Virus record (IMG/VR): IMGVR_UViG_3300005613_000042
Location: 1-64,000 of that record
Length of the DNA stretch: 64,000 bases
Strand: one strand, 5' to 3'
Source: a virus
Lineage: Duplodnaviria > Heunggongvirae > Uroviricota > Caudoviricetes
Shown piece after piece: positions 1-64,000 of this stretch. The notes below the pieces were generated by a model. That model ran no database searches. It saw only the letters and a list, made by a program, of their open reading frames with translations, and was not told the DNA's origin. The stretch's first letter is position 1. The number at the start of each line of letters is the position of its first letter. Made by a program: the position numbers and the translations under genes.

Positions 1-1
1 T

Positions 2-142
2 ACAAGAACCCCAGAACAAAAGATTGCTTTAAGAGCGTTAGTAGATGGGTTAAAGGGTATTTTCCCCAATGCTACAGTTCATGGGCATAATGAATTTGCA
101 AATAAGGCATGTCCGAGTTTTGATGTGCAGAGTGAATTTTGA
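2..142 (+). CDS. N-acetylmuramoyl-L-alanine amidase (Amidase_2/PGRP-type endolysin), C-terminal fragment; 5' end lies outside the window
   Basis: Frame 2 reads ...ATVHGHNEFANKACPSFDVQSEF*. HGHxE...KxCP is the C-terminal Zn-ligand signature of T7-lysozyme/PGRP amidases. Confidence 0.6.
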   Translation, partial: TRTPEQKIALRALVDGLKGIFPNATVHGHNEFANKACPSFDVQSEF

Positions 143-169
143 AAATTAACAATAATTTAACAATTAAAG

Positions 170-201
170 TTGGTTTGTTAAAGTGTTTTGATGTAATTTA
201 G
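170..201 (+). promoter_or_regulatory. putative Bacteroidetes-type early promoter (TTGGTTTG ... TAATTTAG)
   Basis: Matches the TTGGTTT..N~18..TAnnTTT(A/G) repeat also found upstream of five later genes. Resembles the Bacteroidetes -33 TTTG / -7 TAnnTTTG consensus. Confidence 0.4.
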
Positions 202-204
202 TAA

Positions 205-606
205 ATGATGTCACCATCGACTAGATTAAGAAAGCAGGATATTATCGAAATATGCCAACCAATTTTGGATTGGTGTGTTGAAAGGTATGGTATTTCAAAG
301 GATGTGTCAATAGATGTTACATATCGAAACCCATCTGAACATAGATATTTTGGCGAATATGAATGGGATACATCTACTATAGTTGTTTTTTATAATACAT
401 CCAATACCCCAAAGTTATTGATAGAAACTATTATCCACGAATATACACATCACCAACAATATCAAAATTGGTATACTAGATATGATAAAAAATACGGATA
501 TGATGATAATCCGTATGAAATAGTGGCAATGGAGCGTGAGCAAGATTGGTCAATTTGTTTCGATGATATTTTTCAAAAAAGTTTCCAAAATCATTTGGTG
601 GTTTAA
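205..606 (+). CDS. hypothetical protein with HExxH motif (IIHEYTHH), possible small Zn-metallopeptidase-like protein
   Basis: 133-aa ORF on the + strand. HEYTH motif seen in the translation. Confidence 0.5.
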   Translation: MMSPSTRLRKQDIIEICQPILDWCVERYGISKDVSIDVTYRNPSEHRYFGEYEWDTSTIVVFYNTSNTPKLLIETIIHEYTHHQQYQNWYTRYDKKYGYDDNPYEIVAMEREQDWSICFDDIFQKSFQNHLVV

Positions 607-634
607 GTTTGATTGATTATCTTGGAAAAACAAT

Positions 635-718
635 GGAGGATTGGCAGAGTGGTTAATGCAGCAGTTTGCTAAACTGTCTACCTTCGGGTAGCACTGGTTC
701 GAATCCAGTATTCTCCGC
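635..718 (+). tRNA. tRNA-Ser (anticodon GCT), class II with long variable arm
   Basis: GGAGGAT acceptor pairs with ATTCTCC (one G-T wobble). D-arm GCAGAGTGGTTAATGC. Anticodon stem-loop CAGTT-TGCTAAA-CTG. Long variable arm TCTACCTTCGGGTAGCAC. T-arm TGGTTCGAATCCA. Confidence 0.8.
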
Positions 719-881
719 TTACAAATTCAATGAAATGACTTTCAAAAGAGTTCAAATCGACCGGGTTAAAGAGGCCAAACGAATGTCTCGTAACATGAAT
801 GCTAAGTTGGATTCATACGCGTTCGCTAGTAAAAAGCGATATGTACGTAACGTTAAACACAAATCTAAATTTTTAGAATAC

Positions 882-954
882 GCGGACTAAGCTCAACTGG
901 ACGAGTACCACACATCCTGTGTGGGGGTTGGTGGTTCGAATCCACCAGTCCGCT
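882..954 (+). tRNA. tRNA-Gly (anticodon TCC), unusual A at position 33
   Basis: Perfect 7-bp acceptor GCGGACT/AGTCCGC. D-arm GCTCAACTGGACGAGT. Anticodon stem CCACA/TGTGG with loop CATCCTG. T-arm GGTGGTTCGAATCCACC. Confidence 0.7.
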
Positions 955-981
955 CTATTTTTTAACATTAAATGAAAAGTT

Positions 982-1182
982 ATGGAACAATTTTATTTGG
1001 TAAAGGTAAAGGTTGAGTTTGAAACCGATGCTGGAAAGATGAAAACTGGCACGGAATCTTACTTGGTTAGTGCTGTAAGTGTTACAGATGCTGAGGCTAA
1101 AATCAATGATGAATTTTCTACCTATCCACACGAATGGGAGGTAAAATCTGCGGCTAGTACCAGAATTATCAAAGTCATCTAA
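982..1182 (+). CDS. hypothetical small protein (66 aa)
   Basis: ORF on the + strand between tRNAs, co-directional with all confident genes. The overlapping minus-strand ORF is rejected. Confidence 0.4.
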   Translation: MEQFYLVKVKVEFETDAGKMKTGTESYLVSAVSVTDAEAKINDEFSTYPHEWEVKSAASTRIIKVI

Positions 1183-1273
1183 TTGTAGTTTTTCTGACAA
1201 TAAATTTGGGGAGGTGAGTTTGGTTTTTACCTAAAAGTTACTATATTAGTACTGTAATCAAACACACTTCCCC

Positions 1274-1525
1274 ATGTCAGATCTTACTAACATCGCTTCC
1301 AGAATTTCAGAAATTCTCAATGAATATCAGCCCGATGAACTTCGGGTTGAAGCCGATGACAGAATGATTCGAGTTCGCTGGAATTATTGGGACCGATTTT
1401 CTTCTGAAATTGAAGACCGAATTCTCAATGAAGCCATTCCTAAAGGGTTTTGTACCTACTGGGATGCTGAAGATCATGATGATCGGCTTTCCACTTATGT
1501 ATTTATCGTAGATACAGAATTTTAA
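1274..1525 (+). CDS. hypothetical protein (83 aa)
   Basis: ORF on the + strand. Confidence 0.45.
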   Translation: MSDLTNIASRISEILNEYQPDELRVEADDRMIRVRWNYWDRFSSEIEDRILNEAIPKGFCTYWDAEDHDDRLSTYVFIVDTEF

Positions 1526-1566
1526 ACAACACAACATACTCACGTAGCTCAAACTCATACTTAGTA

Positions 1567-1926
1567 ATGAAATTTTTTGAATTTTCCCAAAACAACTCCG
1601 GCGGTAGTTTTGAGGTCAATGATAAGTTATGCTATCGATTGTTCATTGAAGCAGATTCCCGCAAAGATGCCATTTATATGGCCGAAGAAATGGGCGTTTA
1701 CTTTAATGGGGTTGATGATGGTATTGATTGTCCCTGTTGTGGTAATAGATGGTACACTCCTGATGATATTAAATTTCCACTTAAATATTCGGAAAAAAAA
1801 GAATTTCACAATATCGAGGAATACGCCCAACACCTAGCCGACCATTATGGATGGACCAGTCCAGATGCTCGAATCTTCTACAAAGATGGCACCGTAAAAG
1901 AAATTTTCATTAATAAAAAGAAATAA
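1567..1926 (+). CDS. hypothetical protein (119 aa), Cys-rich CPCCGNRW motif
   Basis: ORF on the + strand. The alternative-frame ORF 1577..1837 is rejected. Confidence 0.5.
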   Translation: MKFFEFSQNNSGGSFEVNDKLCYRLFIEADSRKDAIYMAEEMGVYFNGVDDGIDCPCCGNRWYTPDDIKFPLKYSEKKEFHNIEEYAQHLADHYGWTSPDARIFYKDGTVKEIFINKKK

Positions 1927-1929
1927 ACA

Positions 1930-2376
1930 ATGGGACTTGACCAAATGTTGTATCGCAGAACTTATGTAGGTAGGACTTATAAAGTTACTGTGGAAAATCC
2001 TGATGAAAAGTACAATCTACCCAAAATCGATAAGGACAAAATCGTAGATGTTGTAGAAGAGGTAATGTATTGGAGAAAAGCAAATCATATTCACAAGTGG
2101 TTTGTTGATAATATCCAAAATGGAGTAGATGATTGCGGTACTTATGCTGTACCACTTGAAAAGCTACAGGAATTGGTAGACCTATGTAAACAAGTATTGG
2201 AAAATCCTGAAAAGGCTAGCGAACTTCTCCCAACCCAATCTGGATTTTTCTTTGGGGGTGTAGAATATGATGAATACTATTTCGAAGACCTAGAAAAAAC
2301 CATTAAGGGGTTGGGAGAAATCATGCCAACTATTGATGGGTTTAATAATATTCTTGAATATTCATCTAGTTGGTGA
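1930..2376 (+). CDS. hypothetical protein (148 aa)
   Basis: ORF on the + strand, tightly spaced after the previous gene. Confidence 0.5.
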   Translation: MGLDQMLYRRTYVGRTYKVTVENPDEKYNLPKIDKDKIVDVVEEVMYWRKANHIHKWFVDNIQNGVDDCGTYAVPLEKLQELVDLCKQVLENPEKASELLPTQSGFFFGGVEYDEYYFEDLEKTIKGLGEIMPTIDGFNNILEYSSSW

Positions 2377-2406
2377 TAATACTCATAACATTAAAAACCC
2401 AATAAA

Positions 2407-2592
2407 ATGGATGGTAGAAAACTAGCATTTGGTATCCCAACAGTTTTATTTGACTTATGGGCAATACCCGAAATTTTAAATCTTTTAACCAAAACTAGTG
2501 ATATGGCAAATTTTGTAGGAGTCATATTTCTAGTATCTGTAATTGTCCTACATTTCCTAACTTTTAAACTTTATAAACTGAAACCCAAATGA
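2407..2592 (+). CDS. small predicted membrane protein (61 aa)
   Basis: Two hydrophobic segments. Stop overlaps the next start (ATGA). Confidence 0.4.
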   Translation: MDGRKLAFGIPTVLFDLWAIPEILNLLTKTSDMANFVGVIFLVSVIVLHFLTFKLYKLKPK

Positions 2593-3419
2593 AAAAAGTA
2601 GTTGCAATTTTTATGTTGAGCATGTTTGCTCTAACTTCCACTTCTTGTTATAAGAAAATTAATGTAGGCCATACTGGCATCCGTGTAAACAAGTATGGTT
2701 CTGAAAAGGGTGTTGACCCAGCAACCGAAGTTACTGGTGTTGTGTGGTATGCTCCGTGGAAATATGATGTTTACGAAATGCCCAATACAGTTTGGAACGT
2801 GTTTTGGGACGATGATAAAGAGTTCCGCGTTTCTACCCAAGATGGTGCAGTATTGAGGTTTGATGTAGGTATGAATGCATCAGTACCAGCTGATAATTCT
2901 ATTCCAGTATTTATTAAATATTTCGAACGAATTGAACGTCTTCGAAATAACGTATGGCGTGATAAGGCCCAAAAGGCATTTAATCATGTTGCATCCTTTT
3001 ATACTGTAGATTCTCTTATTAACAATCGAGCATCCTATGAAGAACAAGCAGTAGCTATGGCAATCGAGCTTCTTGAAAAAGAAGGGTTGGATGTAGATGA
3101 CCTATTCATTTCAAAAGACTTGCGATATCCAAAGGAAATTGATGAAGCTATTAATAAGAAAATTATGGCTAAACAAGAAACTGAGGAAGCGGAAGAACGA
3201 GCACGTAAAGCAGAGGCTGCAGCTCGTGAGCGAATCAATAAGGCATATGGAGAAGCAGAGTCTATGCGAATTATGGCTGAGGCTGAATCTGAAGCATATG
3301 CTATTAAGAAACGAGAACTAAATGAACTTCTAATTCGCCAACAATGGATTGAAAAATGGGATGGTAAACTACCTGTTTATGGTGAACTACCACTTCTATA
3401 CAAAGATGTTCAAAAGTAA
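2589..3419 (+). CDS. SPFH/band-7 (prohibitin/HflKC-like) domain lipoprotein
   Basis: N-terminal signal peptide with lipobox-like LTSTSC. C-terminal Ala/Glu-rich coiled region (AEERARKAEAAARERINKAYGEAESMRIMAEAESEAYAIKKRE) typical of SPFH proteins. Confidence 0.55.
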   Translation: MKKVVAIFMLSMFALTSTSCYKKINVGHTGIRVNKYGSEKGVDPATEVTGVVWYAPWKYDVYEMPNTVWNVFWDDDKEFRVSTQDGAVLRFDVGMNASVPADNSIPVFIKYFERIERLRNNVWRDKAQKAFNHVASFYTVDSLINNRASYEEQAVAMAIELLEKEGLDVDDLFISKDLRYPKEIDEAINKKIMAKQETEEAEERARKAEAAARERINKAYGEAESMRIMAEAESEAYAIKKRELNELLIRQQWIEKWDGKLPVYGELPLLYKDVQK

Positions 3420-3441
3420 TCTTTGAAAATTTAGTAATATT

Positions 3442-3498
3442 CTTTGGAATTGCGACCACTAGTTTGTATATTTACAACAGCTGGTCGCAGTTCCAAAG
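3442..3498 (+). other. large imperfect inverted repeat / stem-loop (18-bp arms, about 21-nt loop) immediately downstream of the SPFH gene
   Basis: ctttggaattgcgaccac ... ctggtcgcagttccaaag. No T-run follows. Confidence 0.4.
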
Positions 3499-3528
3499 AA
3501 ATTTCTAAATAAAACATTAACTAAATAA

Positions 3529-3601
3529 GGGCCCATAGCTCAGCGGTTAGAGCAGTTCACTCATAATGAATTGGCCGTAGGTTCGAATCCTACTGGGCCC
3601 A
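3529..3601 (+). tRNA. tRNA-Met (anticodon CAT); could instead be an Ile-lysidine type
   Basis: Acceptor GGGCCCA/TGGGCCC. D-arm AGCTCAGCGGTTAGAGC. Anticodon stem-loop GTTCA-CTCATAA-TGAAT. T-arm GTAGGTTCGAATCCTAC. Confidence 0.8.
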
Positions 3602-3636
3602 CTATAAGCATACATTTAATCAAAAATACATAATAT

Positions 3637-4656
3637 ATGAAAAAAAAATATCTAACATATGATGATATTCAACTTGTACCAAACTATTCACAAATTGAAT
3701 CACGTCTATTGATAGACCTTTCTACTAGAGTAACTAAAAACTATTCTATATCAATCCCCATTATTGCAGCACCAATGGATACTGTGTGTGAGTTTGATAT
3801 GGCGTTTAAATTATACAATTTAGGTGGCGTTGGGTGTGTACATAGATTCATGTCCATTGATGAACAAACTGAGATTGTTAAAAAACTTCATAATAATGGT
3901 GTGAGTCCAATAATGGCTGCAGTTGGTGTAAAATCAGAAGATAGAACTAGAGCTAAATCACTATCAGATTCTGGAGTTCAAATTTTGGTAATAGATGTAG
4001 CACATGGCCACCATCAAAATGTAATTAACATGGTCAAATGGTGTAAAGATAATTTACCAACCCATGTTGATATTGTAGCCGGTAACATTGCTACTGCTTC
4101 CGCTGCTATTGATTTGTTAAACGCTGGTGCAGATGCTCTACGTGCTGGTATTGGGAACGGCTCATTATGTACTACTAGAATTAAAACTGGATTTGGAATT
4201 CCAAGTGTATCATGTATAGAAGATATATACAATTCAATGCTTAATGTATCAGAATCTATACCAATATGGGCAGATGGTGGTATCAGAAATAGTGGAGATA
4301 TTGCTAAAGCGTTAGCGATAGGTGCAGACTGTGTTATGCTTGGTAGTATATTGGCTGGTACTGAGGAAGCACCAGGGCAAATTATTGATAAAAATAATAA
4401 ATTATACAAACGATATCGTGGAAGTGCGAGTAGGGAAACTAAATTGACTCACGGCCAAGAGGATAGAAACATTGAAGGTGAATCTACAATAATTCCATAT
4501 AAGGGTGGAGTAAAATACATCATTAATGATATTATAGATGGAATTAGGTCAGCTTTATCTTATGCTGGCGCTAGTACCATCGATGAATTTTTACCCGAAT
4601 ATGTTATAATTACTAATGCTGGGCAGATTGAAGCTAGACCTCATTTGTTAGGTTAA
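3637..4656 (+). CDS. guaC: GMP reductase / IMP dehydrogenase-family oxidoreductase (no CBS insert, GuaC-like)
   Basis: Catalytic Cys loop GIGNGSLCTTR. ADGGIRNSGDIAKALAIGADCVMLGS phosphate-binding region. Length 339 aa. Confidence 0.7.
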   Translation: MKKKYLTYDDIQLVPNYSQIESRLLIDLSTRVTKNYSISIPIIAAPMDTVCEFDMAFKLYNLGGVGCVHRFMSIDEQTEIVKKLHNNGVSPIMAAVGVKSEDRTRAKSLSDSGVQILVIDVAHGHHQNVINMVKWCKDNLPTHVDIVAGNIATASAAIDLLNAGADALRAGIGNGSLCTTRIKTGFGIPSVSCIEDIYNSMLNVSESIPIWADGGIRNSGDIAKALAIGADCVMLGSILAGTEEAPGQIIDKNNKLYKRYRGSASRETKLTHGQEDRNIEGESTIIPYKGGVKYIINDIIDGIRSALSYAGASTIDEFLPEYVIITNAGQIEARPHLLG

Positions 4657-4729
4657 AAAAAATGTGTTTTCACGCTTGTTTAATATGCTTCTGTTGGGTA
4701 TATTGTAACTCTGATTGATAGTTAAACAT

Positions 4730-4802
4730 ACTCACGTAGCTCAATGGTTAGAGCAGATGGCTTATATCCATCAGGTTGCAGGTTCAAGTCCTGTCGTGAG
4801 TA
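4730..4802 (+). tRNA. tRNA-Ile (anticodon TAT, decodes AUA)
   Basis: Acceptor ACTCACG/CGTGAGT. D-arm GCTCAATGGTTAGAGC. Anticodon stem GATGG/CCATC with loop CTTATAT. T-arm GCAGGTTCAAGTCCTGT. Confidence 0.75.
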
Positions 4803-4818
4803 CCAAATCTCTAAAAAT

Positions 4819-4890
4819 GGTCAAGTGGCTGAGTGGCTAGGCGGAAGACTGCAAATCTTCTTTACATGGGTTCGAATCCTATCTTGACCT
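4819..4890 (+). tRNA. tRNA-Cys (anticodon GCA)
   Basis: Acceptor GGTCAAG/CTTGACC. Anticodon stem GAAGA/TCTTC with loop CTGCAAA. T-arm ATGGGTTCGAATCCTAT. D-stem has one non-canonical pair. Confidence 0.65.
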
Positions 4891-4937
4891 CATCGCCAAT
4901 GGTACGATATTGTTATTACAGTTTTTAAATCTATAAA

Positions 4938-5483
4938 ATGAAAGTTATATTTTTAGACCATGATGGTGTAATATGCCTCCAAAAAAACTGGGGGTCAAGA
5001 TTCAAAAAACAAAAAAATTGGGGTAGGTCTCCCGGTACAAGCTTTAAACAGGTTCCTGTTGAATATCGTTTTGATGACTTTGATAAAGATTGTGTAAATA
5101 TCCTGAATGAAATTCTCACAGAAACGGGTGCGGAAATTGTAACTTCATCTGATTGGAAACGACATGCAACTATTGATGAAATGTCTGAGTTTTTCAGACA
5201 CCAAGGTGTAATTAAATCACCTATTGATTTTACAAAAGATGGGTGGAGTGGTGGAGTTAATCATATCTTAGATACTTTACCATTTGATAAAAATCGAAAT
5301 GTTGAAATTACTCGTATTGCTGAAATTTTAGATTGGTTGCAACAACATTCCGAAGTAACTAAATGGGTAGCGGTGGATGATTTAGATATGAATGAGCTTG
5401 AACATTTTGTACATACTAGATTTCCACGAGAAGGAATTAAACAACTTGGTATCAAGAATAAGATTTTAAAGCATCTAATATGA
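4938..5483 (+). CDS. hypothetical protein (181 aa)
   Basis: ORF on the + strand. Confidence 0.5.
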   Translation: MKVIFLDHDGVICLQKNWGSRFKKQKNWGRSPGTSFKQVPVEYRFDDFDKDCVNILNEILTETGAEIVTSSDWKRHATIDEMSEFFRHQGVIKSPIDFTKDGWSGGVNHILDTLPFDKNRNVEITRIAEILDWLQQHSEVTKWVAVDDLDMNELEHFVHTRFPREGIKQLGIKNKILKHLI

Positions 5484-6010
5484 ATAAACTTCAGTTTTTA
5501 AAAGTATTCTTCTCACCATTTGAAAGGCCAAAATTAAAATGGTATTTTGGTAAAGTTGCTATAGGTACTCCATATTTTTACCCCCGTAAATGGGTTAACC
5601 ACCCTGAAAAGGTTGGTTATAAAACATCAGTTCCAAAAAAAATTGGATTTGATTTTGTTGGATTAGGGTATAAAACAAAATGGACAGGTACAGATTATCG
5701 ATTTGAATGGGCACCCCGCATTTCATTTGTTTTCTTCAAATGGCAGATTGCTGTAATATTAGAAGTACCATATCCAGAACACTATTGGAGTTGTTGGCTC
5801 ACTTATGAAAACCATACAGATAAAGATTTACTTGATGTTGAAGCACGAATTCAACTAGCAATGAAAATCAATCCTCAAATTTGGACTTTATATAACAAAG
5901 ATGGTGAAGAAGAAAGTGTATGGTATTGGCCTAAAATTTTGAAAGAAAAATATAAACATAAACTCCAAACACAATTTTTTGCTGTAGTAGACAACCACCA
6001 AACCCATTAA
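5480..6010 (+). CDS. hypothetical protein (176 aa), Trp/Tyr-rich
   Basis: ORF on the + strand overlapping the previous stop (ATGA). Confidence 0.5.
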   Translation: MNKLQFLKVFFSPFERPKLKWYFGKVAIGTPYFYPRKWVNHPEKVGYKTSVPKKIGFDFVGLGYKTKWTGTDYRFEWAPRISFVFFKWQIAVILEVPYPEHYWSCWLTYENHTDKDLLDVEARIQLAMKINPQIWTLYNKDGEEESVWYWPKILKEKYKHKLQTQFFAVVDNHQTH

Positions 6011-6033
6011 ATCAAAAAATTTTTGTTAATGTT

Positions 6034-6064
6034 TTGGTTGTTTGAAAGGTTTTTTGTAGCTTTA
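6034..6064 (+). promoter_or_regulatory. putative early promoter repeat (TTGGTTG ... TAGCTTTA)
   Basis: Member of the conserved intergenic repeat family; see finding. Confidence 0.45.
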
Positions 6065-6077
6065 AATTGTAAAAGAA

Positions 6078-6554
6078 ATGACAATGATTAACCCCACCAT
6101 CACCTTTTTAATTGGACCACCTGCCGCTGGTAAGTCCACTTGGACTGCTAAACATGGTAAAGGTTCAATCATCATTAGCCGTGATGATATCGTTGATAAA
6201 CTTCGCGGTAACATGAGCTATAATGATACCTTTTTGGATAGGGGATTTCAGAAAAAAGTTAATTCCGTATTGGCTTCTCACATCTCTAAATCCATCAAAA
6301 GTGGTAAGAATATCATTGTGGATATGACCAATATGAGTGTTAAAAGCCGTTCAAACATTCTCAGTAGAATTGGTGATGAATATCATCGTAAAGCTGTTGT
6401 TTTTAAGGTGGATAAACCCGAACTTATCCGTAGATTGAAACAACGAGAAATGGAGACTGGAAAACACATCCCCATGAAAGTGTTGGATAGTATGATTTCC
6501 CGATACGAACCCCCTACTTACGATGAATTTGATGAAATTGAAATTATTAAGTAA
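6078..6554 (+). CDS. pnk: polynucleotide 5'-kinase, kinase domain only (T4 Pnk N-terminal domain homologue, no HAD phosphatase domain)
   Basis: Aligns by eye to the T4 Pnk kinase domain: P-loop LIGPPAAGKSTW versus T4 TIGCPGSGKSTW. Also IIISRDD, VDMTNMSVKSR and PMKVLDSM match T4 NINRDD, ISDTNLNPERR and PIDVLRSM. Only 158 aa. Confidence 0.75.
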   Translation: MTMINPTITFLIGPPAAGKSTWTAKHGKGSIIISRDDIVDKLRGNMSYNDTFLDRGFQKKVNSVLASHISKSIKSGKNIIVDMTNMSVKSRSNILSRIGDEYHRKAVVFKVDKPELIRRLKQREMETGKHIPMKVLDSMISRYEPPTYDEFDEIEIIK

Positions 6555-6580
6555 AAATAATATTCGTTAATTGGTTGGTT

Positions 6581-6620
6581 TTTTGAATCATTGTTTGTAT
6601 CTTTACTTTGTAAGAAAAGT
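6581..6620 (+). promoter_or_regulatory. putative early promoter repeat (TTGGTTGGTT ... TATCTTTACTTTG)
   Basis: Member of the conserved intergenic repeat family. Confidence 0.45.
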
Positions 6621-6631
6621 TAACCATAACA

Positions 6632-7672
6632 ATGGATTTAAAGGATTTTATCAATTCAGCTGAACAAGGTAGGGTTTACATGCAAGAATCCCCTTGCGGC
6701 AACCTTGTTTTGTTTAATTATACCCCTGAAACTCAATTCAGTCGGGATTGGGATAGTATTACTTTAGCTTCTCGTGGTATTATCTTCGAAAAAGATTCAG
6801 GCTCTATTATCGCCAGACCTTTTGGTAAATTCTTCAATATGGAAGAACATGCCCAAGAAGGTATGGAACCCATTCCTAATGAAGAATTTGAAGTATATGA
6901 AAAAGTAGATGGTTCTTTGGGAATTATCTATTGGTACAACTTTCGCTGGAATGTAGCCACCAGAGGTTCGTTTTCAAGTGAACAAGCCATCAAGGCTGAA
7001 AAAATGTTGTATGACTTATATAATGTTGAACGATTAGACCCTCAATTCACTTACTTGGTGGAAATCATCTATCCTGAAAACCGGATTGTAGTTAATTATG
7101 GAGATGATGAAGCGTTGGTATTGCTAGCAGTAGTGGATACTGCAAGTGGTAGAGAAGATTCTATTGAAAATTGGAGACATATCGGATGGGGTATGGCTCT
7201 TAGTTATGATTTTAAAGATTTTAATGCTATTAAGGCATTAGATTGGAATAATAGTGAAGGCTTTGTAATTCGTTTCAAATCAGGTTTTCGAATGAAAATC
7301 AAGTTTGATAACTATGTTAAGCTTCATCGTATCATGACTGAAATGACTCCTAAGCGAATCTTCGAAGCTTGGGAAAGTGGTGTTCCTGTTTCAGAAAATT
7401 TAGACGGTGTTCCCGATGAAATCTTTGATGAAATCAAAGAGTGGGAATCCAAGTTCGAAAAAGAATATGGTTATATAAACTTAGAAGTTTATACTAACTT
7501 AATGTGTTGTATGAGTGGATTGGAAGATATTAATAGTAATAGAGAAACCCGTAAATTGTTTGCGGAACGTGCTCTAAAAACCGAATATCCCGGAATTATG
7601 TTTGGGATGTTGGATGGTAAAGATGTACACAACGCTATTTGTAAAGAAATTTACAAAAAGTTTTTCTACTAA
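6632..7672 (+). CDS. rnlA: RNA ligase 1 (T4 RnlA-like)
   Basis: Motif I EKVDGSLGI (KxDG). RGIIFEKDSGSIIARPFGKFFNMEE resembles T4 RGIMFE...RPMEKFFNLNE. Motif III VEIIYPENRIV. Motifs IV-V EGFVIRFKSGFRMKIKFDNY match T4 [20 protein letters not shown]. Confidence 0.8.
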   Translation: MDLKDFINSAEQGRVYMQESPCGNLVLFNYTPETQFSRDWDSITLASRGIIFEKDSGSIIARPFGKFFNMEEHAQEGMEPIPNEEFEVYEKVDGSLGIIYWYNFRWNVATRGSFSSEQAIKAEKMLYDLYNVERLDPQFTYLVEIIYPENRIVVNYGDDEALVLLAVVDTASGREDSIENWRHIGWGMALSYDFKDFNAIKALDWNNSEGFVIRFKSGFRMKIKFDNYVKLHRIMTEMTPKRIFEAWESGVPVSENLDGVPDEIFDEIKEWESKFEKEYGYINLEVYTNLMCCMSGLEDINSNRETRKLFAERALKTEYPGIMFGMLDGKDVHNAICKEIYKKFFY

Positions 7673-7675
7673 TCA

Positions 7676-7707
7676 CTTGGTTTCTTCAAAAACCGTTCGT
7701 ACCTTTG
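7676..7707 (+). promoter_or_regulatory. putative early promoter repeat (CTTGGTTTCTTCAAAAACCGTTCGTACCTTTG); the -7 box exactly matches TAnnTTTG
   Basis: About 40 nt identical to the copy at 8201-8241. Confidence 0.5.
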
Positions 7708-8187
7708 CTGCGTTCGAGGGTTACGAACAAAACACTAAAAACACTCACTAAGATGACAATCGCTCAACAGCTTAAAATCAAAGAATTTCCCTTTGAAATT
7801 AAGGATAGCCGGGGAAATGGGGTATACTTTGAAGGCTCCGATGGTTATTGGGCCAAGCGGGAATACGATGACCAAGGAAATCTGGTCTACTATGAAAACT
7901 CCACTGGTTATTGGGAAAAATCGGAATACGATGACCAAGGAAATGAAGTCTACTATGAAGACTCCACTGGTTATTGGGAAAAACGGGAATACAATAATCA
8001 AGGAAATCTGGTCTACTTTGAAAACTCCATTGGTTATTGGGAAAAATCGGAATACAATGACCAAGGAAATGAGGTCTACTGGGAAAACACCTATGGTGAT
8101 TGGGAAAAATCGGAATACGATAATCAAGGAAATGAAGTCTACTGGGAAGACTCCGATGGTACTATTGAAGACAATCGAGTGAGTTAA
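7705..8187 (+). CDS. tandem-repeat protein (about 5.5 copies of a 21-aa GYWEKSEYDDQGNEVYYEDST unit)
   Basis: The ORF is built almost entirely of 63-nt DNA repeats. The aromatic/acidic repeat is of unknown family (MORN/YD-like flavour). Confidence 0.55.
   Translation: MLRSRVTNKTLKTLTKMTIAQQLKIKEFPFEIKDSRGNGVYFEGSDGYWAKREYDDQGNLVYYENSTGYWEKSEYDDQGNEVYYEDSTGYWEKREYNNQGNLVYFENSIGYWEKSEYNDQGNEVYWENTYGDWEKSEYDNQGNEVYWEDSDGTIEDNRVS
7810..8157 (+). repeat. 63-bp tandem repeat array (about 5.5 copies) inside the CDS 7705..8187
   Basis: Units start near 7843, 7906, 7969, 8032 and 8095, with a partial unit before them. Confidence 0.7.
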
Positions 8188-8209
8188 CCGAAAAAATTGT
8201 TACTAATCA

Positions 8210-8241
8210 CTTGGTTTCTTCAAAAACCGTTCGTACCTTTA
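8210..8241 (+). promoter_or_regulatory. putative early promoter repeat (CTTGGTTTCTTCAAAAACCGTTCGTACCTTTA)
   Basis: Near-identical copy of the 7676-7707 element. Confidence 0.5.
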
Positions 8242-8248
8242 GGAAGTA

Positions 8249-8782
8249 ATGGTTAAAACAATGAAAGTAATGACGTTTGATTGGCTTGTAGATAGCGCTC
8301 CTCTACTAATTCAAGACAAACTAAATGACCTGAAAGGTCTTAGAGAGCGTCCTGATTATCATCCCGAGCCTAATACATTCGAGCATATTCGAATTGTAAC
8401 TGAAAGACTTATGCAGACTGGGGATATTGACCTTATTGTTGCTGGATTGATGCATGACATCTGTAAGTTAGATTGCGCCAAAATCAACCCCAAAACGGGC
8501 CATCCTACCAGTCCTGGTCATGATAAAGCTGCCGCTGATTTGGTAGGAAACCCGTTGGTTTTGGGTTGGATTGTTAGTTTAGGTGCCAACCCCCAAATGG
8601 TAGCCGATTTGTGTAAACAACACATGAGGTTTCACCAATTTGGTAATATGAAACAATCCAAACAACAAGCATTTCAGCAAATGCCTTGTTGGGATAAGTT
8701 AGTATTTTTGGGTGCAGCTGATAACATGCTCGAAGAATTTGATGTAAATGATGTGAGTAAATCTTGGAAATGGAACAAATAA
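8249..8782 (+). CDS. HD-domain phosphohydrolase-like protein
   Basis: H...HD pattern: EHIRIVTERL ... AGLMHDICK ... further His/Asp residues. Could be the 3'-end healing activity paired with Pnk/Rnl. Confidence 0.5.
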   Translation: MVKTMKVMTFDWLVDSAPLLIQDKLNDLKGLRERPDYHPEPNTFEHIRIVTERLMQTGDIDLIVAGLMHDICKLDCAKINPKTGHPTSPGHDKAAADLVGNPLVLGWIVSLGANPQMVADLCKQHMRFHQFGNMKQSKQQAFQQMPCWDKLVFLGAADNMLEEFDVNDVSKSWKWNK

Positions 8783-8805
8783 CCAAGAAAAAATTTCATC
8801 AAAAA

Positions 8806-8837
8806 CTTGGTTTCCTAAAAAACGTTTCTTAACTTTA
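8806..8837 (+). promoter_or_regulatory. putative early promoter repeat, degenerate copy (CTTGGTTTCCTAAAAAACGTTTCTTAACTTTA)
   Basis: Same architecture as the other repeats. Confidence 0.4.
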
Positions 8838-8854
8838 CAAAGTAAAGGAAAGCA

Positions 8855-9094
8855 ATGAGACCTACAGTACACAAAGGATGGATTGGTAAACGAGTGGAAC
8901 TTCATCTTGATGGTGAAATCGTTACTGGAGGACTTTTGGATAGTTTTGGTTGGAATGATGCTTCAAACCGATTTCAATTTTGGTTTATGAATGATTTCAC
9001 AGGAACCACTAGTTGTTTCGCGGTAGATGATATCGACACCGTTAAACGAATTCGCGTGAAGGAAATTGTATTTAATAAAATCATCAAAGATTGA
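8855..9094 (+). CDS. hypothetical protein (79 aa)
   Basis: ORF on the + strand with GGA-rich sequence upstream. Confidence 0.45.
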   Translation: MRPTVHKGWIGKRVELHLDGEIVTGGLLDSFGWNDASNRFQFWFMNDFTGTTSCFAVDDIDTVKRIRVKEIVFNKIIKD

Positions 9095-9095
9095 T

Positions 9096-9665
9096 ATGTT
9101 AGTCATTGGAGATGTACATGGAATGGTAGACCAATACAACAGGTTAATCAAAAATAGTAATAGGTCTATCCAAGTTGGTGATTTTGGGTTTTCCAAACAA
9201 CATGAATGGCACATGAAAAATTGTGACCCAACCAAACATCAAATTGTGTTTGGTAATCATGATGATTATGGATATCTAAAATCACCACATTCATTAGGTA
9301 ACTATTCACTAACACCTGAAGGTATTTTTACTATCCGTGGTGCGGAATCAATTGATAAACATCATCGTGTTGAAGGTGTAAGTTGGTGGCGTGATGAGGA
9401 ATTAAATTGGTCTGAAGCCAATCAAGTAGTTGAAAGTTATATGCAACTAAGACCTGAAATTGTAATCAGTCATGATTGTCCTGAAAGTGTGTGTATACGT
9501 TATTTTGGGTATCATGGTTCATTTACACGTAAATTATTGCAAAATCTATTTGAATTCCATCAGCCTATGCTTTGGATTTTTGGGCACCACCATAAAAGCA
9601 AGAATGACACTATTGATGGTACAAGATTTATTTGTCTAAATGAATTAGAAACTTTTGAAATTTAA
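9096..9665 (+). CDS. calcineurin-like metallophosphoesterase
   Basis: Motifs MLVIGDVHG, GDFGFS and VFGNHD. I chose the internal Met at 9096 to avoid overlapping the upstream gene; the ORF track offers 9066. Confidence 0.65.
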   Translation: MLVIGDVHGMVDQYNRLIKNSNRSIQVGDFGFSKQHEWHMKNCDPTKHQIVFGNHDDYGYLKSPHSLGNYSLTPEGIFTIRGAESIDKHHRVEGVSWWRDEELNWSEANQVVESYMQLRPEIVISHDCPESVCIRYFGYHGSFTRKLLQNLFEFHQPMLWIFGHHHKSKNDTIDGTRFICLNELETFEI

Positions 9666-9837
9666 TAACATGAATTGGAAGCGCATACTAGATACCGTAT
9701 CTTTGATTGGTATTTTTTTAATATTGATTACAATTTCCAAACAACTATATAATGTTAGTTTATATTTATGTATTGGATTTATAATCATATCAATGTTTGT
9801 ATTTTTATACCTAGTAAGTAGTGAACTGAAAAATTAA
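9655..9837 (+). CDS. small membrane protein (60 aa, two transmembrane segments)
   Basis: Hydrophobic ORF on the + strand. Confidence 0.4.
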   Translation: MKFNNMNWKRILDTVSLIGIFLILITISKQLYNVSLYLCIGFIIISMFVFLYLVSSELKN

Positions 9838-9848
9838 AACAATAAATT

Positions 9849-10148
9849 ATGTTTAAAGTATTAAAATTTAAATCTCTCAGAGAGATGCAAGAATTTTTTG
9901 TTGGAGATGATTCTGATAAAACAGAAGTATATCAACAATTAGTATCAGCCATAGAACATGGTAACAAAACCAATCAATTAATAGTTAATTTCGCAGAAGT
10001 AATTGGTGAAGATGGGAAAGACCAATATGTGTTTGAAATGAACCGAGAAGATTGGCCAGGTACACTTGAATCCGCCTTAGAATATTTCGAGTCAGTTGAA
10101 GAATATGAAATGTGTAAAATGGTAACAGAGTTAATGTCTGAAATTTGA
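9849..10148 (+). CDS. hypothetical acidic protein (99 aa)
   Basis: ORF on the + strand. Confidence 0.5.
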   Translation: MFKVLKFKSLREMQEFFVGDDSDKTEVYQQLVSAIEHGNKTNQLIVNFAEVIGEDGKDQYVFEMNREDWPGTLESALEYFESVEEYEMCKMVTELMSEI

Positions 10149-10394
10149 CAAGTAATTCTAAAATTTTTTAGTATATTTATACTAGAACGTTGAGTGATAC
10201 ACGCGGCAAAACTGGACTGGAGTTCGAATCTCCACATATCCACAATTCTTATTTAAAAATGGGTATGCATGGAATTGACAGGTTGTATGGCATATCATGA
10301 GTTCACATCGCTTAAATGGCGAATATTCATATGCAGTTGCTGCTTGAACAAGGTTCAACCAACAACTAACGGGATGACTACCGTTCAAGGTCAT

Positions 10395-10426
10395 ATGGGG
10401 TAGTTAACGCTACCCCATTTTTTTAC
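10395..10426 (+). terminator. rho-independent terminator
   Basis: atggggtag-ttaacg-ctaccccat hairpin (9-bp stem) followed by a 7-T run. Confidence 0.7.
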
Positions 10427-10462
10427 AAATTGTTTTAACCCTCTGAGAACCGTTTTAAGAGT

Positions 10463-10948
10463 ATGAAAAAGTTTTTACTAACCGCAACACTACTGGTACC
10501 TATTTCGTTGAATACAGAACCTCTCACAACCCAATACGAAGAAATTTTCACAGAGAATCAACCCACTATAGATGTAGATACATGCGATACGCTAAAATCA
10601 CAACCTGATAGTATGGATTATTTTATAAGTTCCTTGATATGGGTAGAGTCTCGTGGTAATGATTCAGCCTACTGTTATAGCGAACGTGCTGCGGGTTGTT
10701 TACAAATTAGACCAATCATGGTTTCTGAGATAAATAGAATAGTAGGGTCCGATGAATACAGTTTGGCGGATAGGTGGGACCGTGAGTGCAGTATTGAGAT
10801 GTTTAAAATATACGTTGATTATTATAATCTGTATACGTATGAAGAGATGGCTAGATGTTGGAATGGTGGGCCGCGTGGTATTTCCAAAAGTAGTACTGAA
10901 CACTATTGGGATATGGTTAAATTAAAATTCTTTGAATTAAATTCTTAA
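10463..10948 (+). CDS. secreted lytic transglycosylase (SLT domain)
   Basis: N-terminal signal peptide. SLT signature WVESRGNDSAYCYSERAAGCLQI (E-S ... AxGLMQ-like). Confidence 0.6.
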   Translation: MKKFLLTATLLVPISLNTEPLTTQYEEIFTENQPTIDVDTCDTLKSQPDSMDYFISSLIWVESRGNDSAYCYSERAAGCLQIRPIMVSEINRIVGSDEYSLADRWDRECSIEMFKIYVDYYNLYTYEEMARCWNGGPRGISKSSTEHYWDMVKLKFFELNS

Positions 10949-11094
10949 AAAGTTCATTAAATATTTGTTTTTATCAATTATTTTTTGTAACTTCAGTATA
11001 CTATATACTTCTAGTATAATATAATTATTATATTATAATATAGATCAGATCTATAGATCTAAATTAATACTTAACTAATACTAAATAATTAATT
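10949..11094. promoter_or_regulatory. AT-rich intergenic region dense in palindromes, including three GATC sites; candidate origin or regulatory hub
   Basis: tataatataattattatattata (23-nt palindrome). agatctatagatct (perfect 14-nt palindrome) overlapping atagatcagatctat. Confidence 0.4.
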
Positions 11095-11358
11095 ATGAGT
11101 TATCACAAAAACGCAGGAAAGTATGGGAAATACTGGAATAGTATTCAATTTGAACTTCTGAAGGGGCCACGTGCCACAAATCAAATAGTTGATACTAGTC
11201 CATTGGTTGGAAGTTTAAACATTGGTAACAAACAATTTGAGCTTACCATTACTGAGATGAATAGAATCATCGAAGAGTTGGAAGATGCCAAACATCGTTG
11301 GAAGGTTGCCAAATCATTAGGTCAATTAGAAAAAACAAACGGAACTTATAAACCATGA
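11095..11358 (+). CDS. hypothetical protein (87 aa)
   Basis: ORF on the + strand. Confidence 0.5.
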   Translation: MSYHKNAGKYGKYWNSIQFELLKGPRATNQIVDTSPLVGSLNIGNKQFELTITEMNRIIEELEDAKHRWKVAKSLGQLEKTNGTYKP

Positions 11359-11534
11359 CAGTTTTAACATTATCGATAATATCACTGGTACTGATATTCA
11401 TGTGCTTGATTTTTTTCATCGTCGTTGTAAATCAAGCTATATCACTGGATCGTATGCGTGAATTACTACGTGACAAAGAAGTCATTATAAAATTACTCAG
11501 AGACCATTTAGATTCATTATCACCAAAACCATAA
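11355..11534 (+). CDS. small transmembrane protein (59 aa); below the ORF-track cutoff, found by hand
   Basis: ATG overlaps the upstream stop (ATGA). The protein has an N-terminal hydrophobic helix followed by a charged tail. Confidence 0.35.
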   Translation: MTVLTLSIISLVLIFMCLIFFIVVVNQAISLDRMRELLRDKEVIIKLLRDHLDSLSPKP

Positions 11535-11553
11535 ACTTAGATATTTATAAGTA

Positions 11554-11844
11554 ATGAAAAAGTTTAGGTCTACCGATAGTTTTGTTGATACGGCTGCAAT
11601 GGATACCTATACCATCATTACTGGTAAAAAAACTTTATTTGAAGTTTATGATGGTAATCGTAATTTCATAGCATTATTGTTTGACCCATTTGAACATCCC
11701 ATAGATGCATATGAAGTAATTGATGACTTAATAGAATATTTTGAAGAAACTGAAAAATATGAATATTGTTCAGAATTAATTAAATTGAAGGAATCAATTG
11801 ATGATGCTGATGTTTGGATAGATAAATTACTATGGAGTGAGTAA
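11554..11844 (+). CDS. hypothetical acidic protein (96 aa)
   Basis: ORF on the + strand preceded by an AGATATTTATAAG motif. Confidence 0.5.
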   Translation: MKKFRSTDSFVDTAAMDTYTIITGKKTLFEVYDGNRNFIALLFDPFEHPIDAYEVIDDLIEYFEETEKYEYCSELIKLKESIDDADVWIDKLLWSE

Positions 11845-12514
11845 CATGAAATTTCATACTGAATCTAAGTTGGTTGATGATAAGTGGTTGCAGAAGATTT
11901 GGTCGAGTGATATTCTCTTAGAGATGGAAGAGCACATAATTATATCGCATTTAAACTCACTAAGTATCGCCAAACAAAAAGAAACCTTATACAAATGGGC
12001 GTTTCCAGAATTAGAAGATTCTAAAAATATCAGTAAAATTCAAGATGAATCTGATAATCCTGTAGATTCCTTTATTCAGTTTTTGAAATTATTTTCTACA
12101 GGTATATCCAACCAACAATTGGGTAATTTAGATGTCCTATGGGAAAAAATGTTAGATAGTGATAAAGAAACACTATTTAAGGGAAATCAAGATTTGTTCA
12201 AACAATGGTTTTTAAATTTACATGAAGATTCTGCTAGTATATACGCAACTAGAATTACATCTGGGTTAACCATTTATCCAAGTGGAGTAACCGATTTTAT
12301 GAAAACAATGTTAGATAGTGTAACTGATTCTGAATTTATTAATGTATCTATCATAAACGGTATGTTGGCTATAAGTTGTAGTAACATCGTGAAATTGAAT
12401 CAAATCAAAAATATGATGACAACTACAAATGCAAAGTTACATGAGTATCGTAAAAAGGTTACATCTGATAAAACAATAATGCATACTATCTTGTATAAAA
12501 TATCAGAAATGTGA
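11837..12514 (+). CDS. hypothetical protein (225 aa)
   Basis: ORF on the + strand. Confidence 0.5.
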   Translation: MSNMKFHTESKLVDDKWLQKIWSSDILLEMEEHIIISHLNSLSIAKQKETLYKWAFPELEDSKNISKIQDESDNPVDSFIQFLKLFSTGISNQQLGNLDVLWEKMLDSDKETLFKGNQDLFKQWFLNLHEDSASIYATRITSGLTIYPSGVTDFMKTMLDSVTDSEFINVSIINGMLAISCSNIVKLNQIKNMMTTTNAKLHEYRKKVTSDKTIMHTILYKISEM

Positions 12515-13011
12515 TGGTTAAAGTTGAATACAAAGAAGAGTATAGATTTGGTACATCTTGGAATCAGAATCCAGAAAAACAATATCGATATTTAGAATGT
12601 AAATCTTGTGGGCAAATGATTTGTGCGGGAGATGATGCAAAGGAAATCACATGCTCTGACTGTATTATGGAGTTGGTAGAACCACCTAAAAAAGTTTATA
12701 AGCCATCAGGTAAGCCCAGAGGGTGGCACTTAATGGAGGAATTTGTAGATACAGATGGTGTTGTCTATCACAAGGGGGTTGAGGTACCAAAGCTTAAAGG
12801 TAAACGACCTATTACACCGTTAAAATCTACCCCAAAATTAAGTAAGGCTCAAAAACAAAATATAATCAATGATGCGGCCGCTAAAGTACATAAACTTAAA
12901 AAGGAGTTATCAAAAGCTAAATACAAAAAAGATAAAAATAAGATAAATCGTGATATTAAAAAATTATCTAAAATCATGGATGGAAAAATTCCAAATGATT
13001 ATAAACTTTGA
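12511..13011 (+). CDS. Cys4 zinc-ribbon protein with Lys-rich C-terminal tail (possible nucleic-acid binding)
   Basis: CKSCGQMICAGDDAKEITCSDC plus a KKELSKAKYKKDKNKINRDIKK tail. Confidence 0.45.
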   Translation: MMVKVEYKEEYRFGTSWNQNPEKQYRYLECKSCGQMICAGDDAKEITCSDCIMELVEPPKKVYKPSGKPRGWHLMEEFVDTDGVVYHKGVEVPKLKGKRPITPLKSTPKLSKAQKQNIINDAAAKVHKLKKELSKAKYKKDKNKINRDIKKLSKIMDGKIPNDYKL

Positions 13012-13030
13012 CAAAAAATTACTATTTTCA

Positions 13031-13237
13031 ATGAAACAAACTAAGTTTAAAATAAAATCAGATACCATGGATATTTCATTTGTTATCAATGGTAAACCTA
13101 GATTGGACCATCTGAAAGATATTATGATAAGATACGCTTTAATGATTGGTTATACACCATTACAGATTGAACAAGAATTTGGAAAATTGGATTTTAAATA
13201 TCAGAAAGATTATAATCAATTAATGTTATTTGACTAA
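13031..13237 (+). CDS. hypothetical protein (68 aa)
   Basis: Internal Met chosen over the 12950 start to avoid an 80-nt overlap. Confidence 0.35.
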   Translation: MKQTKFKIKSDTMDISFVINGKPRLDHLKDIMIRYALMIGYTPLQIEQEFGKLDFKYQKDYNQLMLFD

Positions 13238-13971
13238 TGGAATTTACAGCAGAAGAATTGGTAAAGAACTGGGAAACTTTTTTATCTATAATAAAAAATG
13301 AAATACCAAGTAGAGCAGATGAACTTATCAAAATGTATGATACGTTTGAGGATAGAGTCATGTACGCTCCTGCAAGTGGAATGGAGCACTATCACAATGC
13401 CTTCCCAGGTGGATACGTAGACCACGTTATTCGCGTTTTTCAATGTGCTCATAAAGTTTATGAATCATGGGGTGATATGGGGGCCGATATGAGTGGATAT
13501 ACACCTGAAGAACTTTCATTTGCTGCAATAAACCACGATTTAGGGAAAATTGGCGATATGGATTATCCATATTACGAACCAAATCAATCAGAGTGGCATC
13601 GAAAGAATCAGGGAAAGATATATGATTATAATGCAAATATTGTCAACATGGAAGTACCACACCGTGGTTTGTGGATGTTGCAAAATCATGGAATTCATGT
13701 AAGTCAGAATGAGTATATCGCAATTATGATACACGATGGTATGTATGTTGAAGGTAATTGGTTCTACTATAAAAATAAAACAAAACCTCTACATACCAAT
13801 ATGGCATTGATTTTACATCAGGCTGATCTAATGGCATCTAGGATTGAATATGAACGTTGGAGAAACAACAGTAGTTCTAAACCAACTCAGACATCGACTA
13901 TCAAGTCCAAAAAAGTTTTGAGTGATTCCACTTCCAGACAAGTTGATGTATTTAAGGATTTATTTGGATGA
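13237..13971 (+). CDS. HD-domain phosphohydrolase
   Basis: Motifs HYHNAF...GGYVDHVIRV and AAINHDLGKIGD, with later HDGMY and HQAD. Confidence 0.6.
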   Translation: MEFTAEELVKNWETFLSIIKNEIPSRADELIKMYDTFEDRVMYAPASGMEHYHNAFPGGYVDHVIRVFQCAHKVYESWGDMGADMSGYTPEELSFAAINHDLGKIGDMDYPYYEPNQSEWHRKNQGKIYDYNANIVNMEVPHRGLWMLQNHGIHVSQNEYIAIMIHDGMYVEGNWFYYKNKTKPLHTNMALILHQADLMASRIEYERWRNNSSSKPTQTSTIKSKKVLSDSTSRQVDVFKDLFG

Positions 13972-14234
13972 TATACAATATTGCAATTACAATCGTCTCT
14001 GTAGTTTTTATGTATACTACGTATAATTTATTGAATAAATATGAAAATTCAATAGATAAATACAGAGAGTTACAAAATGAATATAAACAGTTTAAGGATG
14101 AACTAGAATCCACATATAAGGATATGCTTCAGATAGACCGACTTGGTGCCTTTGAAAGTGATGATGAAGTAGGAACCATCTTTAAAACTTTAAAAGAAAT
14201 GTTATATGAATTGAAGTTAAAATTTATTGATTAA
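13968..14234 (+). CDS. small protein with N-terminal transmembrane helix (88 aa)
   Basis: ORF on the + strand. Confidence 0.45.
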   Translation: MIYNIAITIVSVVFMYTTYNLLNKYENSIDKYRELQNEYKQFKDELESTYKDMLQIDRLGAFESDDEVGTIFKTLKEMLYELKLKFID

Positions 14235-15021
14235 TATGAGTCCAGTTGATATTTTTTATCACAACTTAGATACCTATGAAGATGAGTTTGAAAAATCATT
14301 TAATGTAGATAAACCAAAACGTGGTAGACCTAAAAAACGTAAGGTGTATTTTACTACAGTAACTGAAAAGGCAATTGTCGCATACAATTCAGAATCCTGT
14401 AAAAGAAAAAAAGACCGAATATTTAAAGAACATATAAATTATCCACTATTCAAACTTTCTGAGAATATAATCAACACCTTTAAGTTTCCATATATGGATG
14501 GTACCATAGATGAAATTCAACACGAAGTTGTATGTTTTATTTTACAGAAGTTAAATAAGTATTCCGAAGATAAGGGTAGGGCATTTTCATATTTCAGTAT
14601 TATTGCAAAGAATTATTTAATTCAAAATAATACAAAAAAATATAAAGAACGAATGATTAAAACCAGTTTGGACAATGTTGACCAAACATACTTAGAAGAA
14701 AATTTTACAGATACATTTGAGATAGACCCCGATAATACTTTTGATAAGCAAAGAGAATCATTCATAGATAATTTTATTTCAGAATATGAAAATTTAGTTG
14801 AACAGAAATTCGACAATCAAAGAGATGTTAATATTGCATATTCTGTTTTAGAACTTTTTAAAAGCCGTATAGATATAGAAACATACAATAAAAAAGCTCT
14901 TTATATAATGATTCGTGAAATGACAGATACAAAGACCGAGTATATTACTAGAGTTGTAACTGTTATAAAGTCGGATTTTAATGATTATTATGAAGAATTT
15001 TTATGTAATTTAGATTCTTGA
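14227..15021 (+). CDS. putative late-transcription sigma factor (T4 gp55-like) with N-terminal AT-hook (RGRPKKRK)
   Basis: VVCFILQKLNKYSEDKGRAFSYFSIIAKNYLIQ resembles the gp55/sigma region-2 segment KNPHAYITQACFNAFVQ. Similarity is weak. Confidence 0.4.
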   Translation: MINMSPVDIFYHNLDTYEDEFEKSFNVDKPKRGRPKKRKVYFTTVTEKAIVAYNSESCKRKKDRIFKEHINYPLFKLSENIINTFKFPYMDGTIDEIQHEVVCFILQKLNKYSEDKGRAFSYFSIIAKNYLIQNNTKKYKERMIKTSLDNVDQTYLEENFTDTFEIDPDNTFDKQRESFIDNFISEYENLVEQKFDNQRDVNIAYSVLELFKSRIDIETYNKKALYIMIREMTDTKTEYITRVVTVIKSDFNDYYEEFLCNLDS

Positions 15022-15362
15022 TATATATTGATATGACAGGTGATGAAATATTCAAGGGAAAAACTTTTTCAGAGTTATTAAGTGATATATATAAAAATTC
15101 TGAAAAAAAGGAAAAACAAATATCAGCCCTAATACGTGAATTACAACCCATGATAAAAAACTTGGGCGATGCCACCATTGTTGTTCCTCTAATTAAAGAA
15201 TATATGGAATTGGCAATAAAGAATGATGAACATCTCATAAAAATGGCTGCCATAGTACAACGTAGTCTGACACGTACAAATGATACAGGTGATGGTGGGT
15301 TAACAGATGAAGAAAAGAAACAATTACTACAGAGTATACAAGAACTTGAGGATAATAAATAA
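15018..15362 (+). CDS. hypothetical protein (114 aa)
   Basis: ORF on the + strand. Confidence 0.5.
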   Translation: MIYIDMTGDEIFKGKTFSELLSDIYKNSEKKEKQISALIRELQPMIKNLGDATIVVPLIKEYMELAIKNDEHLIKMAAIVQRSLTRTNDTGDGGLTDEEKKQLLQSIQELEDNK

Positions 15363-16378
15363 TGCCATTCTGGAACACAGATGTTAGAAATTCTCCACTA
15401 ACACCACCCAAACTACCATCTTATACCGATAGATTCAAATCTTCAATAGATTTGAAATTTTCAGTTGGGGTTGTCGAAGATGTTATTATAGATGAACGTA
15501 GTGGTGGAGTTCGAGAAATTAGAGCGGCATTATTGGACCGAGGGGTTTCTGTTACTATCACGCCCATTTCCAAATATGATTTTGTAGTTCCGCTAATTTC
15601 TGAATATGTATTGTGTGTGCAACGTAGGGAAGGTAATTGGTATTATATAGATGTTGTAAATAATAATTTAAGTACTGTTGCAAACACAAAGGGTACAAAT
15701 ACTAATGTTGTAGACCAAGATGGTAATAAATTACTTGGTAAAAATTTTACAAATAACAATTTATCGCAAGCGGTAAGATACGAAGGTGACCGTCTAATTC
15801 AAGGTAGATTTGGAAACACGATAAGACTTGGTAGTAAGCAAAGTGGTAATGATACGGAGTGGTCATTAGATGGCGAGGATGGTAAACCAATCATTGTAAT
15901 ACGAAACGGGGAAACAACATACGAGAGTTTAGAACGCGATGACTCATTTATTTATCTCACATCAGAACAATCGTTACCAATAGATACCAATAGTTATCCC
16001 GAATACGAACGCGTTGACCAATACATTGGTGCACAAGTTGTAATTGGCGCTGATAGATTAGTTTTTTATAGTAAAGACGAAAATATTATTATTTCTTCTA
16101 GGCGAGATGTTGGTATCAAAACCAATAATTGGAACGTTGATTTTACAACATTTGTAGATTTGATGTTGGATACGATATCAGCACTAGAATCAATATCTAC
16201 ACAGTTGGCGACACAAGCACAAGCTACAAGTACAATTACAGTTACAACACCACCTACAGGGGGACCATCAAGTCCACCAGTAAATGCATCGCAATTTATA
16301 AATGTAAACACCACTACAACACGAATTACGTCTCAGATAACTCAGATAAAAACTTCATTGGAAAAAATGAAACAGTAA
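15362..16378 (+). CDS. putative baseplate/structural protein (338 aa)
   Basis: Sits in a structural gene block upstream of the gp25-like gene. Has a Thr/Pro-rich C-terminal segment. Confidence 0.45.
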   Translation: MPFWNTDVRNSPLTPPKLPSYTDRFKSSIDLKFSVGVVEDVIIDERSGGVREIRAALLDRGVSVTITPISKYDFVVPLISEYVLCVQRREGNWYYIDVVNNNLSTVANTKGTNTNVVDQDGNKLLGKNFTNNNLSQAVRYEGDRLIQGRFGNTIRLGSKQSGNDTEWSLDGEDGKPIIVIRNGETTYESLERDDSFIYLTSEQSLPIDTNSYPEYERVDQYIGAQVVIGADRLVFYSKDENIIISSRRDVGIKTNNWNVDFTTFVDLMLDTISALESISTQLATQAQATSTITVTTPPTGGPSSPPVNASQFINVNTTTTRITSQITQIKTSLEKMKQ

Positions 16379-16398
16379 TATATTTATAACAATAAAGT

Positions 16399-16752
16399 AT
16401 GTATAGTATGAATAAGAAAGAACTATTGGAAGTAATACGTAAGGTTATTAAAACTGAAGTTAAAAAAGCGGTAAAAGTTGAATTTACTAGATTGACTGAA
16501 TCTATGAAACTCAATGAAAATAATTCTAATGATGAGTGGCCAACTTTAAACAATCGTGAAATTTCATCACAAGATGTACATTCATTTCGTGCTAAATTTG
16601 CAGAAATGAATGATGGTATATTCAGTCGTGAGTCTTCACCAATACCAACTGTTGATATTGCAAATCGACCAGTTAATCCAGAAAAAATAGACCCTAGTGT
16701 TCGTAAGGCACTTACTAGGGATTACTCAGAATTGATGAAGAGATTTAAATAA
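16399..16752 (+). CDS. hypothetical protein (117 aa)
   Basis: ORF on the + strand. Confidence 0.45.
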   Translation: MYSMNKKELLEVIRKVIKTEVKKAVKVEFTRLTESMKLNENNSNDEWPTLNNREISSQDVHSFRAKFAEMNDGIFSRESSPIPTVDIANRPVNPEKIDPSVRKALTRDYSELMKRFK

Positions 16753-17174
16753 TGGCAAGAGAAGTAAAACGTATACCAAGACTTGATTTTGAACCTGATG
16801 TTGCCATTGGCGTTGGGTTACCCTTTGGTACTACTAATAACTTCAACTTGAATTATGAAACAAAAGAACAGATAAAGGATAATCTAAGAAATTTAATATT
16901 AACTATAAAAGGTGAACGTGTATTTAATCCTAGATTTGGATGTGATGTTTACAAGTTGGTATTTGACCCAAATACAATAGATTTAAGACAATCCATATCT
17001 ACAACAATCGAAAATGCCGTTGAGGAATTTTTACCTTATATTACCATCGAAGAAATTGTAGTTAATGATGATAATTTCAATGTAGATAATAACATATTAA
17101 AAATTGTAATTGCTTATTCTGTACCTCAATTTAAGTTTGAGGATTATTTACAGTTAGAAATTGATAGGGGATAA
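16752..17174 (+). CDS. baseplate wedge protein, gp25/GPW family
   Basis: RVFNPRFGCDVYKLVFDPNTIDLRQSISTTIENAVEEFLPYITIEEIVV fits the GPW/gp25 core (NPxFG ... EPRI-like). Size 140 aa. Confidence 0.7.
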   Translation: MAREVKRIPRLDFEPDVAIGVGLPFGTTNNFNLNYETKEQIKDNLRNLILTIKGERVFNPRFGCDVYKLVFDPNTIDLRQSISTTIENAVEEFLPYITIEEIVVNDDNFNVDNNILKIVIAYSVPQFKFEDYLQLEIDRG

Positions 17175-17176
17175 TA

Positions 17177-19057
17177 ATGGCTGATACAAAGCAGATAAAA
17201 TATATAAATAAAACTTATTCTGAATTTAAGCAGAATTTAGTAGAGTTTGCCAAAAATTATTTCCCAAACACATATAATGATTTTACAGATGCATCGCCGG
17301 GTACCATGTTCATCGAAATGGCAGCGTATGTTGGTGATGTACTCAGTTTTTATACAGATTACACCTTAAAGGAAAACATGATTCAATACGCAAATGAGCG
17401 TAAGAATCTTATAAATATAGCACAATCTTTTGGATACAAACCAAAACTATCCGTTGCTTCAAATGTAGATTTAGATGTATATCAACTAATACCATCAAAA
17501 ACCACTGGTAGTAGTGGTGGGGCGGATTCTCAACCTGACTTTGATTATGCCTATTTAATTGAATCCGGTATGGAAGTGCAAAGCCCAGATGGTATAATTT
17601 TCAGAACAGTTCGAGATGTTAATTTCAGAGAATCAAGTTCATTATCGCCTACAGATGTAACAGTATATCAAATTGGTAGTAATGGTGCTCCTGAATTTTA
17701 CTTGTTGAAAAAAAGTGTCCCAGCTGTTTCTGGTGAACTTAGAACTACTACAGTTACGGTAGGTGAGGCTCAAAAGTTTTACAAGATAAAGATAAACGAT
17801 GATAATATAATTGGTATTGACTCGGTAACTGATAGTGATGGTAATGTTTGGACAGAAGTACCGTTTTTGGCACAAGATACTGTTTTTGAGGAAAATGTAA
17901 ATAATTTTGATTTTGACCCACTATTGGAACCTGACAGTGTTCAAACTCCTTACATTCTTTCACTAAGAAAAACCGGTCGTCGTTTTATCACACGCATAAC
18001 ACCTGATAACCGTATTGAGTTGCAGTTTGGTTCGGGTATATCTACAAATAGTGATATATCTATTTTACCAAATCCAGAAAATGTTGGTAGTAATTTACCT
18101 GGTACTACATCTAAGTTGGATATTGCTTTTGACCCATCCAACTTTTTATTGAGTAGAACATATGGACAGGTGCCATCTACAACGACATTAACAATAAATT
18201 ACACAGTTGGGTATGGTATTGCTGGAAATATCCCATCTAATTCAATAAGTAGAATCAACAGTAGAACTATACAATATACTACTGAGGCCAGTTTAGATAA
18301 TGCAGTTGTCAATATTATCAACGATAGTTTAGCTGTAAATAACCCATCTCCAGCAACTGGTGGAAAATCATCTGAAACTCTTGATGAAATTCGCCAAAAC
18401 GCATTAGCTTATTTTTCTACACAAAATAGGGCAGTAACACGTGAAGATTATATCATTCGTGCTTATTCAATGCCACCAAGATATGGTGCAATCGATAAAG
18501 CTTATATAACACAGGACCAACAAATATTACCTAGTACTGGTAGGGCAACGCAAAACCCATTTGCTCTGAATATGTATGTATTGGGATACAACCAAAACAA
18601 ACAACTAACCAATGTTAGTAGAGCAACAAAGGAAAACTTGAGAAATTACCTATCTCAATATAGATTACTAACAGATGCTGTAAATATAAAAGATGGATAT
18701 ATAATAAACATCGGAGTAGATTTCAAAGTGATTGTTCTACCGGGTAGAAGTTCACGGGAAATTGTTCTTAGATGTATAAAGACAGTTCAAGACTTTTTTG
18801 CAATCGATAAAATGCAATTTCGCCAACCAATTATTGTGAGAGACTTGATACTTGCTTTGGCAAGTACGGATGGTGTACAATCTGTTATGGATATCAGAAT
18901 ACTTAATAAGTGGCGTGAAAGTGAAGGTTATTCTGGTAATAGATATGATATTGCTACTGCAAATCAAAATGGAGTTATCTACCCAAGTTTAGACCCTTCT
19001 GTTTTTGAAATCAAATTTCCACAACAAGATATCAGAGGTAAGGCTGTAACTTATTAA
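17177..19057 (+). CDS. baseplate wedge protein (gp6 / Baseplate_J-like)
   Basis: Large ORF (626 aa) immediately after the gp25-like gene, in the canonical order. Call is positional with weak motif support. Confidence 0.5.
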   Translation: MADTKQIKYINKTYSEFKQNLVEFAKNYFPNTYNDFTDASPGTMFIEMAAYVGDVLSFYTDYTLKENMIQYANERKNLINIAQSFGYKPKLSVASNVDLDVYQLIPSKTTGSSGGADSQPDFDYAYLIESGMEVQSPDGIIFRTVRDVNFRESSSLSPTDVTVYQIGSNGAPEFYLLKKSVPAVSGELRTTTVTVGEAQKFYKIKINDDNIIGIDSVTDSDGNVWTEVPFLAQDTVFEENVNNFDFDPLLEPDSVQTPYILSLRKTGRRFITRITPDNRIELQFGSGISTNSDISILPNPENVGSNLPGTTSKLDIAFDPSNFLLSRTYGQVPSTTTLTINYTVGYGIAGNIPSNSISRINSRTIQYTTEASLDNAVVNIINDSLAVNNPSPATGGKSSETLDEIRQNALAYFSTQNRAVTREDYIIRAYSMPPRYGAIDKAYITQDQQILPSTGRATQNPFALNMYVLGYNQNKQLTNVSRATKENLRNYLSQYRLLTDAVNIKDGYIINIGVDFKVIVLPGRSSREIVLRCIKTVQDFFAIDKMQFRQPIIVRDLILALASTDGVQSVMDIRILNKWRESEGYSGNRYDIATANQNGVIYPSLDPSVFEIKFPQQDIRGKAVTY

Positions 19058-19067
19058 TTATACTATT

Positions 19068-20144
19068 ATGATATATTCAATATTCCCAACAAAAGACGCC
19101 ACACTATTCAGTAAAGTATCATCATCTCCGTATAAATTAAGACAAGAAGTAAATACAGGAATAGATGAAATTCTTTTTATCGAAAAGGTAGTTAGCGAAT
19201 CTTTACAACCAGGTATTACAAATACAAGAATTGTAATGCAATTTGATGTTACCAATATATCATCATCTATTGCGGCAGGAAGTATAACAAATCCGACATT
19301 CTACTTAAACTTATACACAAGTGAAGCTGAAGCTATACCATATGAATATACACTTGAAGTAAAACCTATAAGTGAATCTTGGGACATGGGAATTGGTAGA
19401 ACAACTAATAATCCTAAAACAAAAGAAGGTGTTAGTTGGAAATATAGATTTGGTGAGACTGATGGCACCCAATGGTCTACATTAGGCGGTACAACTGGTT
19501 CAAATGGTAACATACATACACAGAGTTTTGTTTTTGAATCTACAGATGTGAGAATTGATGTATCTGCTTCTGTTGCAGATTGGATTTCTGGAACTGAAAA
19601 CAATTATGGTTTCTTAATAATGCGTAGTAGCTCACAGGAAACTGATGCTAATAGATATGGTTCTTTAAAATTCTTTTCAGTTGATACACATACGATTTAT
19701 GTTCCAAAATTAGAAGTTGCATGGGATGATTCTAGTTTTGAAACTGGTAGTTTGGCGGCTTTATCTGCCGATAATATTACTTTATACATGAAGGATTGTC
19801 CAGGGTCGTTTAAAGAAAATGCTCGTGCAAGATTTCGTATTGTTGGTAGAGAAACTTATCCAGTTAAAACCTATACAACTCGTTCTGCTCAATTAACTGT
19901 TAAATATTTACCAGAAACTACATATTATTCTGTAATGGATGCTCAAACTGAGGATGTAGTTATTCCATTTAGTGATACTTATACAAAGGTAAGTTGTGAT
20001 AGTGAAGGAAACTATTTCAATCTTTGGTTAGATGGTCTTCAATCAGAACGTTATTACAAATTTGTGTTTAAGGTTGAAAATCGTGTTTATAATGGACAGG
20101 TAGAATTGTTTGATAACAATTATATATTTAAAGTTATAAGGTGA
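19068..20144 (+). CDS. baseplate/tail structural protein (358 aa)
   Basis: Sits in the structural block. Confidence 0.45.
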   Translation: MIYSIFPTKDATLFSKVSSSPYKLRQEVNTGIDEILFIEKVVSESLQPGITNTRIVMQFDVTNISSSIAAGSITNPTFYLNLYTSEAEAIPYEYTLEVKPISESWDMGIGRTTNNPKTKEGVSWKYRFGETDGTQWSTLGGTTGSNGNIHTQSFVFESTDVRIDVSASVADWISGTENNYGFLIMRSSSQETDANRYGSLKFFSVDTHTIYVPKLEVAWDDSSFETGSLAALSADNITLYMKDCPGSFKENARARFRIVGRETYPVKTYTTRSAQLTVKYLPETTYYSVMDAQTEDVVIPFSDTYTKVSCDSEGNYFNLWLDGLQSERYYKFVFKVENRVYNGQVELFDNNYIFKVIR

Positions 20145-20145
20145 T

Positions 20146-21204
20146 ATGGCATATATAGTATCGACTCCAGAAAATAGTATAGTAGATTTCAGAGCTGGTA
20201 GAACAAGATATGATTATGATTCTTATTTTGATACATTAGATACTGAAATATCAGAATTATTAACAGTACCTGAAATTTCAAATTTGAAAATTGAAGCTGC
20301 TAAAGATTTTGGTGGAACTGGAACTGGTTGGGCTCAAATTTTAAACTCAAAGGGACTTTCTCACTTTTCTAGAGAATCTAGACCAGATGTCATTGCCGAA
20401 GAAATAAGTGCATATGTCCCCGAGGGGAATCCAACTGATTTTTCATATGGATATGCAGTGGGTGAGCATGCTTTGTTTTTTGTTAAAACAATATCACCAA
20501 CTAGAGAATTTGCAAAATATTATTGGGAGGTGAATGGGGAGAAAAAGTCTGATGGTCCAATTTTAACGTTGTACAATTTATCTGACACCGGAACTGATGT
20601 ACAAACGGTTACTTGTGTAGCTGTTGACCCACGTGGTAGAGAACGTAGACAAAGTTTAACTTATATTTGCAATGCAGATATTTTTGGTACTGAAATTAGT
20701 GCTGGTGAAAATTACCGTGAAAAGGGTCTTGGATATTTAGCACCCAATCTATCAGTTTTTTATGACACATCCCTATCTGAAGAGCAGAGGCAAAAACCAT
20801 TTCAACGAGTTGACTCTGAAGATGGTCGTTTACGAATAAATGGGTTGGTATTTACATCTTGGAAAGAAACTATTAAGAAACGTGAACGTGTTAGATTTAA
20901 AAACGCTGGTATAGATGAAAATAGATTTGGTGAACCCGATAGAATTTTAAATGATGATGATAGTTTATCTGGCACCTTTCTTGAAATATACAATAATGGT
21001 TGGAAAGCCGGCAAGGGTGGCGGTAAGGAAAACAATTCCAAAAGGATGGATGGATATAGCAACAATGAACATAAGGAAAGATATCCAACCCCATCTGCTT
21101 GGTTAGAAGCTGTGTTTTTAGGTGAAATAAGACCATATTGGAACGTACCAACTGATGCCCCAAGTGGGTATGACTATGGAATTGAAATTGATTGGAAAGA
21201 CTAA
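20146..21204 (+). CDS. baseplate/tail structural protein (352 aa)
   Basis: Sits in the structural block. Confidence 0.45.
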   Translation: MAYIVSTPENSIVDFRAGRTRYDYDSYFDTLDTEISELLTVPEISNLKIEAAKDFGGTGTGWAQILNSKGLSHFSRESRPDVIAEEISAYVPEGNPTDFSYGYAVGEHALFFVKTISPTREFAKYYWEVNGEKKSDGPILTLYNLSDTGTDVQTVTCVAVDPRGRERRQSLTYICNADIFGTEISAGENYREKGLGYLAPNLSVFYDTSLSEEQRQKPFQRVDSEDGRLRINGLVFTSWKETIKKRERVRFKNAGIDENRFGEPDRILNDDDSLSGTFLEIYNNGWKAGKGGGKENNSKRMDGYSNNEHKERYPTPSAWLEAVFLGEIRPYWNVPTDAPSGYDYGIEIDWKD

Positions 21205-24200
21205 TGGCGGATGTAGTATACATAACAACTGATGTTGGATTGGATTCTGTATCAATAGCTCCACGTGATGAGTTTGTTGTTACTGGTACTAGAAGTAGAA
21301 TAACCCCAGAAGGTGATAGAGAATCATTTGCTACATTTGAAACTACTACAATTTTAGATGGAGATATTCTTAGAGTTGATGTTTTTAATTCTGGAACCCT
21401 TGTCGATACATTTGAAGGTGATGCTATTTCGCTTGCAGAACCTTCTGATATAGGATATAGTATTAATCTTTATGATATACTTGTCAATGGATTAGATATA
21501 TTCACTGGTAGATTTCAGGTAACTGTATATATTGTAAGAAAAATTCAAGAGTTATCGGTACTACAAATATCAACCAATAAGAAAGAAATCAAGTTAAACA
21601 GTCCACTGGTTGATATTCGAGAATTGGGAGATGAACCAATTCCTGTTTATTTGTATCACAATAATACTGGTGGGCTACACCCAATCATAAATTGGGTTCG
21701 TGATGAATATGGTGATGGGAACTTAATAGTAAAACATACTCCACATGATGGTATAAACACTTTTCCCAGAACAATTCGTGTTAATGATGATGTTGAAATT
21801 TGGGACCAAGTTATTAACCCATTAGAATTTGAAGTTTTTATTCGATTACCATTTGAAAGACCCGAAGAAGGCTTTAATAGATTACGTGGTCCTGATTTTT
21901 ACATTGATATAAATCGACAAGTTGGTAAGGGTACTGGTGTACTTACTGAAGCGAAAATATTAAACGCAGTACCTGATGTTAAAAACAGAATAGTAAATCG
22001 ATTGTTTAGTGGTTCGATTGGAAACGCAGCCGAACTAAATATCGATTATAGAAATTTCGAAAACTTTATACACTTCAGCTCAGCTGAACAGAGAATTCGA
22101 AATTTCTATTACAAGATGCGATTGATTGAAACTTACACATCACAATCATTGGCACTTGAGTCTGATTTAAGTGGGTTGGCTGCTTCTGGTGCGACTGGCT
22201 CTTTTCAATATGTAAGAAACAGACAAACAATATCGGCACGTAAAGAAGCTGTAATTTCAAATTTTGATGAATACGAAAAGTATTTGTATTATGAATCAGG
22301 TTCTGAATATACAGATACATACGGCACATTTAAAAATGTAACTTGGCCAAAAACAAATTCTACTAAACCATATACCAATGCTAGTATAAACTCAAGTGCG
22401 GTACAAACTTGGTATACATCGAGGTTGGATGATGCCGAGATTTACGATAATACAAATAAAAATATATTAAGAGATTTAATACCACTTCATGTAAGATTCA
22501 ATCCGCAGAATAATGGGTTTGTTCTTTTTGTGGATATGATTGCTCAACACTTTGATGTTCTATATAATTATGTAGACCACTTGGGTAAATTGCATGAACA
22601 TGATGAAGATGTAAATACAGGGTTATCCAAAGATTTACTTTGGAATGTATTAAAATCCATGGGATGGGAGGCTGTTTCCGGTTGGGATAAAGAAGACCTT
22701 TGGAAATATTTCTTGGGAACTGATGCGAGTGGTAGTTACCAGACAACATCCTCCGCTGAATATCCAGACGGAGCCCAACTAGTATTTGCAACAACTGAAT
22801 CCGTATCATATCGTGATATGGAGATGGAACCGTACTCAAGAATATTCAACAACTTACCTTACATTTATAAAACAAAGGGTAGTGCTAGAAGTATTAAAGC
22901 ACTATTATCTGCATATGGTATCCCATCTAGTATACTGAGAATTCAAGAATTTGGTGGACCTGACCCAATTAATTCTATATCGGGTTCACAAATGCAAGCA
23001 CTTGAAATTGCAAACCATGAGTTGATAACTAGTGCATCTTACGTTAGAGCTCCATGGGGTAACCTAGATAAAGATGGTGAGGGTGGTGTTTATACTGGTG
23101 ATGATATATACACACCACGTACAATAGAATTTCGTTTTAGAACAAATCAAAAGGTAAATCAGGGGTTATTCAGTAAAACAGATGCATTAGCCATATGGAT
23201 GGAACATTCATCATCTGTCAGTACATCTAATTATGGTAGATTACATCTTTCATTAAGTGGTAGTGCTGGTTGGGTATCCGCATCAACTCAATATTTACCT
23301 ATTTATGACAATGACTATTACAATGTAGCTCTTAGGGTTGAAAACCGTGTAAAGGAAAACGGTACCGAGATAGATGCGCCACCAGTAGTTTTTGAACTTG
23401 ATGTGAGAAAGTCTCCGAATCACGCGGATGGTCGTATTACACATACTGCCCATATCACATACAGTATGGATGATTTGGGAGATGATACTGCAACTAGTTC
23501 ATATTTAGATAATTGGGGCGCCGGTGGTCAAAATCGATTAAATCTTGGATTTTTACAGGATGTAAACGCATTTTCAATAACGCCATATACCCGGTCATTC
23601 AATGGAGCATTTCAGGAATTTAGATTATGGCGTAGTTATCTACCCGACTGGGTGTTAGATGGACATGCCCAAGCACCTATTAGTTACTATGCAAGTAATT
23701 ATAGTGAGTCATTTGATAATTTGGTTTTAAGACTTCCACTTGGAACTGATAATAATATTTTTAATATATCTGGTAGTAATATAATAGTTAGTTCAAGTCA
23801 CCCAAGTCAAATCACTCAATTTGCAAGTCCATATACCGCAAGCGGTCAGGCTAACAATTATCAAGCAAATAAATTCAACACAGTAGATGATACCTATTAC
23901 ATTCACGTTCCAAATTCAATAGGACTTAGACCACTTGGCAATAAGATACGTATTGAAGATAATAGTGTAGATTATACCTTGGACCCATTTAAGAGTTATG
24001 AACGTAGTTCGTTTGATAAATACCCACTTGATTCAAACATGGTATCAGTTGCGTTTTCTCCGCAAGATAACATAGACCTTGATATTGCATTACAATTCGG
24101 TGGGTTAATCTTGGATGATATTGTAGGAGACCCACGTGATAGATATTCTGATGAGTATGGATTACTTAGAAATATAAGAGATACCTATTTCAAAAAGTTC

Positions 24201-25475
24201 GATAAAGAAAACAACTTCTTTGTTTTCTTTAGATTGTTGAGTTTGTTTAACTCGGCTATCTTCAAACAGATAGAACAACTTTTACCGGCACGTGCGCATA
24301 AGGTAGTGGGTGTTATGGTAAAACCATCTGTTTTGGAACGGCCAAAGATTGTAACTGAACCTAGTGTTTCATTAGAAAATAATTTTTATACTACAAGTAT
24401 AGATATTTACGATGAAACTGGTTTAGCTACATCCGATGATTATGATTCTATGGTTTATACCGATAGGTTTGGATACTCAAGTACATATTCAACACTTACC
24501 GACGAAATATACACATGGGATACATATGGATATGATACTAGATTGGGAAGTAGATATGAATTTGATGGAACTATAACTTCATATGGAACTAGCTCGATTA
24601 TTTTTGAATTTGATAGTACGGCATATCCAACTGGTTCTATGTTTTTTGTTGGAAGTAATGTTGAATTTGTATTTACTGCATCAAACGCATTAGGTACAAA
24701 CACATCTACTCGTATTTATATTCCTAGTAATTTAATTGATGATGCTGCAAAAAAAGCAATTGCACTACGGGATACAATAAACGCGAGTTCTAGTTTGATA
24801 AGTATACCATTATCCGCATCCAGACCCGGCGGCGGATTCATTCAAATTTTCTACACAGAAACCACACCAAGAGCAAATAATGTAATTGTATATACAGGTA
24901 GCACACCAAATGGTCAACTGAGTAATTTATCAATAGTTAGTGGATTTAATAATGGTACTGGTAGTTTTGGTGGAGCAGGTACCATTCAAAGTATAACCAC
25001 TAATTTGGCAATAACTGGAGCTTATACAGAATACTCAAGGTTATCTGATTATTTGTATGAGACTAGAACATTTTACAGTAGTGCAGCAGGTGGACCCCCA
25101 ACTCCACATTCAACTTCTTTAGAATTATCCAGATTACATCCTTATGGGCCAAATTCATATTATGTTGGTACCAAAATGACAAGTCCCGATTTCAACATTG
25201 ATAGTGAAGATACAATAGATGGCGGTCCAGTGGCAGAGTATTCATTACCCAGCGCTGGTACTGGTACAAGTATACCCGCTCCACCACCGGGTACAATTTC
25301 ACCGGGTGGAATTGATACACCATCTTTACCATCAGTAGGTACTGGAACTTCAGCACCACCACCATCGCCACTACCACCGCCATCATTGGGTGGGACAAGT
25401 GCCACTGGTCCCGGTAGTCCAATAGGACCTATTGGCGGAACTGTGGGTGGTAGTGGTACGACATCGGAATTATAA
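21192..25475 (+). CDS. very large structural protein (1427 aa) with Pro/Gly/Ser/Thr-rich C-terminus; candidate baseplate wedge or fibre-network protein
   Basis: Low-complexity C-terminus PAPPPGTISPGG...PPSPLPPPSLGG. Sits in the baseplate block. Confidence 0.5.
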   Translation: MERLMADVVYITTDVGLDSVSIAPRDEFVVTGTRSRITPEGDRESFATFETTTILDGDILRVDVFNSGTLVDTFEGDAISLAEPSDIGYSINLYDILVNGLDIFTGRFQVTVYIVRKIQELSVLQISTNKKEIKLNSPLVDIRELGDEPIPVYLYHNNTGGLHPIINWVRDEYGDGNLIVKHTPHDGINTFPRTIRVNDDVEIWDQVINPLEFEVFIRLPFERPEEGFNRLRGPDFYIDINRQVGKGTGVLTEAKILNAVPDVKNRIVNRLFSGSIGNAAELNIDYRNFENFIHFSSAEQRIRNFYYKMRLIETYTSQSLALESDLSGLAASGATGSFQYVRNRQTISARKEAVISNFDEYEKYLYYESGSEYTDTYGTFKNVTWPKTNSTKPYTNASINSSAVQTWYTSRLDDAEIYDNTNKNILRDLIPLHVRFNPQNNGFVLFVDMIAQHFDVLYNYVDHLGKLHEHDEDVNTGLSKDLLWNVLKSMGWEAVSGWDKEDLWKYFLGTDASGSYQTTSSAEYPDGAQLVFATTESVSYRDMEMEPYSRIFNNLPYIYKTKGSARSIKALLSAYGIPSSILRIQEFGGPDPINSISGSQMQALEIANHELITSASYVRAPWGNLDKDGEGGVYTGDDIYTPRTIEFRFRTNQKVNQGLFSKTDALAIWMEHSSSVSTSNYGRLHLSLSGSAGWVSASTQYLPIYDNDYYNVALRVENRVKENGTEIDAPPVVFELDVRKSPNHADGRITHTAHITYSMDDLGDDTATSSYLDNWGAGGQNRLNLGFLQDVNAFSITPYTRSFNGAFQEFRLWRSYLPDWVLDGHAQAPISYYASNYSESFDNLVLRLPLGTDNNIFNISGSNIIVSSSHPSQITQFASPYTASGQANNYQANKFNTVDDTYYIHVPNSIGLRPLGNKIRIEDNSVDYTLDPFKSYERSSFDKYPLDSNMVSVAFSPQDNIDLDIALQFGGLILDDIVGDPRDRYSDEYGLLRNIRDTYFKKFDKENNFFVFFRLLSLFNSAIFKQIEQLLPARAHKVVGVMVKPSVLERPKIVTEPSVSLENNFYTTSIDIYDETGLATSDDYDSMVYTDRFGYSSTYSTLTDEIYTWDTYGYDTRLGSRYEFDGTITSYGTSSIIFEFDSTAYPTGSMFFVGSNVEFVFTASNALGTNTSTRIYIPSNLIDDAAKKAIALRDTINASSSLISIPLSASRPGGGFIQIFYTETTPRANNVIVYTGSTPNGQLSNLSIVSGFNNGTGSFGGAGTIQSITTNLAITGAYTEYSRLSDYLYETRTFYSSAAGGPPTPHSTSLELSRLHPYGPNSYYVGTKMTSPDFNIDSEDTIDGGPVAEYSLPSAGTGTSIPAPPPGTISPGGIDTPSLPSVGTGTSAPPPSPLPPPSLGGTSATGPGSPIGPIGGTVGGSGTTSEL

Positions 25476-25520
25476 AAAAATTATCCGTATATTTATTAAT
25501 AACAAACTTAAAGAAAAACT

Positions 25521-26246
25521 ATGGGATTTTTAGATAACACTTCGCTTACCGTAGATGCTATTTTAACAAAACGCGGTAGACAACTTTTAGCACAAGGTGC
25601 TTTAAATATCACAAAATTTGCGGTATCTGATGATGAAGTTGATTACAGACTTTGGGACCAAAATCACGCAGGTGGTACTAATTTTTATGGGGAGGCTATT
25701 GAAAAACTTCCTGTTTTGGAAGCATTTGCCGATGAATCGCAAATGATGCGTCATAAGTTGATTACACTTCCACGTGGTAGTCTGAGACTTCCCGTAATTG
25801 GTATTGGTGTGAGTTCTATCAATCTTTCAACTAGCGAAACAATTACACTCAATCCACGTGTATTGAATGATTCAAGTATTGTTCAAAGTTACACATTGGT
25901 ATTAGATAACTCTAAAGTTGCAACAGTAACTCCACTTGGATTTACAGCAGAAGAAGGTGATTTACGTGGCGCTCTTAGAGGGGTAGCAGGTGGTACAAGT
26001 CCAACAATATCAACTGGTGGTACTATTGGTGACCCAAGTGATGAGAGAATTTCTATTACTAAATTTGGAGCATCTTTCCGAATCACTGGTAAATCTTTAA
26101 TTAGAACCACTACATCAACTATCACAATATTTGGAAATGATACTGGTGGTTCTGTAACTATTCCAATAACTGTATCTGCTGATTCTGGAATTGAAGGTGT
26201 GACTGTGGGTGTGGCTGCACCAGGTAGTGGAACAAGTACTTTATAA
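25521..26246 (+). CDS. structural protein (241 aa), Gly/Thr-rich
   Basis: ORF on the + strand in the structural block. Confidence 0.45.
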   Translation: MGFLDNTSLTVDAILTKRGRQLLAQGALNITKFAVSDDEVDYRLWDQNHAGGTNFYGEAIEKLPVLEAFADESQMMRHKLITLPRGSLRLPVIGIGVSSINLSTSETITLNPRVLNDSSIVQSYTLVLDNSKVATVTPLGFTAEEGDLRGALRGVAGGTSPTISTGGTIGDPSDERISITKFGASFRITGKSLIRTTTSTITIFGNDTGGSVTIPITVSADSGIEGVTVGVAAPGSGTSTL

Positions 26247-26260
26247 AATAACAAAATAAT

Positions 26261-27331
26261 ATGTCTTTTAAAACTTTTAATCCCGGAGATATTGTGGAAG
26301 GATTTGTGTCACGTGATTTGACAGCTAATCTTTGGTCAGGTGCAGTTAGTGATTTAACTGTGGCTTATACTAGTTCAACTCAAACTGGTAGTGATTCTGG
26401 AAACTACCATTGGTTTATTTACAATGGTGATCCAAGCGCAGACAGTACGGCTACTGTTCAATATAGTATAGCGTGGGGACACAGAACCGGTGGTGGTACT
26501 GAAAAAATAAACTCGGATGCCTCCAATGGTATTACCCCATCAAAAGCAGTTTATAGTCAGTTTGCAAATTTAATGCTAAATCCAACTGATGGTATTTTTA
26601 CTGTTGATGAAACTGACCAAGATTCAATGGCATTTATCTCTGTAAACCGTTCCAGATATAAACAACAAATGAACCCAGGTGGTTGGCAACTAACCCTATC
26701 CGCTTCCGTTGATGGGTTACCCCTTATTAGTTTAATCGATGACTCAACTACAACATCTCCAACTTCTGTTAATGGTTCAACTGTTTATAACGTTGTATCT
26801 GGTAGTATTACCGATGGAGTTTTGTCACCGAAAACAACATATGGTGTTTTCTATCCAGAAATCGGCGTGATTGCTTTGGCAAGTACAAAACTTTCCGAAT
26901 CTGGTGTTGCTAGTGATTTTTTAACTACAGCAAATACGGATGGTCAAAACATTGAAAAAATATGGACAGCCGTAACTGGTGGTGCTAGTTTTATTGGACG
27001 TTCTCAAGAAGATGTTAGTTCTACAAATTACTTTGTTCGATTGTTCAATTCTGAAATGAATTATAGTAACAACCCAAGTTTCATAACTGGTTCTGGTGGG
27101 TATTTAAGATATTCATACATGGCAGATGACCCGGAAGTTTATTTAACTACTGTTGGATTGTATAATGATGCTAATGAGTTGTTGGCTGTTGCAAAACTAA
27201 GTAAACCATTACCAAAGAACTTTGAACGGGAGGCTACAATTAGGGTGAAACTGGACTATGTTATTACTCTATTTGCATTGGCAGGTGCGACAGCAACCCA
27301 TTGGTTGAGTGGTCTTACAGGTATTATATAG
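26261..27331 (+). CDS. structural protein sharing a C-terminal domain with the next gene
   Basis: C-terminus YLTTVGLYNDANELLAVAKLSKPLPKNFEREATIRVKLDYV. Confidence 0.5.
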   Translation: MSFKTFNPGDIVEGFVSRDLTANLWSGAVSDLTVAYTSSTQTGSDSGNYHWFIYNGDPSADSTATVQYSIAWGHRTGGGTEKINSDASNGITPSKAVYSQFANLMLNPTDGIFTVDETDQDSMAFISVNRSRYKQQMNPGGWQLTLSASVDGLPLISLIDDSTTTSPTSVNGSTVYNVVSGSITDGVLSPKTTYGVFYPEIGVIALASTKLSESGVASDFLTTANTDGQNIEKIWTAVTGGASFIGRSQEDVSSTNYFVRLFNSEMNYSNNPSFITGSGGYLRYSYMADDPEVYLTTVGLYNDANELLAVAKLSKPLPKNFEREATIRVKLDYVITLFALAGATATHWLSGLTGII

Positions 27332-27359
27332 GATAATGTAATTAAAAATGGACTAGCGA

Positions 27360-29141
27360 ATGTCTCGTATATTTAAAGGATTAATTCCAGAAACTAGAAA
27401 TGTAACTAGTCATACTGCTCATAAACGTTGGAGAATTACCAATTCTGAAACTGGAAGTTATGGTATAGTAGTTTATCAGGGTGAATACATTACTGGTTCA
27501 TTTAACACCATCAATCCAAGTTATGCCGGCACTCCTATACTCAGTACCACATCATTGGGTAAATACAAACATTTAATCCACAGGTCAATAAACCAAAACT
27601 ATTACAGTTCACCAAAAGATGTAACATATCCTTATGATAATCCACCTCGTGTTTTTTGTTTCAGAGATGGACAGTATAAAGAATTGCACAAAGATGTTAC
27701 TGTAATATCAATACCGGCTGATATATTTGGTGATACTATAAAACCTGGTTCGTTTCGCATTTTATCCGAATCTCGCGTTATAAAGGATGATGGGGTGGGT
27801 AATCTCTATGATTCAACTACTACAAGAAATCACATTCATGTTAGTGAATCATTACTTTACATAGGATTCAATGAAGGTTATCTATATCAGGATTCAAGTA
27901 AACGATTAAACATAACCCCACTTGATTATGTTAGCAAATATAAGGTAGTTCCTAGAGCATACCGAATTGGATTTGGATTACCAGAATCTGCATCATATGG
28001 TAGTTATGCTATCTTTGATGGTACTGGTAGTTATGGTAATTTCACAGTAGAAGACCCTACTGACAATCAATTTGTAGAAATTGAAAACTCACATAATTTT
28101 GATTTTGAAAAGGATTTTGCAATAACATTTAAACTACGTGTACCATCTTCCCAAGTTGTGGATGAAAGTTATGAAGGTCCATTTGAAGTTGATGGAGACC
28201 CACCATCTGCGGCAATAGTTAGTGGGTTGGCGACATCTGCTAGAAGAACATTGAAATCTCATACGGATAATGTTATTGTTACTAAACGTGAATTTAACAA
28301 CGACCATATTCCATTTGAAATTACTATAAGTGGTAGTAATGGTAGATATTTAATTATTAAACGTAAGAGTAGAAACAACGGTGAGTTATATGAGTATTCA
28401 TCTTCTGTAAAATTACAGGGCGGTGAATGGTATTCTGTTATTTTTCAAAAAACAGGAAGTAATCTAAATGTAAATCTACAAAGTTTACAGGGTAGAATAT
28501 CAGATACACAATCGGACCCGGCCCATGGACAACCGCTCAAAAATAAAACAAATATACACATTGGAGGTCGCCCATTTGGATATAAAAATAGATATTACGA
28601 TAGTTACTCGGATGCGTGGATAGATAATAAACGAAATAGAAATATCATTAGACCATTTAAAGGTGATTTGAGTGATTTTAGAATATGGGATAGAGCAATT
28701 CCAAATAATGTAACCTCTAGTTTTTTTGTAACTGAAAGTAGTATAAACCATGTTGGTAATATTTTTTATGAACATGGAATGGTTGTACTTACACCACCCA
28801 AAGGCGATGGATTCCCAACATCATTTTACCACAATATTGATACTGATGATTTTGAATTAGATTTCAAAGGGACACGCGTTGTTACAGAGCGCATTTACTT
28901 ATGTCAAATACTTGATTCTGAATTTTCAATTACTCAAAACCCAACTACATTAGAACCTACATCTGCATCACTTGGTTATATTACCAGCTCTTTAGTAGAT
29001 AATAGTTATTTTTCACCATACATCACAACAGTTGGGTTGTATAATGAATCTAACGAACTACTGGCAGTTGGAAAAATGGCAAGACCAATAAAAAAACCAA
29101 TTGATTACGATATAACATTCATGGTAAGATTTGATACATGA
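27360..29141 (+). CDS. structural protein (593 aa) with the same C-terminal domain as the 26261 gene
   Basis: C-terminus YITTVGLYNESNELLAVGKMARPIKKPIDYDITFMVRFDT. Confidence 0.5.
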   Translation: MSRIFKGLIPETRNVTSHTAHKRWRITNSETGSYGIVVYQGEYITGSFNTINPSYAGTPILSTTSLGKYKHLIHRSINQNYYSSPKDVTYPYDNPPRVFCFRDGQYKELHKDVTVISIPADIFGDTIKPGSFRILSESRVIKDDGVGNLYDSTTTRNHIHVSESLLYIGFNEGYLYQDSSKRLNITPLDYVSKYKVVPRAYRIGFGLPESASYGSYAIFDGTGSYGNFTVEDPTDNQFVEIENSHNFDFEKDFAITFKLRVPSSQVVDESYEGPFEVDGDPPSAAIVSGLATSARRTLKSHTDNVIVTKREFNNDHIPFEITISGSNGRYLIIKRKSRNNGELYEYSSSVKLQGGEWYSVIFQKTGSNLNVNLQSLQGRISDTQSDPAHGQPLKNKTNIHIGGRPFGYKNRYYDSYSDAWIDNKRNRNIIRPFKGDLSDFRIWDRAIPNNVTSSFFVTESSINHVGNIFYEHGMVVLTPPKGDGFPTSFYHNIDTDDFELDFKGTRVVTERIYLCQILDSEFSITQNPTTLEPTSASLGYITSSLVDNSYFSPYITTVGLYNESNELLAVGKMARPIKKPIDYDITFMVRFDT

Positions 29142-29806
29142 GTACTAAAAAACAAAACATAGAAAAGGTTACTCCAAAAGGTAATATACGATTTTCACTT
29201 ACACTTTCAGAGGAACAAAAACAAGCAAAAACTCAAATATTACAACACCCATTTTCATTTGTAATAGGTAAGGCTGGTAGTGGTAAAACTTTATTAGCCG
29301 TACAAGTGGCATTAGATTTGTTCTTTAAACGTGAGGTTAATAAAATAATCATGACACGTCCAACTGTATCAACTGAGGATAATGGATTTTTACCAGGTAG
29401 TGAAAAGGAAAAGATGAATCCGTGGTTGGTTCCAATTAAAAGCAATATGAGAAAGGTTTATAATAAACCTGAAATATTGGATAAATTAGAATCTAGTGAG
29501 GATATTGAGTTGGTTTCTCTTGCTCATTTTAGAGGCCGGACATTTGAAAATGCCGTTTGTATTGTTGATGAGTTTCAAAACTTAACTAAATCCCAACTAA
29601 AAATGTGTGTGGGTAGATTGGGTAAAAATAGTTTGATGATTTTTACTGGCGATTCGCAGCAGATTGACTTGAAAGATAGAAACCATTCTGCTATAAACGA
29701 ATTACCAAAGTTTCGTGATTGTGATTACGTATTTGTAACCAAACTTACAGAAAATCACAGACATGAGGCTATCAATACTGTTTTAGATATACTTTCTAAT
29801 TATTGA
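29138..29806 (+). CDS. phoH: PhoH-like ATPase
   Basis: Walker A GKAGSGKT, Walker B IVDEFQN, length 222 aa. Confidence 0.7.
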   Translation: MSTKKQNIEKVTPKGNIRFSLTLSEEQKQAKTQILQHPFSFVIGKAGSGKTLLAVQVALDLFFKREVNKIIMTRPTVSTEDNGFLPGSEKEKMNPWLVPIKSNMRKVYNKPEILDKLESSEDIELVSLAHFRGRTFENAVCIVDEFQNLTKSQLKMCVGRLGKNSLMIFTGDSQQIDLKDRNHSAINELPKFRDCDYVFVTKLTENHRHEAINTVLDILSNY

Positions 29807-30276
29807 TGGTTAATTGGTTATTTGATGATAAACCACTTGATACACCCCCAGATGGTGTTGTAGGGTTTGTTTATTTGATAACCAACAATATTACTAATAA
29901 AAAATACGTAGGTAGAAAGTATTTTGAAACCATTAGACGCGTAAAGCAAAAAAACAAACAACGTAGAAAGGTTGTCAAAAAAGAATCAAATTGGAGAGAA
30001 TATACATCATCATCGAATGAGTTGAATGATGATATTATTAAATTTGGTATCAATAATTTTAAGTTTGAAATACTACAGTTTGGAAATACTCGTGGTGAGG
30101 TTAACTATTTAGAAGAGAATTTACAACATAAGTTTGATGTACTTACTAGAGTTTTAGCAAATGGTGAATTTGAATTTTATAACAGTGCTATAGGTAGTAG
30201 AAAGTTTTTAGGTACTAAACACACACCACCTGAAAAACAAATCATTTCTGAGATTGTTAGAAAAAGATTTGGATAA
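29803..30276 (+). CDS. GIY-YIG-like nuclease domain protein
   Basis: GFVYLITNNITNKKYVGRKY (GIY...YIG...R) with downstream Glu/Asn (NYLEENL). Confidence 0.45.
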   Translation: MMVNWLFDDKPLDTPPDGVVGFVYLITNNITNKKYVGRKYFETIRRVKQKNKQRRKVVKKESNWREYTSSSNELNDDIIKFGINNFKFEILQFGNTRGEVNYLEENLQHKFDVLTRVLANGEFEFYNSAIGSRKFLGTKHTPPEKQIISEIVRKRFG

Positions 30277-30299
30277 ATCAATTATATTGAGTATATTGT

Positions 30300-31220
30300 A
30301 TGTTGATGAAAAATACATTGATTCAACTGCTAAACCAAGTTTTCAATGAACAAGGTTCTGTCAAAAATGATGAGTATCTTGTACATTGCCCATATTGTTT
30401 TCATAACAAAAAGAAACTTAGTGTAAATTTAAATACAGGTAAATATCATTGTTGGGTATGTGGTAAAGCTGGTGTAAAATTGGATACGTTGTTCTTCAAG
30501 ATGGGTGCTGATAAAATACATCTTGATAAACTACATAAAATTTTTGGAAATTCAATAGTATCTAGTAAACCTACAACCTCGGTTGAAAAAACAGTATCAT
30601 TACCCTTAGAATACATGCCAATTTGGGCTGGTTCACATCGTTCTCCAGATTATAGAAATGTAGTAAAATATCTTAAAAGAAGAAATATAGGCAAATACGA
30701 TATTCTTCGTTATAATATTGGGTATTGTGAGGATGGGCCGTATGGTGGTATGATTATATTACCATCATATGACAAAAATGGTATTTTAAATTATTTTGTG
30801 GGTCGTTCGTTTTATGATGGGGGTATGAAACACAAAAATCCAATGGTATCGAAGGATATAATTGGTAATGAACTTTTGATAAATTGGAATGAGCCTATAA
30901 ACATTGTTGAGGGTATGTTTGATGCTATAGCAGTTGGCGACAATACAATACCTCTGTTTGGTAAATTCATCCCAACATCATTGAAATTGAAGATAATTGA
31001 GGAAGGTGTAAAACGTATAAATATTCTTTTGGATGGTGATGCTATTAAACAGTCCATAGAACACGCAGAATATTTTATGAATAATGGTATATCAGTTCAT
31101 TTGATTGATATGGGGAATAAAGACCCAAGTGAACTCGGTCATCAAGTGGTTACTTCTATGATAGAAAAATCAGTTGAGTTGGATTTGTATAAAATAATGG
31201 AATTGAAATTTGAAAACTAA
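30300..31220 (+). CDS. DNA primase (CHC2-type zinc finger + TOPRIM, DnaG/T7-like)
   Basis: Zinc finger CPYCFHNKKKLSVNLNTGKYHCWVCGKAG. TOPRIM IVEGMFDAIAV ... ILLDGDAIKQ. Confidence 0.7.
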   Translation: MLMKNTLIQLLNQVFNEQGSVKNDEYLVHCPYCFHNKKKLSVNLNTGKYHCWVCGKAGVKLDTLFFKMGADKIHLDKLHKIFGNSIVSSKPTTSVEKTVSLPLEYMPIWAGSHRSPDYRNVVKYLKRRNIGKYDILRYNIGYCEDGPYGGMIILPSYDKNGILNYFVGRSFYDGGMKHKNPMVSKDIIGNELLINWNEPINIVEGMFDAIAVGDNTIPLFGKFIPTSLKLKIIEEGVKRINILLDGDAIKQSIEHAEYFMNNGISVHLIDMGNKDPSELGHQVVTSMIEKSVELDLYKIMELKFEN

Positions 31221-34200
31221 AATCATACCATATAAATTTGATAGTATTCATAAAGTACTTCATGTAAGCGATATTCACATCAGAAACTATCAACGACACA
31301 AAGAGTACATTAGTGTTTTTAAACAACTATATAAGGAAGTTGATAAGCTTCCTGAAAACTCTATAGTATATGTGGGGGGTGATGTTGTTCATAGTAAAAC
31401 TGATATTTCACCAGAACTGATTAAGGTTACAAGTGAATTTCTAAACAACTTGGCAACCCGTAGAACCACAATATTGATAACTGGAAATCATGATGCTAAT
31501 CTAAATAACCCATCTAGGTTGGATACGCTTTCACCAATTGTTGAGAGTATCAATAATCCAAATCTACATTATCTTAAAGATTCTGGAATCTATCAAATAG
31601 CAGATGTTCATTTTGTTGTATTTGGTATTTTTGATAAACCAAGTACTTACATTAAAGCAGACTCATTTGAAGCCAAAACAAAGGTTGCTTTGTTTCACGG
31701 TGCCTTGGATATGTCGGTTACAGATGTTGGATATCGAGTTTCAAATAAAGATTTACCTATTTCAATGTTTGATGGGTATGATATAGCAATGCTTGGTGAT
31801 ATTCACAAGCGACAATTTTATAATGAGCAAAAAACAATACTTCAACCGGGTTCTTTGTTGCAACAAAATCATGGAGAGTCTTATGAAAATCATGGATGTG
31901 CTATATGGGATTTAGGTACAAAATCATGTCAATTTGTTGATTTTAAAAATGAGTGGGGATTTTACACAATTGAAGTTGTTGATGGATGTTTACCAACTAT
32001 ATCAAATTTACCCAAATACCCTAGACTTAGAATCAAGACAACAAATACTACCCAAGCTGAGTTAAAAAACATCATCAGAGACATTAAAGGTATTTGTAAA
32101 CCAATCGACATTACTACAATAAAAACAGATAGAATCAGTAGTGTTGGTCAGAGTAAATCATCGCAAGCTATAACGCGAGATATACGCGATGTAAATTATC
32201 AAAATGAATTGTTACGTGAGTATATTAGTAAACATCATGGGGTTGATAGTGATACTATCAATACAATTTATGAGATAAACAAAAAATTAAATAACAATCT
32301 TAGTGGTATTGAAATCACACGTAATGTAAATTGGAAACCAAAATTATTTGAGTTTTCAAATATGTTTAGTTATGGAGCAAATAACACTATTGATTTTACC
32401 AAATCAACTGGTATTGTTGGGTTATTTGCTCCAAACCACACTGGAAAATCTGCTATACTAGATTCTCTTTCGTTTTGTTTATTTGACAAGTGCAGTCGTG
32501 GTAGAACTGCTCTTGACATCATGAATAACAAAAAATCTAATTTTCATTGTAAACTAAATTTTGAAGTTGATGGTAAAGATTACTTTATAGAACGTGTTGC
32601 CAAAAAACAAAAAAATGGAACTGTAAAAGTAAATGTAAATTTTTGGACTATTGAAAACGGTCAAACTGTTTCTTTGAATGGTGAACAACGTAGAGATACA
32701 AATAGAAACATAAAGTCTTTATTGGGTACCTATGATGATTTTGTATTAACTTCAATGTCAGTACAAAATGATAGTTCTGGATTTATTGAAAAATCACAAA
32801 CGGAACGTAAGGACTTATTGGCTCAGTTTTTAGATATTTCAATTTTTGAAGAACTTTATAATTTGGCAAGTGATGACATTCGAGATGTTACTACTTTGTT
32901 ACGTGATTTCAAAAATGTTGACTATGACCAACAATTGATTGATGAGGAAGATTTGTTAAATCGATATGAAGTTGTTCGTAATTCTAAATTGATTGAATTG
33001 AACACCATCAAATCAGAGATTGATAAAACTGATGAAATTTTATATGAATTAAACAAAAATTTAATAACAATAGATGTTGATTTAGATATTGATACCCTTA
33101 CATCTGAATTTGAAATGATTAAATCAGAAATATCTGAATATAAAGTAAAAATTGAAAAGTATAAATCATATCAAAGTGAAAATGTAGGTAAATTAGAAAA
33201 ACTTCAATCTAATTTGGAACTCATTGATATTGATAGTGTTACTAAACACTATGATAAGTGGAGAACCGCTTTAGATAAAAAACGTGAGGTTACCAACAAT
33301 ATAGAATTAATGAAAGTTGGTGTTAAATCCAAGTTGGATAATCTAAACGCTATAGGTCAGTTTGATCCAAATTGTGATTTTTGTAAAAACACTCCATTTG
33401 TTAAAAGTGCATTTGAAATTCAACAACAATTAGAATCTGACAAAAAACTAGTTGTTGAATTACTTGATACATCTAAAAAGTTAGATACTATAATTACAGA
33501 ACATTCTGGTAGTGAGGATATAATAGAAAATTATAAATCTATAAAGAATGAAATTTCAAAATACAAACAGTACCAATCAGAACTTGATGTTAAGTTAGCT
33601 AGACGAGAATCTGAATTGATTTCTCATCAATCTAAATTGGAATCTGTAAATGATAAAATTACATTGTATCATCGAAATGAAGATTCTATAAAACATAATG
33701 AATCAATAAATATTAAAATATCCGAAGCAATTGAAGTAAAGGCTAAACTACAATCTACCTTGGCTGATATTTCCGATGAATTACAAGATATTATTTCAAA
33801 TATTAAAGTTTCAAATTCAAAAATTCAAACAATTAATGAATCGATTAATAGAGCGCATACTCTCGAACTTGAGTTGAAGGCCTATGAATACTATTTGGAT
33901 GCAATTCGCCGAAATGGTATACCATACACTATTATTTCAGATGTTTTACCTTATATTGAAAATGAAGTAAATCAAACCTTATCTCAAATTGTTGATTTTA
34001 AAATAGAATTTGCTGTTGATGGTAAAAACATATTAACTTATATTGTGTATGCAGATGATGAAAAGTGGGGACTGGAGTTAACGTCTGGTATGGAAAAATT
34101 CATTAGTTCAATAGCAATAAGAGTTGCTTTGATTAATATATCAAGTTTACCGAGACCAAACTTCTTATCGATTGATGAAGGATTTGGTGCTCTTGATTAC

Positions 34201-34356
34201 CAAAATGTAACATCTCTGAGTAACTTGTTTGATTATTTAAAAAGTGAATTTGATTTCTTGTTTGTTATATCTCACATCGATATGATGCGTGATATGGTTG
34301 ATGATTTGGTTGAGATTTATAAAGAAAAGGGTTTTAGTAAAGTTATACACGTTTGA
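31210..34356 (+). CDS. fused Mre11-like nuclease + Rad50-like ATPase (SbcD-SbcC in one polypeptide)
   Basis: N-terminal phosphoesterase motifs HVSDIH, GGDVVHS, GNHD, FHGAL, GDIHK and QPGS. Then Rad50 Walker A GLFAPNHTGKSAILDSLSFCLF and a long coiled coil with CDFC zinc hook. C-terminal signature LSGMEKF, Walker B LSIDEGFGALD and H-loop VISHID. Confidence 0.75.
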   Translation: MKTKIIPYKFDSIHKVLHVSDIHIRNYQRHKEYISVFKQLYKEVDKLPENSIVYVGGDVVHSKTDISPELIKVTSEFLNNLATRRTTILITGNHDANLNNPSRLDTLSPIVESINNPNLHYLKDSGIYQIADVHFVVFGIFDKPSTYIKADSFEAKTKVALFHGALDMSVTDVGYRVSNKDLPISMFDGYDIAMLGDIHKRQFYNEQKTILQPGSLLQQNHGESYENHGCAIWDLGTKSCQFVDFKNEWGFYTIEVVDGCLPTISNLPKYPRLRIKTTNTTQAELKNIIRDIKGICKPIDITTIKTDRISSVGQSKSSQAITRDIRDVNYQNELLREYISKHHGVDSDTINTIYEINKKLNNNLSGIEITRNVNWKPKLFEFSNMFSYGANNTIDFTKSTGIVGLFAPNHTGKSAILDSLSFCLFDKCSRGRTALDIMNNKKSNFHCKLNFEVDGKDYFIERVAKKQKNGTVKVNVNFWTIENGQTVSLNGEQRRDTNRNIKSLLGTYDDFVLTSMSVQNDSSGFIEKSQTERKDLLAQFLDISIFEELYNLASDDIRDVTTLLRDFKNVDYDQQLIDEEDLLNRYEVVRNSKLIELNTIKSEIDKTDEILYELNKNLITIDVDLDIDTLTSEFEMIKSEISEYKVKIEKYKSYQSENVGKLEKLQSNLELIDIDSVTKHYDKWRTALDKKREVTNNIELMKVGVKSKLDNLNAIGQFDPNCDFCKNTPFVKSAFEIQQQLESDKKLVVELLDTSKKLDTIITEHSGSEDIIENYKSIKNEISKYKQYQSELDVKLARRESELISHQSKLESVNDKITLYHRNEDSIKHNESINIKISEAIEVKAKLQSTLADISDELQDIISNIKVSNSKIQTINESINRAHTLELELKAYEYYLDAIRRNGIPYTIISDVLPYIENEVNQTLSQIVDFKIEFAVDGKNILTYIVYADDEKWGLELTSGMEKFISSIAIRVALINISSLPRPNFLSIDEGFGALDYQNVTSLSNLFDYLKSEFDFLFVISHIDMMRDMVDDLVEIYKEKGFSKVIHV

Positions 34357-34380
34357 TACTTATATGATGAGAGTTATTAT

Positions 34381-37300
34381 ATGGCTAGACCTATTTTTAG
34401 ACAACAACCTAGAATAAACATATCAGAGCTGAGGATGCAGTACATATCTGCATCATACCCAGCTGAAATTACATCATCGACCGGTCAACTTAGTTACAAA
34501 TATCTAAGACAGTTACCGTTAATTGAATCAAGTGATGGTGTGTTTACCAATGATTTTGTTGGTGGTAAGCTTATCGTAGAATCTCCGCAAAACATTACAC
34601 CATCTACTGGGTCTGGCGTTATTGCAAGTGGGTATAGTACTAGATATCAAGGTACTATCACATCGGTAATTAACAACAGTTTAGCTGTAGTCTCACCTCC
34701 GTATTATTTCAAACTACTTAAAGAAAGTAATGGATACACCAATCCAATAAGTTACTACTTTTCCCCATCTAAATTTGATAGTAGTGATTATACAATTACT
34801 TATCGAAAAAACGAAAGTGGTAGTCAGATAACAAATGATATCTATCAATCATTTGTTAATGTAGAGTTGGCAGATTTGATACCTGAAAGTGGAAGGGTTT
34901 CCGCCGTTAGGTTGTTTGCTAGAAGTCAAGGATTTAAAACATTTGAACATTTATCAGATGAACCTTTACTCCCTGTAGAACTTTTTGTAAACCTAACATC
35001 AAGTACAAATGAATACGTACCAATTGGAAAAATTAAAGATACTAATCATGTAAATTTTTACTGGACATCTGAGATTGTAAATGGTAGTCTGTTTACCACT
35101 ACACAAACATATGATAAAACTGTATTAACAGATGCACTTAAAGTAGAAATTAATACCATACAAAATGCAGTATTTCCGATTGGTAGAGAAAATTTTTATG
35201 CAAAGTTTTACACCAATAATCCAATAAAGGTATATAAGAACAACGATTACATTGTAACCTTTAAATTGGCCAATGTTGGTAAGGCAGATTGGGAACATAG
35301 TAGTGCTGAAGTCAAGGGTCCTCGTTTATTATTTGCAATATCAGGTTCTGCCATAAAAAATGAAGATGGTAAACTTGGTAAGGTGTATGATGAAATCAAA
35401 TCTGATAGTGTAAACACAACAAACCCATCGATTGTAAATGGGAATGGGTTAATTTATCAAAATCAATTTGATTATAATGCCGGCGATGATGACAACATTG
35501 TACCTACTCCATTGAATGGTAGTCAATCATTTGCCATTTCTGATAATCAGTTATTGGTAAATTCTCCGGTGATAAATGATATAAGAGCTTATATTTTTAG
35601 ACCAGAAAGAGATGGGTACATCAACCCTGTATTTGCTGTAAATACTGGTATATGGTATATTTCTGATATTTCAATTAAACCCTATGTATTGGATGGTAGA
35701 ACACCAACACATACTAGAGTTAAAGCAAAGGCGCCTACATACAAACAAAATGATAGTTTAGATATTAAACTTGAATTTTTGAATGAACAGGGTGAAATAG
35801 CAAATATATCATTTTTAACATCCAGTCTACCATTTAGTGGTTCTAGTATTGCAGTATCATCTGGGGGTGGTACTAGTGGACCTGACGGTGATTGGTATGA
35901 TGGTGGTACCTATATCACTACATCTAAGGCAGTACATATTACGGCTTCGTTTGAATCGAGTGGTTCATTTACGGCAAGAGTAACGGGCGAATCGTTTAAT
36001 ATCATTGGATTACAAGATGCCAGTCAAGGTTCTTATAGTTCATTGATTATTGATAATAACGGAAAAGTTTGGAAAACTGGCTCAGTTTCTGGCGGTGGTG
36101 GTGTTGATAATGATTGGTATGATAGTGCAGCGGGATACATTACAACAAGTAATGATGTGCATATTACCGGTTCGCTTTATGTTAGTGGTTCTCAACAAAA
36201 TACTGGTTCACTATATATAAGCGGTTCGATTGAAAATGTACATTATATTGATTTTGATATCAGTCAATCAGAAGATTTAACGTATAAAAACGGTAGACTA
36301 TTTTATAACACCAATGAAGGCGCTCTTACATTTTACAATGAGGAATCTGATATTGGTCTACAAATAGGTCAAGAATTTTATATTAGGGTATATAATGATT
36401 CAAATAGTACAATAAATAATGGAACTCCAGTGTATGCATCTGGTGCGAACGGAGATAGAGTGAAAGTATGGACTGCCTCAGCCGAACCTCACTATGAACA
36501 CATTGCCACGGAGAATCACATTCTTGGATTGGCTACGCATAATATATCTCCTAAGTCGGAGGGATATGTTACAGAACTCGGTATTGTTAGGGGTATAAAT
36601 GTTGGCACTGGGTGGTCGGCCGGAGATACTATATACGTATCATCCAGTGGTGGTGAACTTACAAATATAAGACCAGACTATCCATATGAAAAAATAGAAG
36701 TTGGTATTTTGGTAAGAGACTCCCCGACTGGTAATGGGTTTATCTTTGTAAAACCAGAATCACCAGTTCACTTTGAAAATATATCAGAGTTGTCAGCATC
36801 CACTCCATATGTGAATGGACAAGTTTTCGTATATGATGAAACGGCTCAGGGTTGGACTAATAGTAATGAGTTGGTAAATATAACGGCATCTTCTATTATT
36901 GCCTCTGGTAGTTTTAGTGGCAGTTTTGTGGGGGATGGTAGTGGGTTGACTGGTATTTCTAGTGGAGATAATGATTGGTTTGATGGTGGTACTTATTTGA
37001 CTACATCAAAAGAAGTACAAATTACATCATCTGATTTGATATTATCTGATGGTAGCATTTATGGAGATACTGATGCAACTCCAATTTTAAAAGTACAAAA
37101 CAATCAATTTACATTCGTATCGAATACAGATAATGATGCTGGTGTTAAATTTTCAACATCAGATGGTCCAAATTTTGAGTTTACTGATTTAGATGGTAAT
37201 TCACTGGTAAGATTTTTCTTAAATCAAAAAGTACATTTATTTAGTGGTTCGATTTCTGCAAGTGGTGAATTAAGAGCCGGACTAGAATTAGAACCTCGTG

Positions 37301-39282
37301 GATATTTTGTAGCTTATGACCCAATCATTGATAATAGATTGGTATATCACTCCACTAGCTCAATCATTACTAATAACGCATCTATTATTTCTGGAGCATT
37401 TGCAGAGGCTTCAAATTCAATTGTAAATACTATTGATACCGTATCTAGCAGCTTCGCTACCACGATTGATAATTTACAGTTAGGCGATAATGATTGGTTT
37501 GATGGTGGTACTTATTTGACTACATCAAAAGATGTGGAAATAACTGGTTCACTTTATGTAAGTGGAACATATGGTGTGGTTATATCTGGTTCTGAACAGG
37601 TTCTATTATCATTAAAACAACTGACATCTGGACAAAATGTTAGAATTGTTTTAACAAATGGTAATGATAAAAGTGTAAAGTTAAAAAACACAAGTGATAA
37701 CAGTTTTTCAATAGATAGTGCCGAAGATAATAATGTATTCAAGATAGCATCAAATGCAACTAGTAATCAATTGGGTATATCTGCTTCTGGTGTTATCATA
37801 GGAGCTAATATCAATCAAGTAGTAGATAATCGTTTTATTGTAGACAAACCAGCCACAATCATAAGTGGTGCTTTTATACAAACCAAGAGTAGTGATGTTC
37901 GTTTTGAAAATTTAGACAACCAATCAACTGATTATTATGTATCTTATAATCAATCAACTGGAAAAATTACTTACACAGATACATCATCTATTATCAGTAA
38001 TAATGCATCTATTATTTCAGGTGCATTTACCGAAGTATCAACTTCAATTGTAAATACTATATCATCAGTATCCGCCTCTATAATTTCAACCATTGATACT
38101 GTATCTGGTAGTTTTGCAACTACTATTGAAAGTCTTGAACTTGGAGATAATGATTGGTTTGATACTGGTACTTATTTGACTACATCCAGAGCCGGTGGTG
38201 TTCAAATAACCGCATCGGCCGACGTAAATGGACCTGCTTTATTTTTATATAGACCGTTTAATACACAAGTTGGATTTCAGATCGGGAATAGTGCTACTAC
38301 ATATGCATTACGTGCATCGACTGATGAATTTGTAATTGATGCTGATGTTAATAATGTACTTCGTATATACAAAAATTCTAATGCCAATAATCTTGTTATT
38401 TCTGGGTCTGGTGTTACCATTGGAGCAAATTCCGTAAATACTGATACGTTTACTGTAAATCAAGATAAATTAATATTCACATCTACACCAAACACCGAAT
38501 TACAACTAACCGGTTCATTCAGACAAACTGGAAGTCAAATTATAACTTTTGAACATTTACCAAACGAAGCACCCAAACCAATTGGCTTTGTTTTATATGA
38601 TTATAATGGAACTGGTAATCCAAAATATCGTCTATACTATACTGGTTCTGATGCAATACCTGGGTTATTAGGCCTTCAAAACTTGAATTATTGGAGACTT
38701 GAAAATAATCAACTTACATCATCACTTTCTATTGTATTGAGTGGAAGTGATCCGAATGGGCAGATTTTTGTTGAAAACTTATATCAAAACTCATCAGTTG
38801 AACCTGATACAGATGGGTATCCAGTTGTTTACTATGAAACTAGTTCTGGTCAACTTGTTAGACAAGCCGCAGCTGGTACTCAACGTATTTTGTCAGCCGA
38901 ACGCGTAACTGCAACATACCCATCTAGTGTAACTACAACACGTCGTATTACAAATAAAAATATAGAAATTGTAAATGGTTATTTTGCAATAACTGGTTCT
39001 GGTGGATTAAAAACTATATCTGATGTTGAAATCACAGGTTCTTTGAATGTTACTGGTAGTGTAAATCTAAACTCACCCATTATAGTAAGTTCTAGTAACA
39101 ATACTATGGGATTTGATGTAGAGGATATTTTTATAATCAAAAATTCAAATGATACCTTACTCAAAATAAAAAATTCAGGGTTGTTGGTTTTAAAAAGTTT
39201 TGAAACAGAACCCACTGCTGAAGAAGGCGCTATTTACTACAATTCTTCAAGTTTTGAATTTTTCTTGGGAGTGGGTCAATAA
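34381..39282 (+). CDS. long tail fibre protein (1633 aa) with internal duplications
   Basis: Repeated GDNDWFDGGTYLTTSK...ITGSLYVSGS motifs. Two diverged copies of about 60 aa ...SIISNNASIISGAF...DNDWFD. Ser/Gly/Thr-rich. Confidence 0.65.
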   Translation: MARPIFRQQPRINISELRMQYISASYPAEITSSTGQLSYKYLRQLPLIESSDGVFTNDFVGGKLIVESPQNITPSTGSGVIASGYSTRYQGTITSVINNSLAVVSPPYYFKLLKESNGYTNPISYYFSPSKFDSSDYTITYRKNESGSQITNDIYQSFVNVELADLIPESGRVSAVRLFARSQGFKTFEHLSDEPLLPVELFVNLTSSTNEYVPIGKIKDTNHVNFYWTSEIVNGSLFTTTQTYDKTVLTDALKVEINTIQNAVFPIGRENFYAKFYTNNPIKVYKNNDYIVTFKLANVGKADWEHSSAEVKGPRLLFAISGSAIKNEDGKLGKVYDEIKSDSVNTTNPSIVNGNGLIYQNQFDYNAGDDDNIVPTPLNGSQSFAISDNQLLVNSPVINDIRAYIFRPERDGYINPVFAVNTGIWYISDISIKPYVLDGRTPTHTRVKAKAPTYKQNDSLDIKLEFLNEQGEIANISFLTSSLPFSGSSIAVSSGGGTSGPDGDWYDGGTYITTSKAVHITASFESSGSFTARVTGESFNIIGLQDASQGSYSSLIIDNNGKVWKTGSVSGGGGVDNDWYDSAAGYITTSNDVHITGSLYVSGSQQNTGSLYISGSIENVHYIDFDISQSEDLTYKNGRLFYNTNEGALTFYNEESDIGLQIGQEFYIRVYNDSNSTINNGTPVYASGANGDRVKVWTASAEPHYEHIATENHILGLATHNISPKSEGYVTELGIVRGINVGTGWSAGDTIYVSSSGGELTNIRPDYPYEKIEVGILVRDSPTGNGFIFVKPESPVHFENISELSASTPYVNGQVFVYDETAQGWTNSNELVNITASSIIASGSFSGSFVGDGSGLTGISSGDNDWFDGGTYLTTSKEVQITSSDLILSDGSIYGDTDATPILKVQNNQFTFVSNTDNDAGVKFSTSDGPNFEFTDLDGNSLVRFFLNQKVHLFSGSISASGELRAGLELEPRGYFVAYDPIIDNRLVYHSTSSIITNNASIISGAFAEASNSIVNTIDTVSSSFATTIDNLQLGDNDWFDGGTYLTTSKDVEITGSLYVSGTYGVVISGSEQVLLSLKQLTSGQNVRIVLTNGNDKSVKLKNTSDNSFSIDSAEDNNVFKIASNATSNQLGISASGVIIGANINQVVDNRFIVDKPATIISGAFIQTKSSDVRFENLDNQSTDYYVSYNQSTGKITYTDTSSIISNNASIISGAFTEVSTSIVNTISSVSASIISTIDTVSGSFATTIESLELGDNDWFDTGTYLTTSRAGGVQITASADVNGPALFLYRPFNTQVGFQIGNSATTYALRASTDEFVIDADVNNVLRIYKNSNANNLVISGSGVTIGANSVNTDTFTVNQDKLIFTSTPNTELQLTGSFRQTGSQIITFEHLPNEAPKPIGFVLYDYNGTGNPKYRLYYTGSDAIPGLLGLQNLNYWRLENNQLTSSLSIVLSGSDPNGQIFVENLYQNSSVEPDTDGYPVVYYETSSGQLVRQAAAGTQRILSAERVTATYPSSVTTTRRITNKNIEIVNGYFAITGSGGLKTISDVEITGSLNVTGSVNLNSPIIVSSSNNTMGFDVEDIFIIKNSNDTLLKIKNSGLLVLKSFETEPTAEEGAIYYNSSSFEFFLGVGQ

Positions 39283-39345
39283 AAAAAACTTCCTATATTT
39301 ATAATAGGAATTATAATGAAATTAATATAAAAAAGAGTATAAATT

Positions 39346-40614
39346 ATGGCAACTTGGAAAAAAATAGTAGTATCTGGTAGTAACATATCACAATTAAACA
39401 ATGATGTTTCATATCTTACACCAGCCGCAGCAATAAATTCAATTAGAGCATTTGCAACTGCATCATTTAATGGAACTGAATTATTAGCAGATAGTTGGCG
39501 GGATAATCTAACATTTGCATCATCATCTGGAACTGGTTTAAATATATCGGCTGATGCTGGTAGTGATACTTTAACTTTTAGTTTAGATACAATTCCAAAT
39601 TCATCTTTGGAAAATTCCACTATTAGTGGAAAGGCTTTGGGAACTAATTTAGATAACTTAACCGTTGACAACGATACCTTACAGTTAAATAGTGGTACAA
39701 CCTATAATGGTAGCGCCGGTAGAACAATAAGTATTAAAGATGGTGGTGTAGACACCGCCGCAATTGCGGATTCATTAGGTACACTTGGTGAAAACAGTTT
39801 TACAGGTTCATTTACGGGTTCATTTGTAGGTGATGGTACTGGTTTAACTAACATATCAGCCGATACTCTTGCAAATTCGTTAACAGATGGTAATGGTATA
39901 AATGACTTTACTTTTGATGGTAGTTCAGCCCAAACTGTTAGTGTTCAAGTAGATGGAACAACTTTAACAGTAGGTGCAGGTGGAGTTAAAGTAAGTAATG
40001 ATGGTATTACGGCAACCCAAATAAATACCTCTGTAGCTGGGACTGGATTAAGTGGTGGTGGTGGAACCGCTTTGTCTGTCGATTATGGAAGTACATCAGG
40101 AACGGCAGTAGAGGGCGACACAACAATTACCATAAATGGTACTACCAATGAAATTGATATTACAGGAACCGTTGCTCAGGCACTTGGTGGAACACCTTCA
40201 TATACCATTGGACTCGCAGATTCAATTGCAGGTAATAGAACATTCCAAAACAATGTTACCATAACTGGCGATTTAACTGTAAATGGAACTACTACAACAT
40301 TAAATACAAACAATTTAAATGTAGAAGACCAATTTATATACGCGGCTTCTGGTTCTAGTACCGTTGATGGTGGTTTACTTGTACAAAGTGGTTCTACTAC
40401 TGGGCAGGGTTCTGCAATTTATCATGATGGAACCGATGAAAGATGGTCAGTAGCAAAATCCGTGGCAGCAAACGCTACATCAGTTACAGCATTACAATAT
40501 CTTGTTACTGCTAAATTAGAAACTTCTAATCCAACTGCCGGGGAGGGGGATTATGGTATAGGGGAGGTTTGGATTAACACCTCTACTGAAGATATCTTTA
40601 TAAGAACTGCATAA
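39346..40614 (+). CDS. tail fibre protein paralogue (422 aa)
   Basis: Shares the FTGSFVGDGTGLTNIS motif with 34381 and 40812. Gly/Thr/Ser-rich. Confidence 0.55.
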   Translation: MATWKKIVVSGSNISQLNNDVSYLTPAAAINSIRAFATASFNGTELLADSWRDNLTFASSSGTGLNISADAGSDTLTFSLDTIPNSSLENSTISGKALGTNLDNLTVDNDTLQLNSGTTYNGSAGRTISIKDGGVDTAAIADSLGTLGENSFTGSFTGSFVGDGTGLTNISADTLANSLTDGNGINDFTFDGSSAQTVSVQVDGTTLTVGAGGVKVSNDGITATQINTSVAGTGLSGGGGTALSVDYGSTSGTAVEGDTTITINGTTNEIDITGTVAQALGGTPSYTIGLADSIAGNRTFQNNVTITGDLTVNGTTTTLNTNNLNVEDQFIYAASGSSTVDGGLLVQSGSTTGQGSAIYHDGTDERWSVAKSVAANATSVTALQYLVTAKLETSNPTAGEGDYGIGEVWINTSTEDIFIRTA

Positions 40615-40616
40615 AA

Positions 40617-40808
40617 ATGGCTGTAAATTTTAATGGTGGCTTTCAAAAAGGTAAACTCATAGATAGAAATGTTTTTACTGTCGATGAAATTGTGTTTCTT
40701 TTAACTTATTTGGGAGATTCAACATTTAAAGTTAAAGATATAGAAACCCTAACATTAATCATAACAAAGTTGCAGAATGAATATTTAAGAATGACTAAAA
40801 ACTCATAA
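40617..40808 (+). CDS. small protein (63 aa), possibly a fibre assembly factor
   Basis: ORF on the + strand between fibre genes. Confidence 0.35.
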   Translation: MAVNFNGGFQKGKLIDRNVFTVDEIVFLLTYLGDSTFKVKDIETLTLIITKLQNEYLRMTKNS

Positions 40809-40811
40809 AAT

Positions 40812-41594
40812 ATGTCATGGAAAAAGATTATAACTTCAGGAAGTTTAGCAGAACTAAATGGATTGATAACTACCGCAAACATTACATTATCAAATGCTTC
40901 AATTGTAGGTGATACTACATCTACTCCATTACTAAAAGTAGATACAGACCAATTTGCATTTGTATCATCATTTGATGAAGATGCAGGTCTTTCTTTTGCT
41001 AACATAGGGGGAGACCCTTATTTTACATTTACTAATTTTTCTCAAACTCCTATTATAAAACTTGGTGTTAATAACAACTCCTACACATTTGTAGGTGCAA
41101 TATCGGCATCAATATTTTCAGGTTCATTTGTTGGAGATGGTAGTGGATTGACCAATCTACCTGGTGGAGGTGGTGGCGGAGGTAGTGATACAGATTGGTA
41201 TGAAGGTGTTGGGTTTATTACATCATCCAATGATGTACAAATCACTGGTTCTTTATCTATAACTGGTTCTAGGTTAACATCTAATCCAGTATCACTATCC
41301 ATTTCATCAAATACGGCATCTTTAGATTGTACTGATGGTAATTTTTATACATTAACATTAGCTTCATCTGCAGACACACATTTAGATATAACGAATCCAA
41401 TTGGGGGTCAAACAATCAATGTGAAAATCACACAACCTGCAACCGTTGGTACAATTAGTTTTAGTAGTAATGTTAAATTTGCCGGTGGAATTGCATATAG
41501 TGCATCTGCCGTAGCAAATGCCGTTGATATAATTTCACTTATTACATTTGATAGTACTGATGTATTTTTAACATCTATAAAAGATTTTTCATAA
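40812..41594 (+). CDS. tail fibre protein paralogue (260 aa) with a poly-Gly tract
   Basis: SGSFVGDGSGLTNLPGGGGGGGSDTDWYEGVGFITSSNDVQITGSL; this segment carries the motifs shared with the other fibres. Confidence 0.55.
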   Translation: MSWKKIITSGSLAELNGLITTANITLSNASIVGDTTSTPLLKVDTDQFAFVSSFDEDAGLSFANIGGDPYFTFTNFSQTPIIKLGVNNNSYTFVGAISASIFSGSFVGDGSGLTNLPGGGGGGGSDTDWYEGVGFITSSNDVQITGSLSITGSRLTSNPVSLSISSNTASLDCTDGNFYTLTLASSADTHLDITNPIGGQTINVKITQPATVGTISFSSNVKFAGGIAYSASAVANAVDIISLITFDSTDVFLTSIKDFS

Positions 41595-42334
41595 TGTTTT
41601 CTCCTGTAGGATTTTTACAATTAGATGTTGTTAAGACAAATTTATTGTGGTGGGTAGATTTTAGTGACCCAACTTCGTATCCAACCACAGGTACATCTGT
41701 TATTAACTTAACAGGTGGTTCAAATGGTACTATCCAAAATACACCAGTTTATAGTTCTGATTTTGGAGGTACCATGAATTTTGATGGGGTAGATGATTAT
41801 GTTGATTTCGGAGATACTACATTTCAAGATGGGGCTCCGGCATTTACCATTCATACCGCTGTTAGACCCGGCTCATCTGCAATTTTATCGGCAGGTGATG
41901 TTTCAATTGTTCGTAAATTTACAGCGGGAGCACAAACATTTTCATTAGGTGGGCCAGGCGGTGCCTCTCAACCATACGCGTCTGTAAGAACTCTTATTCG
42001 TGGTAATTTAGGGTTCTTAAACAGCCACTCATCCCCAAACATGTTAGCACTTGATACGTGGGTTTTTGTAACTAGTAGATGGAATGGTGATAATAGTATG
42101 ACATATTTTAAAAATGATGTTGATTGGGGGGTTGGTGTATACAACACCAGACAAACCCCAGGTGTATTAAACAATTCACTTGAACATTTAACAATTGGAG
42201 CCAGATATAATAACAATAGTGAAGATAGATTTTGGAATGGTGATATAGCATTAATTATGTTTTATGATAGAGCATTAACCAATGAAGAGATATTACACAA
42301 TTATAACACAATTAAAACTAGATATATGTTATGA
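41594..42334 (+). CDS. concanavalin A-like lectin/glucanase (LamG) domain protein, candidate receptor-binding tip
   Basis: FDGVDDYVDFGDT ... WVFVTSRWNG ... FWNGDIALIMFYDRALTNEEI (LamG_3-like pattern). Confidence 0.5.
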   Translation: MFSPVGFLQLDVVKTNLLWWVDFSDPTSYPTTGTSVINLTGGSNGTIQNTPVYSSDFGGTMNFDGVDDYVDFGDTTFQDGAPAFTIHTAVRPGSSAILSAGDVSIVRKFTAGAQTFSLGGPGGASQPYASVRTLIRGNLGFLNSHSSPNMLALDTWVFVTSRWNGDNSMTYFKNDVDWGVGVYNTRQTPGVLNNSLEHLTIGARYNNNSEDRFWNGDIALIMFYDRALTNEEILHNYNTIKTRYML

Positions 42335-42585
42335 ATTTAAATACATTTTCAAATAGAAATTATATGATTATCAGTTCATCTGATGTTCCAAACATTGATT
42401 TTAGTGAAATTTTACAAGAAAGCGCAGATACACTTAGGCGTTCAGTAGATGGTAATACAGTTGTTGTAAAGTGGGAATCCGAATCAATTCCAAATAGTAT
42501 AGATGCTTTAACAACCAAAGATGGTCCATATAATCATGAAGAAATTTCTATAATAATGGTAGGTGATAATTGGATGTTTCCTTGA
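42331..42585 (+). CDS. hypothetical protein (84 aa)
   Basis: ORF on the + strand, overlapped start. Confidence 0.4.
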   Translation: MNLNTFSNRNYMIISSSDVPNIDFSEILQESADTLRRSVDGNTVVVKWESESIPNSIDALTTKDGPYNHEEISIIMVGDNWMFP

Positions 42586-42620
42586 TATTTATATATAAAA
42601 TTATACTAAGAGAATAAATA

Positions 42621-43364
42621 ATGATTTCAATTTATAAATTGTTAGAGAATGTGGTATCTGAAGGTGTATATGACCCAGGTATTTTAAAAGCAATTTTTCT
42701 CGCAGGTGGTCCTGGTAGTGGTAAAAGTTATTCAGTAAACCAAATATTTGGAGTTGATAATATAATGAAGGGCACAAGTGCTCTTGGATTGAAAGTTGTC
42801 AATAGTGACCCTGCATTTGAACAACAGCTAAAAAAGGTTGGTGTTAGTCCAAAAAAATTAGGTCAAATGACTGATAAGATTTTCCAATACTACACTACAC
42901 GCCCAGATTCACCTCGTGCTAAAGCAAAACAAACGGTCAAAAAATTACGTGCTATGTATGAGTCTGGAAAATTGGGACTTATTATTGATGGTACTGGTAA
43001 AGATTATGCTAAAATTGAAAAGGACAAGAAAAGACTTGAAGAGTTGGGATATGATATCGCAATGGTATTTGTTAATACAAGTTTACAGGTAGCACTACAG
43101 AGAAATGCAAACCGTGATAGGTCATTACCTGAAGATTTGGTTGAGAAGGGATGGCTAGATGTTCAAAATAATATAGGAAAATTTCAATCTCTTTTTGGAA
43201 ATGATATGATAATAGTAGATAATAGCGAGGCCGGCGATTTCAACAAAATGCACGCAAAAAAGATTCGTGCGGCAGAAAGGTTTGTAAAATCACCAGTTAA
43301 AAACCCAATTGGTAAAAAGTGGATTGAAAATGAACTAAAATTAAGGAAAATTGATACAAAATGA
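42621..43364 (+). CDS. P-loop nucleoside/nucleotide kinase-like protein
   Basis: Walker A LAGGPGSGKSYS. LIIDGTG segment. Lies directly upstream of, and overlapping, the NMNAT-like domain gene. Confidence 0.5.
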   Translation: MISIYKLLENVVSEGVYDPGILKAIFLAGGPGSGKSYSVNQIFGVDNIMKGTSALGLKVVNSDPAFEQQLKKVGVSPKKLGQMTDKIFQYYTTRPDSPRAKAKQTVKKLRAMYESGKLGLIIDGTGKDYAKIEKDKKRLEELGYDIAMVFVNTSLQVALQRNANRDRSLPEDLVEKGWLDVQNNIGKFQSLFGNDMIIVDNSEAGDFNKMHAKKIRAAERFVKSPVKNPIGKKWIENELKLRKIDTK

Positions 43365-45661
43365 ACTTAGGCGAATATATAGCTTATCAATTATTAGAAG
43401 TAGAGTTATCTGGTGATATAAAGCACATTGTTGCATTGTATCCTGGTAGATTCCAACCAATGGGCACTCATCATGCAAAAACATATAAATGGGTTGAATC
43501 TAAATTCGGAGATGCGTGGGTTGTTACAAGTGATAAAGTTCAATTACCAAAGTCGCCTCTAAACTTCAATGAAAAGAAAAAAATTATCAACAAACACGGA
43601 ATCAGTAAAGTAGCTAAGGTAAAAAATCCATACCAAGCAGTAGAAGTATTGAGTAAATATGACCCTAAAACAACTGCGGTAGTATTCATAGTTGGTAAGA
43701 AAGACCAGGAACGCCTTGGTGGTAAATTCTTTCGACCGTGGCGCGGCGTGGCTGAAGTTGGATACCGAGATGGTGCTTATACAATGATTGCACCTCATAT
43801 ATCCTTAAACATACCTGGTGTGGGAGAAATGTCGGGCACAACGATTAGACAAGCTCTTTCTCAATCCCCTGATGGACCTGAATCTAAGAAATTATTCAAG
43901 GGTATCATGGATTGGTATGATGCTGGTATCCATAAAATGATATCTGGCAAACTAATGGTGAACGATATAATTGAAAAGTTTATAAATAACTCAGACTTTA
44001 CAGATACATTACATGAAGCCTCCGTTACTAGTATTTCTCAAGCTGGCGATGTAGATGATGGTCCACAAACTTGGTATAAAAATCAATCTTCTTATAAGAG
44101 TGCCACAAAATCTATAGCCGACCGACTTGGTATGAAAGTTCTTAATTATCTAAGTGGTGATGGTGATTTTGAAGCTGAGTTAACTAGATATCAACATATA
44201 ACTAGGTCACCCAGTACATTTCCAGCCGGCGTACAAGGTAAGACAACTACAATTAACCAAGATGACTTATCTACAAAGACGGCATATAAAGTTTGGAAAC
44301 GATATATTCAAAACATAGTTAGGTCGGTTGGTATGCAATTTCTGGATTATTTAGGAGCTGAATACTCTATAGATGTAGATGAACCAAATACAGAATTAGA
44401 TGATTTATTAGGTGAGGGTCTTTTAGTAGAGACTCCAGATGAGGATGTTGGTAAAGTTCAATGTATGGTGTGTGGGTGTATGATGAAACAAATTCAATAC
44501 AGACATTTAAAATATAGTCATAATGGTATGACTATGCCGGAATATAAAGATAAATACCCAAATGCACCACTTATATTAGACTCCGCTAAAAACACAGGTA
44601 ATAAAAATCCGATGGCTAATCCCATTGTTAGGGAAACGCATAAAAAAAGTGTAACCACAGATGAATACCGAGAAAACCAAAGAATTGGTTCTACTGGCAG
44701 AATCGCAAGCGATGAAACTAAGAAAAAAATGTCTGAAAATAATGCGATGCATTCTTCTGAAAACAGAAAAAAGGTATCGGATGGTGTTCGAAAGGCATAT
44801 GAAAAAGACCCATTATTGAGAGAAAAACGATCGGTGACTGGTAAGAAATATGGGTTTGGTAATAGTAAAACTCAAGATAAAATAGCTGAAGTTAGAGGTA
44901 GTAAACGGGGTGATGAGCGTGATGAATTTGAAAGATATCAAGAATTGGTTAGAATACTTTCAAATAAAAATTATCAAACATACTTCAAAGAAATACCAAA
45001 TGCTAAAAAGCGGAGTAGAGATTATCATTTGGACCACAAATTTTCAATATCAGAAGGATTTAGAAGAAATATTCCAGTCGAAATAATTTCTCATTATTCA
45101 AACTTTGAAATCATGCATGGTCGATTGAATGAGAGTAAGGGAACTAAATCATCAATATCATTACGAGAATTAATTTTTGATATAGAATCATCCAATCATC
45201 CAATTGGACCCCGTAATATCAAGCAATTACTCACTTGCGGTGGGGCTTACGGACACATGCGACATCCGTTCGATGACAACAATCTAACTTTTGGTGATAT
45301 AAAGAACATTATTAGATTATCTCTTCAAGGTAATCTAAGTATGGAAAAGGTAACTACTGAAAAATGTATATCTGGAGATAGTATATTATTTCTTGAAACG
45401 TTGGGGCCTACTAAAATTAAGGATGTAGTTGATGGTGATTTGGATGATGCAGTGTTAGCGTATAATAGTCAAGATGATAAAAATGAATATTTGCCCATAG
45501 TTCATAAGTTTAATAATGGGGAGGTAGATGAGTGGATTGTGATAGAGTTAGAAGATGGAAAGGAAATAAAAGTTACTCCGAATCATAAGATTTTTGTAAA
45601 GAATAAAGGATTTGTGAGAGCTGATGAATTGACAGAATATGATGAGCTTAAGATAGTTTAG
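43361..45661 (+). CDS. N-terminal half of a fractured multidomain gene: NMNAT-like HxGH nucleotidyltransferase domain + C2H2-like Zn finger + NUMOD3/HNH endonuclease module + ligase motif-I region (N-extein) + split-intein N-fragment (last 98 aa)
   Basis: GRFQPMGTHH ... SGTTIRQAL (archaeal-NMNAT-like). CMVCGC ... HNGMTMPEYKDKYP. NUMOD3-like GNKNPM repeats. HNH DYHLDHKFSISEG...N. The ORF ends ...VTTEK|CISGDSILFLE...KVTPNHKIFV...ELKIV* (intein blocks A and B). Confidence 0.6.
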   Translation: MNLGEYIAYQLLEVELSGDIKHIVALYPGRFQPMGTHHAKTYKWVESKFGDAWVVTSDKVQLPKSPLNFNEKKKIINKHGISKVAKVKNPYQAVEVLSKYDPKTTAVVFIVGKKDQERLGGKFFRPWRGVAEVGYRDGAYTMIAPHISLNIPGVGEMSGTTIRQALSQSPDGPESKKLFKGIMDWYDAGIHKMISGKLMVNDIIEKFINNSDFTDTLHEASVTSISQAGDVDDGPQTWYKNQSSYKSATKSIADRLGMKVLNYLSGDGDFEAELTRYQHITRSPSTFPAGVQGKTTTINQDDLSTKTAYKVWKRYIQNIVRSVGMQFLDYLGAEYSIDVDEPNTELDDLLGEGLLVETPDEDVGKVQCMVCGCMMKQIQYRHLKYSHNGMTMPEYKDKYPNAPLILDSAKNTGNKNPMANPIVRETHKKSVTTDEYRENQRIGSTGRIASDETKKKMSENNAMHSSENRKKVSDGVRKAYEKDPLLREKRSVTGKKYGFGNSKTQDKIAEVRGSKRGDERDEFERYQELVRILSNKNYQTYFKEIPNAKKRSRDYHLDHKFSISEGFRRNIPVEIISHYSNFEIMHGRLNESKGTKSSISLRELIFDIESSNHPIGPRNIKQLLTCGGAYGHMRHPFDDNNLTFGDIKNIIRLSLQGNLSMEKVTTEKCISGDSILFLETLGPTKIKDVVDGDLDDAVLAYNSQDDKNEYLPIVHKFNNGEVDEWIVIELEDGKEIKVTPNHKIFVKNKGFVRADELTEYDELKIV
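45365..45658 (+). mobile_element. split intein, N-terminal fragment (IntN, 98 aa)
   Basis: Block A CISGDSIL and block B TPNHKIF. The ORF stops right after the Hint N-domain. Confidence 0.65.
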
Positions 45662-45686
45662 AGTACCATCTGTTTTTTCAATAAAT

Positions 45687-46535
45687 TTGATATTTATAAG
45701 TATGATGAAAAAATGTAACTATTGTGGGGTGATTACAAACAGTATTAGTTCCCATATGCGAGATTGTTCTGATTATATATATTGGAGAGATAAAACATTT
45801 ACTAGAGAATTTCTCTATCAAGAATATGTAGAGAAAGGGAAATCAGCTATTCAAATTGCGAATGAAAATGGGTTTAGGTCGTCTAGTGCAATAAATAGAA
45901 TGCTTAAAAAGCATAATATTAACATAAGAGGAATTAGTACTTCACATAATATACCTTTGTATAAAAAAAGAATAGAACAAACTAATGTAAATAGATTCGG
46001 TGCACCGAATCCATTATGCAAAGGAACCGTTCCTTTTAAAAAAAGAAATAAAACAGTTATGGAACGGTATGGGGTAGATAATGTCAGGAAGCATCCAGAT
46101 GTTATTGCCAAGATAAAAAAGTCTTTAGCCCAGTGGAGAAATGAAAATGGACATTCTACGTTGGGATTGACACATTCATCGGAAACTAAAAATAAAATGA
46201 GAAAATCTGCTATATATAATATACAGTCTTGCGTTGGACAATTATCTCCATCTTACAATCCATCATCAATCCCCATCCTTGAATCAAAAGCAAGGGAACT
46301 TGGCATAACCGACCTTCAACATGCGGAAAATGGCGGAGAATATCACATTAAAGAACTTGGATATTGGGCGGATGGATACAGCAAAGAGAAGAATATAGTT
46401 ATTGAGTACGATGAAAAACATCATTTTGATATAGATGGAAATTTGAAAGATAAAGATAAAACGCGTCAGAGGGAAATAGAAAATTACTTGGGGTGTGAGT
46501 TCATTAGAATTAAAGCAATGGAGACTTCTTCTTGA
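45687..46535 (+). CDS. free-standing homing endonuclease-like gene lying between the intein halves
   Basis: Sits in a different frame from the flanking intein ORFs. NUMOD-like helices. C-terminal ELGYWADGYSKEKNIVIEYDEKHHFDIDGN (Vsr/EDxHD-like nuclease motif). Preceded by a TTGATATTTATAAG motif. Confidence 0.55.
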   Translation: MIFISMMKKCNYCGVITNSISSHMRDCSDYIYWRDKTFTREFLYQEYVEKGKSAIQIANENGFRSSSAINRMLKKHNINIRGISTSHNIPLYKKRIEQTNVNRFGAPNPLCKGTVPFKKRNKTVMERYGVDNVRKHPDVIAKIKKSLAQWRNENGHSTLGLTHSSETKNKMRKSAIYNIQSCVGQLSPSYNPSSIPILESKARELGITDLQHAENGGEYHIKELGYWADGYSKEKNIVIEYDEKHHFDIDGNLKDKDKTRQREIENYLGCEFIRIKAMETSS

Positions 46536-46636
46536 AAATAAAATCAATAAAAAGGGTTAAAAATGTAGAAACTTGCTATGATATACAAGTTCCTGATAGA
46601 CATTGCTATTATGCAAATGGAATATTAGTACATAAT
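46532..46636 (+). mobile_element. split intein, C-terminal fragment (IntC, 35 aa)
   Basis: Canonical ...GILVHN followed by Thr. Same reading frame as the IntN ORF. Confidence 0.65.
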
Positions 46637-47704
46637 ACGGATGGACAAAATTTATTCATCACTTGGGCTAATGGAAAATTGAGAGCCGCTCGTAACACAA
46701 GTGATTTGAAAAGGGGTGGTATGGATGTTAAGGCTGTTGCAGCTAAGTTTGCAGGTCGTGGTAATATTGAGAAAGCATTCAATTCAGCTATGAATGATTT
46801 ATCAAAAGCTATTGGTTCACTAACAGACGCTCAAAAAGAGAAGATATTCGCTAATGGCGGTAATTGGGTAAATATGGAAATTATATATCCACCATCAGCT
46901 AATGTTATTTCATATGACGCTCCATATTTACAATTCCACAATGTATTGAGTTATTCAGGTTCCACTCCAACTGGTGAGATAACAGATGGTGCCAGAATAT
47001 TAGCCGGTATGATAAAACAAGTCAATGCGAATTTGCAAAAAACCTTTTCAATAATTGGACCGAACGTATTGACGTTAAAGGGTAGTACTGATTTTTCCGA
47101 AAAACAAGATTACTTCATAAACAAAGTTAAAAAATTACAATCTGAATTTAAGTTAAGTGATACCGCAACATTATCTGAATATCATCAAGCATGGTGGGAA
47201 CGGTTTGTGGAAAAGATGTTTCCAAACATTGATAATAGGACTAAAATGGAATTAGTTACACGATGGGCTTTTGGTGACAAGAGTTTCCGTTTAAATAAAA
47301 AAAATATCACAGATGAAACCCTCTTAGCAAAAGCTATAAAATTCGATAAGCAAAATCATCAAGACCAAATCAAGAAAAATATGTTCCCATTTGAAACACT
47401 TATTTTTGAACTTGGTGTAGAGGTCTTGAAAAATGTGGAGGGTTTCTTAGCTGCAAATCCAAATAAGACTATTCAAGGTATACGAAATGCAGTTGCAAAA
47501 TCAATTAGAGATGTTCGTAAAGGTGGTGATTTGAAAAAACTAAAAAGAATAGACCAACAGTTAGCTAAAATAAAGGCTATTGGTGGTTGGAATGCGATAG
47601 TTCCATCTGAGGGAATTGTTATGGTATACAGGGGTAACACCTACAAATTGACTGGAGCCTTCGCGCCCATAAATCAAATAACCGGGTTGATGAATTTTGA
47701 TTAA
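46532..47704 (+). CDS. C-terminal half of the fractured gene: split-intein C-fragment (35 aa) + ligase-like nucleotidyltransferase C-extein
   Basis: Start MKIKSIKRVKNVETCYDIQVPDRHCYYANGILVHN|TDGQN (intein blocks F and G, +1 Thr). The predicted splice product has ...EKTDGQNLF (KxDGxN motif I). A motif-III-like NMEIIYPPSANVISY and C-terminal EGIVMVYRGNTYKLTG (motif IV/V-like) follow. Confidence 0.6.
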   Translation: MKIKSIKRVKNVETCYDIQVPDRHCYYANGILVHNTDGQNLFITWANGKLRAARNTSDLKRGGMDVKAVAAKFAGRGNIEKAFNSAMNDLSKAIGSLTDAQKEKIFANGGNWVNMEIIYPPSANVISYDAPYLQFHNVLSYSGSTPTGEITDGARILAGMIKQVNANLQKTFSIIGPNVLTLKGSTDFSEKQDYFINKVKKLQSEFKLSDTATLSEYHQAWWERFVEKMFPNIDNRTKMELVTRWAFGDKSFRLNKKNITDETLLAKAIKFDKQNHQDQIKKNMFPFETLIFELGVEVLKNVEGFLAANPNKTIQGIRNAVAKSIRDVRKGGDLKKLKRIDQQLAKIKAIGGWNAIVPSEGIVMVYRGNTYKLTGAFAPINQITGLMNFD

Positions 47705-47721
47705 ATTAAAGGACATATTAC

Positions 47722-48156
47722 TTGAATCGTTTGATTGGAAATCTCACACAAGGGGTGATATCTATTACCCACCTGTTAATTTGGGGGTTCACTAGAGATA
47801 TGATGCCACAGATAGAAGATAAGTATCAAACTACATTTTTTAGGTATTTGAGGGACAATCTTATTAAATTCACGAAACGATTAGTTCATGTTCGTGAATT
47901 ACGACCAGCTCAAACCGAACTTAGAGTTGATATTGCACATAAGTTATTAAAATCTAATTCTACTAAACTTAAAAAACCTATTATAGTATCTTCAGATAAT
48001 TATTTAATGGATGGTCACCATCGTTGGTTTGCTTTTATACTTGATGATGCAAATATGAAAGTAAATGTTGTTAAAGTAGATTTACCTGGATCAAAGCTAC
48101 TTGATATGATGAATAAGTTTGATTATGTAGTAACCAAACCAATAGATAATAAGTAA
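47722..48156 (+). CDS. ParB/sulfiredoxin-like nuclease domain protein
   Basis: KPIIVSSDNYLMDGHHRWFA (DGxHR motif). Confidence 0.55.
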   Translation: MNRLIGNLTQGVISITHLLIWGFTRDMMPQIEDKYQTTFFRYLRDNLIKFTKRLVHVRELRPAQTELRVDIAHKLLKSNSTKLKKPIIVSSDNYLMDGHHRWFAFILDDANMKVNVVKVDLPGSKLLDMMNKFDYVVTKPIDNK

Positions 48157-48166
48157 AATAATAGTT

Positions 48167-48745
48167 ATGAAAAAAAATATAAGTGAAAGTAAAGTAAAGC
48201 GTATGCGAAATATTGTTAAGGGTAACTACAACGATAAAACTCGCATTCAATCTGGGTATAGTAAAATTAATACTCAATATAAAGAGGGTGATGTGTGGGA
48301 AGAACGCGGTAAAACTTGGACTATTAAGAACGGTATCAAACAAAATATCACTAAATTGGATTTGGCCAGGAAACAATTAATACCTCCAATTTCATGTCCA
48401 AAATGCGATGGTCCCATGAATCATGATTTATCAAAGTATTATTGGCAAAAATTAGGTATGTGTAAAAATTGCACCGTCAAATTTCATACTAGGTTAAAAA
48501 TAGATGGTAAGTGGAATGAATATGTTGAAGAGTTACAGGGTAAAAATTTTGAATTTTGGCTAGATGATATTAAAAAAGAATATGAAGAGTGGTTAGACAC
48601 TAGTACTAAAAAGTATATTACAGAAACTGGTTATGTTGAAAATTGGACAGGTGGTAAATCTAAGGAAGATCTATTGTCTGATTTTAATAAAAAACTAAAC
48701 AATATCAAGGAGAAATCGGATGCCAACACAAAAGGAATTGATTGA
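48167..48745 (+). CDS. zinc-ribbon protein (192 aa)
   Basis: CPKCDGPMNHD ... CKNCTVKFH. Confidence 0.45.
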   Translation: MKKNISESKVKRMRNIVKGNYNDKTRIQSGYSKINTQYKEGDVWEERGKTWTIKNGIKQNITKLDLARKQLIPPISCPKCDGPMNHDLSKYYWQKLGMCKNCTVKFHTRLKIDGKWNEYVEELQGKNFEFWLDDIKKEYEEWLDTSTKKYITETGYVENWTGGKSKEDLLSDFNKKLNNIKEKSDANTKGID

Positions 48746-49073
48746 ACAATTAGTTTCTGAAATATCTGTTATAAAACGTGGGTTGCCTAATGGGGAACTT
48801 ACTGTTTTAAAAACTAGTTTAGATGAGTTGAAGGAAAGTGTTTCAAAACTAGAATATAGATTGTTGAATCCAGATGATGGTATCATTGTAGAGACAAATA
48901 AGAATTCTTGGCATCGTAAACAGATGGACGATAAAATTAAAGAACATGATGAGAAACTTTCAGATTTAGATAAACTAATTACATGGAAAGAAAATGTTCA
49001 AAAAGCTCTTTGGGTCGTTTATTCTGCTATAATTGGTATGATAATTAAAATAATAACTGAGTTGTTTAAATGA
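48720..49073 (+). CDS. hypothetical protein with C-terminal transmembrane helix (117 aa)
   Basis: ORF on the + strand. Confidence 0.45.
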   Translation: MPTQKELIEQLVSEISVIKRGLPNGELTVLKTSLDELKESVSKLEYRLLNPDDGIIVETNKNSWHRKQMDDKIKEHDEKLSDLDKLITWKENVQKALWVVYSAIIGMIIKIITELFK

Positions 49074-49157
49074 GTATAATAGGAATTTTCACATTGGTAA
49101 TTATCTCAGTTATATTGGGTAAGCAAGTTTGTAAACTAACTGATAGAAAGTCAAAAC

Positions 49158-49646
49158 ATGATAGATAAAATATTTACAGGAGCGGCCGGAGAACTTTTTG
49201 AAAAAGTTAGTGGGCTTGTTGATGATTTGGTAACAACTAAAGAAGAAAAGTTAGCCGCAAAACTTGAAATGCGTGAGTTGATTCTCCAGGCAGAACGTGA
49301 TGCTGAACTGAGAGTAAGTGAACGTTGGGACTATGATATGAAATCGGATAACAAATTATCCAAAAATATCAGACCAATTGTATTGATTTTCCTAACAACA
49401 GTTTTTGTGTTTATTTCATTTTTCGATGGAAATGTTGGGCATTTTGAACTAGATGAGGCATATAAGAACATTTATCAAACGTTACTTATGACTGTGTATG
49501 GTGCTTATTTTGCAGGTAGAAGTTTCGAAAAGGTAAACTTGGGCACCAAGACAATAGATGCGGAGGTAGAAATGGGCGACCCAAGTAATAGATTATCAAG
49601 ACGAGAAAAGCGACGTTCTCGTAAGGAAAATGGTGAGACTGGATAA
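49158..49646 (+). CDS. membrane protein (162 aa) with basic C-terminal tail
   Basis: Central hydrophobic segment. Immediately upstream of the terminase gene. Confidence 0.45.
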   Translation: MIDKIFTGAAGELFEKVSGLVDDLVTTKEEKLAAKLEMRELILQAERDAELRVSERWDYDMKSDNKLSKNIRPIVLIFLTTVFVFISFFDGNVGHFELDEAYKNIYQTLLMTVYGAYFAGRSFEKVNLGTKTIDAEVEMGDPSNRLSRREKRRSRKENGETG

Positions 49647-51244
49647 TGAGTAATCAAAAAAAAAGTTCTGTTAATATAAAACAACTTATTATAGAAGAAT
49701 ATAAGAAGTGTGCCGCTGACCCAGTATACTTCATGAAGAAATATTGTTATATTCAACATCCTGTTAAGGGTAAGATGTTATTTAATCTTTACCCATTTCA
49801 GGAAAAGGCATTACTTGATATTGACCAACATCGTTATGAAATTGTATTGAAATCCCGTCAGTTGGGTATTTCAACGTTAGTAGCCGGGTTTGCTCTTTGG
49901 AAAATGACTTTTGTGGAGGACTATAACGTTTTAGTTATTGCCACCAGTCGTGAAGTTGCAAAAAACTTGGTTACAAAGGTTAGGGTTATGTATGATTATC
50001 TACCCAGTTGGTTGAAAAATCAAACTGAAGAAGATAATAAACTTTCTCTTAGATTCAAAAATGGTTCTCAGATAAAGGCATCATCTGCCAGTGGTACCGC
50101 GGGTCGTTCAGAGGCACTATCTCTTTTGGTATTTGACGAGGCCGCTTTTATTGATAGAATTGATGAGATATGGACCGCCGCTCAACAAACATTGGCTACT
50201 GGTGGTCGTTGTATTGCATTAAGTACCCCAAATGGAACTGGTAATTGGTTTCATAAACAATGGGTAGCCGGTGAAGAAGGTGGTGGTGAATTTAACACAC
50301 TACGGTTACACTGGACGGTTCACCCAGACCGTGACCAAGAATGGCGTGATGAGCAAGATTCATTACTTGGATCCAAGATGGCCGCTCAAGAATGTGACTG
50401 TTCGTTTATAAGCTCGGGTAATACTCTTATTGATGGTGAATTAATTCAATGGTTTGAATCAACTCAAGTAGAAGATCCAATCGGTAAACGTGGTCCAAAT
50501 GATGAATTGTGGATATGGGAATATCCCGACTACACACGAGACTATATGTTGGTAGCTGACGTTGCTAGAGGGGATGGGGGTGATTATTCAGCATTCCATG
50601 TAATTGATACAGAAGCATGCAAACAAGTAGCAGAGTATCGTGGTCAACTTGGTACAAAGGATTATGGTAATATGTTGGTAAACATTGCCACAGAATACAA
50701 TAATGCATTATTGGTTATTGAAAACGCAAATATTGGGTGGGCAGCCATACAACCCGCGTTAGACCGTGGGTATAATAATCTTTATTACACGTATAAACAC
50801 GAAGGTGTAACTGATGCTACTGTCCAACTTAAAAAGGGGTATGATATAAAAGATAAAACTCAGATGACACCCGGATTCACTACATCTGCTAAAACACGTC
50901 CACTTTTGGTTTCGAAACTTGATATTTATACACGAGAGAAAGCATGTACTATTCGTTCAAAACGTTTGGTTGATGAATGGTATGTGTTTATCTGGAATGG
51001 CAACAAATGTGAAGCACAACGTGGATATAATGATGACTTGACTATGGCGTTTTCTATTGGACTTTTTGTCAGAGATTATGCATTGAAGTTGAGAAATGAT
51101 GGACTTGAAATCAATCGAAACACACTTAAATTATTCCACAAAACAGGAACTTCCCAATATAAATCGTTTACACCAAGCAACCAATCAAATCCATGGAGTA
51201 TGGATGTTAACGGTCAAAGAGAAGGCTTGGATTGGCTTTTATAA
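49646..51244 (+). CDS. terL: terminase large subunit (T4 gp17-like)
   Basis: Walker A LKSRQLGISTL, Walker B LLVFDEAAF and a C-terminal nuclease region. 532 aa. Confidence 0.75.
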   Translation: MSNQKKSSVNIKQLIIEEYKKCAADPVYFMKKYCYIQHPVKGKMLFNLYPFQEKALLDIDQHRYEIVLKSRQLGISTLVAGFALWKMTFVEDYNVLVIATSREVAKNLVTKVRVMYDYLPSWLKNQTEEDNKLSLRFKNGSQIKASSASGTAGRSEALSLLVFDEAAFIDRIDEIWTAAQQTLATGGRCIALSTPNGTGNWFHKQWVAGEEGGGEFNTLRLHWTVHPDRDQEWRDEQDSLLGSKMAAQECDCSFISSGNTLIDGELIQWFESTQVEDPIGKRGPNDELWIWEYPDYTRDYMLVADVARGDGGDYSAFHVIDTEACKQVAEYRGQLGTKDYGNMLVNIATEYNNALLVIENANIGWAAIQPALDRGYNNLYYTYKHEGVTDATVQLKKGYDIKDKTQMTPGFTTSAKTRPLLVSKLDIYTREKACTIRSKRLVDEWYVFIWNGNKCEAQRGYNDDLTMAFSIGLFVRDYALKLRNDGLEINRNTLKLFHKTGTSQYKSFTPSNQSNPWSMDVNGQREGLDWLL

Positions 51245-51255
51245 AATAAAACATT

Positions 51256-53028
51256 ATGGCGGATAAATCTTTTTTTGGTAGACTTAAATCTTTATTTTCT
51301 ACATCTACTATAATTACACGCGGTGATAGTGGCATTAAAGTAGTTGATATAAACAAAGTACAAGCTACAGATAGGTTGGCTACTAACAGATTAGTAGATA
51401 GGTACAACAGATTGTATCAGAGTTCACAGACACTTGGGTACAATCAACAAGCAAACTATTTCACACAACGTTTGATTTTGTTTAATGATTATGAGGCTAT
51501 GGACCAAGATCCAATAATAGCTTCTGCTTTAGATATCTATGCTGAAGAATCCACATTAAAAAATGAATATGGAGATGTTATTAAAATTCAAAGTTCAAAA
51601 AGTGAAATTGAAGAAACATTAAATAATCTTTTTTATAATATATTGAATATAGAATTTAATCTATATCCATGGACTCGTAATATGTGTAAGTATGGTGATT
51701 TTTATTTGAAATTGGAAATCACAGAAGAATTGGGTATTACAAATGTAATTCCTATTTCCACATATGAGATATTACGTGAGGAAATGATTGACCCTAAACG
51801 CCCTGAATATGTTAGATTTAAACATGATCCAAGTGTTGGTGGTCAGAGTATGGCTATGGGTAATTCTATGACACGTGAAAAGTATTATGAAAATTACGAA
51901 ATAGGGCATTTTAGATTAATATCAGATACCAATTTTTTACCATACGGTAAATCTATGATTGAACCAGCTCGTAAAATATGGAAGCAAGTAACTCTTATGG
52001 AAGACGCTATGATGATACATCGTATCATGAGAGCGCCAGAAAGACGCATCTTTAAAATTGATATCGGTAATATACCACCAAATGAGGTTGAACAATACAT
52101 GCAAAGAATTGTTAATGAAACCAAAAAACAACCTTACTTGGATAGAGATACTGGTCAGTATGACTTAAAATATAATTTAACAAATATGATGGAAGATTAT
52201 TATCTTCCGGTCAGAGGTGGCCAAAGTGGTACTGAGATTGATACTCTAAGTGGTATGGAATGGACTGGTATTGATGATATCAATTACTTGAAAGAAAAGA
52301 TGTTTGCTGCATTAAAAGTACCAAAAGCTTTTATTGGATATGAAGAGGGAGTTGAAGGTAAAGCAACTCTTGCTGCACAAGATGTTAGATTTGCTAGAAC
52401 CATTGAACGTATTCAAAAAATAATTATAAGTGAATTGACCAAAATAGCAATCGTACACCTTTTTTCACAGGGATATACTGATGCCGATTTGGTAGATTTT
52501 GAGATTACCTTAACAAATTCATCTACAATTCACGAGCAGGAAATGATTGAACTATGGTCTCAGAAAACTCAATTGGCTAGCGATTTAAAGGATAACAAGA
52601 TGGTTTCTGAAAATTGGATTTACGAACATGTTTGGAAAATGAGCGATGATGAACGTGAACGAGAGCGTGCCAATGTAGTTGAGGATGCTAAAACTATGTT
52701 TAGGTTGCAACAAATTGAAAGTGAGGGTAGTGACCCCAAAAACCCACCCACCGGTCCGACAGATGATACCGATGAGGGGGGTGATGAAACTTTCGATGAA
52801 GATGTTGACTTTGGAGGTAGGCCAAAGGAAGGTAAAAAATACGGAACCCAAGATTCAGCCCGAGGTAGAGACCCATTGGGCAGTCAAACTAGACGTAGGG
52901 ATGTGAAAAATAGAGATAGAACCGTAACACTTGGTGAAAAGGCTCAAATGGTAAAATCATTATTTGGCGGTGAAAAATATAATGTTAAAAGTTTGTTAAG
53001 TGAAGATAATATAATTAATGATATTTAA
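51256..53028 (+). CDS. portal protein (gp20-like)
   Basis: 590-aa ORF immediately after terL, in T4 gene order (terL, portal, core proteins, protease, scaffold, capsid). Charged C-terminus. Confidence 0.55.
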   Translation: MADKSFFGRLKSLFSTSTIITRGDSGIKVVDINKVQATDRLATNRLVDRYNRLYQSSQTLGYNQQANYFTQRLILFNDYEAMDQDPIIASALDIYAEESTLKNEYGDVIKIQSSKSEIEETLNNLFYNILNIEFNLYPWTRNMCKYGDFYLKLEITEELGITNVIPISTYEILREEMIDPKRPEYVRFKHDPSVGGQSMAMGNSMTREKYYENYEIGHFRLISDTNFLPYGKSMIEPARKIWKQVTLMEDAMMIHRIMRAPERRIFKIDIGNIPPNEVEQYMQRIVNETKKQPYLDRDTGQYDLKYNLTNMMEDYYLPVRGGQSGTEIDTLSGMEWTGIDDINYLKEKMFAALKVPKAFIGYEEGVEGKATLAAQDVRFARTIERIQKIIISELTKIAIVHLFSQGYTDADLVDFEITLTNSSTIHEQEMIELWSQKTQLASDLKDNKMVSENWIYEHVWKMSDDERERERANVVEDAKTMFRLQQIESEGSDPKNPPTGPTDDTDEGGDETFDEDVDFGGRPKEGKKYGTQDSARGRDPLGSQTRRRDVKNRDRTVTLGEKAQMVKSLFGGEKYNVKSLLSEDNIINDI

Positions 53029-53070
53029 TAAATTATCTTATACTTATATAAAGGAAATCTTTATAATTAA

Positions 53071-53922
53071 ATGAAACCTAAACACAAAAAATATAAAAAT
53101 ACTGGTATATTATTCGAGTTGTTGGTTAGACAAATAACTAATGATACACTCGATGGTGTGGAAAATTCACCAGCCATACGTATTGTAAAAGAATATTTTA
53201 AGAAAAACACTACCATAAAACGGGAGTTGTTGTTATATCAAGCCATTCATAAAAGTAAATTTAAAACCGAAGAAAAGGCAAATCGATTTATTGATGCCGT
53301 AGTTGAAGAATGGGGCAAATTGAACAAATCAGTACTTAGGAAGCAAAAGTACAATTTGATAAAGGAAATTAGAAGTAATTTCAATGAAGAATTGTTTTTC
53401 AAAACAGAAATTTCAAATTACAAGTTAAACGCATCCATATATAGGATGTTTGAAAATGCATTCAATTCTCCAGTTCAAAAAATCAATTCTAGGTATGTAA
53501 TTGTAGAATCTATGATTGGAAAAAAACCATCCAATGAATCTGTTAAAGATGATGTAATAGAAGAATACAGTAAACAAGATAAAGATTTGAGATTATTGGC
53601 ATACAAAGTTTTATTGGAAAAGTTCAATGAAAAGTATGGTAGTTTAGATGGCAATCAAAAAATAGTTCTTAGAGAATATATTAATAATGTATCTAACACC
53701 CCAAACTTAAAGGAGTTTATTGATAATACCACTATTAAAATTAGCAAATCATTGAATGTACTTTCACAAAAAGTGGATGATAAGGTTGTTAAAATCAAAT
53801 TAAAGGAAGTAATAACTCAGTTTGCAAATATAAGAGGTGATGATGTGATTAGAGATAAACACATCTTATCATTAATGCGTGGATATGAATTACTAAAGGA
53901 GTTAAAAAATGTCATCAAGTAA
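53071..53922 (+). CDS. hypothetical protein, possible prohead core component (283 aa)
   Basis: Sits between the portal and protease genes. Confidence 0.4.
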   Translation: MKPKHKKYKNTGILFELLVRQITNDTLDGVENSPAIRIVKEYFKKNTTIKRELLLYQAIHKSKFKTEEKANRFIDAVVEEWGKLNKSVLRKQKYNLIKEIRSNFNEELFFKTEISNYKLNASIYRMFENAFNSPVQKINSRYVIVESMIGKKPSNESVKDDVIEEYSKQDKDLRLLAYKVLLEKFNEKYGSLDGNQKIVLREYINNVSNTPNLKEFIDNTTIKISKSLNVLSQKVDDKVVKIKLKEVITQFANIRGDDVIRDKHILSLMRGYELLKELKNVIK

Positions 53923-54397
53923 ATCAATACAAAAGCTGGAAGAACACATTAAACGTGTTGAGGAAACTGAAAATTCTTGGATAATAGAATTTGGTAAAAG
54001 TGATGATGTTGATGAAATATCAACTTCAGCCGGTGCAGGTGCATATGACAGTAAATATGCGTTTGGTGAGTTGGATGATGATGATGTTGAAAAGGCTGGA
54101 TACACACGTGTTCCAGAATCTAAGTTTAAAAAGTTAGCAAAAACTATGTATTTGAGTGAATTGAATTACAGAGAATACAAACGTGATGACTCAATGAACT
54201 CAAAGAAAAAAGTCAATATGGCTATTAAGGAAATAAATAGTAAAATATACGAAATTGAAAGAATTGTCAACCAAAATCTAAAACTTAAAAGTGAAACTGG
54301 AGTTGATTCAAATTCTTATTGGAAATCATCAAGAGCACGCCTAAAAAAGATTTCAGAACGTATGTTTAACCTTGTTGAAAAAATAAGAAAATTTTAA
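53909..54397 (+). CDS. hypothetical protein, possible prohead core component (162 aa)
   Basis: ORF on the + strand in the head module. Confidence 0.4.
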   Translation: MSSSKSIQKLEEHIKRVEETENSWIIEFGKSDDVDEISTSAGAGAYDSKYAFGELDDDDVEKAGYTRVPESKFKKLAKTMYLSELNYREYKRDDSMNSKKKVNMAIKEINSKIYEIERIVNQNLKLKSETGVDSNSYWKSSRARLKKISERMFNLVEKIRKF

Positions 54398-54398
54398 T

Positions 54399-54731
54399 AT
54401 GTCAAGAGATAGATTTCAAAAATACGGACACCCCGGAAAATACATATCAGTTACTAAATGGCAGGGTGGTCAATTAGATTTTACTGGTAGTGCCGATTTT
54501 ATTGGTGGTATTATTGTTCCAGGACTTTCATCATCGTATACATCTACAGATGTGGTAACATTAACTGGCGGCGGTAGTATACCATTATCTGTCTTAGCAG
54601 TTAAACAACAAGGCGCGGCCGGTGCAGCTGGTTTAAACATTCACGAGTTATCAATCGCTAAAATATCAGGTTCAACGCCTAGTGAAGCCAATAGTTGCTA
54701 TATATTCACACGTAATCCACTTCTTCATTAA
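54399..54731 (+). CDS. hypothetical protein (110 aa)
   Basis: ORF on the + strand in the head module. Confidence 0.4.
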   Translation: MSRDRFQKYGHPGKYISVTKWQGGQLDFTGSADFIGGIIVPGLSSSYTSTDVVTLTGGGSIPLSVLAVKQQGAAGAAGLNIHELSIAKISGSTPSEANSCYIFTRNPLLH

Positions 54732-54843
54732 TGAAATCTAAACTTAAAGAAGGATTGACAAACGCCGATAAAGAGTTAATACGTAAGATTATACGTAGGG
54801 AGATAGCTAATGTGTTTTTTGATCTTTACATAAAAAGAACCGT

Positions 54844-55491
54844 ATGGAAACAACCATGAAGCAACTTTTAGTAGACTATACCATATTTGAAATATCACCA
54901 AAAATTATTTCAGAGTCTGAAGCTCGAAATAATGGTAAGGTGATTGTTACTGGTGTTTTGCAAAGAGCAGAAGCCGCTAATCAGAATGGTCGTGTTTATC
55001 CAAAAGAAATATTAGAACGTGAAGTAGAAAAATACAGCAAACGTGAAATCAAAGAAAATAGGGCATTAGGTGAATTGGACCATCCAGAATCTAGTGTAGT
55101 AAACTTAAAAAATGTATCACACAATGTAAAAAAGGTTTGGTGGGATGGTAATGATGTAGTTGGTGAAGTTGAAATACTGCCAACTCCATCTGGAAATATT
55201 TTAAAAGAACTACTAAAAAGTGGTGTTACTTTGGGAATTAGTTCTAGGGGTATGGGTTCTGTTGAACAAATCGAAGAGTCTGGTCAAGTTCGTGTAAAAG
55301 ATGATTTTGAACTTGTTTGTTGGGATTTTGTAAGTAATCCAAGTACACATGGAGCTTTTATGTATCCAAAGGGGATTAACGAATCCGTAGAAAATATAGT
55401 GGAAAATAAATATAAAAGAGTAGAACAAATTGTTGGTGATATTCTTTGCGACTTGACTTGTAAATGTGCATTACCAAAAAGAAAAATTTAA
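54844..55491 (+). CDS. prohead core protease (T4 gp21 / Peptidase_U9-like)
   Basis: VTGVLQRAEAANQNGRVYPKEILEREV ... LGELDHPES ... GISSRGMGS. Sits between the portal and scaffold/capsid genes. Confidence 0.55.
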   Translation: METTMKQLLVDYTIFEISPKIISESEARNNGKVIVTGVLQRAEAANQNGRVYPKEILEREVEKYSKREIKENRALGELDHPESSVVNLKNVSHNVKKVWWDGNDVVGEVEILPTPSGNILKELLKSGVTLGISSRGMGSVEQIEESGQVRVKDDFELVCWDFVSNPSTHGAFMYPKGINESVENIVENKYKRVEQIVGDILCDLTCKCALPKRKI

Positions 55492-56234
55492 ATATGATTA
55501 AACTATCAAAACTATTAACTGAATCAAAGGATAAAGTTAATATAACAGAAGAAGAAAAAAGTGGTATTATGGAACGTATTTCAAACTTTTCTAAGTTTGG
55601 TGAACGCGTTTATCGTACTGATGAATTGAAAAGAGTTGTTTCTGAAATAAATGAACTTTGTGAACAAGCCTCAAATTTGGTACTACAAGAAACTGCCGAT
55701 TGGTTTGATTATGTTACTGTAAACAGAGATGTAAAGGAAATTAAAAACGCCACCAAAATGTTTGAGAAAACTGCCGGTGAAGTAATCCAACTTCAACAAA
55801 GACTTGAATCATTGTATGAAGATATTGGATATAGATTGGGTAAATATTATGAAATCAAAGAAAATACCGATTTCATAGATGATGAAGAAGCAGAGCAAGA
55901 TTTTGAGGATTTACCAGATAAAGATATTGACAATGATGGTGATGTAGATGATAGTGATGAATATTTAAAACACAAATTGAGTGTTATCGCCAAAAAAACT
56001 GAATCGGTCAATGAAGAAACCATTACAGAAGCTTTCTTTAGTAGTGCCCAACTTGGTAGATTGAAAGATGAGTTTAGCAAAATTTCAAAAGTAGACCCAA
56101 ATTCATCACAGTATAAAAGAATGGTAAATTTAATGGATAATATCCCAGCTGATGGGTTAAAACAAATAGCTGACGCTAATATTAACTTTTTAAGTACAAT
56201 GGCGAAAACTAGAATAAAACGAGCAAACCGTTGA
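55464..56234 (+). CDS. acidic coiled-coil protein, scaffold/prohead core candidate (256 aa)
   Basis: Glu/Asp-rich (DDEEAEQDFEDLPDKDIDNDGDVDDSDE). Confidence 0.45.
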   Translation: MCITKKKNLNMIKLSKLLTESKDKVNITEEEKSGIMERISNFSKFGERVYRTDELKRVVSEINELCEQASNLVLQETADWFDYVTVNRDVKEIKNATKMFEKTAGEVIQLQQRLESLYEDIGYRLGKYYEIKENTDFIDDEEAEQDFEDLPDKDIDNDGDVDDSDEYLKHKLSVIAKKTESVNEETITEAFFSSAQLGRLKDEFSKISKVDPNSSQYKRMVNLMDNIPADGLKQIADANINFLSTMAKTRIKRANR

Positions 56235-56288
56235 ACATGCATCTATTGATGTAATCAAATGATAAATTACATATTAAATTAATAAATT

Positions 56289-56573
56289 ATGAGACCTGAA
56301 AGTTATGACCTGTACGGATTTCCAAATTCAGTAGGAGTTCCAGAGGATGGATTAGATACGGCTATTAAAATCTGGAAAGGTAAATTACGAGATTCAGATA
56401 CTATAATGAATCTTAAAAACAGAAAGCAGTATGTGAAGCCATCGGTAGAAAATCGTAAACAGATGAATAAAGCAAAATACTATCAAAAGTTAGAAGCGGA
56501 TAAGATTAAACGAGAAAGAAAACGGTCTACCTGTTGGTCGGATAAATACATGATTATACCCAAACCAAAATGA
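56289..56573 (+). CDS. hypothetical basic protein (94 aa)
   Basis: ORF on the + strand. Confidence 0.4.
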   Translation: MRPESYDLYGFPNSVGVPEDGLDTAIKIWKGKLRDSDTIMNLKNRKQYVKPSVENRKQMNKAKYYQKLEADKIKRERKRSTCWSDKYMIIPKPK

Positions 56574-56716
56574 GGTTTGAAAAATATCTGTATATTTATA
56601 TTATGTAATGTGAAAAATATGTTGTCACGAATATGACATAAATCACATTTTTATTATATTTTTTATTGTAGCTCCTAATAGCTATATTTCCAAATACAAA
56701 TTTAAGGAGATTTAAT

Positions 56717-57574
56717 ATGTCAAAAGACCTATTAAAAGAGGCAATTGCCGATGCTAAGGCTGTTAGGGAAACTGCAATTGCGAACGCTAAGTTAGCGTTG
56801 GAAGAAGCATTCACTCCAAAGATTCAGTCAATGTTGAGTGCACAGATTTCAGAAGAAGATGAAGAAGAATTCGAAGATGAGTTAGAAACTTCTGATGAAA
56901 TGGAATCTGATGTAGAAGATGTTGTTGATGATATGGAGGATGCTATGGATGACGCTGATGAGGAAGATGAAATGGATTCTGAAGAAGATGAAGATGACAT
57001 GGAACTAGAATCAATCATTAGAGAACTTGAAGCCGAAATGGAAGATGACACCATTGAGGAAGAAGAGGAGGAAGATGAGGCATTCGAATCTCTAGTTCGT
57101 GAATTGGAATCTGATGAAGATGAAATGTATGAAGAGGAAGATGGAGAGCTGGATTTAGATGAGATTATCCGTGAGTTATCCGAAGAAGATGAAGATGATA
57201 TGTATGAAGAGGAAGAAGATAATTCTGAACTCGAAGAAGCATATTCAACTATCGCTAAACTAAAGGAAACACTTACTGAAGTAAACATCTTAAATGCAAA
57301 ACTTCTTTACTCAAACAAACTATTCAGAAACTTCAACCTTAGTGAATCGCAAAAAATCAGAGTGATTGAAAACTTTGACCGAGCACAAACTGTTAGAGAA
57401 ATCAAGTTGGTATACAGTACTTTAACTGAATCTCTAAAGGTAAATGCTGGTAAGAAGAATATCGCTGAAGGATTAGCATCTAAGGCAGTTGGTTCAACAA
57501 AACCAAAAAAAGAAATCATCAATGAATCTGGTGATTTTGCAGACCGCATGAAAAAACTTGCGGGTTTACTTTAA
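56717..57574 (+). CDS. prohead scaffolding protein (gp22-like), extremely acidic
   Basis: About 40% Glu/Asp. Sits directly upstream of the capsid gene and is preceded by AAGGAG. Confidence 0.6.
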   Translation: MSKDLLKEAIADAKAVRETAIANAKLALEEAFTPKIQSMLSAQISEEDEEEFEDELETSDEMESDVEDVVDDMEDAMDDADEEDEMDSEEDEDDMELESIIRELEAEMEDDTIEEEEEEDEAFESLVRELESDEDEMYEEEDGELDLDEIIRELSEEDEDDMYEEEEDNSELEEAYSTIAKLKETLTEVNILNAKLLYSNKLFRNFNLSESQKIRVIENFDRAQTVREIKLVYSTLTESLKVNAGKKNIAEGLASKAVGSTKPKKEIINESGDFADRMKKLAGLL

Positions 57575-57598
57575 TTTAAAAACGTTAAGAGATTTATT

Positions 57599-59257
57599 AT
57601 GAATAAAATGATTTCAGATTTGCTTAACGATGCTAATAATACTTGGCGCCAACAGCGTGAAGAAACTCGTGCATTCGTTAACAAATGGGAAAAGAGTGGT
57701 CTCTTAGAAGGAATTGAGCATGAATATGAACGCCATAACACTGCTATCCTTTTAGAGAACCAAGCACGTCAATTGGTTTATGAGGCAAGTACTACAAATG
57801 CTGGTGCCGGTGAAGCTAGAGAAGATTGGAATGGTGTTGCCCTTCCACTCGTTCGTCGTATCTTCGGTCAAATCAGCGCCAAAGAATTTGTTTCAGTTCA
57901 ACCAATGAACCTTCCTTCAGGTCTAGTATTCTACTTAGACTTCAAGTATGGTGGTCCTGATACGGCTGGTAGATTTACTGGTGATATCATGGGTAACACT
58001 TCTTCATCATCAACCCCAACTGGTGGTCTTTACGGTAAGAACAAAGGTGGTTACTCCCTCAAGCAGAAAACCGCTACTGTATCACTTATTACATCTGCTA
58101 CCGCATCTTGGGCTGAGTTAGGATTCGATGCTGAGTTAAGTTCTTCTATCGCAGATGGTGGTGCAGGTGGTGTTGAGACTTACAAGATTTCATTCCCAAC
58201 CACTGCATTGAGTACTGCTGTTGATGTTGCCGCTGTTCAGATGTTTGTAGCAACTGCTTCAGGTATTACAGCTAACAACAACTTGGGTGAGTACAACTAC
58301 ATTAGTACTGGTGCTACTACCGCTACTAGAATCTTCAAGAATGAAAATCTACCTGCATCTTGCTCGTTGTTCATCCAAGCAACATCTGCTCCTACTGAAG
58401 TTCAGGTAACTTACTTCGAGAACACTTTGAATTCATACGCTCGCGGTGACTTTGAAGATACAAACCCAATCGAAGGTCCATCTTCAGGTACTAACCTTAA
58501 CATTCCTGAAATCAACGTTGAACTTCGTCAAGAAGCCATCGTTGCTAAAACAAGAAAACTAAAGGTTGTTTGGTCACCTGAATTCGCTCAGGACTTGAAC
58601 GCCTATCACAGCATCGATGCTGAAGCAGAATTGACAAGCATGTTGTCAGAATATGTAGCAATGGAAATCGACCTTGAAATTCTTGGTATGATTGAACAAG
58701 CCGCTCTTCACACAGACAACTGGTCAGCCGATATCGGTCAAGTAATTGCCGCCGGTGCATCTGCTCCTAGTGTTGTTACTGGAGCGGCCGCCGCAGCATA
58801 CAACCAACAAAGCTGGTTCCAAACTCTAGGTACTAAAGTTCAGAAGTTAAGCAACAAGATTTACCAGTCAACCATGCGTGGGCAGGCAAACTTCATCGTT
58901 GTTTCTCCTGAAGTAAGTACTATTTTGGAATCAATCCCAGGATACTCTGTAGACACCACTGGTGACCAAACACAGTATGCAATGGGTGTTGCTAAAGTTG
59001 GTACACTTGCAAACAGATTCACTATCTACAAGAATCCATACTTCTTAGACAACGTTCTATTGATGGGATTCCGTGGAACTCAATTCTTGGAAACTGGTGC
59101 TGTATACGCTCCTTACATTCCATTGATTATGACTCCGCTTGTATACGACCCAACTAACTTTACCCCACGTAAAGGGGTCATGACACGTTATGCGAAGAAG
59201 GTAGTTCGTCCCGAATTCTTCGGTAAAATCTACATCGCTGGTTTAGATTCATTCTAA
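57599..59257 (+). CDS. major capsid protein (T4 gp23-like)
   Basis: 552 aa. Sits after the protease/scaffold genes. Strong terminator follows. Call is positional plus size. Confidence 0.6.
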   Translation: MNKMISDLLNDANNTWRQQREETRAFVNKWEKSGLLEGIEHEYERHNTAILLENQARQLVYEASTTNAGAGEAREDWNGVALPLVRRIFGQISAKEFVSVQPMNLPSGLVFYLDFKYGGPDTAGRFTGDIMGNTSSSSTPTGGLYGKNKGGYSLKQKTATVSLITSATASWAELGFDAELSSSIADGGAGGVETYKISFPTTALSTAVDVAAVQMFVATASGITANNNLGEYNYISTGATTATRIFKNENLPASCSLFIQATSAPTEVQVTYFENTLNSYARGDFEDTNPIEGPSSGTNLNIPEINVELRQEAIVAKTRKLKVVWSPEFAQDLNAYHSIDAEAELTSMLSEYVAMEIDLEILGMIEQAALHTDNWSADIGQVIAAGASAPSVVTGAAAAAYNQQSWFQTLGTKVQKLSNKIYQSTMRGQANFIVVSPEVSTILESIPGYSVDTTGDQTQYAMGVAKVGTLANRFTIYKNPYFLDNVLLMGFRGTQFLETGAVYAPYIPLIMTPLVYDPTNFTPRKGVMTRYAKKVVRPEFFGKIYIAGLDSF

Positions 59258-59280
59258 ATTTAGTACTTCGTATTAGGTTA

Positions 59281-59311
59281 AAAAAAAGGTGGGATTATTC
59301 CCACCTTTTTT
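59281..59311 (+). terminator. strong rho-independent terminator
   Basis: aggtggga-ttat-tcccacct hairpin flanked by an upstream A7 run and a downstream T6 run. Confidence 0.8.
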
Positions 59312-59320
59312 GTATTTTAT

Positions 59321-60883
59321 ATGTATAATTATACCAAACAAAGGTGTGAAATGAAAAATACATGTAAAATTTGTAATGTGAAAATTCCTAAGAATCGCAT
59401 ATATTGTTCTAACAAATGCAAATTCTCAGATAAAGATTACAATAGAGGTAGGGTATCTAAGTCAAAGAATCCTAAAAACAAAATGTTAGTATGTAAGTTA
59501 TGTAATAAAAAAAGTAAAGATATTTTAAACAAGAGCGGGACTATAACCAAACACTTGAGTGAAGAACATTCTATTCAGAATTTTCAAAATTTCATGGACT
59601 ATTATGAAATGGTAGATATTTCACCAACTCCAAAATTAAATTGTAAAATGTGCAATTACAGTACTGTAGATGTAAATAATAAATCAGGCGCATTCACTAA
59701 ACACATTTTGCAAGAACATGGTATTACGCCAACTGAATATTGTAAAAAATTCCCAAGTGAATCTAAATTATGGTTTCATTACTTTAATGTGGAAACCAAA
59801 AAATCCATTCAGAAAAAGAAAGGAATTCAATGTAAGTTGTGTGGAAATTATTATAAGACTATTAGTAACTCTCATTGCAAATCAGTACATGGAATTACAC
59901 AAGATGATTATAAATTGAGATTTGGTGATACCATTGTCTGTGACCATACTTCAGATAAATTATCAGATATAGCCACCAATACAAATGCAACCAGAAATTG
60001 GACTTACAGGTCTAAATTAGAAATTGACATTTGTAATTTTTTAGAATCAAACAATATAAAATTTATACCCACTTACAAAAGTTTGGGAACTGAATTAGAT
60101 ATCTACACACCTGACTATAGAATTGCAATTGAAGTAAATGGGTTATTATGGCACTCGGAGTTGTTTGGAAACAAGCACAAATCATATCATTTAAACAAAA
60201 CAAATATTTGTAATGATAATGATATTAAGCTTATTCACATATTTGAAGATGAATGGAATGATAACACAGAACTAGTTAAGAAAAAACTTTTACATATTTT
60301 TAACAAAAGTGATGTACCATCGATATACGCTAGAAACACAAAAGTAGTATCAGTTAGTTCTAAAGATAGAATTGAGTTTTTAGAGAAACACCACATACAA
60401 GGTGGTGATAAAAGTGGCATATGTTATGGATTATCATATTCAGATGATTTAATTGCAATTATGTCATTTTCAAAACCAAGAATATCATTGGGGTCTACAT
60501 CAAAAAATGATACGTATGAATTAGTTAGGTTTGCTACAAACACAGATTATAGATGTGTTGGTGCAGCAGGTAAATTGTTGAAACATTTTATAAATGTATA
60601 TAACCCAAATACAATTTATTCATATGCTGATTTGAGATGGACTGGTAAAAATAACAATCTTTATACAAATCTTGGTTTCAAACTAATGTCTATCAGTAAA
60701 CCTAGCTATTGGTATATGCCAAATTATAAAACTAGAATGCATAGATATAATTTCACGAAGCATAGAATTGTATCTAAATTTGGAGGTGATATCAATTTAA
60801 GTGAATGGCAAAACATGCAAAAACTCGGATATGATAGAATATGGGATTGTGGAAATCTTAAATATCAATTAGATTTGTTATAA
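59321..60883 (+). CDS. composite homing-endonuclease-like protein: three CxxC...HxxxHG(I/M)T..EY zinc-finger repeats + Vsr/DUF559-like PD-(D/E)xK nuclease + GNAT-like C-terminus
   Basis: CKLCNKKSKDILNKSGTITKHLSEEHSIQNF, CKMCNYS...HILQEHGITPTEYCKKFP and CKLCGNYYK...SVHGITQDDY. Then PDYRIAIEVNGLLWHSE (Vsr-like). C-terminus RFATNTDYRCVGAAGKLL. Confidence 0.5.
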   Translation: MYNYTKQRCEMKNTCKICNVKIPKNRIYCSNKCKFSDKDYNRGRVSKSKNPKNKMLVCKLCNKKSKDILNKSGTITKHLSEEHSIQNFQNFMDYYEMVDISPTPKLNCKMCNYSTVDVNNKSGAFTKHILQEHGITPTEYCKKFPSESKLWFHYFNVETKKSIQKKKGIQCKLCGNYYKTISNSHCKSVHGITQDDYKLRFGDTIVCDHTSDKLSDIATNTNATRNWTYRSKLEIDICNFLESNNIKFIPTYKSLGTELDIYTPDYRIAIEVNGLLWHSELFGNKHKSYHLNKTNICNDNDIKLIHIFEDEWNDNTELVKKKLLHIFNKSDVPSIYARNTKVVSVSSKDRIEFLEKHHIQGGDKSGICYGLSYSDDLIAIMSFSKPRISLGSTSKNDTYELVRFATNTDYRCVGAAGKLLKHFINVYNPNTIYSYADLRWTGKNNNLYTNLGFKLMSISKPSYWYMPNYKTRMHRYNFTKHRIVSKFGGDINLSEWQNMQKLGYDRIWDCGNLKYQLDLL

Positions 60884-60909
60884 TACTTGATATTTATATA
60901 AGAATAATT

Positions 60910-61308
60910 ATGGCAGCAGGACAATACACATTTATAATAGAACAAGGTAGTACCGTTGATTTTAGAATTGATTATAAAGATTCTAATGGTAATCCAGTTG
61001 ATTTAACTGATTATCAATCAAGAATGCAAATCAGAAATCAAAAACGTGGAACTACTTTGTATGCAAGTTTAAGCTCATCGTTAACACCATGTGGTACTGG
61101 GTTGAATATGACACCTGTATCCGGTTCAGTTACTTTACCAAAGTCTTCTGGAAGTATTGGAGTTTACATATCTGCTGCATCATCAAGTCAATTTAATTTT
61201 GACCAAGCCTACTATGATATTGAGATTGTTAGTGGGTCTGGTGCATGTGCTTATGTAAATCGTATCTTGGAAGGAAAAATAAAACTATCTAAGGAGGTAA
61301 CATACTAA
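60910..61308 (+). CDS. hypothetical structural protein (132 aa)
   Basis: Preceded by a TTGATATTTATATAAG motif. Confidence 0.45.
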   Translation: MAAGQYTFIIEQGSTVDFRIDYKDSNGNPVDLTDYQSRMQIRNQKRGTTLYASLSSSLTPCGTGLNMTPVSGSVTLPKSSGSIGVYISAASSSQFNFDQAYYDIEIVSGSGACAYVNRILEGKIKLSKEVTY

Positions 61309-62465
61309 TGGCAGTACCAAAACCAATCTGGCCAGGTTCTTCATCATTTTTCCCAGGTGATACTCCATTTGGGTATTATGATACTGATTTACAATTCCAA
61401 GATGATGCTGAAAAGGTTTCAGTTTGGTGTGCTAAGAGATTGGGATACCCGATTATTAATGTTGAATTAAATGCAGAATCATTTTATGCTTGTTTTGAGG
61501 AAGCCGTTAGTGAATATAGTTCGCAAGTAAATCAATTTAATATCAGAGAAAACTTGTTGACCTTAAAAGGTTCATCTACAGGTTCAAATGCAACTCATAG
61601 AAATGTTGTTCCAAATTTATCAAGAATTATTGAATTAAGTCAAACTTATGGTACTGAGGGAAATGTTGGTGGGTATGTTGATTTTAAGAGTGGTTCTATT
61701 GATGTTATAGGTGGTAAACAAGTTTATGATTTGCAAACACTTTGGTCAGATGTTAGTGAAAGTGGAAATCGTATTGAAGTTAAAAAAGTATTCTATCAAT
61801 CATCGCCGGCACTGAGTAGATTTTTCGATCCTTATGTTGGTACTGGATATGGTACATCTCAGATGTTGGCATCCTTTGGGTGGGGAAATTACTCTCCCGC
61901 TGTCAATTATCTATTACTACCTATGTATGATGATTTGCTTAGAATGCAATCCATTGAATTTAACGATAGGGTTAGACGTTCTCATTATAGTTTTGAAATC
62001 AAAAACAACAAACTCACTATTTTCCCAAAACCACGTAATGGTACAAGTTACAAAATGTGGTTTCACTATATTGTAAGTTCTGATAGAAGTAATCCATATG
62101 GACCGAGTGGTGGATATGGTGAGGTAAGTGATATGTCAAATGCACCTTATGATAATATGGTGTATACTCAGATAAATTCGCCAGGAAAACAATGGATTCG
62201 TAAATATACTCTTGCACTTGCTAAAGAAATGTTGGGAATTGTACGTAGTAAGTATGCATCAATTCCAATTCCTGGAGCAGAAGTTAACTTAGATGGTGAT
62301 ACACTTCGTACTGAGGCAAGTACTGATAAGGAAAACTTAATAACACAACTTCGTGAAGATTTAGAAGCAAATTCACGTAGAAATATGTTAGAACGTCAAA
62401 AAGAAGAAAGTGAATTTCAACAAGAAACAATGAATAGAATTCCACTTTCAATTTATCTGGGGTAA
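61308..62465 (+). CDS. head/neck structural protein candidate (385 aa)
   Basis: Strong SD (AAGGAGGT) upstream. Late gene block. Confidence 0.45.
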   Translation: MAVPKPIWPGSSSFFPGDTPFGYYDTDLQFQDDAEKVSVWCAKRLGYPIINVELNAESFYACFEEAVSEYSSQVNQFNIRENLLTLKGSSTGSNATHRNVVPNLSRIIELSQTYGTEGNVGGYVDFKSGSIDVIGGKQVYDLQTLWSDVSESGNRIEVKKVFYQSSPALSRFFDPYVGTGYGTSQMLASFGWGNYSPAVNYLLLPMYDDLLRMQSIEFNDRVRRSHYSFEIKNNKLTIFPKPRNGTSYKMWFHYIVSSDRSNPYGPSGGYGEVSDMSNAPYDNMVYTQINSPGKQWIRKYTLALAKEMLGIVRSKYASIPIPGAEVNLDGDTLRTEASTDKENLITQLREDLEANSRRNMLERQKEESEFQQETMNRIPLSIYLG

Positions 62466-62468
62466 TTT

Positions 62469-62996
62469 ATGGCACTTTATGGTGAGGCTCGTGATATAAA
62501 TTTGTTCAGAAATTTGAACAAAGAACTCATTAACGACATAATTGATGTCACCGTTGATGTTTATAAGGTTGCACTTGACCATACTCAAGAAAATGTATAC
62601 GGTGAATCCCGAGAAAAGGTTTATAAAAATCCAGTAAGAGTACCTTGTTTAATCACACGAGATGACCAATCTTGGAATAGTGATGAATTTGGACCTGATG
62701 TAACTCAAACGCTTACATTTTCATTTTTACGTGACACACTTAAAGATGATGCTGACATTGTTATGGAAGTTGGTGATATCATTAAGTGGAATGAAAACTT
62801 CTGGGAAGTTGATGGTATTATAGAAAATCAATTTGTAGTTGGTAAGAACCCAGAAACTGACCATATTGGTGGTTCTTTTGGTGGAAATCATTCTATCATT
62901 TGTTCAACACATCTTTCACGTAGAACCAAACTTTCAACAGAACGCACTAACGTGGGTGTTGTTGATAACAAACCAAACGACTTATATTACTCATGA
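62469..62996 (+). CDS. hypothetical structural protein (175 aa)
   Basis: ORF on the + strand. Confidence 0.45.
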   Translation: MALYGEARDINLFRNLNKELINDIIDVTVDVYKVALDHTQENVYGESREKVYKNPVRVPCLITRDDQSWNSDEFGPDVTQTLTFSFLRDTLKDDADIVMEVGDIIKWNENFWEVDGIIENQFVVGKNPETDHIGGSFGGNHSIICSTHLSRRTKLSTERTNVGVVDNKPNDLYYS

Positions 62997-63775
62997 GTAG
63001 GAAACCAACAGCAAAAAAACCTAAAAGTAGTACAATCAATAGAGCCAATGTCGTAAAACGTAACGACAAGGTGGCTAATATTGGTGTTGGTTTATACGAA
63101 CATGATGAGGCTATCAAGTACTATATTGAAAATGTGATTAAACCACAAGTACTTGACCATAACAATGAATCAATAAAAGTTCCTATTATATACGGTAACC
63201 CAGAAAGGTGGCAATCTGTTCAAAAAAGTATATTTCATCGTGATAAAGATGGTAAAATTCAAATACCACTTATCATGTATAAACGTACTAATATTGAAAA
63301 GGAACGGGGTATTACAAAAAACTTGGATGCAAATAATCCACAAATTCATCAATATATTAAAAATTCATTTACTTCAGTAAATCGATATGATGCATTGGAC
63401 CGTTTGATTGGGAGGAAACCGGTTCAAGAATTGCATAGAATTGTCATACCTGATTACGTAACACTTGGTTATGATTTTATCGTTTGGACTGAATTTATAG
63501 GTCAAATGAATAAATTGATTGAAGCTATAAATTATGCGGAGGGTAGTTTTTGGGGCGACCAAGATAGATTTACTTTTTCAACAAGAATTGATAGTTTCAG
63601 TAATACAACTGAAGTTGCACAGGGTGAAGACCGAGCAATTAGAACTTCATTTAGTTTAACCTTACGTGGGTATATCATTCCAGAAAATATACAAAAAGCC
63701 GCTCAAGAACAAAGTCAAAAGGTATTTACTAGAGCCGTTGTTCAATTTGGCGAAAACGTAATAAGTAATAAATGA
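62993..63775 (+). CDS. hypothetical structural protein (260 aa)
   Basis: ORF on the + strand. Confidence 0.45.
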   Translation: MSRKPTAKKPKSSTINRANVVKRNDKVANIGVGLYEHDEAIKYYIENVIKPQVLDHNNESIKVPIIYGNPERWQSVQKSIFHRDKDGKIQIPLIMYKRTNIEKERGITKNLDANNPQIHQYIKNSFTSVNRYDALDRLIGRKPVQELHRIVIPDYVTLGYDFIVWTEFIGQMNKLIEAINYAEGSFWGDQDRFTFSTRIDSFSNTTEVAQGEDRAIRTSFSLTLRGYIIPENIQKAAQEQSQKVFTRAVVQFGENVISNK

Positions 63776-64000
63776 GTACAAGTATAACGCCTAATAACGC
63801 CAATATACGAGTTGTTACAATAAACACGCCGGGACCAAGAGGACCGCAAGGTCCAGTTGGACCAACTGGCTCTTCTATTGGTGATACTGCAGTTTATATT
63901 TATAAGGATGTGGTATCTACTGATGTAACCATAACGAGTGGTAGTGGGTTATCTATATCTGATGCTCTTAGAATTGAAAATGGAGTTGATATAAATGTAA
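63772..64000 (+). CDS. collagen-like (GPRGPQGPVGPTG) structural protein, 5' partial; continues beyond the window
   Basis: ATG overlaps the upstream stop. Gly-X-Y repeats in the translation. Confidence 0.45.
   Translation, partial: MSTSITPNNANIRVVTINTPGPRGPQGPVGPTGSSIGDTAVYIYKDVVSTDVTITSGSGLSISDALRIENGVDINV

What the first reader, a model, noticed from the sequence alone, without database searches (positions are those of the whole stretch)
6011..9665. T4-style RNA repair cassette with a 'split' Pnk: kinase-only Pnk + Rnl1 ligase, with candidate 3'-healing enzymes encoded separately (HD hydrolase, calcineurin-like phosphoesterase)
The 158-aa kinase aligns closely to the T4 Pnk kinase domain but lacks the HAD phosphatase domain. 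An Rnl1-type ligase follows. An HD-domain gene and a calcineurin-like metallophosphoesterase gene lie 1.6 kb and 2.4 kb downstream, and each of the five genes has its own copy of a conserved promoter-like repeat. A complete healing-and-sealing pathway against host anticodon nucleases (PrrC/RloC/colicin-like) therefore seems to be encoded as separate modules. HD-type 3'-phosphatases are known from phage RM378 Pnk and calcineurin-type ones from bacterial Pnkp. A second, intein-containing ligase-like gene at 43-47 kb suggests further RNA-end metabolism.
Basis: partly seen in the sequence, partly recalled or inferred. Interest (0 to 1): 0.6.

Follow-up and report, generated by a model that had tools for sequence, protein, structure and literature searches.

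The report
Phage tRNA-repair genes in separate pieces
A T4-like phage carries a small swappable gene block (an RNA 5'-kinase, an RNA ligase and an HD phosphoesterase) that probably re-joins tRNAs cut by host defence nucleases; this is a new example of a kind of system already predicted in large phages.

Summary
The genes are real and the domain calls are right. There is a 158-aa Pnk-type kinase with no phosphatase domain (6078-6554) and an Rnl1-family ligase (6632-7672). There is also an HD protein (8249-8782) and a calcineurin-like phosphoesterase (9096-9665). Five copies of a promoter-like repeat, TTGGTT-N17-TAnCTTTR, lie in this region.

The HD protein is the best-supported 3'-end healer. 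Its homologues sit beside Rnl1 or an AAA_33 kinase in 11 of 16 non-identical loci. Related HD domains are fused to Pnk-type kinases, as in phage RM378 Pnk and Campylobacter phage proteins, and to CCA-adding enzymes and RtcB.

The metallophosphoesterase is a conserved backbone gene, and nothing found here links it specifically to RNA repair.

Kinase, ligase, a YD-repeat gene and HD form a 2.7-kb block. It is absent or differently filled in close relatives, and the junctions fall in the promoter repeats.

Unfused heal-and-seal toolkits of this kind are already described for jumbo phages (Iyer et al. 2021). This is a new member of a known kind, of modest interest.

The parts
4938..5483 (+). Stand-alone HAD_SAK_2 phosphatase (181 aa). 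It has DHDGV motif I and a DD motif IV. It is a candidate 3'/2'-monophosphatase for linear phosphate ends.
5480..6010 (+). ORF176, function unknown. Its start overlaps the HAD stop (ATGA), and its pairing with HAD_SAK_2 is conserved.
   Evidence: No Pfam, PHROG or NCBIfam match. It is 88% identical to the L021 copy and 66% identical to the ORF next to HAD in L022-24.
6034..6064 (+). Promoter-like repeat copy 1, upstream of the kinase
6078..6554 (+). Kinase-only Pnk-family P-loop kinase (158 aa), the predicted polynucleotide 5'-OH kinase
   Evidence: AAA_33, 1.5e-23. phrog_6931 (the kinase half of HD-kinase fusions), 3e-28, and phrog_505 polynucleotide kinase, 6e-17. PDB: Pnkp1 4xrp 6e-10 and CthPnkp 3e-7; in the CthPnkp alignment the query motifs isrDD and klRG line up with issD and fcRG. 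TIGR04075 bacter_Pnkp, 3e-9. RM378 Pnk, 33% identity, 6e-14.
6575..6605 (+). Promoter-like repeat copy 2, upstream of Rnl1
6632..7672 (+). Rnl1-family ATP-dependent RNA ligase (346 aa)
   Evidence: PF09511, 1.3e-18; phrog_562, 4e-66; T4 Rnl1 2c5u, 5e-14. Motif I (KvDGS), motif III (vEiiyPeNriv), motif IV (EGfV) and motif V (KiKfd) align to T4. TIGR02308, 1.2e-21.
7677..7707 (+). Promoter-like repeat copy 3, upstream of the YD-repeat gene
   Evidence: It is identical to copy 4 over about 45 nt.
7753..8187 (+). YD/RHS-like repeat protein built from 21-aa (63-nt) tandem repeats. It is probably an unrelated passenger gene of the cassette.
   Evidence: 63-nt direct repeats. RHS_core, 1.9e-5. Absent from relatives L124-126, which carry an unrelated ORF154 here.
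8211..8241 (+). Promoter-like repeat copy 4, upstream of HD
8249..8782 (+). Stand-alone HD phosphoesterase resembling the HD domain of CCA-adding enzymes and of RM378 Pnk. The likely start is 8270. It is the best-supported 2',3'-cyclic phosphodiesterase / 3'-phosphatase of the pathway.
8807..8837 (+). Promoter-like repeat copy 5, upstream of ORF79 and the phosphoesterase
8855..9094 (+). ORF79, function unknown, coupled to the phosphoesterase. A backbone gene.
   Evidence: 99% identical to the L021 copy. The pairing with the phosphoesterase is conserved in L021 and L124-126.
9096..9665 (+). Calcineurin-like metallophosphoesterase (189 aa). A backbone gene with no support found here for a role in RNA repair.
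   Evidence: PF00149, 1.7e-7; phrog_1649, 2e-27. The GDVHG, GDFG, GNHD and GHHH motifs are visible in the translation. No PDB sequence match at E <= 1 other than a spurious one. Present in L021, which lacks the cassette.

Best explanation
The block 6011-8850 is an accessory tRNA 'heal-and-seal' cassette. It lies in a hypervariable, promoter-punctuated slot of a T4-like myovirus.

Inferred mechanism, from the biochemistry of the families:
- The stand-alone HD phosphoesterase (8249-8782) opens and removes the cyclic or 3' phosphate, as the HD domains of E. coli Cca and RM378 Pnk do.
- The 158-aa kinase (6078-6554) phosphorylates the 5'-OH.
- Rnl1 (6632-7672) seals the break.

In effect this is an RM378-type HD-kinase Pnk split into two genes, with the ligase between them. 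The upstream HAD_SAK_2 protein (4938-5483) is probably a second, auxiliary phosphatase for linear 3'/2' phosphates. It belongs to the conserved backbone and not to the cassette.

Shown here: the domain identities, intact catalytic motifs, the indel structure, the neighbourhood statistics and the fusions.
Inferred: substrates, the order of steps and the biological target.
For: (1) Domain identities and intact active-site motifs of the kinase, Rnl1, HD and HAD.

(2) HD is linked to the other two far more than HAD is. Of 16 non-identical HD-anchored loci, 12 have an AAA_33 kinase and 9 an Rnl1 within 8 kb. Within 1 kb the counts are 7 and 7, and 11 of 16 have one or the other. For 64 HAD_SAK_2-anchored loci the counts are 7 and 5 within 8 kb, and 2 and 0 within 1 kb. 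Fisher p = 1e-6 (kinase) and 6e-5 (Rnl1).

(3) Tight operons exist. L032 has HD-kinase-Rnl1 contiguous. In L035-37 and L043, HD and the kinase overlap or are adjacent. In L030, L031, L033 and L034, HD and Rnl1 overlap.

(4) In L025, a relative with Rnl1 69%, HD 79% and MPE 86% identical, the kinase near HD and Rnl1 is a different, non-orthologous AAA_33 subfamily. The three functions persist even though one component was replaced.

(5) Fusions of related HD domains. Campylobacter phage CP20 and F352 proteins are HD + AAA_33, and F352 has an Rnl1 1 kb downstream. RM378 Pnk is HD + kinase with the shared motifs YH.E.N..H / LHD..K / PGH. It is the one PNKP with a demonstrated HD-borne 3'-phosphatase (PMC1997131). 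Among 53 long proteins carrying this HD family, 10 have a CCA-adding/poly(A) polymerase head domain, 4 an AAA_33 kinase and 1 an RtcB.

(6) The kinase, Rnl1, YD gene and HD are missing together from the 89-90% identical contig L021, and the junction falls in the promoter repeat.

(7) The E. coli Cca HD domain has 2',3'-cyclic phosphodiesterase and phosphatase activities (Yakunin 2004, cited). Stand-alone kinases, SAK-HAD, HD-like and calcineurin-like phosphatases accompanying ATP-grasp RNA ligases are described for jumbo phages (PMC7824862).
Against: - The closest relatives that keep the kinase and Rnl1 (L124-126; kinase 96% and Rnl1 93% identical) have no HD in this slot. They carry an unrelated ORF154 instead, so HD is dispensable there or encoded elsewhere.
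- Orthologues of this particular kinase at 54-62% identity (L128, L135-137) have no Rnl1-family ligase or HD within 8 kb. L135 does carry a PF09414 RNA_ligase gene about 7.7 kb away.
- None of the 16 non-identical Rnl1-anchored loci has this HD within 6 kb.
- The slot also holds plainly unrelated genes: the YD-repeat gene here, and a DNA methylase and a pentapeptide protein in relatives. Adjacency within this window alone is therefore weak evidence.
- Neighbourhood counts are not phylogenetically independent.
- No biochemical data exist for any of these proteins.
- The HD-to-RM378 profile match is weak (E = 0.02, probability 2%) and rests mainly on shared motifs.
Confidence: 0.6

Rival explanations
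1. The HAD_SAK_2 protein (4938-5483) is the cognate 3'-phosphatase of the kinase-Rnl1 pair, making a T4 Pnkp-like chemistry split into two genes. On this reading HD does something else, such as tRNA 3'-CCA end maintenance or nucleotide hydrolysis.
For: HAD is present and adjacent (one gene away) in every close relative that has the kinase and Rnl1, including L124-127, which lack HD. Its catalytic motifs are intact. Pfam names the family for RNA-repair proteins. PMC7824862 calls the stand-alone SAK-HAD the typical linear phosphatase that goes with phage RNA ligases. T4 Pnkp's HAD domain alone can heal cyclic ends (PMC3592404, listed).
Confidence: 0.22
2. The calcineurin-like phosphoesterase (9096-9665) is the 3'-healing enzyme, as in bacterial Pnkp or lambda phosphatase.
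For: It is an intact metallophosphoesterase. It lies 1.4 kb downstream of Rnl1. An 86%-identical copy lies 1.2 kb upstream of Rnl1 in L025, and a copy lies about 5.6 kb upstream in L026/27. CthPnkp and lambda phosphatase have 2',3'-cyclic phosphodiesterase activity (PMC2190708). PMC7824862 mentions calcineurin-like phosphatases in a few jumbo-phage RNA-repair systems.
Against: It is a backbone gene, translationally coupled to ORF79, and is kept in L021 without the cassette. It has no sequence match to CthPnkp or lambda phosphatase in the PDB at E <= 1. Its presence near Rnl1 in relatives is explained by shared gene order. The only weak family hint is the YfcE type.
Confidence: 0.06
3. There is no pathway. 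The genes are independent 'moron'-type accessory genes that happen to share a hypervariable slot. The kinase acts on small molecules or proteins, and Rnl1 has another role, such as the tail-fibre attachment function of T4 gp63.
For: The slot holds unrelated genes and its content differs between close relatives. Each gene has its own promoter. Kinase orthologues elsewhere stand alone. phrog_562 is annotated with the second gp63 function.
Against: The kinase's nearest characterised relatives are all polynucleotide kinases. Linkage and fusion of HD, kinase and Rnl1 recur across divergent lineages. The Rnl1 catalytic motifs are intact.
Confidence: 0.1

Closest known systems
Phage RM378 polynucleotide kinase/3'-phosphatase (Rm378p110, 361 aa; Blondal et al. 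2005, J Biol Chem 280:5188) together with the RM378 Rnl1-type ligase
   Same: A Pnk-type kinase, 33% identical at E = 6e-14. An HD phosphoesterase with the same motif set, YH.E.N..H / LHD..K / PGH. An Rnl1-family ligase in the same genome. The host phage is a T4-like myovirus.
   Different: In RM378 the HD (N-terminal) and the kinase (C-terminal) are one polypeptide, and the ligase lies about 6.5 kb away. Here HD and the kinase are separate genes, each with its own promoter, and they flank the ligase. HD sequence similarity is low (profile E = 0.02).
Campylobacter phage HD-kinase proteins (phrog_6931; CP20 'polyA polymerase' QAU04792.1, F352_081 'polynucleotide 5' kinase and 3' phosphatase')
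   Same: This is the best PHROG match of the window kinase (3e-28). The architecture is HD + AAA_33. The YH.EPN...LHDI.K motifs align to the window HD family. F352 has an Rnl1 1 kb downstream.
   Different: These proteins are fused and not split. They have not been characterised biochemically.
T4 Pnkp (PseT) + Rnl1 (gp63) tRNA repair against PrrC
   Same: The same logic: a 5'-kinase, a 3'-end phosphoesterase and an Rnl1 ligase. The Rnl1 catalytic motifs are conserved. The kinase fold is homologous over the whole domain (1ly1, residues 8-141 against 4-141).
   Different: T4 Pnkp carries a fused DxDxT (HAD) phosphatase. The kinase here has none and is only distantly similar to T4's (E = 2.7e-3). 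The likely phosphoesterase is an HD protein. The HAD nearby belongs to another family, HAD_SAK_2.
HD domain of E. coli multifunctional CCA-adding/repair enzyme (Cca; Yakunin et al. 2004)
   Different: There is no nucleotidyltransferase head domain here, and none was detected anywhere in the 64-kb window by tblastn with the fused relatives.
Distributed RNA-repair toolkits of jumbo phages (Iyer et al. 2021, PMC7824862; Burroughs & Aravind 2016, NAR 44:8525; the latter could not be read here)
   Same: Stand-alone polynucleotide kinases, the stand-alone 'Swiss-army-knife' HAD, and occasional HD-like or calcineurin-like phosphatases accompany Rnl1/Rnl2 ligases and phage tRNA genes.
   Different: That work gives genome-level phyletic patterns. 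This locus adds a concrete cassette structure, evidence of promoter-flanked exchange, and a quantified HD-Rnl1-kinase linkage.

Membership tests
T4-type bifunctional Pnkp | N-terminal P-loop polynucleotide kinase domain | tested here: met
   AAA_33 covers residues 9-146. The PDB hits are all Pnk(p) kinases: 4xrp 6e-10, CthPnkp 3e-7, mammalian PNKP 9e-4, T4 1ly1 2.7e-3. TIGR04075, 3e-9.
T4-type bifunctional Pnkp | Fused C-terminal DxDxT (HAD) 3'-phosphatase domain | tested here: not met
   The protein is 158 aa and is entirely kinase domain.
RM378-type HD-kinase Pnk | Kinase domain homologous to RM378 Pnk | tested here: met
   BLASTP: 33% identity over 141 aa, E = 6e-14. My iterated kinase HMM hits Rm378p110 at 1e-24.
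RM378-type HD-kinase Pnk | HD phosphohydrolase domain of the Cca/poly(A)-polymerase-like type | tested here: met
   It is present as a separate protein. The motifs YHPEPN..H, MHDICK and PGHD are shared with RM378 (YHLEGN..H, LHDSGK, PGHEG). NF008137 HD region, 6e-5. BFVD neighbours are HD-kinase fusions.
RM378-type HD-kinase Pnk | HD and kinase in one polypeptide | tested here: not met
   They are separate ORFs 1.7 kb apart, each with its own promoter-like repeat.
RM378-type HD-kinase Pnk | 5'-kinase and 3'-phosphatase activity on polynucleotides | not testable with these tools
   This needs enzyme assays.
Rnl1 (T4 RnlA family RNA ligase) | Nucleotidyltransferase motifs I, III, IV and V, with the catalytic lysine | tested here: met
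   KvDGS, vEiiyPeN, EGfV and KiKfd align to the T4 Rnl1 motifs. The T4 R54, K75 and F77 equivalents (asRGiifE, GKFFN) are also present.
Rnl1 (T4 RnlA family RNA ligase) | Family profile match above the curated threshold | tested here: met
   Pfam PF09511 scores 68.1 bits against a cut-off of 28.3. The stricter NCBIfam equivalog TIGR02308 scores 77 bits, below its cut-off of 242. It is therefore a family member but not a T4 orthologue-level match.
Rnl1 (T4 RnlA family RNA ligase) | C-terminal tRNA-specificity domain | tested here: inconclusive
   The alignment to T4 Rnl1 runs to query residue 293 and T4 residue 311 only. The last 50 or so residues are not aligned.
HAD_SAK_2 (PF18143) | Profile match and HAD catalytic motifs (DxD, S/T, DD) | tested here: met
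   83.6 bits against a cut-off of 27.5. D7, D9, S71, D147 and D148 are invariant. HAD fold at pLDDT 93.8.
HAD_SAK_2 (PF18143) | Physical linkage to RNA ligase or kinase genes | tested here: inconclusive
   It is linked in this lineage (window, L124-127). Across 64 non-identical loci, only 7 have a kinase and 5 an Rnl1 within 8 kb. Genome-level co-occurrence was not testable here.
Bacterial Pnkp / lambda-phosphatase-type metallophosphoesterase healing domain | Calcineurin-like fold with metal-binding motifs | tested here: met
   PF00149 scores 32.3 bits against a cut-off of 21.5. The GDVHG, GDFG, GNHD and GHHH motifs are present.
Bacterial Pnkp / lambda-phosphatase-type metallophosphoesterase healing domain | Specific similarity to CthPnkp or lambda phosphatase, or linkage to the kinase and ligase beyond shared gene order | tested here: not met
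   No PDB sequence match at E <= 1. It is kept in L021 without the cassette.
HD superfamily | H...HD...H...H...D metal ligands and the all-helical HD fold | tested here: met

The most novel reading that the evidence does not exclude
The stand-alone Cca-like HD protein is a dedicated RNA 2',3'-cyclic-phosphate/3'-phosphate healing enzyme. With Rnl1 and interchangeable, even non-orthologous, small P-loop kinases it forms a freely recombining three-gene module. The module moves between phage genomes as promoter-flanked cassettes. In this phage the same HD may also serve a second repair pathway. That pathway would be built from a kinase plus a protein joining a HIGH-type nucleotidyltransferase to a ligase-like domain, interrupted by a split intein at 42.6-47.7 kb. 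Homologues of that protein in other phages carry this HD domain internally.
Probability: 0.3. Interest if true: 0.5.

Novelty: new member of a known kind. Interest (0 to 1): 0.3.

Why it matters
Phage tRNA repair is the classic counter-measure to host anticodon nucleases. So far only the T4 (HAD-type) and RM378 (HD-type, fused) healing enzymes have biochemical support. This locus and its relatives give a clean set of small, separately encoded proteins (kinase, HD, HAD_SAK_2 and Rnl1) with which to test which phosphoesterase heals which kind of RNA end. The natural variants make that test sharper: some relatives lack HD, one has a non-orthologous kinase, and one lacks the whole cassette. The locus also shows how such counter-defence genes are exchanged as promoter-flanked cassettes in a hypervariable slot, next to tRNA genes and a phage tmRNA gene. 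The concept itself is already published, so the gain is incremental.

Tried and rejected
- DNA search of the 4.8-kb region against 50,697 phage records found nothing beyond a 77-nt ligase match, so there is no annotated close relative.
- PDB sequence searches gave nothing useful for HAD, the HD family profile, the phosphoesterase or the spliced C-terminal 'ligase-like' domain.
- A first tblastn of the window proteins against 20 Rnl1-anchored loci showed almost no partner genes. Kinases appeared only after building an iterated kinase HMM. That HMM is broad: it covers AAA_33 in general, including a distinct subfamily of about 130 aa, so 'kinase' in the neighbourhood counts does not mean an orthologue of the window kinase.
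- The HAD structure comparison could not tell a Pnkp-like phosphatase from a generic one.
- I considered reading the promoter repeat as an E. coli-type sigma-70 promoter. The consensus scan does not call any of the five sites. The TAnnTTTR box with TTG about 20 nt upstream fits the Bacteroidota -33/-7 type better (my own knowledge). The host remains unproven, and the permuted tmRNA gives no clear pointer.
- Burroughs & Aravind 2016, the source of the SAK name, could not be read here.
- ORF176, ORF79 and the YD-repeat protein gave no informative family hits.
- An early NCBIfam call failed because I gave a wrong frame.

Full report
WHAT IS THERE

The window comes from a T4-like myovirus of about 34% G+C. 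It encodes a baseplate wedge protein, an SbcC-like protein, a large terminase, a portal and a major head protein. It has no close relative among deposited phage genomes.

The region of the finding lies in a run of + strand genes:
- tRNA-Ile(UAU) and tRNA-Cys, 4730-4891
- a stand-alone HAD_SAK_2 phosphatase, 4938-5483
- a conserved unknown ORF176, 5480-6010, whose start overlaps the HAD stop
- a 158-aa kinase, 6078-6554
- an Rnl1 ligase, 6632-7672
- a YD/RHS-like repeat protein, 7753-8187
- an HD protein, 8249-8782
- ORF79, 8855-9094
- a metallophosphoesterase, 9096-9665
- a few small ORFs
- a permuted tmRNA gene, 10152-10438

CHECKING THE OBSERVATION

The domain calls hold.

- Kinase. It is all AAA_33 domain. 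Its characterised relatives are polynucleotide kinases: Capnocytophaga Pnkp1 at 6e-10, Clostridium thermocellum Pnkp at 3e-7, mammalian PNKP, and T4 Pnk at only 2.7e-3. It also matches TIGR04075 bacterial Pnkp and phrog_505 polynucleotide kinase. 'Closely aligned to T4 Pnk' is therefore too strong.
- Ligase. It passes the Pfam Rnl1 threshold. It aligns to T4 Rnl1 with motifs I, III, IV and V and the upstream R/K/F residues in place.
- Phosphoesterase. It has all the calcineurin-type motifs.
- Promoter-like repeat. TTGGTT-N17-TAnCTTTR is real. Five + strand copies all lie between 6034 and 8837, against 0.78 matches expected in the whole window. They precede the kinase, Rnl1, the YD gene, HD and ORF79. 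The phosphoesterase has none of its own and starts one base after the ORF79 stop.
- The sigma-70 consensus scan does not pick up these sites. The TAnnTTTR box fits the Bacteroidota -7 element better. That reading rests on my own knowledge, and the host is not proven.

A HAD_SAK_2 gene (PF18143, E = 2e-23) lies about 600 bp upstream of the kinase, and its HAD catalytic motifs are intact. So the phage does encode a HAD phosphatase near its kinase-only Pnk. It belongs to a different HAD family from the T4 Pnkp domain, and its predicted structure is a generic HAD.

THE BLOCK IS A VARIABLE CASSETTE

- L021, a contig 89-90% identical in DNA, runs HAD-ORF175-ORF79-phosphoesterase with nothing in between. 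It aligns to window 4891-6078 and then to 8781-9873, and the junction falls inside the promoter repeat.
- L124-127, whose kinase is 96% and Rnl1 93% identical, carry a DNA methylase between the kinase and Rnl1. An unrelated ORF154 takes the place of the YD and HD genes. A pentapeptide-repeat gene stands in place of the tRNAs. Again the junctions fall at the repeats.
- HAD, ORF176, ORF79 and the phosphoesterase are therefore backbone genes. The kinase, Rnl1, YD gene and HD are exchangeable inserts, each with its own promoter copy.

WHICH PHOSPHOESTERASE GOES WITH THE KINASE AND LIGASE

I collected loci anchored on each protein and scanned them with iterated HMMs.

| Anchor | Non-identical loci | Kinase <= 8 kb | Rnl1 <= 8 kb | Kinase <= 1 kb | Rnl1 <= 1 kb |
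|---|---|---|---|---|---|
| HD | 16 | 12 | 9 | 7 | 7 |
| HAD_SAK_2 | 64 | 7 | 5 | 2 | 0 |

- Fisher p is 1e-6 for the kinase and 6e-5 for Rnl1. These counts are not phylogenetically independent.
- 11 of the 16 HD-anchored loci have a kinase or an Rnl1 within 1 kb.
- Several loci are tight operons. L032 has HD-kinase-Rnl1 contiguous, and others have overlapping HD-kinase or HD-Rnl1 pairs.
- In L025 the kinase beside HD and Rnl1 belongs to a different AAA_33 subfamily. The three functions persist despite the replacement of one part.

Fusions of related HD domains point the same way.
- The kinase's best PHROG hit is the C-terminal half of 343-346-aa HD-kinase proteins of Campylobacter phages. One of these has an Rnl1 1 kb downstream.
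- RM378 Pnk is the only PNKP with a demonstrated HD-borne 3'-phosphatase (PMC1997131). It is HD + kinase. Its kinase is 33% identical to the window's, and its HD shares the YH.E.N..H / LHD..K / PGH motifs.
- A profile search of 1.8 billion representatives found 1203 relatives of the HD family. Among 53 long ones, 10 carry a CCA-adding/poly(A) polymerase head, 4 an AAA_33 kinase, 3 a cytidylyltransferase-like domain and 1 an RtcB.
- NCBIfam's best match is the HD region of the E. coli 'multifunctional CCA addition/repair protein'. That HD domain is reported to have 2',3'-cyclic phosphodiesterase, 2'-nucleotidase and phosphatase activities (Yakunin 2004, cited).
- The BFVD structural neighbours are HD-kinase and 'poly(A) polymerase' phage proteins.

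By contrast, the metallophosphoesterase shows nothing beyond shared gene order. It has no PDB-level similarity to CthPnkp or lambda phosphatase.

COUNTER-EVIDENCE

- HD is absent from the slot in the closest relatives that keep the kinase and Rnl1.
- Orthologues of this kinase at 54-62% identity have no Rnl1-family ligase or HD within 8 kb. One of them, L135, has a PF09414 RNA_ligase gene about 7.7 kb away.
- None of the 16 non-identical Rnl1-anchored loci has this HD within 6 kb, although 11 have a small kinase.
- The slot also contains unrelated genes.
- The pathway is therefore modular and facultative, and HAD_SAK_2 may substitute for or complement HD.

MOST LIKELY MECHANISM (inferred)

1. 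[quoted passage not shown]
2. HD opens and removes the cyclic or 3' phosphate.
3. HAD_SAK_2 possibly clears linear phosphates.
4. The kinase adds the 5' phosphate.
5. Rnl1 seals the break.

I put this at about 0.6. The main rival is HAD as the true partner, at about 0.2.

COMPARISON WITH WHAT IS KNOWN

Functionally this is T4-style healing and sealing. By homology it is closest to the RM378 and Campylobacter-phage HD-kinase Pnk, but unfused.

Iyer et al. 2021 (PMC7824862) already describe jumbo-phage RNA-repair sets. These have stand-alone kinases and the stand-alone 'Swiss-army-knife' HAD. They also have occasional HD-like and calcineurin-like phosphatases alongside Rnl1/Rnl2 and tRNA genes. 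This locus is therefore a new member of a known kind. What this analysis adds is the cassette structure, the quantified HD linkage and the downgrading of the phosphoesterase.

- Genes at 42621-47704 encode a Zeta/AAA_33-type kinase. Its stop overlaps the start of a 766-aa protein with a HIGH-type (cytidylyltransferase-like) nucleotidyltransferase domain and an HNH-like insert.
- That protein ends in an N-intein.
- A free-standing homing-endonuclease gene follows. The next ORF begins with a C-intein.
- The spliced junction EK|TDGQ is contiguous in intein-less homologues.
- Those homologues are giant multidomain proteins. One, of 1930 aa, runs nucleotidyltransferase, kinase (55% identical to the window's first kinase), HD of this family, a CCA-adding domain and then this C-terminal domain.
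- The C-terminal domain has Rnl1-like motif I and motif III strings. However, it has no Pfam, PHROG or PDB match, and hhalign to Rnl1 gives only 19% probability. 'Ligase-like' therefore remains unproven.

Noticed in passing
window 43361-47704 (ORFs 43361-45661, 45687-46535, 46532-47704): A gene is broken by a split intein. The first ORF ends in an N-intein (CISGDS...). A free-standing HNH/homing-endonuclease gene follows. The third ORF starts with a C-intein (...GILVHN|TDGQ). The spliced junction EK|TDGQ is contiguous in the intein-less homologues P0388, P0415 and P0418. The interrupted domain has Rnl1-like motif I and III strings but no database match.
   Followed up: partly
proteins P0415 (1930 aa), P0388, P0418, P0404, P0304: Giant multidomain 'Swiss-army-knife'-like proteins exist elsewhere. 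One runs cytidylyltransferase-like domain, DUF5661, AAA_33 kinase (55% identical to the window kinase), HD of this family, a CCA-adding head and the C-terminal domain of the window's 45-47 kb gene. Another (P0304) fuses this HD to RtcB. The window encodes the same domains as separate genes.
   Followed up: partly
window 42621-43364: A second P-loop kinase (Zeta_toxin/AAA_33, 247 aa; phrog_12810, 2e-36). Its stop overlaps the start of the nucleotidyltransferase/ligase-like gene. This may be a second RNA-end or NAD-related module.
   Followed up: partly
window 10152-10438: A phage-encoded permuted (two-piece) tmRNA gene with tag peptide GEYSYAVAA. ARAGORN calls it, and Rfam tmRNA_permuted scores 56 bits against a cut-off of 47. 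A strong terminator hairpin follows at 10395-10418. It lies in the same stretch as five tRNA genes and the repair genes.
   Followed up: partly
window 5480-6010: ORF176 is better conserved than the HAD next to it (66% against 52% identity to L022-24). It is always adjacent to or overlapping a HAD_SAK_2 gene, in either order. It matches no Pfam, PHROG, NCBIfam or PDB entry. It may be a partner of the HAD phosphatase.
   Followed up: partly
window 7753-8187 and 7650-7706 / 8184-8240: A YD/RHS-like protein made of 21-aa (63-nt) tandem repeats sits between Rnl1 and HD. Its promoter-like repeat is identical to the one in front of HD over about 45 nt, which suggests a recent insertion or duplication by recombination between promoter copies.
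   Followed up: partly
loci L124-L127 (relatives), slot equivalent to window 4900-8850: The same slot in close relatives holds a pentapeptide-repeat protein, an N6/N4 DNA methylase between the kinase and Rnl1, an unrelated ORF154 and a T4 Y07B-like ORF. It looks like a hotspot for counter-defence-type accessory genes exchanged at the promoter repeats.
   Followed up: partly
L026/L027 7272-7682: A cREC_REC domain protein (PF20274) lies between Rnl1 and the HD gene. PMC7824862 proposes this domain as a cyclic-phosphate-processing enzyme linked to RNA ligases.
   Followed up: no
window 3637-4656: A GMP reductase/IMPDH-family gene lies just upstream of the tRNA-HAD region. A homologue recurs within a few kb of Rnl1, kinase or HAD genes in many related loci (L008-12, L026, L044-49, L124-127).
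   Followed up: no
window 59321-60883: A large HNH homing endonuclease (phrog_3339, 6e-97) lies directly after the major head protein gene (57599-59257).
   Followed up: no
window 4730-4805: tRNA-Ile with anticodon UAU (reads AUA) lies next to tRNA-Cys, immediately upstream of the HAD gene. In relatives L124/L125 a pentapeptide-repeat gene occupies this position.
   Followed up: no

What the first reader, a model, noticed from the sequence alone, without database searches (positions are those of the whole stretch)
31210..34356. Mre11 and Rad50 (SbcD/SbcC; T4 gp47/gp46 equivalents) fused into one 1048-aa polypeptide
All phosphoesterase motifs of Mre11/SbcD occupy the first ~370 aa. A complete Rad50 follows directly: Walker A, long coiled coil with CxxC zinc hook, LSGxE-like signature, Walker B/D-loop and H-loop. 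In T4-like phages and cellular systems these are separate subunits, so the covalent fusion fixes the 1:1 stoichiometry.
Basis: seen in the sequence. Interest (0 to 1): 0.6.

Follow-up and report, generated by a model that had tools for sequence, protein, structure and literature searches.

The report
Phage Mre11–Rad50 fusion, already described
The gene really does encode the DNA-end-processing nuclease Mre11 and its ATPase partner Rad50 as one 1048-residue protein, but this fusion type was published in 2011 (Mimivirus R555 and its abundant aquatic-virus homologs) and is common in metagenomes, so it is a correct but ordinary finding.

Summary
Observation confirmed. Window 31210..34356 (+) is one uninterrupted 1048-codon ORF. 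Its N-terminal ~362 residues are an Mre11/SbcD nuclease with a capping domain and a helix-loop-helix. The remaining ~670 residues are a complete Rad50/SbcC: Walker A, Q-loop, ~350-residue coiled coil with a CxxC hook, signature, Walker B, D-loop and H-loop.

It is not a sequencing artefact. At least 120 clusters at 90% identity and 137 of the best 150 representatives of 50%-identity clusters are collinear single ORFs of 1000-1110 aa. Their catalytic residues are invariant or nearly so in both halves, and the junction length is tightly constrained at 15-21 residues.

It is not new. Yoshida, Claverie and Ogata (Virol J 2011, PMC3175470) described Mre11/Rad50 fusions in Mimivirus R555, plasmids, eukaryotes and a Bacillus phage. 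They reported the same motif substitutions seen here (GDxxH in motif II, Asp for His in motif V). They also found abundant marine homologs on scaffolds carrying phage primases; here a primase gene lies immediately upstream.

The closest viral structures to my model are Mimiviridae R555-type proteins. Fused homologs also occur in Microcystis phage Mel-JY01, Xanthomonas phage XacN1 and uncultured huge phages. The window adds a full-length example in a distant T4 relative. Interest is low.

The parts
31210..34356 (+). Whole Mre11-Rad50 (R555-type) fusion ORF, 1048 codons plus stop; TTG start overlapping the primase stop by 11 nt
   Evidence: Pfam Metallophos + AAA_23/SMC_N/SbcC_Walker_B; phrog_77 6.8e-56
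31210..31944 (+). Mre11/SbcD phosphoesterase core (res 1-245) with motifs I-V: D21/H23, D58/H61, N93/H94, H163, D197/H199
   Evidence: Invariant or near-invariant in 52 and 138 sequences; Pfam Metallophos 2.8e-9; TIGR00619 sbcd 2.7e-9, below its cut-off; Foldseek hits to Mre11/SbcD
31960..32124 (+). Capping-domain-like beta/alpha module (res 251-305)
   Evidence: AF2 strands 251-257, 272-278, 300-305 and helix 282-295; profile aligns 175-296 to E. coli SbcD 200-328; ~400-column fold alignments to full-length Mre11/SbcD chains
32125..32190 (+). Flexible, poorly conserved linker (res 306-327)
   Evidence: pLDDT <50 at 307-319 and 308-323; mean column identity 0.23; length varies 19-32 among homologs
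32191..32295 (+). Helix-loop-helix (res 328-362), the presumed Rad50-binding domain of Mre11
   Evidence: AF2 helices 328-342 and 347-362 with pLDDT ~87-93 in the full-length model; invariant Q331, L360, N361 and nearly invariant Y330, N332, L334, I356, N357, L364; same position as the HLH of T. maritima Mre11 and E. coli SbcD (PMC3175470)
32296..32343 (+). Fusion junction (res 363-378) joining the HLH to the first beta-strand of Rad50
   Evidence: Length between res 362 and 379 is 15-21 (mode 17) in 138 sequences, mean identity 0.41; W375 invariant and R371 nearly invariant; T4 gp46 residue 3 aligns to residue 374
32344..32838 (+). Rad50 ATPase lobe I (res 379-543) with Walker A (407-414, nt 32428-32451) and Q-loop Q519
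32839..33906 (+). Antiparallel coiled coil (res 544-899) with zinc-hook apex at 719-728; CxxC = C722/C725 (nt 33373-33384)
   Evidence: AF2 helices 544-714 and 729-899; C722 and C725 invariant in 138/138, hook region identity 0.67 against 0.28 for the coils
33907..34353 (+). Rad50 ATPase lobe II (res 900-1048): signature SGME 959-962 (nt 34084-34095), Walker B D989/E990, D-loop D996 (nt 34162-34197), H-loop H1022 (nt 34273-34275)
   Evidence: aligns to E. coli SbcC 950-1036
30300..31220 (+). Upstream DnaG-type primase gene, translationally overlapped with the fusion gene; conserved neighbour
   Evidence: phrog_47 4.1e-40. Same order PhoH / GIY-YIG / primase / fusion in L006, and GIY-YIG / primase / short ORF / fusion in Mel-JY01. 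PMC3175470 reports primases on GOS scaffolds carrying R555 homologs

Best explanation
The gene encodes a single-chain Mre11-Rad50 enzyme of the published R555 type. The order of parts is nuclease core, capping domain, flexible linker, Rad50-binding helix-loop-helix, a short conserved junction of about 17 residues, then a full Rad50 (ATPase lobe I, coiled coil of about 170 residues per arm with a CxxC zinc hook, ATPase lobe II). By inference from solved Mre11-Rad50/SbcCD complexes, two chains should form a homodimer equivalent to the M2R2 heterotetramer. In that model the nuclease domains dimerise, ATP sandwiches Walker A of one chain against the signature motif of the other to clamp DNA, the hooks join through zinc, and the linker lets the nuclease swing between resting and cutting positions. 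In this lytic, distantly T4-related myovirus the likeliest role is that of T4 gp46/gp47: processing DNA ends for recombination-dependent replication and repair, and perhaps host DNA breakdown. The gene sits in a replication-gene cluster, overlapping the primase gene. Shown by computation: the ORF, the domains, the folds, conservation of all catalytic residues, and the wide distribution of the fusion. Inferred: oligomeric state, cis binding of the HLH, enzymatic activity and the biological role.
For: The ORF is intact. The Mre11 fold with capping domain and HLH is supported. Rad50/SbcC identity is supported. Catalytic residues are invariant or near-invariant in both halves across 138 sequences, each representing a distinct 50%-identity cluster, and the junction length is constrained. 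120/120 best 90%-identity clusters and 137 of the best 150 representatives of 50%-identity clusters are collinear proteins of 1000-1110 aa. The nearest viral structures are Mimiviridae R555-type fusions: Tupanvirus 1.6e-74 at 26% identity over 1318 columns, plus Harvfovirus, Yasminevirus, Catovirus, Klosneuvirus and Megavirus. The window shares R555's GDxxH and Asp-for-His206 substitutions (PMC3175470). No second Mre11 or Rad50 ORF exists in the window, and Mel-JY01's complete genome has only one matching place. Primase-fusion synteny is conserved. Only 4 loci were found in one-genome-per-species for 185,579 species, all in MAG records (three on contigs under 20 kb, one on a 76.5-kb contig), which fits a virus-borne gene.
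Against: There are no experimental data for any member of this family. The T4 gp47 match is weak (hhalign E=0.015), and NCBIfam sbcd/sbcc scores fall below their curated cut-offs, so this is a non-canonical branch. The full-length model has pTM 0.45 and I could not inspect coordinates, so cis docking of the HLH on the coiled-coil base is not verified. No recombinase (UvsX/RecA) was found among the window ORFs I scanned, and only 64 kb of a genome I estimate at ~145 kb (from related contigs) is visible. The closest cultured capsid relative, Flavobacterium phage immuto, lacks the gene at the syntenic site, so it is not a core gene of the lineage.
Confidence: 0.88

Rival explanations
1. Artefact: two adjacent genes (SbcD-like and SbcC-like) joined by a sequencing or assembly error that removed a stop/start near codons 365-390.
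For: Separate adjacent genes are the rule in T4, in Herelleviridae such as Bacillus phage Grass, and in Staphylococcus and Vibrio phages.
Against: Contiguous ORFs occur in 120 independent 90%-identity clusters, in 137 representatives of 50%-identity clusters from many projects, and in isolates Mel-JY01 and XacN1. The junction is conserved in length and sequence, with W375 invariant and R371 nearly so.
Confidence: 0.01
2. The protein is not the phage's general recombination nuclease. Instead it is a specialised weapon or counter-defence: a Lamassu/SMC-like DNA sensor-nuclease used against the host chromosome, competing phages or plasmids.
For: The best PADLOC match is a Lamassu LmuB model (1.6e-30 over residues 389-1046), and a Lamassu LmuACB structure appears among the fold hits (9hqx_B). 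PMC3175470 notes that cellular organisms with a fused copy usually keep canonical Mre11/Rad50, suggesting a different role there. The gene is absent from the syntenic site in phage immuto, so it is accessory.
Against: LmuB is itself a Rad50/SMC relative, so the hit reflects shared ancestry. Rad50/SbcC chains outrank it by fold, and phrog_77 SbcC-like scores far higher (191 bits). No LmuA/LmuC-like partner is present. The fused nuclease is Mre11, not a Lamassu effector. The gene lies in a replication cluster next to the primase gene. The window has no other MR copy, and Mel-JY01 has only one matching place.
Confidence: 0.08
3. The N-terminal domain is a degenerate or non-nuclease phosphoesterase, so the protein is effectively a Rad50-like ATPase with a structural appendage.
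For: Motif V has Asp in place of the first His of GHxH, and motif II has His in place of the last Asp. Sequence matches to SbcD/Mre11 models are weak.
Against: Both substituted positions carry residues able to bind metal and are invariant or nearly so (D197 138/138, H61 136/138). All other ligands (D21, H23, D58, N93, H94, H163, H199) are invariant or nearly so across 138 sequences, which indicates selection on an active site. The fold matches Mre11/SbcD specifically.
Confidence: 0.03

Closest known systems
Mimivirus R555-type Mre11/Rad50 fusion proteins and their aquatic metagenomic homologs (Yoshida, Claverie & Ogata 2011, PMC3175470)
   Same: Same domain order (Mre11 then Rad50). Same GDxxH motif II and Asp-for-PfMre11-His206 in motif V. 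HLH retained and short linker before Rad50. Abundant in marine data. Primase genes on the same scaffolds. Mimiviridae orthologs are the best viral fold/sequence matches.
   Different: The window protein is shorter (1048 vs 1351 aa, with a shorter coiled coil). It sits in a tailed-phage genome with baseplate, portal, terminase and gp23-like capsid genes, not in a giant virus. Identity to the giant-virus proteins is only 16-28%. I did not align R555 itself.
Bacteriophage T4 gp47/gp46 (Mre11/Rad50)
   Same: Gene order 47 then 46. Phosphoesterase motifs II-V align in register. The gp46 N-lobe aligns at 95.5% probability, starting at the junction. CxxC hook and short coiled coil. Presumed role in recombination-dependent replication.
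   Different: T4 has two polypeptides with two small ORFs between the genes. T4 has the canonical GHFH motif V and GDIFD motif II. Similarity to gp47 is marginal (E=0.015).
E. coli SbcCD / T. maritima and M. jannaschii Mre11-Rad50 (solved complexes 6s6v, 7yzo, 3qg5, 3av0)
   Same: Fold of both halves, including capping domain, HLH, ATPase lobes and coiled coil.
   Different: Those are separate subunits assembling as M2R2. They have a canonical GHxH motif V (shown here only for T4; from PMC3175470 for P. furiosus) and an SGGE-type signature (from my knowledge of Rad50, not checked here), against GDIH and SGME here. E. coli SbcC has a much longer coiled coil.
Xanthomonas jumbo phage XacN1 ORF305 (BBA65453.1, 'recombination endonuclease subunit')
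   Same: Single 1099-aa Mre11-Rad50 polypeptide in a phage.
   Different: It is an end-to-end T4-like fusion: gp47 residue 339 aligns to 351 and gp46 residue 3 to 358. It has GHFH in motif V and is as close to T4's two proteins as to the window protein. This is probably an independent fusion event.
Lamassu LmuB (SMC/Rad50-like defence ATPase)
   Same: Rad50-like ATPase head and coiled coil; PADLOC hit 1.6e-30.
   Different: No fused Mre11 domain in LmuB, no LmuA/LmuC partners here, and a phage replication context.

Membership tests
Mre11/SbcD nuclease | Calcineurin-like phosphoesterase motifs I-V with metal-ligand residues | tested here: met
   D21/H23, D58/H61, N93/H94, H163 and D197/H199 are invariant or near-invariant. 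There are two conservative ligand swaps (GDxxH, GDxH), shared with R555 (PMC3175470).
Mre11/SbcD nuclease | Mre11-specific fold: phosphoesterase core plus capping domain | tested here: met
   The top 36 PDB fold hits are all Mre11/SbcD, and other metallophosphoesterases start at E>=1e-4. A profile search of the PDB hits only SbcD/Mre11 among metallophosphoesterases.
Mre11/SbcD nuclease | C-terminal helix-loop-helix that binds the Rad50 coiled-coil base | tested here: inconclusive
   Two confident helices (328-342, 347-362) sit at the right position after a disordered linker and carry conserved residues.
Mre11/SbcD nuclease | Curated family score (NCBIfam TIGR00619 sbcd) | tested here: not met
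   37.2 bits against a cut-off of 77.65. This is a non-canonical branch, as PMC3175470 also found by phylogeny.
Rad50/SbcC ATPase | Split ABC-type ATPase: Walker A, Q-loop, signature, Walker B, D-loop, H-loop | tested here: met
   G412-K413-S414, Q519, S959-G960-M961-E962, D989-E990, D996 and H1022 are conserved in 138 sequences.
Rad50/SbcC ATPase | Long antiparallel coiled coil with a CxxC zinc hook at the apex | tested here: met
   AF2 helices 544-714 and 729-899; C722 and C725 invariant in 138/138.
Rad50/SbcC ATPase | Curated family score (TIGR00618 sbcc; Rad50 equivalogs) | tested here: not met
   59.7 bits against a cut-off of 478.5. Pfam AAA_23 passes (30.5 vs 27) and SMC_N is just below (37.6 vs 40).
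R555-type Mre11/Rad50 fusion (PMC3175470) | [quoted passage not shown] | tested here: met
R555-type Mre11/Rad50 fusion (PMC3175470) | His replacing the third Asp of DXH..GDXXD..GNHD/E, and Asp replacing PfMre11 His206 | tested here: met
   GDVVH61 and GD197IH, compared with the paper's description.
R555-type Mre11/Rad50 fusion (PMC3175470) | Specific relatedness to Mimiviridae R555 orthologs | tested here: met
   The best BFVD matches are Tupanvirus (1.6e-74, 26% identity, 1318 columns), Harvfovirus, Yasminevirus, Catovirus, Klosneuvirus and Megavirus. R555 itself was not available to align, and no phylogeny was made.
Lamassu LmuB | SMC-like ATPase encoded with LmuA effector and LmuC partner in a defence operon | tested here: not met
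   Only the ATPase half matches. The neighbours are PhoH, GIY-YIG, primase and a 1633-aa ORF without family matches.

The most novel reading that the evidence does not exclude
The phage-borne family seen here, with at least ~135 clusters at 50% identity and virtually absent from cellular genomes, is the reservoir from which Mimiviridae acquired R555. That would be a direct phage-to-giant-virus transfer of a core DNA-repair machine. The family's invariant Asp-for-His (motif V) and His-for-Asp (motif II) ligand swaps would give the single-chain enzyme a metal dependence or cleavage chemistry different from canonical Mre11.
Probability: 0.2. Interest if true: 0.45.

Novelty: already known. Interest (0 to 1): 0.18.

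Why it matters
The window adds little to what is already known. It does give a clean, full-length, genome-anchored example supporting the 2011 conjecture that the very abundant marine "R555-like" sequences belong to tailed phages rather than giant viruses. The family is large, diverse and well conserved, so it would be a convenient single-polypeptide model for Mre11-Rad50 biochemistry and cryo-EM, with no co-expression or stoichiometry problems. The family is also a repeated target of inteins and homing-endonuclease insertions.

Tried and rejected
- **Megablast of 20 kb around the gene against GenBank phages:** no match, so there is no close cultured relative at the DNA level.
- **Literature searches for 'Mre11-Rad50 fusion' and 'fused Mre11'/'fused SbcC':** the first was swamped by the term 'phage' and the second found only epitope-tagged human MRE11 papers. 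Searches for Mel-JY01 and for XacN1 with 'recombination endonuclease' found nothing. The relevant paper surfaced only with combined gp46/gp47/Rad50/Mre11/fusion terms.
- **Whole-model Foldseek against the PDB:** dominated by the Rad50/SMC part, so the N-terminal 378 residues had to be modelled separately.
- **Promoter/terminator scan of 29000-35000:** no enrichment over shuffles.
- **Search for an unfused or fragmented version at the syntenic site of Flavobacterium phage immuto:** its post-primase 'exonuclease', hypothetical protein and 'NadR' ORFs have no similarity to the family profile.
- **Single tblastn piece spanning the two genes of Bacillus phage Grass:** the genes are 105 nt apart, happen to be in frame, and have an annotated terminator between them, so this is not a fusion.
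- **Lamassu reading:** considered and rejected (see rivals).
Full report
**1. The observation**

The ORF listing shows a single ORF at 31210..34356 on the + strand, 1048 codons, beginning with TTG. The frame is closed three codons upstream by TGA (31204-31206). No other canonical start precedes motif I at codon 21, so TTG 31210 is the start. It overlaps the end of the preceding primase ORF (30300..31220) by 11 nt, which suggests translational coupling. Several homologs also have a leucine-codon start in the database (sequences printed). The region is ~28-31% GC. Stop codons would then be expected about every 12 codons, so a 1048-codon open frame cannot be chance (roughly 1e-38 by my arithmetic).

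**2. What the two halves are**

- **Sequence families.** Pfam finds Metallophos at residues 15-139 (2.8e-9), and AAA_23, SMC_N and SbcC_Walker_B over 383-1042. PHROGs gives phrog_77 "SbcC-like subunit" at 6.8e-56.
- **Solved structures, single sequence.** The PDB search hits M. jannaschii Rad50 (6e-13) and E. coli SbcC, with weak T. maritima Mre11 matches.
- **Solved structures, family profile.** With a 52-sequence profile (A1) the PDB hits are SbcC 6s6v_C (3.4e-17), Rad50 chains, and, for the N-terminal part, only SbcD/Mre11 chains: 7dog at 1e-6, 3qg5_C at 1.6e-6, plus 4lty and 6s6v_A. No other metallophosphoesterase class appears.
- **Full-length AF2 model.** Mean pLDDT is 81.6. It shows a nuclease core (1-245), a beta/alpha capping-like module (251-305), a disordered stretch (307-319) and two confident helices (328-342, 347-362). 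A strand starting at 374 leads into ATPase lobe I. Two long helical arms follow (544-714 and 729-899), with the CxxC apex at 722-725, and then lobe II (904-1048).
- **Fold searches.** The whole model finds C. thermophilum Rad50 (7zr1, 2.4e-22) and E. coli SbcC (7yzp_C, 7e-17) first. A separate model of residues 1-378 (pLDDT 79, pTM 0.71) finds 36 Mre11/SbcD chains at 5e-12 to 1.6e-8. These include full-length chains with the Rad50-binding helix-loop-helix, at about 400 aligned columns. The first non-Mre11 fold appears only at 1e-4.
- **T4 comparison.** Gene 47 precedes gene 46. gp46 aligns from its residue 3 to residue 374 of the window protein at 95.5% probability. gp47 aligns weakly (E=0.015) but with motifs II-V in register.

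**3. The motifs**

In an alignment of the window protein with 137 full-length representatives of distinct 50%-identity clusters, conservation is as follows.

| Residue(s) | Conserved in |
|---|---|
| D58, N93, H94, H163, D197, H199, G412, K413, C722, C725, G960, E962, D989, E990, H1022 | 138/138 |
| H61, Q519 | 136/138 |
| S959 | 135/138 |
| D21 | 134/138 (the rest are gaps) |
| H23, D996 | 132/138 |

Two features deviate from canonical Mre11. Motif II is GDxxH rather than GDxxD. Motif V is G-D-x-H rather than G-H-x-H; T4 gp47 has GHFH. The Rad50 signature is SGME.

Region by region, the ATPase lobes (identity 0.60-0.61), the nuclease core (0.54) and the hook (0.67) are conserved. The coiled coil (0.28) and the capping-to-HLH linker (0.23, length 19-32) are not. 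The HLH (0.43) and the junction (0.41) are intermediate. The junction length between residues 362 and 379 is restricted to 15-21 residues with a mode of 17, W375 is invariant and R371 is nearly so. The junction therefore behaves as a structurally constrained connector, not an accident.

**4. Not an artefact, and very common**

The word-indexed search returned 120 of 120 best clusters as 1043-1052-aa proteins with Metallophos plus AAA_23/SMC_N. They are 49-97% identical, many come from Tara and other marine data, and they sit on contigs up to 148 kb. The exhaustive search of 1.84 billion representatives gave 13,404 hits at E<=1e-3 and 2,545 at E<=1e-30. The best 150 (32-49% identity) are almost all collinear with query residues ~4-1047 in a single stretch.

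In GenBank phages, several single ORFs span both domains:

- Microcystis phage Mel-JY01 WWT39521.1: 1066 aa, 40% identity, annotated only "AAA domain containing protein".
- A 735-kb uncultured huge phage: 1202 aa.
- Xanthomonas jumbo phage XacN1 ORF305: 1099 aa.

XacN1's protein is an end-to-end T4-like fusion. gp47 residue 339 aligns to 351 and gp46 residue 3 to 358. It has GHFH in motif V and is about as close to T4's separate proteins as to the window protein, so fusion has probably happened more than once.

Separate adjacent genes remain the rule in T4, Herelleviridae, and Staphylococcus, Listeria and Vibrio phages. A scan of one genome per species for 185,579 bacterial and archaeal species found only four loci. 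All are in MAG records, three on contigs under 20 kb and one on a 76.5-kb contig. The family is therefore essentially viral.

**5. Context**

The window is one co-directional block of a tailed phage. It contains a baseplate wedge, large terminase, gp20-like portal, major head protein, RnlA-like ligase, PhoH, a GIY-YIG protein and a primase. The capsid protein is ~50% identical to those of Flavobacterium phage immuto, Mel-JY01 and LR756508. It is 37% identical to Rhodothermus phage RM378 and ~25% to T4-type gp23, so this is a distant T4 relative.

The order PhoH / GIY-YIG / primase / fusion recurs in a contig whose fusion protein is 62% identical, and GIY-YIG / primase / short ORF / fusion recurs in Mel-JY01. 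No second Mre11- or Rad50-like ORF exists in the window, and Mel-JY01's complete genome has only one matching place. Phage immuto has an unrelated exonuclease after its primase gene and no homolog in the 46 kb examined. No promoter or terminator signal stands out.

**6. Prior knowledge**

Yoshida, Claverie and Ogata (Virol J 2011; 8:427; PMC3175470) reported that Mimivirus R555 is an Mre11/Rad50 fusion. They found twelve more fusions: C. kluyveri plasmids, a Deferribacter megaplasmid, Anaerostipes, Ruminococcus, a moss, slime moulds, a diatom, Micromonas, and Bacillus phage 0305phi8-36.

They described the same two substitutions seen here: His for the third Asp of the DXH..GDXXD..GNHD pattern, and Asp for P. 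furiosus Mre11 His206. They noted that the HLH is retained and that a 9-12-residue linker fits the ~28 Å gap in the T. maritima complex. They also found 249 GOS and 288 BIOME homologs, enriched in viral fractions, on scaffolds carrying phage-like primases. From this they concluded that many probably come from phages, while noting that the fusion itself was confirmed for only a few long environmental sequences.

My BFVD fold search places Mimiviridae R555-type proteins as the best viral matches to the window model: Tupanvirus at 1.6e-74 with 26% identity over 1318 columns, then Harvfovirus, Yasminevirus, Terrestrivirus, Catovirus, Klosneuvirus and Megavirus. They rank ahead of the Tenacibaculum jumbo-phage proteins and a 1099-aa entry that is probably XacN1. 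The window protein is thus a member of that published family. A later search found only that paper and one 2019 mimivirus paper using the term.

**7. Mechanism**

This is inferred from the solved Mre11-Rad50/SbcCD structures matched, and from T4 genetics as summarised in PMC3175470. Two chains would form the equivalent of M2R2. ATP-driven head engagement clamps DNA, the Mre11 dimer cuts, and the CxxC hooks join through zinc. The disordered 306-327 linker supplies the freedom that the two-subunit enzymes also need, and the covalent junction simply replaces diffusion-limited assembly.

The likely role is end resection for recombination-dependent replication and repair. A defence-like or host-degrading role cannot be excluded: the ATPase half matches a Lamassu LmuB model at 1.6e-30. 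However, that match reflects common Rad50/SMC ancestry, and no Lamassu partners are present.

**8. Verdict**

The feature is already described in the literature and abundant in databases, so its interest is low. The modest added value is a full-length, phage-anchored example that supports the 2011 conjecture about the origin of the marine R555-like sequences.

Noticed in passing
window 43361-47704 (+): ORFs 43361..45661, 45687..46535, 46532..47704: The 766-aa ORF ends with the N-terminal half of an intein splicing domain (res 684-763; PF14890 5e-8, Hint). The 390-aa ORF two genes downstream begins with the C-terminal half (res 2-35, 3e-5). A free-standing 282-aa ORF (weak DUF7487) lies between them. 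This looks like a split-intein 'fractured gene' (I recall this arrangement from Dassa et al. 2009, from memory). ORFs of the same three sizes (770, 284, 390 aa) recur in L006.
   Followed up: partly
homologs P0170, P0183, P0214, P0228, P0270 (insertion at query residues ~75-81): Variants of the fusion protein of about 1326-1381 aa carry ~320 extra residues between motifs II and III. P0170 matches LAGLIDADG_3 and the intein splicing domain, and P0228 matches LAGLIDADG_3 weakly. So the nuclease domain hosts a homing-endonuclease intein in some lineages.
   Followed up: partly
L004 (LR756508.1) 3983-8208; representatives P0273, P0275, P0276, P0279, P0282: In a 484-kb uncultured phage the fusion gene is broken just after motif V (GDIHKRQ) by a 305-aa Cys-rich ORF with a TnsA-like endonuclease domain. 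This leaves a 243-aa N-fragment and an 861-aa C-fragment. Several ~856-aa clusters start at the same point. Contiguous relatives such as P0167 have a ~40-aa loop there, so a mobile endonuclease appears to have split the nuclease fold within a surface loop. Whether the halves reassemble is unknown.
   Followed up: partly
window 34381-39282 (+): The 1633-aa ORF directly downstream has no PHROG match. It contains at least five copies of a ~20-residue motif (G)DNDW(F/Y)D.G.Y(L/I)TTS..V.IT.S spaced along Ser/Gly/Thr/Asn-rich sequence. It is probably a repeat-built tail fibre.
   Followed up: no
window 59321-60883 (+): A 520-aa ORF immediately after the major head protein gene matches homing/HNH endonuclease families (phrog_3339 6e-97, phrog_559 4e-79).
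   Followed up: no
window 29803-30276 (+); L006 8600-9067: A GIY-YIG (SegE-like) protein gene sits between PhoH and the primase gene. It is conserved at the same position in a relative whose fusion protein is 62% identical, and a GIY-YIG gene also precedes the primase gene in Mel-JY01. It may therefore be a domesticated gene rather than an actively mobile one. PHROGs labels its best family 'NAD synthetase', which looks like a misnomer.
   Followed up: no
L007 (Flavobacterium phage immuto NC_055915.1) 25369-29855: At the position syntenic to the fusion gene (just after the primase gene) immuto has an unrelated 260-aa 'exonuclease', a hypothetical protein and a 907-aa 'NadR'. None matches the fusion-family profile. 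This may be non-orthologous replacement of the end-processing nuclease.
   Followed up: partly
L012 (Methylomonas MAG contig NZ_JALOBS010000024.1, 76.5 kb) 3001-7005: A distant fused relative (26% identity, match spanning ~1335 codons) lies on a 76-kb contig binned with a Methylomonas MAG. It could be a jumbo phage or giant-virus fragment.
   Followed up: no

Follow-up and report, generated by a model that had tools for sequence, protein, structure and literature searches.

Does a phage gene for a ligase-like enzyme, broken by a stop codon and resumed in the same frame beyond another open reading frame, still encode a single protein? We addressed this question in a window of 64,000 nucleotides, the whole stretch analysed, from the genome of a ~150-kb T4-like uncultured phage. 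Three open reading frames on the plus strand make up the locus. ORF1 (43361..45661, 766 aa) encodes a 668-aa N-extein ending in ...EKVTTEK, followed by a 98-aa N-terminal intein fragment (IntN) and a TAG codon. ORF3 (46532..47704) encodes a 35-aa C-terminal intein fragment (IntC) that runs into TDGQNLF..., and it shares the frame of ORF1, both start positions being 2 mod 3. The middle ORF, called mechanically at 45687..46535 from a TTG start, lies in a different frame. The frame of ORF3 is open only from 46514, and its sole possible start is the TTG at 46532, with no ATG or GTG upstream of it in that frame. At this start, ORF3 overlaps the middle ORF, including its TGA stop, by 4 nt, and a GGAG lies 8 nt upstream, within the 3' end of that gene. 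With a probability of about 0.82, we read the locus as a bona fide fractured gene, in which one cytidylyltransferase-like and RNA-ligase-like enzyme is produced as two polypeptides. The coordinates and residues given in an initial annotation (both outer ORFs, the two intein fragments and GILVHN followed by Thr) all hold.

The intein halves

IntN (45365..45661, plus strand; 98 aa and TAG) reads CISGDSIL...TPNHKIF...ELKIV, with Cys1 in block A and TPNH in block B. IntC (46532..46636, plus strand; 35 aa), with the sequence (M)KIKSIKRVKNVETCYDIQVPDRHCYYANGILVHN, contributes blocks F and G (..YDIQVPDRHCYYANGILVHN). Joined, the halves display the features of a class-1 intein: Cys1, TPNH in block B, YDIQV..CYYANG in block F, ILVHN in block G, and Thr+1. 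The Pfam Intein_splicing model matches IntN over profile positions 10-92 of 155 (E 5e-8) and IntC over positions 122-155 (E 3e-5); therefore, the two matches are complementary. The joined sequence also aligns over its full length with the solved NrdJ-1 intein (E 1.2e-18, ~46% identity), a match well beyond chance. The proposal of a canonical split intein was thus borne out by the alignment that the initial annotation had asked for, as the conserved blocks are retained. On these sequence features, the halves are predicted to trans-splice.

NrdJ-1 (PDB 8ubs/9omb) is the closest solved relative and the best sequence match, with 42% identity to IntN and 56% to IntC and short gaps in the alignment of the 98-aa and 35-aa fragments to the solved chain. 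It is split in the same loop, shares the patterns ..TP(N/D)H..(K/T)KN(K/R)G(F/Y)VRADELT..DEL.. and ..YDIQ....(Y/F)AN.ILVHN, and, as published, pairs an acidic IntN with a basic IntC; the net charges in the window are -11 and +3. The host protein and the junction residues, Lys-1 and Thr+1 in the window, differ from those of NrdJ-1. Because the two are fairly close relatives, at 56% identity in IntC, orthogonality should not be assumed, and cross-reactivity is plausible judging from the alignment.

The host enzyme and its neighbors

The host protein combines an RNA-ligase-fold domain with a cytidylyltransferase-like one. The N-extein (43361..45364, plus strand; 668 aa) comprises the cytidylyltransferase-like domain at its N terminus (..YPGRFQPMGTHH..), a variable linker and an HNH insertion; its last 42 aa (GGAYGHMRHPFDD...VTTEK) open the ligase-like domain and end with the motif I lysine (codon 45362-45364). 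The C-extein (46637..47704, plus strand; 355 aa and a stop) opens with Thr+1 (TDGQNLF...) and supplies the remainder of the domain, with candidate motifs III (NMEIIYP), IV (PSEGIV) and V (TYKLTG). All 53 homologs share the motif I residues K, D and G; E350, E594, G595 and K606 (P0013 numbering) are likewise invariant. The Pfam RNA_ligase model matches 21 of the 53 weakly, the best Foldseek match is T4 Rnl1, and no curated family matching the host protein was found. The earlier view of a ligase-like host therefore stands on the invariant residues and the weak Pfam matches, but it had overlooked the cytidylyltransferase-like fusion. Identity to T4 Rnl1, the ligase domain of fungal Trl1 and Naegleria NgrRnl, which belong to the RNA-ligase branch of the covalent nucleotidyltransferases, is ~12-16%; unlike these enzymes, the window protein has a ~170-aa helical insertion between candidate motifs IIIa and IV and a fused HxGH-like nucleotidyltransferase domain, in which the motif takes the variant form GTHH/GPHH.

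The junction that splicing was predicted to rebuild, ...TEK-TDGQN..., is read exactly so in hundreds of uninterrupted homologs (..ATEKTDGQNLFITW..). Among 80 related IMG/VR loci, it is uninterrupted (...TEK|TDGQN...) in 72, and 3 have the split intein.

A second insertion, which the initial annotation of the N-extein had missed, is an in-frame HNH-type homing-endonuclease module (44432..45238, plus strand; 269 aa) in the linker directly upstream of the ligase domain. It contains a ROS/MucR-like zinc finger (Pfam ROS_MUCR, E 1e-4), NUMOD3-like repeats (E 0.17) and an HLDHK...N...N motif, which was read by eye; no Pfam HNH model matched. No intein sequence flanks it. The module is missing from P0013, P0007, L003 and L005 (..EGLLVE|GGAAGHM..) and is carried by L001, L004 and L085; free-standing versions of 237-266 aa were also found, one of which (L086) lies directly upstream of, and overlaps, a separate ligase-domain ORF. 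It probably represents an older HNH endonuclease invasion that is now fused in frame within the linker. In Aeromonas phage Aeh1, nrdA is reported to be split by mobE, a free-standing endonuclease gene (PMC2677866; PMC3045599). As with the free-standing endonuclease gene in the window, mobE is located within a phage enzyme gene and overlaps its downstream half; the position of the L086 gene is of this kind too. In contrast to nrdA, the window gene is unbroken at its HNH module, which continues the reading frame at either end, and its real break would be mended by an intein.

The upstream neighbor, a P-loop kinase/ATPase-like gene (42621..43364, plus strand; GGPGSGKS), ends 4 nt into ORF1, so the two probably form one operon. 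Its product matches phrog_12810 (E 2e-36), phrog_2071 'ATPase' (E 1e-17) and phrog_505 'polynucleotide kinase' (E 7e-6) and may be functionally linked to the ligase. Downstream lies a gene for a ParB-like nuclease-domain protein (47722..48156, plus strand; ..DGHHRW..), which matches phrog_2859 (E 4e-23) and positions 563-668 of 678 in phrog_3041 'cytidyltransferase' (E 2e-5); in other phages, the ParB-like domain is fused into a similar multidomain protein.

The free-standing endonuclease gene

The middle ORF fits the suggestion of a free-standing endonuclease gene, as it shares the strand of its flanking ORFs, uses a different frame, begins 40 nt past the IntN stop and overlaps the IntC start. 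Its true start is more likely the ATG at 45702 or 45705 (MMKKCNYCG...), because the CxxC...H...C finger is conserved in the L003 and L001 orthologs; the gene then spans 45702..46535 (plus strand) and encodes 277 aa from ATG 45702 (277-282 aa depending on the start). The protein has a C2HC finger and helical DNA-binding modules at its N terminus, and its C-terminal part is a nuclease core of Vsr-like/PD-(D/E)xK type (..GYWADGYSKEKNIVIEYDEKHHFD..). It matches a PHROG 'homing endonuclease' (E 3e-6), and its 524 homologs share 60-70% identity over the C-terminal 40% and have varied N-termini. Among 39 relatives, NUMOD3 occurs in 18 and DUF559 in 13 (best DUF559 E 0.008); no Pfam model passes its threshold.

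We tentatively place this protein in the Vsr-like/EDxHD family on weak matches. The Foldseek matches to I-Bth0305I (3r3p, probability 0.72) and Vsr (1cw0, 0.66) are both weak, with none reaching E 0.001, and sequence and profile searches found no match among PDB sequences, 3r3p and Vsr included. A comparison by hhalign gave 97.4% against the L084 endonuclease, which itself matches annotated VSR endonucleases. The conserved residues E214/E218, D229, E240, H246 and D257 can be read as a composite E-D-x-H-D, although the core is IEYDEKHH in the window and (E)xxGDxWH in L084. Like I-Bth0305I (PMC3239194), the protein is bipartite, with N-terminal DNA-binding modules and a small C-terminal nuclease; I-Bth0305I sits in a group I intron, whereas the window endonuclease sits in a split intein.

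The spacer and leader of this gene (45662..45701, plus strand; 40 nt after the IntN stop) contain two motifs, ACCATCTGTTTTT (45665-45677) and GATATTTATA (45689-45698), neither of which varies among the window, L003, L001 and L084, whereas identity between the coding sequences is only 26-53%. GATATTTATA occurs exactly at five sites, all on the plus strand, and none of 100 shuffles reached the observed count when up to one mismatch was allowed. A weak U/A hairpin is possible, in which the U-run pairs with the AUGAUGAAAAAA start region; it is no better than in shuffled sequence (z 0.2), and it shows no covariation.

Alleles at the same site

The stop-and-restart architecture recurs in assemblies from other samples: L001/L006/L072, L003, L002, L084 and P0257. 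L002, L003 and L004 are 99.2-99.6% identical in the C-extein. L003 has the split intein with the endonuclease gene; L002 has the split intein without it, with a stop, a 10-nt spacer and an ATG served by its own AGAGG site; L004 is intein-free. Differences among the three are concentrated in the 100 nt immediately next to the insertion site. That loci with >99% identical flanks can have or lack the endonuclease gene implies that it was gained or lost recently, and each element is polymorphic for presence among near-identical phages. More distant loci have a contiguous mini-intein (L085/P0269; matching positions 2-155 of 155 in Pfam Intein_splicing at 39.5 bits, which exceeds the cut-off) or a different, second-type Vsr-like endonuclease gene at the same site (L084).

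Alternative explanations

Purifying selection acts on all parts of the locus, with dN/dS values of 0.09-0.37. Against L003, the ratio is 0.09 for IntN, 0.37 for IntC, 0.19 for the C-extein and 0.22 for the endonuclease. The last of these values bears on a reading that is compatible with the split intein, namely that the middle ORF is now inactive and is kept only for the ribosome-binding site and start codon of IntC. The location of GGAG and the ORF3 start within or overlapping the endonuclease gene would suit such a role, as would the weak nuclease assignment and the endonuclease-free allele with its own AGAGG. On the other hand, the ratio of 0.22 applies across all 277 aa, beyond the 3' end, and the window protein keeps all 13 invariant and all 19 near-invariant family positions. 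Together with the recent gain or loss of the gene, this makes an inactive endonuclease unlikely.

More doubtful still is a split gene without splicing, in which the intein halves serve as a non-covalent docking module or are a decaying, non-functional remnant. A fractured phage nrdA whose product is reported to assemble without splicing (PMC3045599) provides a precedent. The TTG start of the C-terminal half points the same way; L001, L002 and L003 have ATG, so expression in the window may be low or coupled to translation of the endonuclease. However, the catalytic residues of a class-1 intein are all intact across five diverged alleles, and IntN has the low dN/dS noted above. Moreover, the break separates the motif I lysine from the DG residues; thus, if the halves docked and no peptide bond formed, the active-site loop would stay open at this point.

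That the locus is a standard uninterrupted intein in which an endonuclease domain is nested, its stop and frame change being errors of assembly or sequencing, found no support and is scarcely credible: the stop, the spacer, the endonuclease gene in its different frame and the restart recur across samples at 53-92% intein identity, L002 has the stop and restart with no endonuclease gene at all, and a conserved leader of its own precedes the endonuclease gene. The sequencing error at the stop codon that the initial annotation had named as a possible refutation is excluded by the identical architecture in other samples' assemblies.

A fractured gene and its possible assembly

The arrangement is of a known kind, as the initial annotation had recognized. 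Dassa et al. (2009) described fractured genes for gp41-1 to gp41-9, NrdJ-1/2, NrdA-1 to NrdA-7, IMPDH-1 to IMPDH-3, DnaE, DNA ligase and terminase, with a non-coding spacer of 27-51 nt and an endonuclease gene overlapping the IntC start (PMC2677866). The window locus shares with them the three same-strand ORFs (N-host with IntN, free-standing endonuclease, IntC with C-host), a spacer in that range, the overlap with the downstream start, the phage origin and a Vsr-like endonuclease whose DNA-binding modules are N-terminal; an endonuclease-free allele exists in both, as gp41-7 and as L002. It differs in its host, a cytidylyltransferase-like and RNA-ligase-fold enzyme of no curated family (the fractured 'DNA ligase' of Dassa et al. 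is Felix-O1-like; PMC2677866), in its insertion directly after the motif I lysine, in its overlap of just 4 nt with a TTG start, and in having at its site both a contiguous mini-intein allele and intein-free alleles of >99% flank identity.

Anatomy, homology, conservation of the catalytic residues, purifying selection and the presence/absence polymorphism are all observed; from them, we infer how the fractured gene may work. The acidic IntN and basic IntC would bring the two polypeptides together, and the reassembled class-1 Hint domain would trans-splice via Cys1, the His of TxxH, the His-Asn pair at the end of IntC and Thr+1. This reaction would join ...VTTEK to TDGQNLF... and so create the KxDGxN nucleotidyl-transfer motif, which is absent before then; a working ligase active site would exist only after splicing. 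The Vsr-like (EDxHD-type) homing-endonuclease gene occupies the gap with its own conserved leader and supplies the C-terminal half with a ribosome-binding site and a start codon. The endonuclease most likely cuts intein-region alleles without the endonuclease gene, or intein-free alleles, and its gene would spread through recombinational repair.

Organization of the fractured gene

The ligase-like gene is carried in two halves on the plus strand, with an endonuclease gene between them. ORF1 (43361..45661, +; 766 aa) consists of a 668-aa host part and a 98-aa N-terminal intein fragment (IntN); it ends ...SMEKVTTEK|CISGDSILFLETLG...VTPNHKIFVKNKGFVRADELTEYDELKIV*, with the stop codon at 45659-45661. 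ORF3 (46532..47704, +) lies in the frame of ORF1 and begins with a 35-aa C-terminal intein fragment (IntC), (M)KIKSIKRVKNVETCYDIQVPDRHCYYANGILVHN|TDGQNLF..., which is followed by a 355-aa host part. The ORF3 frame is open from 46514 only, and its sole usable start is a TTG at 46532 that overlaps the TGA of the middle ORF. Mechanically, the middle ORF extends over 45687..46535 (+), in a frame that differs from that of ORF1 and ORF3; judging by a conserved N-terminal CxxC...H...C finger, its real start is more likely ATG 45702/45705, so that the endonuclease gene spans 45702-46535 and a spacer of 40 nt separates it from the ORF1 stop. The three ORFs, when re-read, agreed exactly with the initial annotation in coordinates, frames, and the 98-aa and 35-aa intein pieces, and the separate endonuclease-like ORF that it had placed in the gap is there, on the same strand as both halves.

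The gene order of the fractured-gene type described by Dassa et al. 2009 (PMC2677866), to which the annotation had assigned this locus, is present: an N-terminal host part with IntN and a stop codon, then a brief non-coding spacer, an endonuclease gene on the same strand but in a separate frame, and IntC with the C-terminal host part and its own start. The start signals of IntC, a GGAG and the start codon, are located inside or across the 3' end of the endonuclease gene, as the 2009 gene-breaking model predicted (PMC2677866).

The stop codon could in principle be a sequencing error, the outcome that the annotation had named as fatal to its proposal, or the layout could have arisen in assembly. 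Both are ruled out by the recurrence of the whole layout, from stop and spacer through the endonuclease gene to the restart, in other contigs, namely the related viral loci L001/L006/L072 (73% C-extein identity), L003 (86%), and L084 (~53% intein identity). Further N-terminal halves with a terminal Hint N-fragment occur in three homologous proteins (P0257, P0242, and P0245). A decaying remnant is made unlikely by dN/dS values between the window and L003 of 0.09 to 0.37 in every part: 0.09 for IntN, 0.37 for IntC (few sites), 0.22 for the endonuclease gene, and 0.19 for the C-extein.

Megablast matched the window locus to none of 50,697 phage records; by portal protein, the nearest cultured relatives are Flavobacterium phage immuto (54%) and Microcystis phage Mel-JY01 (50%). 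The window also carries a five-tRNA cluster (635-4891, +; Ser-GCT, Gly-TCC, Met-CAT, Ile-TAT, and Cys-GCA) and a permuted (two-piece) tmRNA (10152-10438, +; Rfam tmRNA_permuted at 10193-10347, 56.2 bits vs a cut-off of 47), whose tag peptide according to ARAGORN, GEYSYAVAA*, may hint at the host group.

A NrdJ-1-type split intein at the catalytic lysine

The ORF1 tail matches positions 10-92 of the 155 in the Pfam Intein_splicing profile (E 5e-8) and the ORF3 head matches positions 122-155 (E 3e-5), so the two are complementary parts of one domain. IntN has Cys1 (CISGDSIL) and block B TPNH, with T71, P72, and H74 invariant in six aligned inteins, and IntC has blocks F and G, a His-Asn end, and Thr at +1 (..YDIQVPDRHCYYANGILVHN|T). 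Because Cys1, TPNH, block F, the block G HN, and Thr+1 are all kept in five diverged alleles, the earlier description of a canonical split intein with conserved blocks stands. Comparison with known split inteins, which the annotation had proposed as a check, gave a full-length match of the joined IntN and IntC to the solved NrdJ-1 intein (8ubs_A, E 1.2e-18; ~46% identity overall, 42% in IntN and 56% in IntC); the gp41-1, DnaB, DnaX, and RecA inteins matched more weakly. The likeness to NrdJ-1-type split inteins lies both in this full-length similarity and in a break in the same loop. The net charge is -11 for IntN and +3 for IntC, a polarity also reported for the NrdJ-1 halves (Dassa et al.; PMC2677866). 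Judged by its sequence, the element is a class-1 intein (Hint splicing domain) that is predicted to splice in trans.

The predicted spliced core, used as a query, retrieved 1724 homologues. The best of these are mostly one-piece proteins, 600-700 aa long, in which the sequence runs unbroken across the junction (...LESxATEKTDGQNLFITW...). Among 80 retained IMG/VR loci, 72 are uninterrupted here (..TEKTDGQN..), three have a split intein, and five end at a contig edge. Together with the conservation of the motif (K270, D272, and G273 invariant, Q274 and N275 at least 90% conserved among 53 homologues; numbering of the uninterrupted homologue P0013), these homologues place the intein between Lys and Thr of the invariant K-x-D-G-Q-N motif. 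The junction originally predicted, VTTEK-TDGQNLF with Lys at -1, is therefore upheld, and in the window motif I KxDGxN becomes complete only once K668 is linked to TDGQN.

The host protein

Pfam offered no family for the 414-aa core of the spliced protein and, for the protein as a whole, matches below threshold only; a profile search against PDB sequences likewise found nothing. No Pfam ligase model scored above threshold for the host protein or for members of its family; below threshold, RNA_ligase was weakly matched by 21 of 53 members and CTP_transf_like by 16. A structural model of P0013 (mean pLDDT 71; 75-94 over most of the C-domain) has the adenylyltransferase fold, and its best Foldseek match is T4 Rnl1 (E 9e-3). 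Candidate motifs III, IV, and V, assigned by eye, correspond to the invariant E350, E594-G595, and K606 (P0013 numbering), and the likewise invariant F369/H370 would fit motif IIIa, also by eye. With motif I and the adenylyltransferase fold both present, the proposal of a ligase-family host holds, the Pfam RNA_ligase match being weak. As modeled, the host is a covalent nucleotidyltransferase of the RNA-ligase branch with an Rnl-type fold, and it may plausibly act in RNA repair or end-joining. With the intein at the catalytic lysine of such a fold, the enzyme should be inactive until spliced.

Directly upstream, the stop of a P-loop kinase-like gene (ORF 42621, +) overlaps the ORF1 start. Directly downstream lies a ParB-like nuclease-domain ORF (47722-48156, +; ..DGHHRW..), whose match is to the C-terminal portion of multidomain 'cytidyltransferase' PHROG profiles; this indicates that ParB-like and cytidylyltransferase domains are fused in other phages.

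The endonuclease gene in the gap

PHROGs weakly identify the endonuclease gene as a homing or HNH endonuclease (E 3e-6). Its 524 homologues share the C-terminal 40% at 60-70% identity and have varied N-termini. In 39 relatives we detected NUMOD3 (18 sequences), the I-TevI zinc finger (four), HTH matches, and, weakly, the Vsr-like domain DUF559 (13; best E 0.008). The modular N-terminal DNA-binding region of Vsr-like endonucleases is present, in the form of NUMOD, HTH, and zinc finger modules. An AlphaFold model (pLDDT 84) shows a C2HC finger and helical modules. Foldseek gave no match at E 0.001 or better for this model; weaker ones were RAP-domain mitoribosomal proteins (prob 1.0, E 0.014), the I-Bth0305I catalytic domain (3r3p_B; prob 0.72, TM 0.48), Vsr (1cw0; prob 0.66), and PvuRts1I/AbaSI.

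In a more distant phage (L084), the corresponding gap between the intein halves holds a second, diverged Vsr-like endonuclease gene (2210-3136; 308 aa, with a classical ..EINGDYWH.. core). For the catalytic domain of the L084 protein, phage genes with a VSR endonuclease annotation are found at 1e-6 to 1e-7. Aligned with hhalign, the profile of the window's endonuclease family matches the L084 protein with 97.4% probability (E 1e-11), and the match reaches the catalytic core (GYWADGY..IVIEYDEKH against YFYD..ILVEINGDY). Within the family, E214, E218, D229, and E240 are invariant and H246 and D257 at least 90% conserved; in a register set by spacing and hhalign, without superposition, these residues would fit the composite EDxHD motif that defines I-Bth0305I-type Vsr-like homing endonucleases (PMC3239194). 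Searches of the PDB with phmmer and the 39-sequence profile found no sequence link to I-Bth0305I or Vsr, for this protein or for that of L084. Taken together, sequence and model make the endonuclease a probable, not a proven, member of the Vsr-like/EDxHD family.

Two motifs in the 40-nt spacer, ACCATCTGTTTTT and GATATTTATA, show no variation among the window, L003, L001, and L084, whose endonuclease proteins are only 26-53% identical. GATATTTATA occurs exactly five times in the window, always on the plus strand (in the 45665-45698 region and at 11540, 42584, 50921, and 60889). This exact repetition on the coding strand, with one copy 37 nt upstream of the ORF 42621 start, suggests that it is a candidate phage promoter element. 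A scan for sigma-70 promoters and terminators gave nothing above background. A U/A-rich leader hairpin that could mask the start codon was rejected as a significant structure, being indistinguishable from shuffled sequence (z 0.2) and showing no covariation in four sequences.

A candidate HNH module within the N-extein

The N-extein linker contains a further insert of 269 aa, a candidate homing-endonuclease module of HNH type, in frame and with no intein or intron around it (ORF1 residues 358-626; 44432-45238, +). A group I intron behind either insertion was rejected, as there is no Rfam intron match anywhere in the window; a search of the window for additional copies of the intein, endonuclease gene, or HNH module turned up none. 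The module has a ROS/MucR-type zinc finger (E 1e-4), a weak NUMOD3 match, and a candidate HNH motif read directly from the sequence (HLDHK...SNFEIMHGRLNESKG, of the form HLDHK...N...N); it has no Pfam HNH match, and its PHROG (5104) is of unknown function. Elsewhere in the window, a weak second ROS/MucR-like zinc finger match (59825-59923, +; E 0.03) may mark an endonuclease or regulator gene.

A full-library search retrieved 1539 relatives of the module. Some are free-standing proteins of ~250 aa (237-266 aa), and others form part of large proteins, of which six of the eight scanned have the same cytidylyltransferase-like N-terminus. In one large protein, P0253 (1053 aa), the HNH module occurs together with DUF5661 and a Tad3 (Thoeris inhibitor) domain, which suggests that anti-defence domains may be fused into multidomain phage proteins of this kind. 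The module is absent from P0013, P0007 (another homologue), L003 (..EGLLVE|GGAAGHM..), and L005, and present in L001, L004, and L085. In L086, the HNH gene stands free immediately ahead of a distinct ligase-domain ORF, which it overlaps by 26 nt. Module and intein vary independently: the window has both, L003 the intein only, L004 the module only, and L005 neither. An HNH homing endonuclease would here persist as an internal domain without a splicing element, and stand free at the same spot in L086.

Alternative states at one insertion site

Three related loci, L002, L003, and L004, are mutually 99.2-99.6% identical over the C-extein (1065 nt) and differ at the insertion site. They come from the JGI metagenomes 3300022200, 3300025687, and 3300025647, respectively. 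L004 is intein-free (..GCTACTGAAAAAACAGATGGACAAAAT..); of the 60 nt compared across the junction, it departs from spliced L003 at one. In L003 itself, the split intein is accompanied by the endonuclease gene. L002 has the split intein without it: the IntN stop is followed by a 10-nt spacer (AGGCCTCTTT, with an AGAGG ribosome-binding site) and the IntC ATG, and a junction of this type reads ..AAAATAGTTTAGAGGCCTCTTTATGAAAATAAAATC.. The endonuclease gene is, in other words, polymorphic for presence and absence at >99% flank identity, which is indirect support for putative site-specific cleavage and homing by its product. The few differences among the three loci are concentrated in the first 100 nt beside the insertion site, the pattern that co-conversion during homing would leave.

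A contiguous version exists at the same K|T site. L085 (1-2082; protein P0269) has a 139-aa mini-intein without an endonuclease that matches the whole Pfam profile (39.5 bits vs a cut-off of 35.8), and the break of the split alleles lies in its loop ..LIINRNALNSSMISD.. The mini-intein could be used as a cis-splicing control when the split forms are studied.

The gene-breaking model proceeds by steps I, II, and III (PMC2677866), and on sequence grounds all three are represented at this one insertion point. Our overall reading, which we hold at a probability of roughly 0.55, is that this host gene family keeps every stage (empty, mini-intein, split with either of two Vsr-like genes, and split without one) alongside an independent in-frame HNH module. 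The elements would be moving now, since three states co-occur in phages that are >99% identical.

Comparison with known systems

Natural split inteins are widely used protein-ligation tools, and the fastest of them, gp41-1, NrdJ-1, and IMPDH-1, came from fractured genes of this type. The locus adds a new complete pair (98 + 35 aa) with native Lys-1/Thr+1, and four diverged variants and the contiguous version are available for comparison. The arrangement itself is that of Dassa et al. 2009 (PMC2677866), whose paper is, according to a 2025 survey, still the sole account of intein-associated Vsr-like endonucleases. The intein-bearing RNA ligases in that survey are of the RtcB/tRNA-splicing type; the host described here differs from them in its Rnl-type fold and in having the intein at the catalytic lysine. 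A literature search found no paper uniting split intein, RNA ligase, metagenome, and phage. New are the host protein, probably the insertion point, the availability of all the intermediate states, and the in-frame HNH module.

The intein-free, endonuclease-carrying, and endonuclease-free alleles in near-identical phages, with the contiguous mini-intein of a relative, form a natural series for tests of how homing endonucleases break genes and give rise to split inteins. If our reading is true, the locus would supply a new split intein of the NrdJ-1 clade that functions between Lys-1 and Thr+1, and one could test directly in this phage gene family in which order the events took place, what the endonucleases target, and what each state costs.
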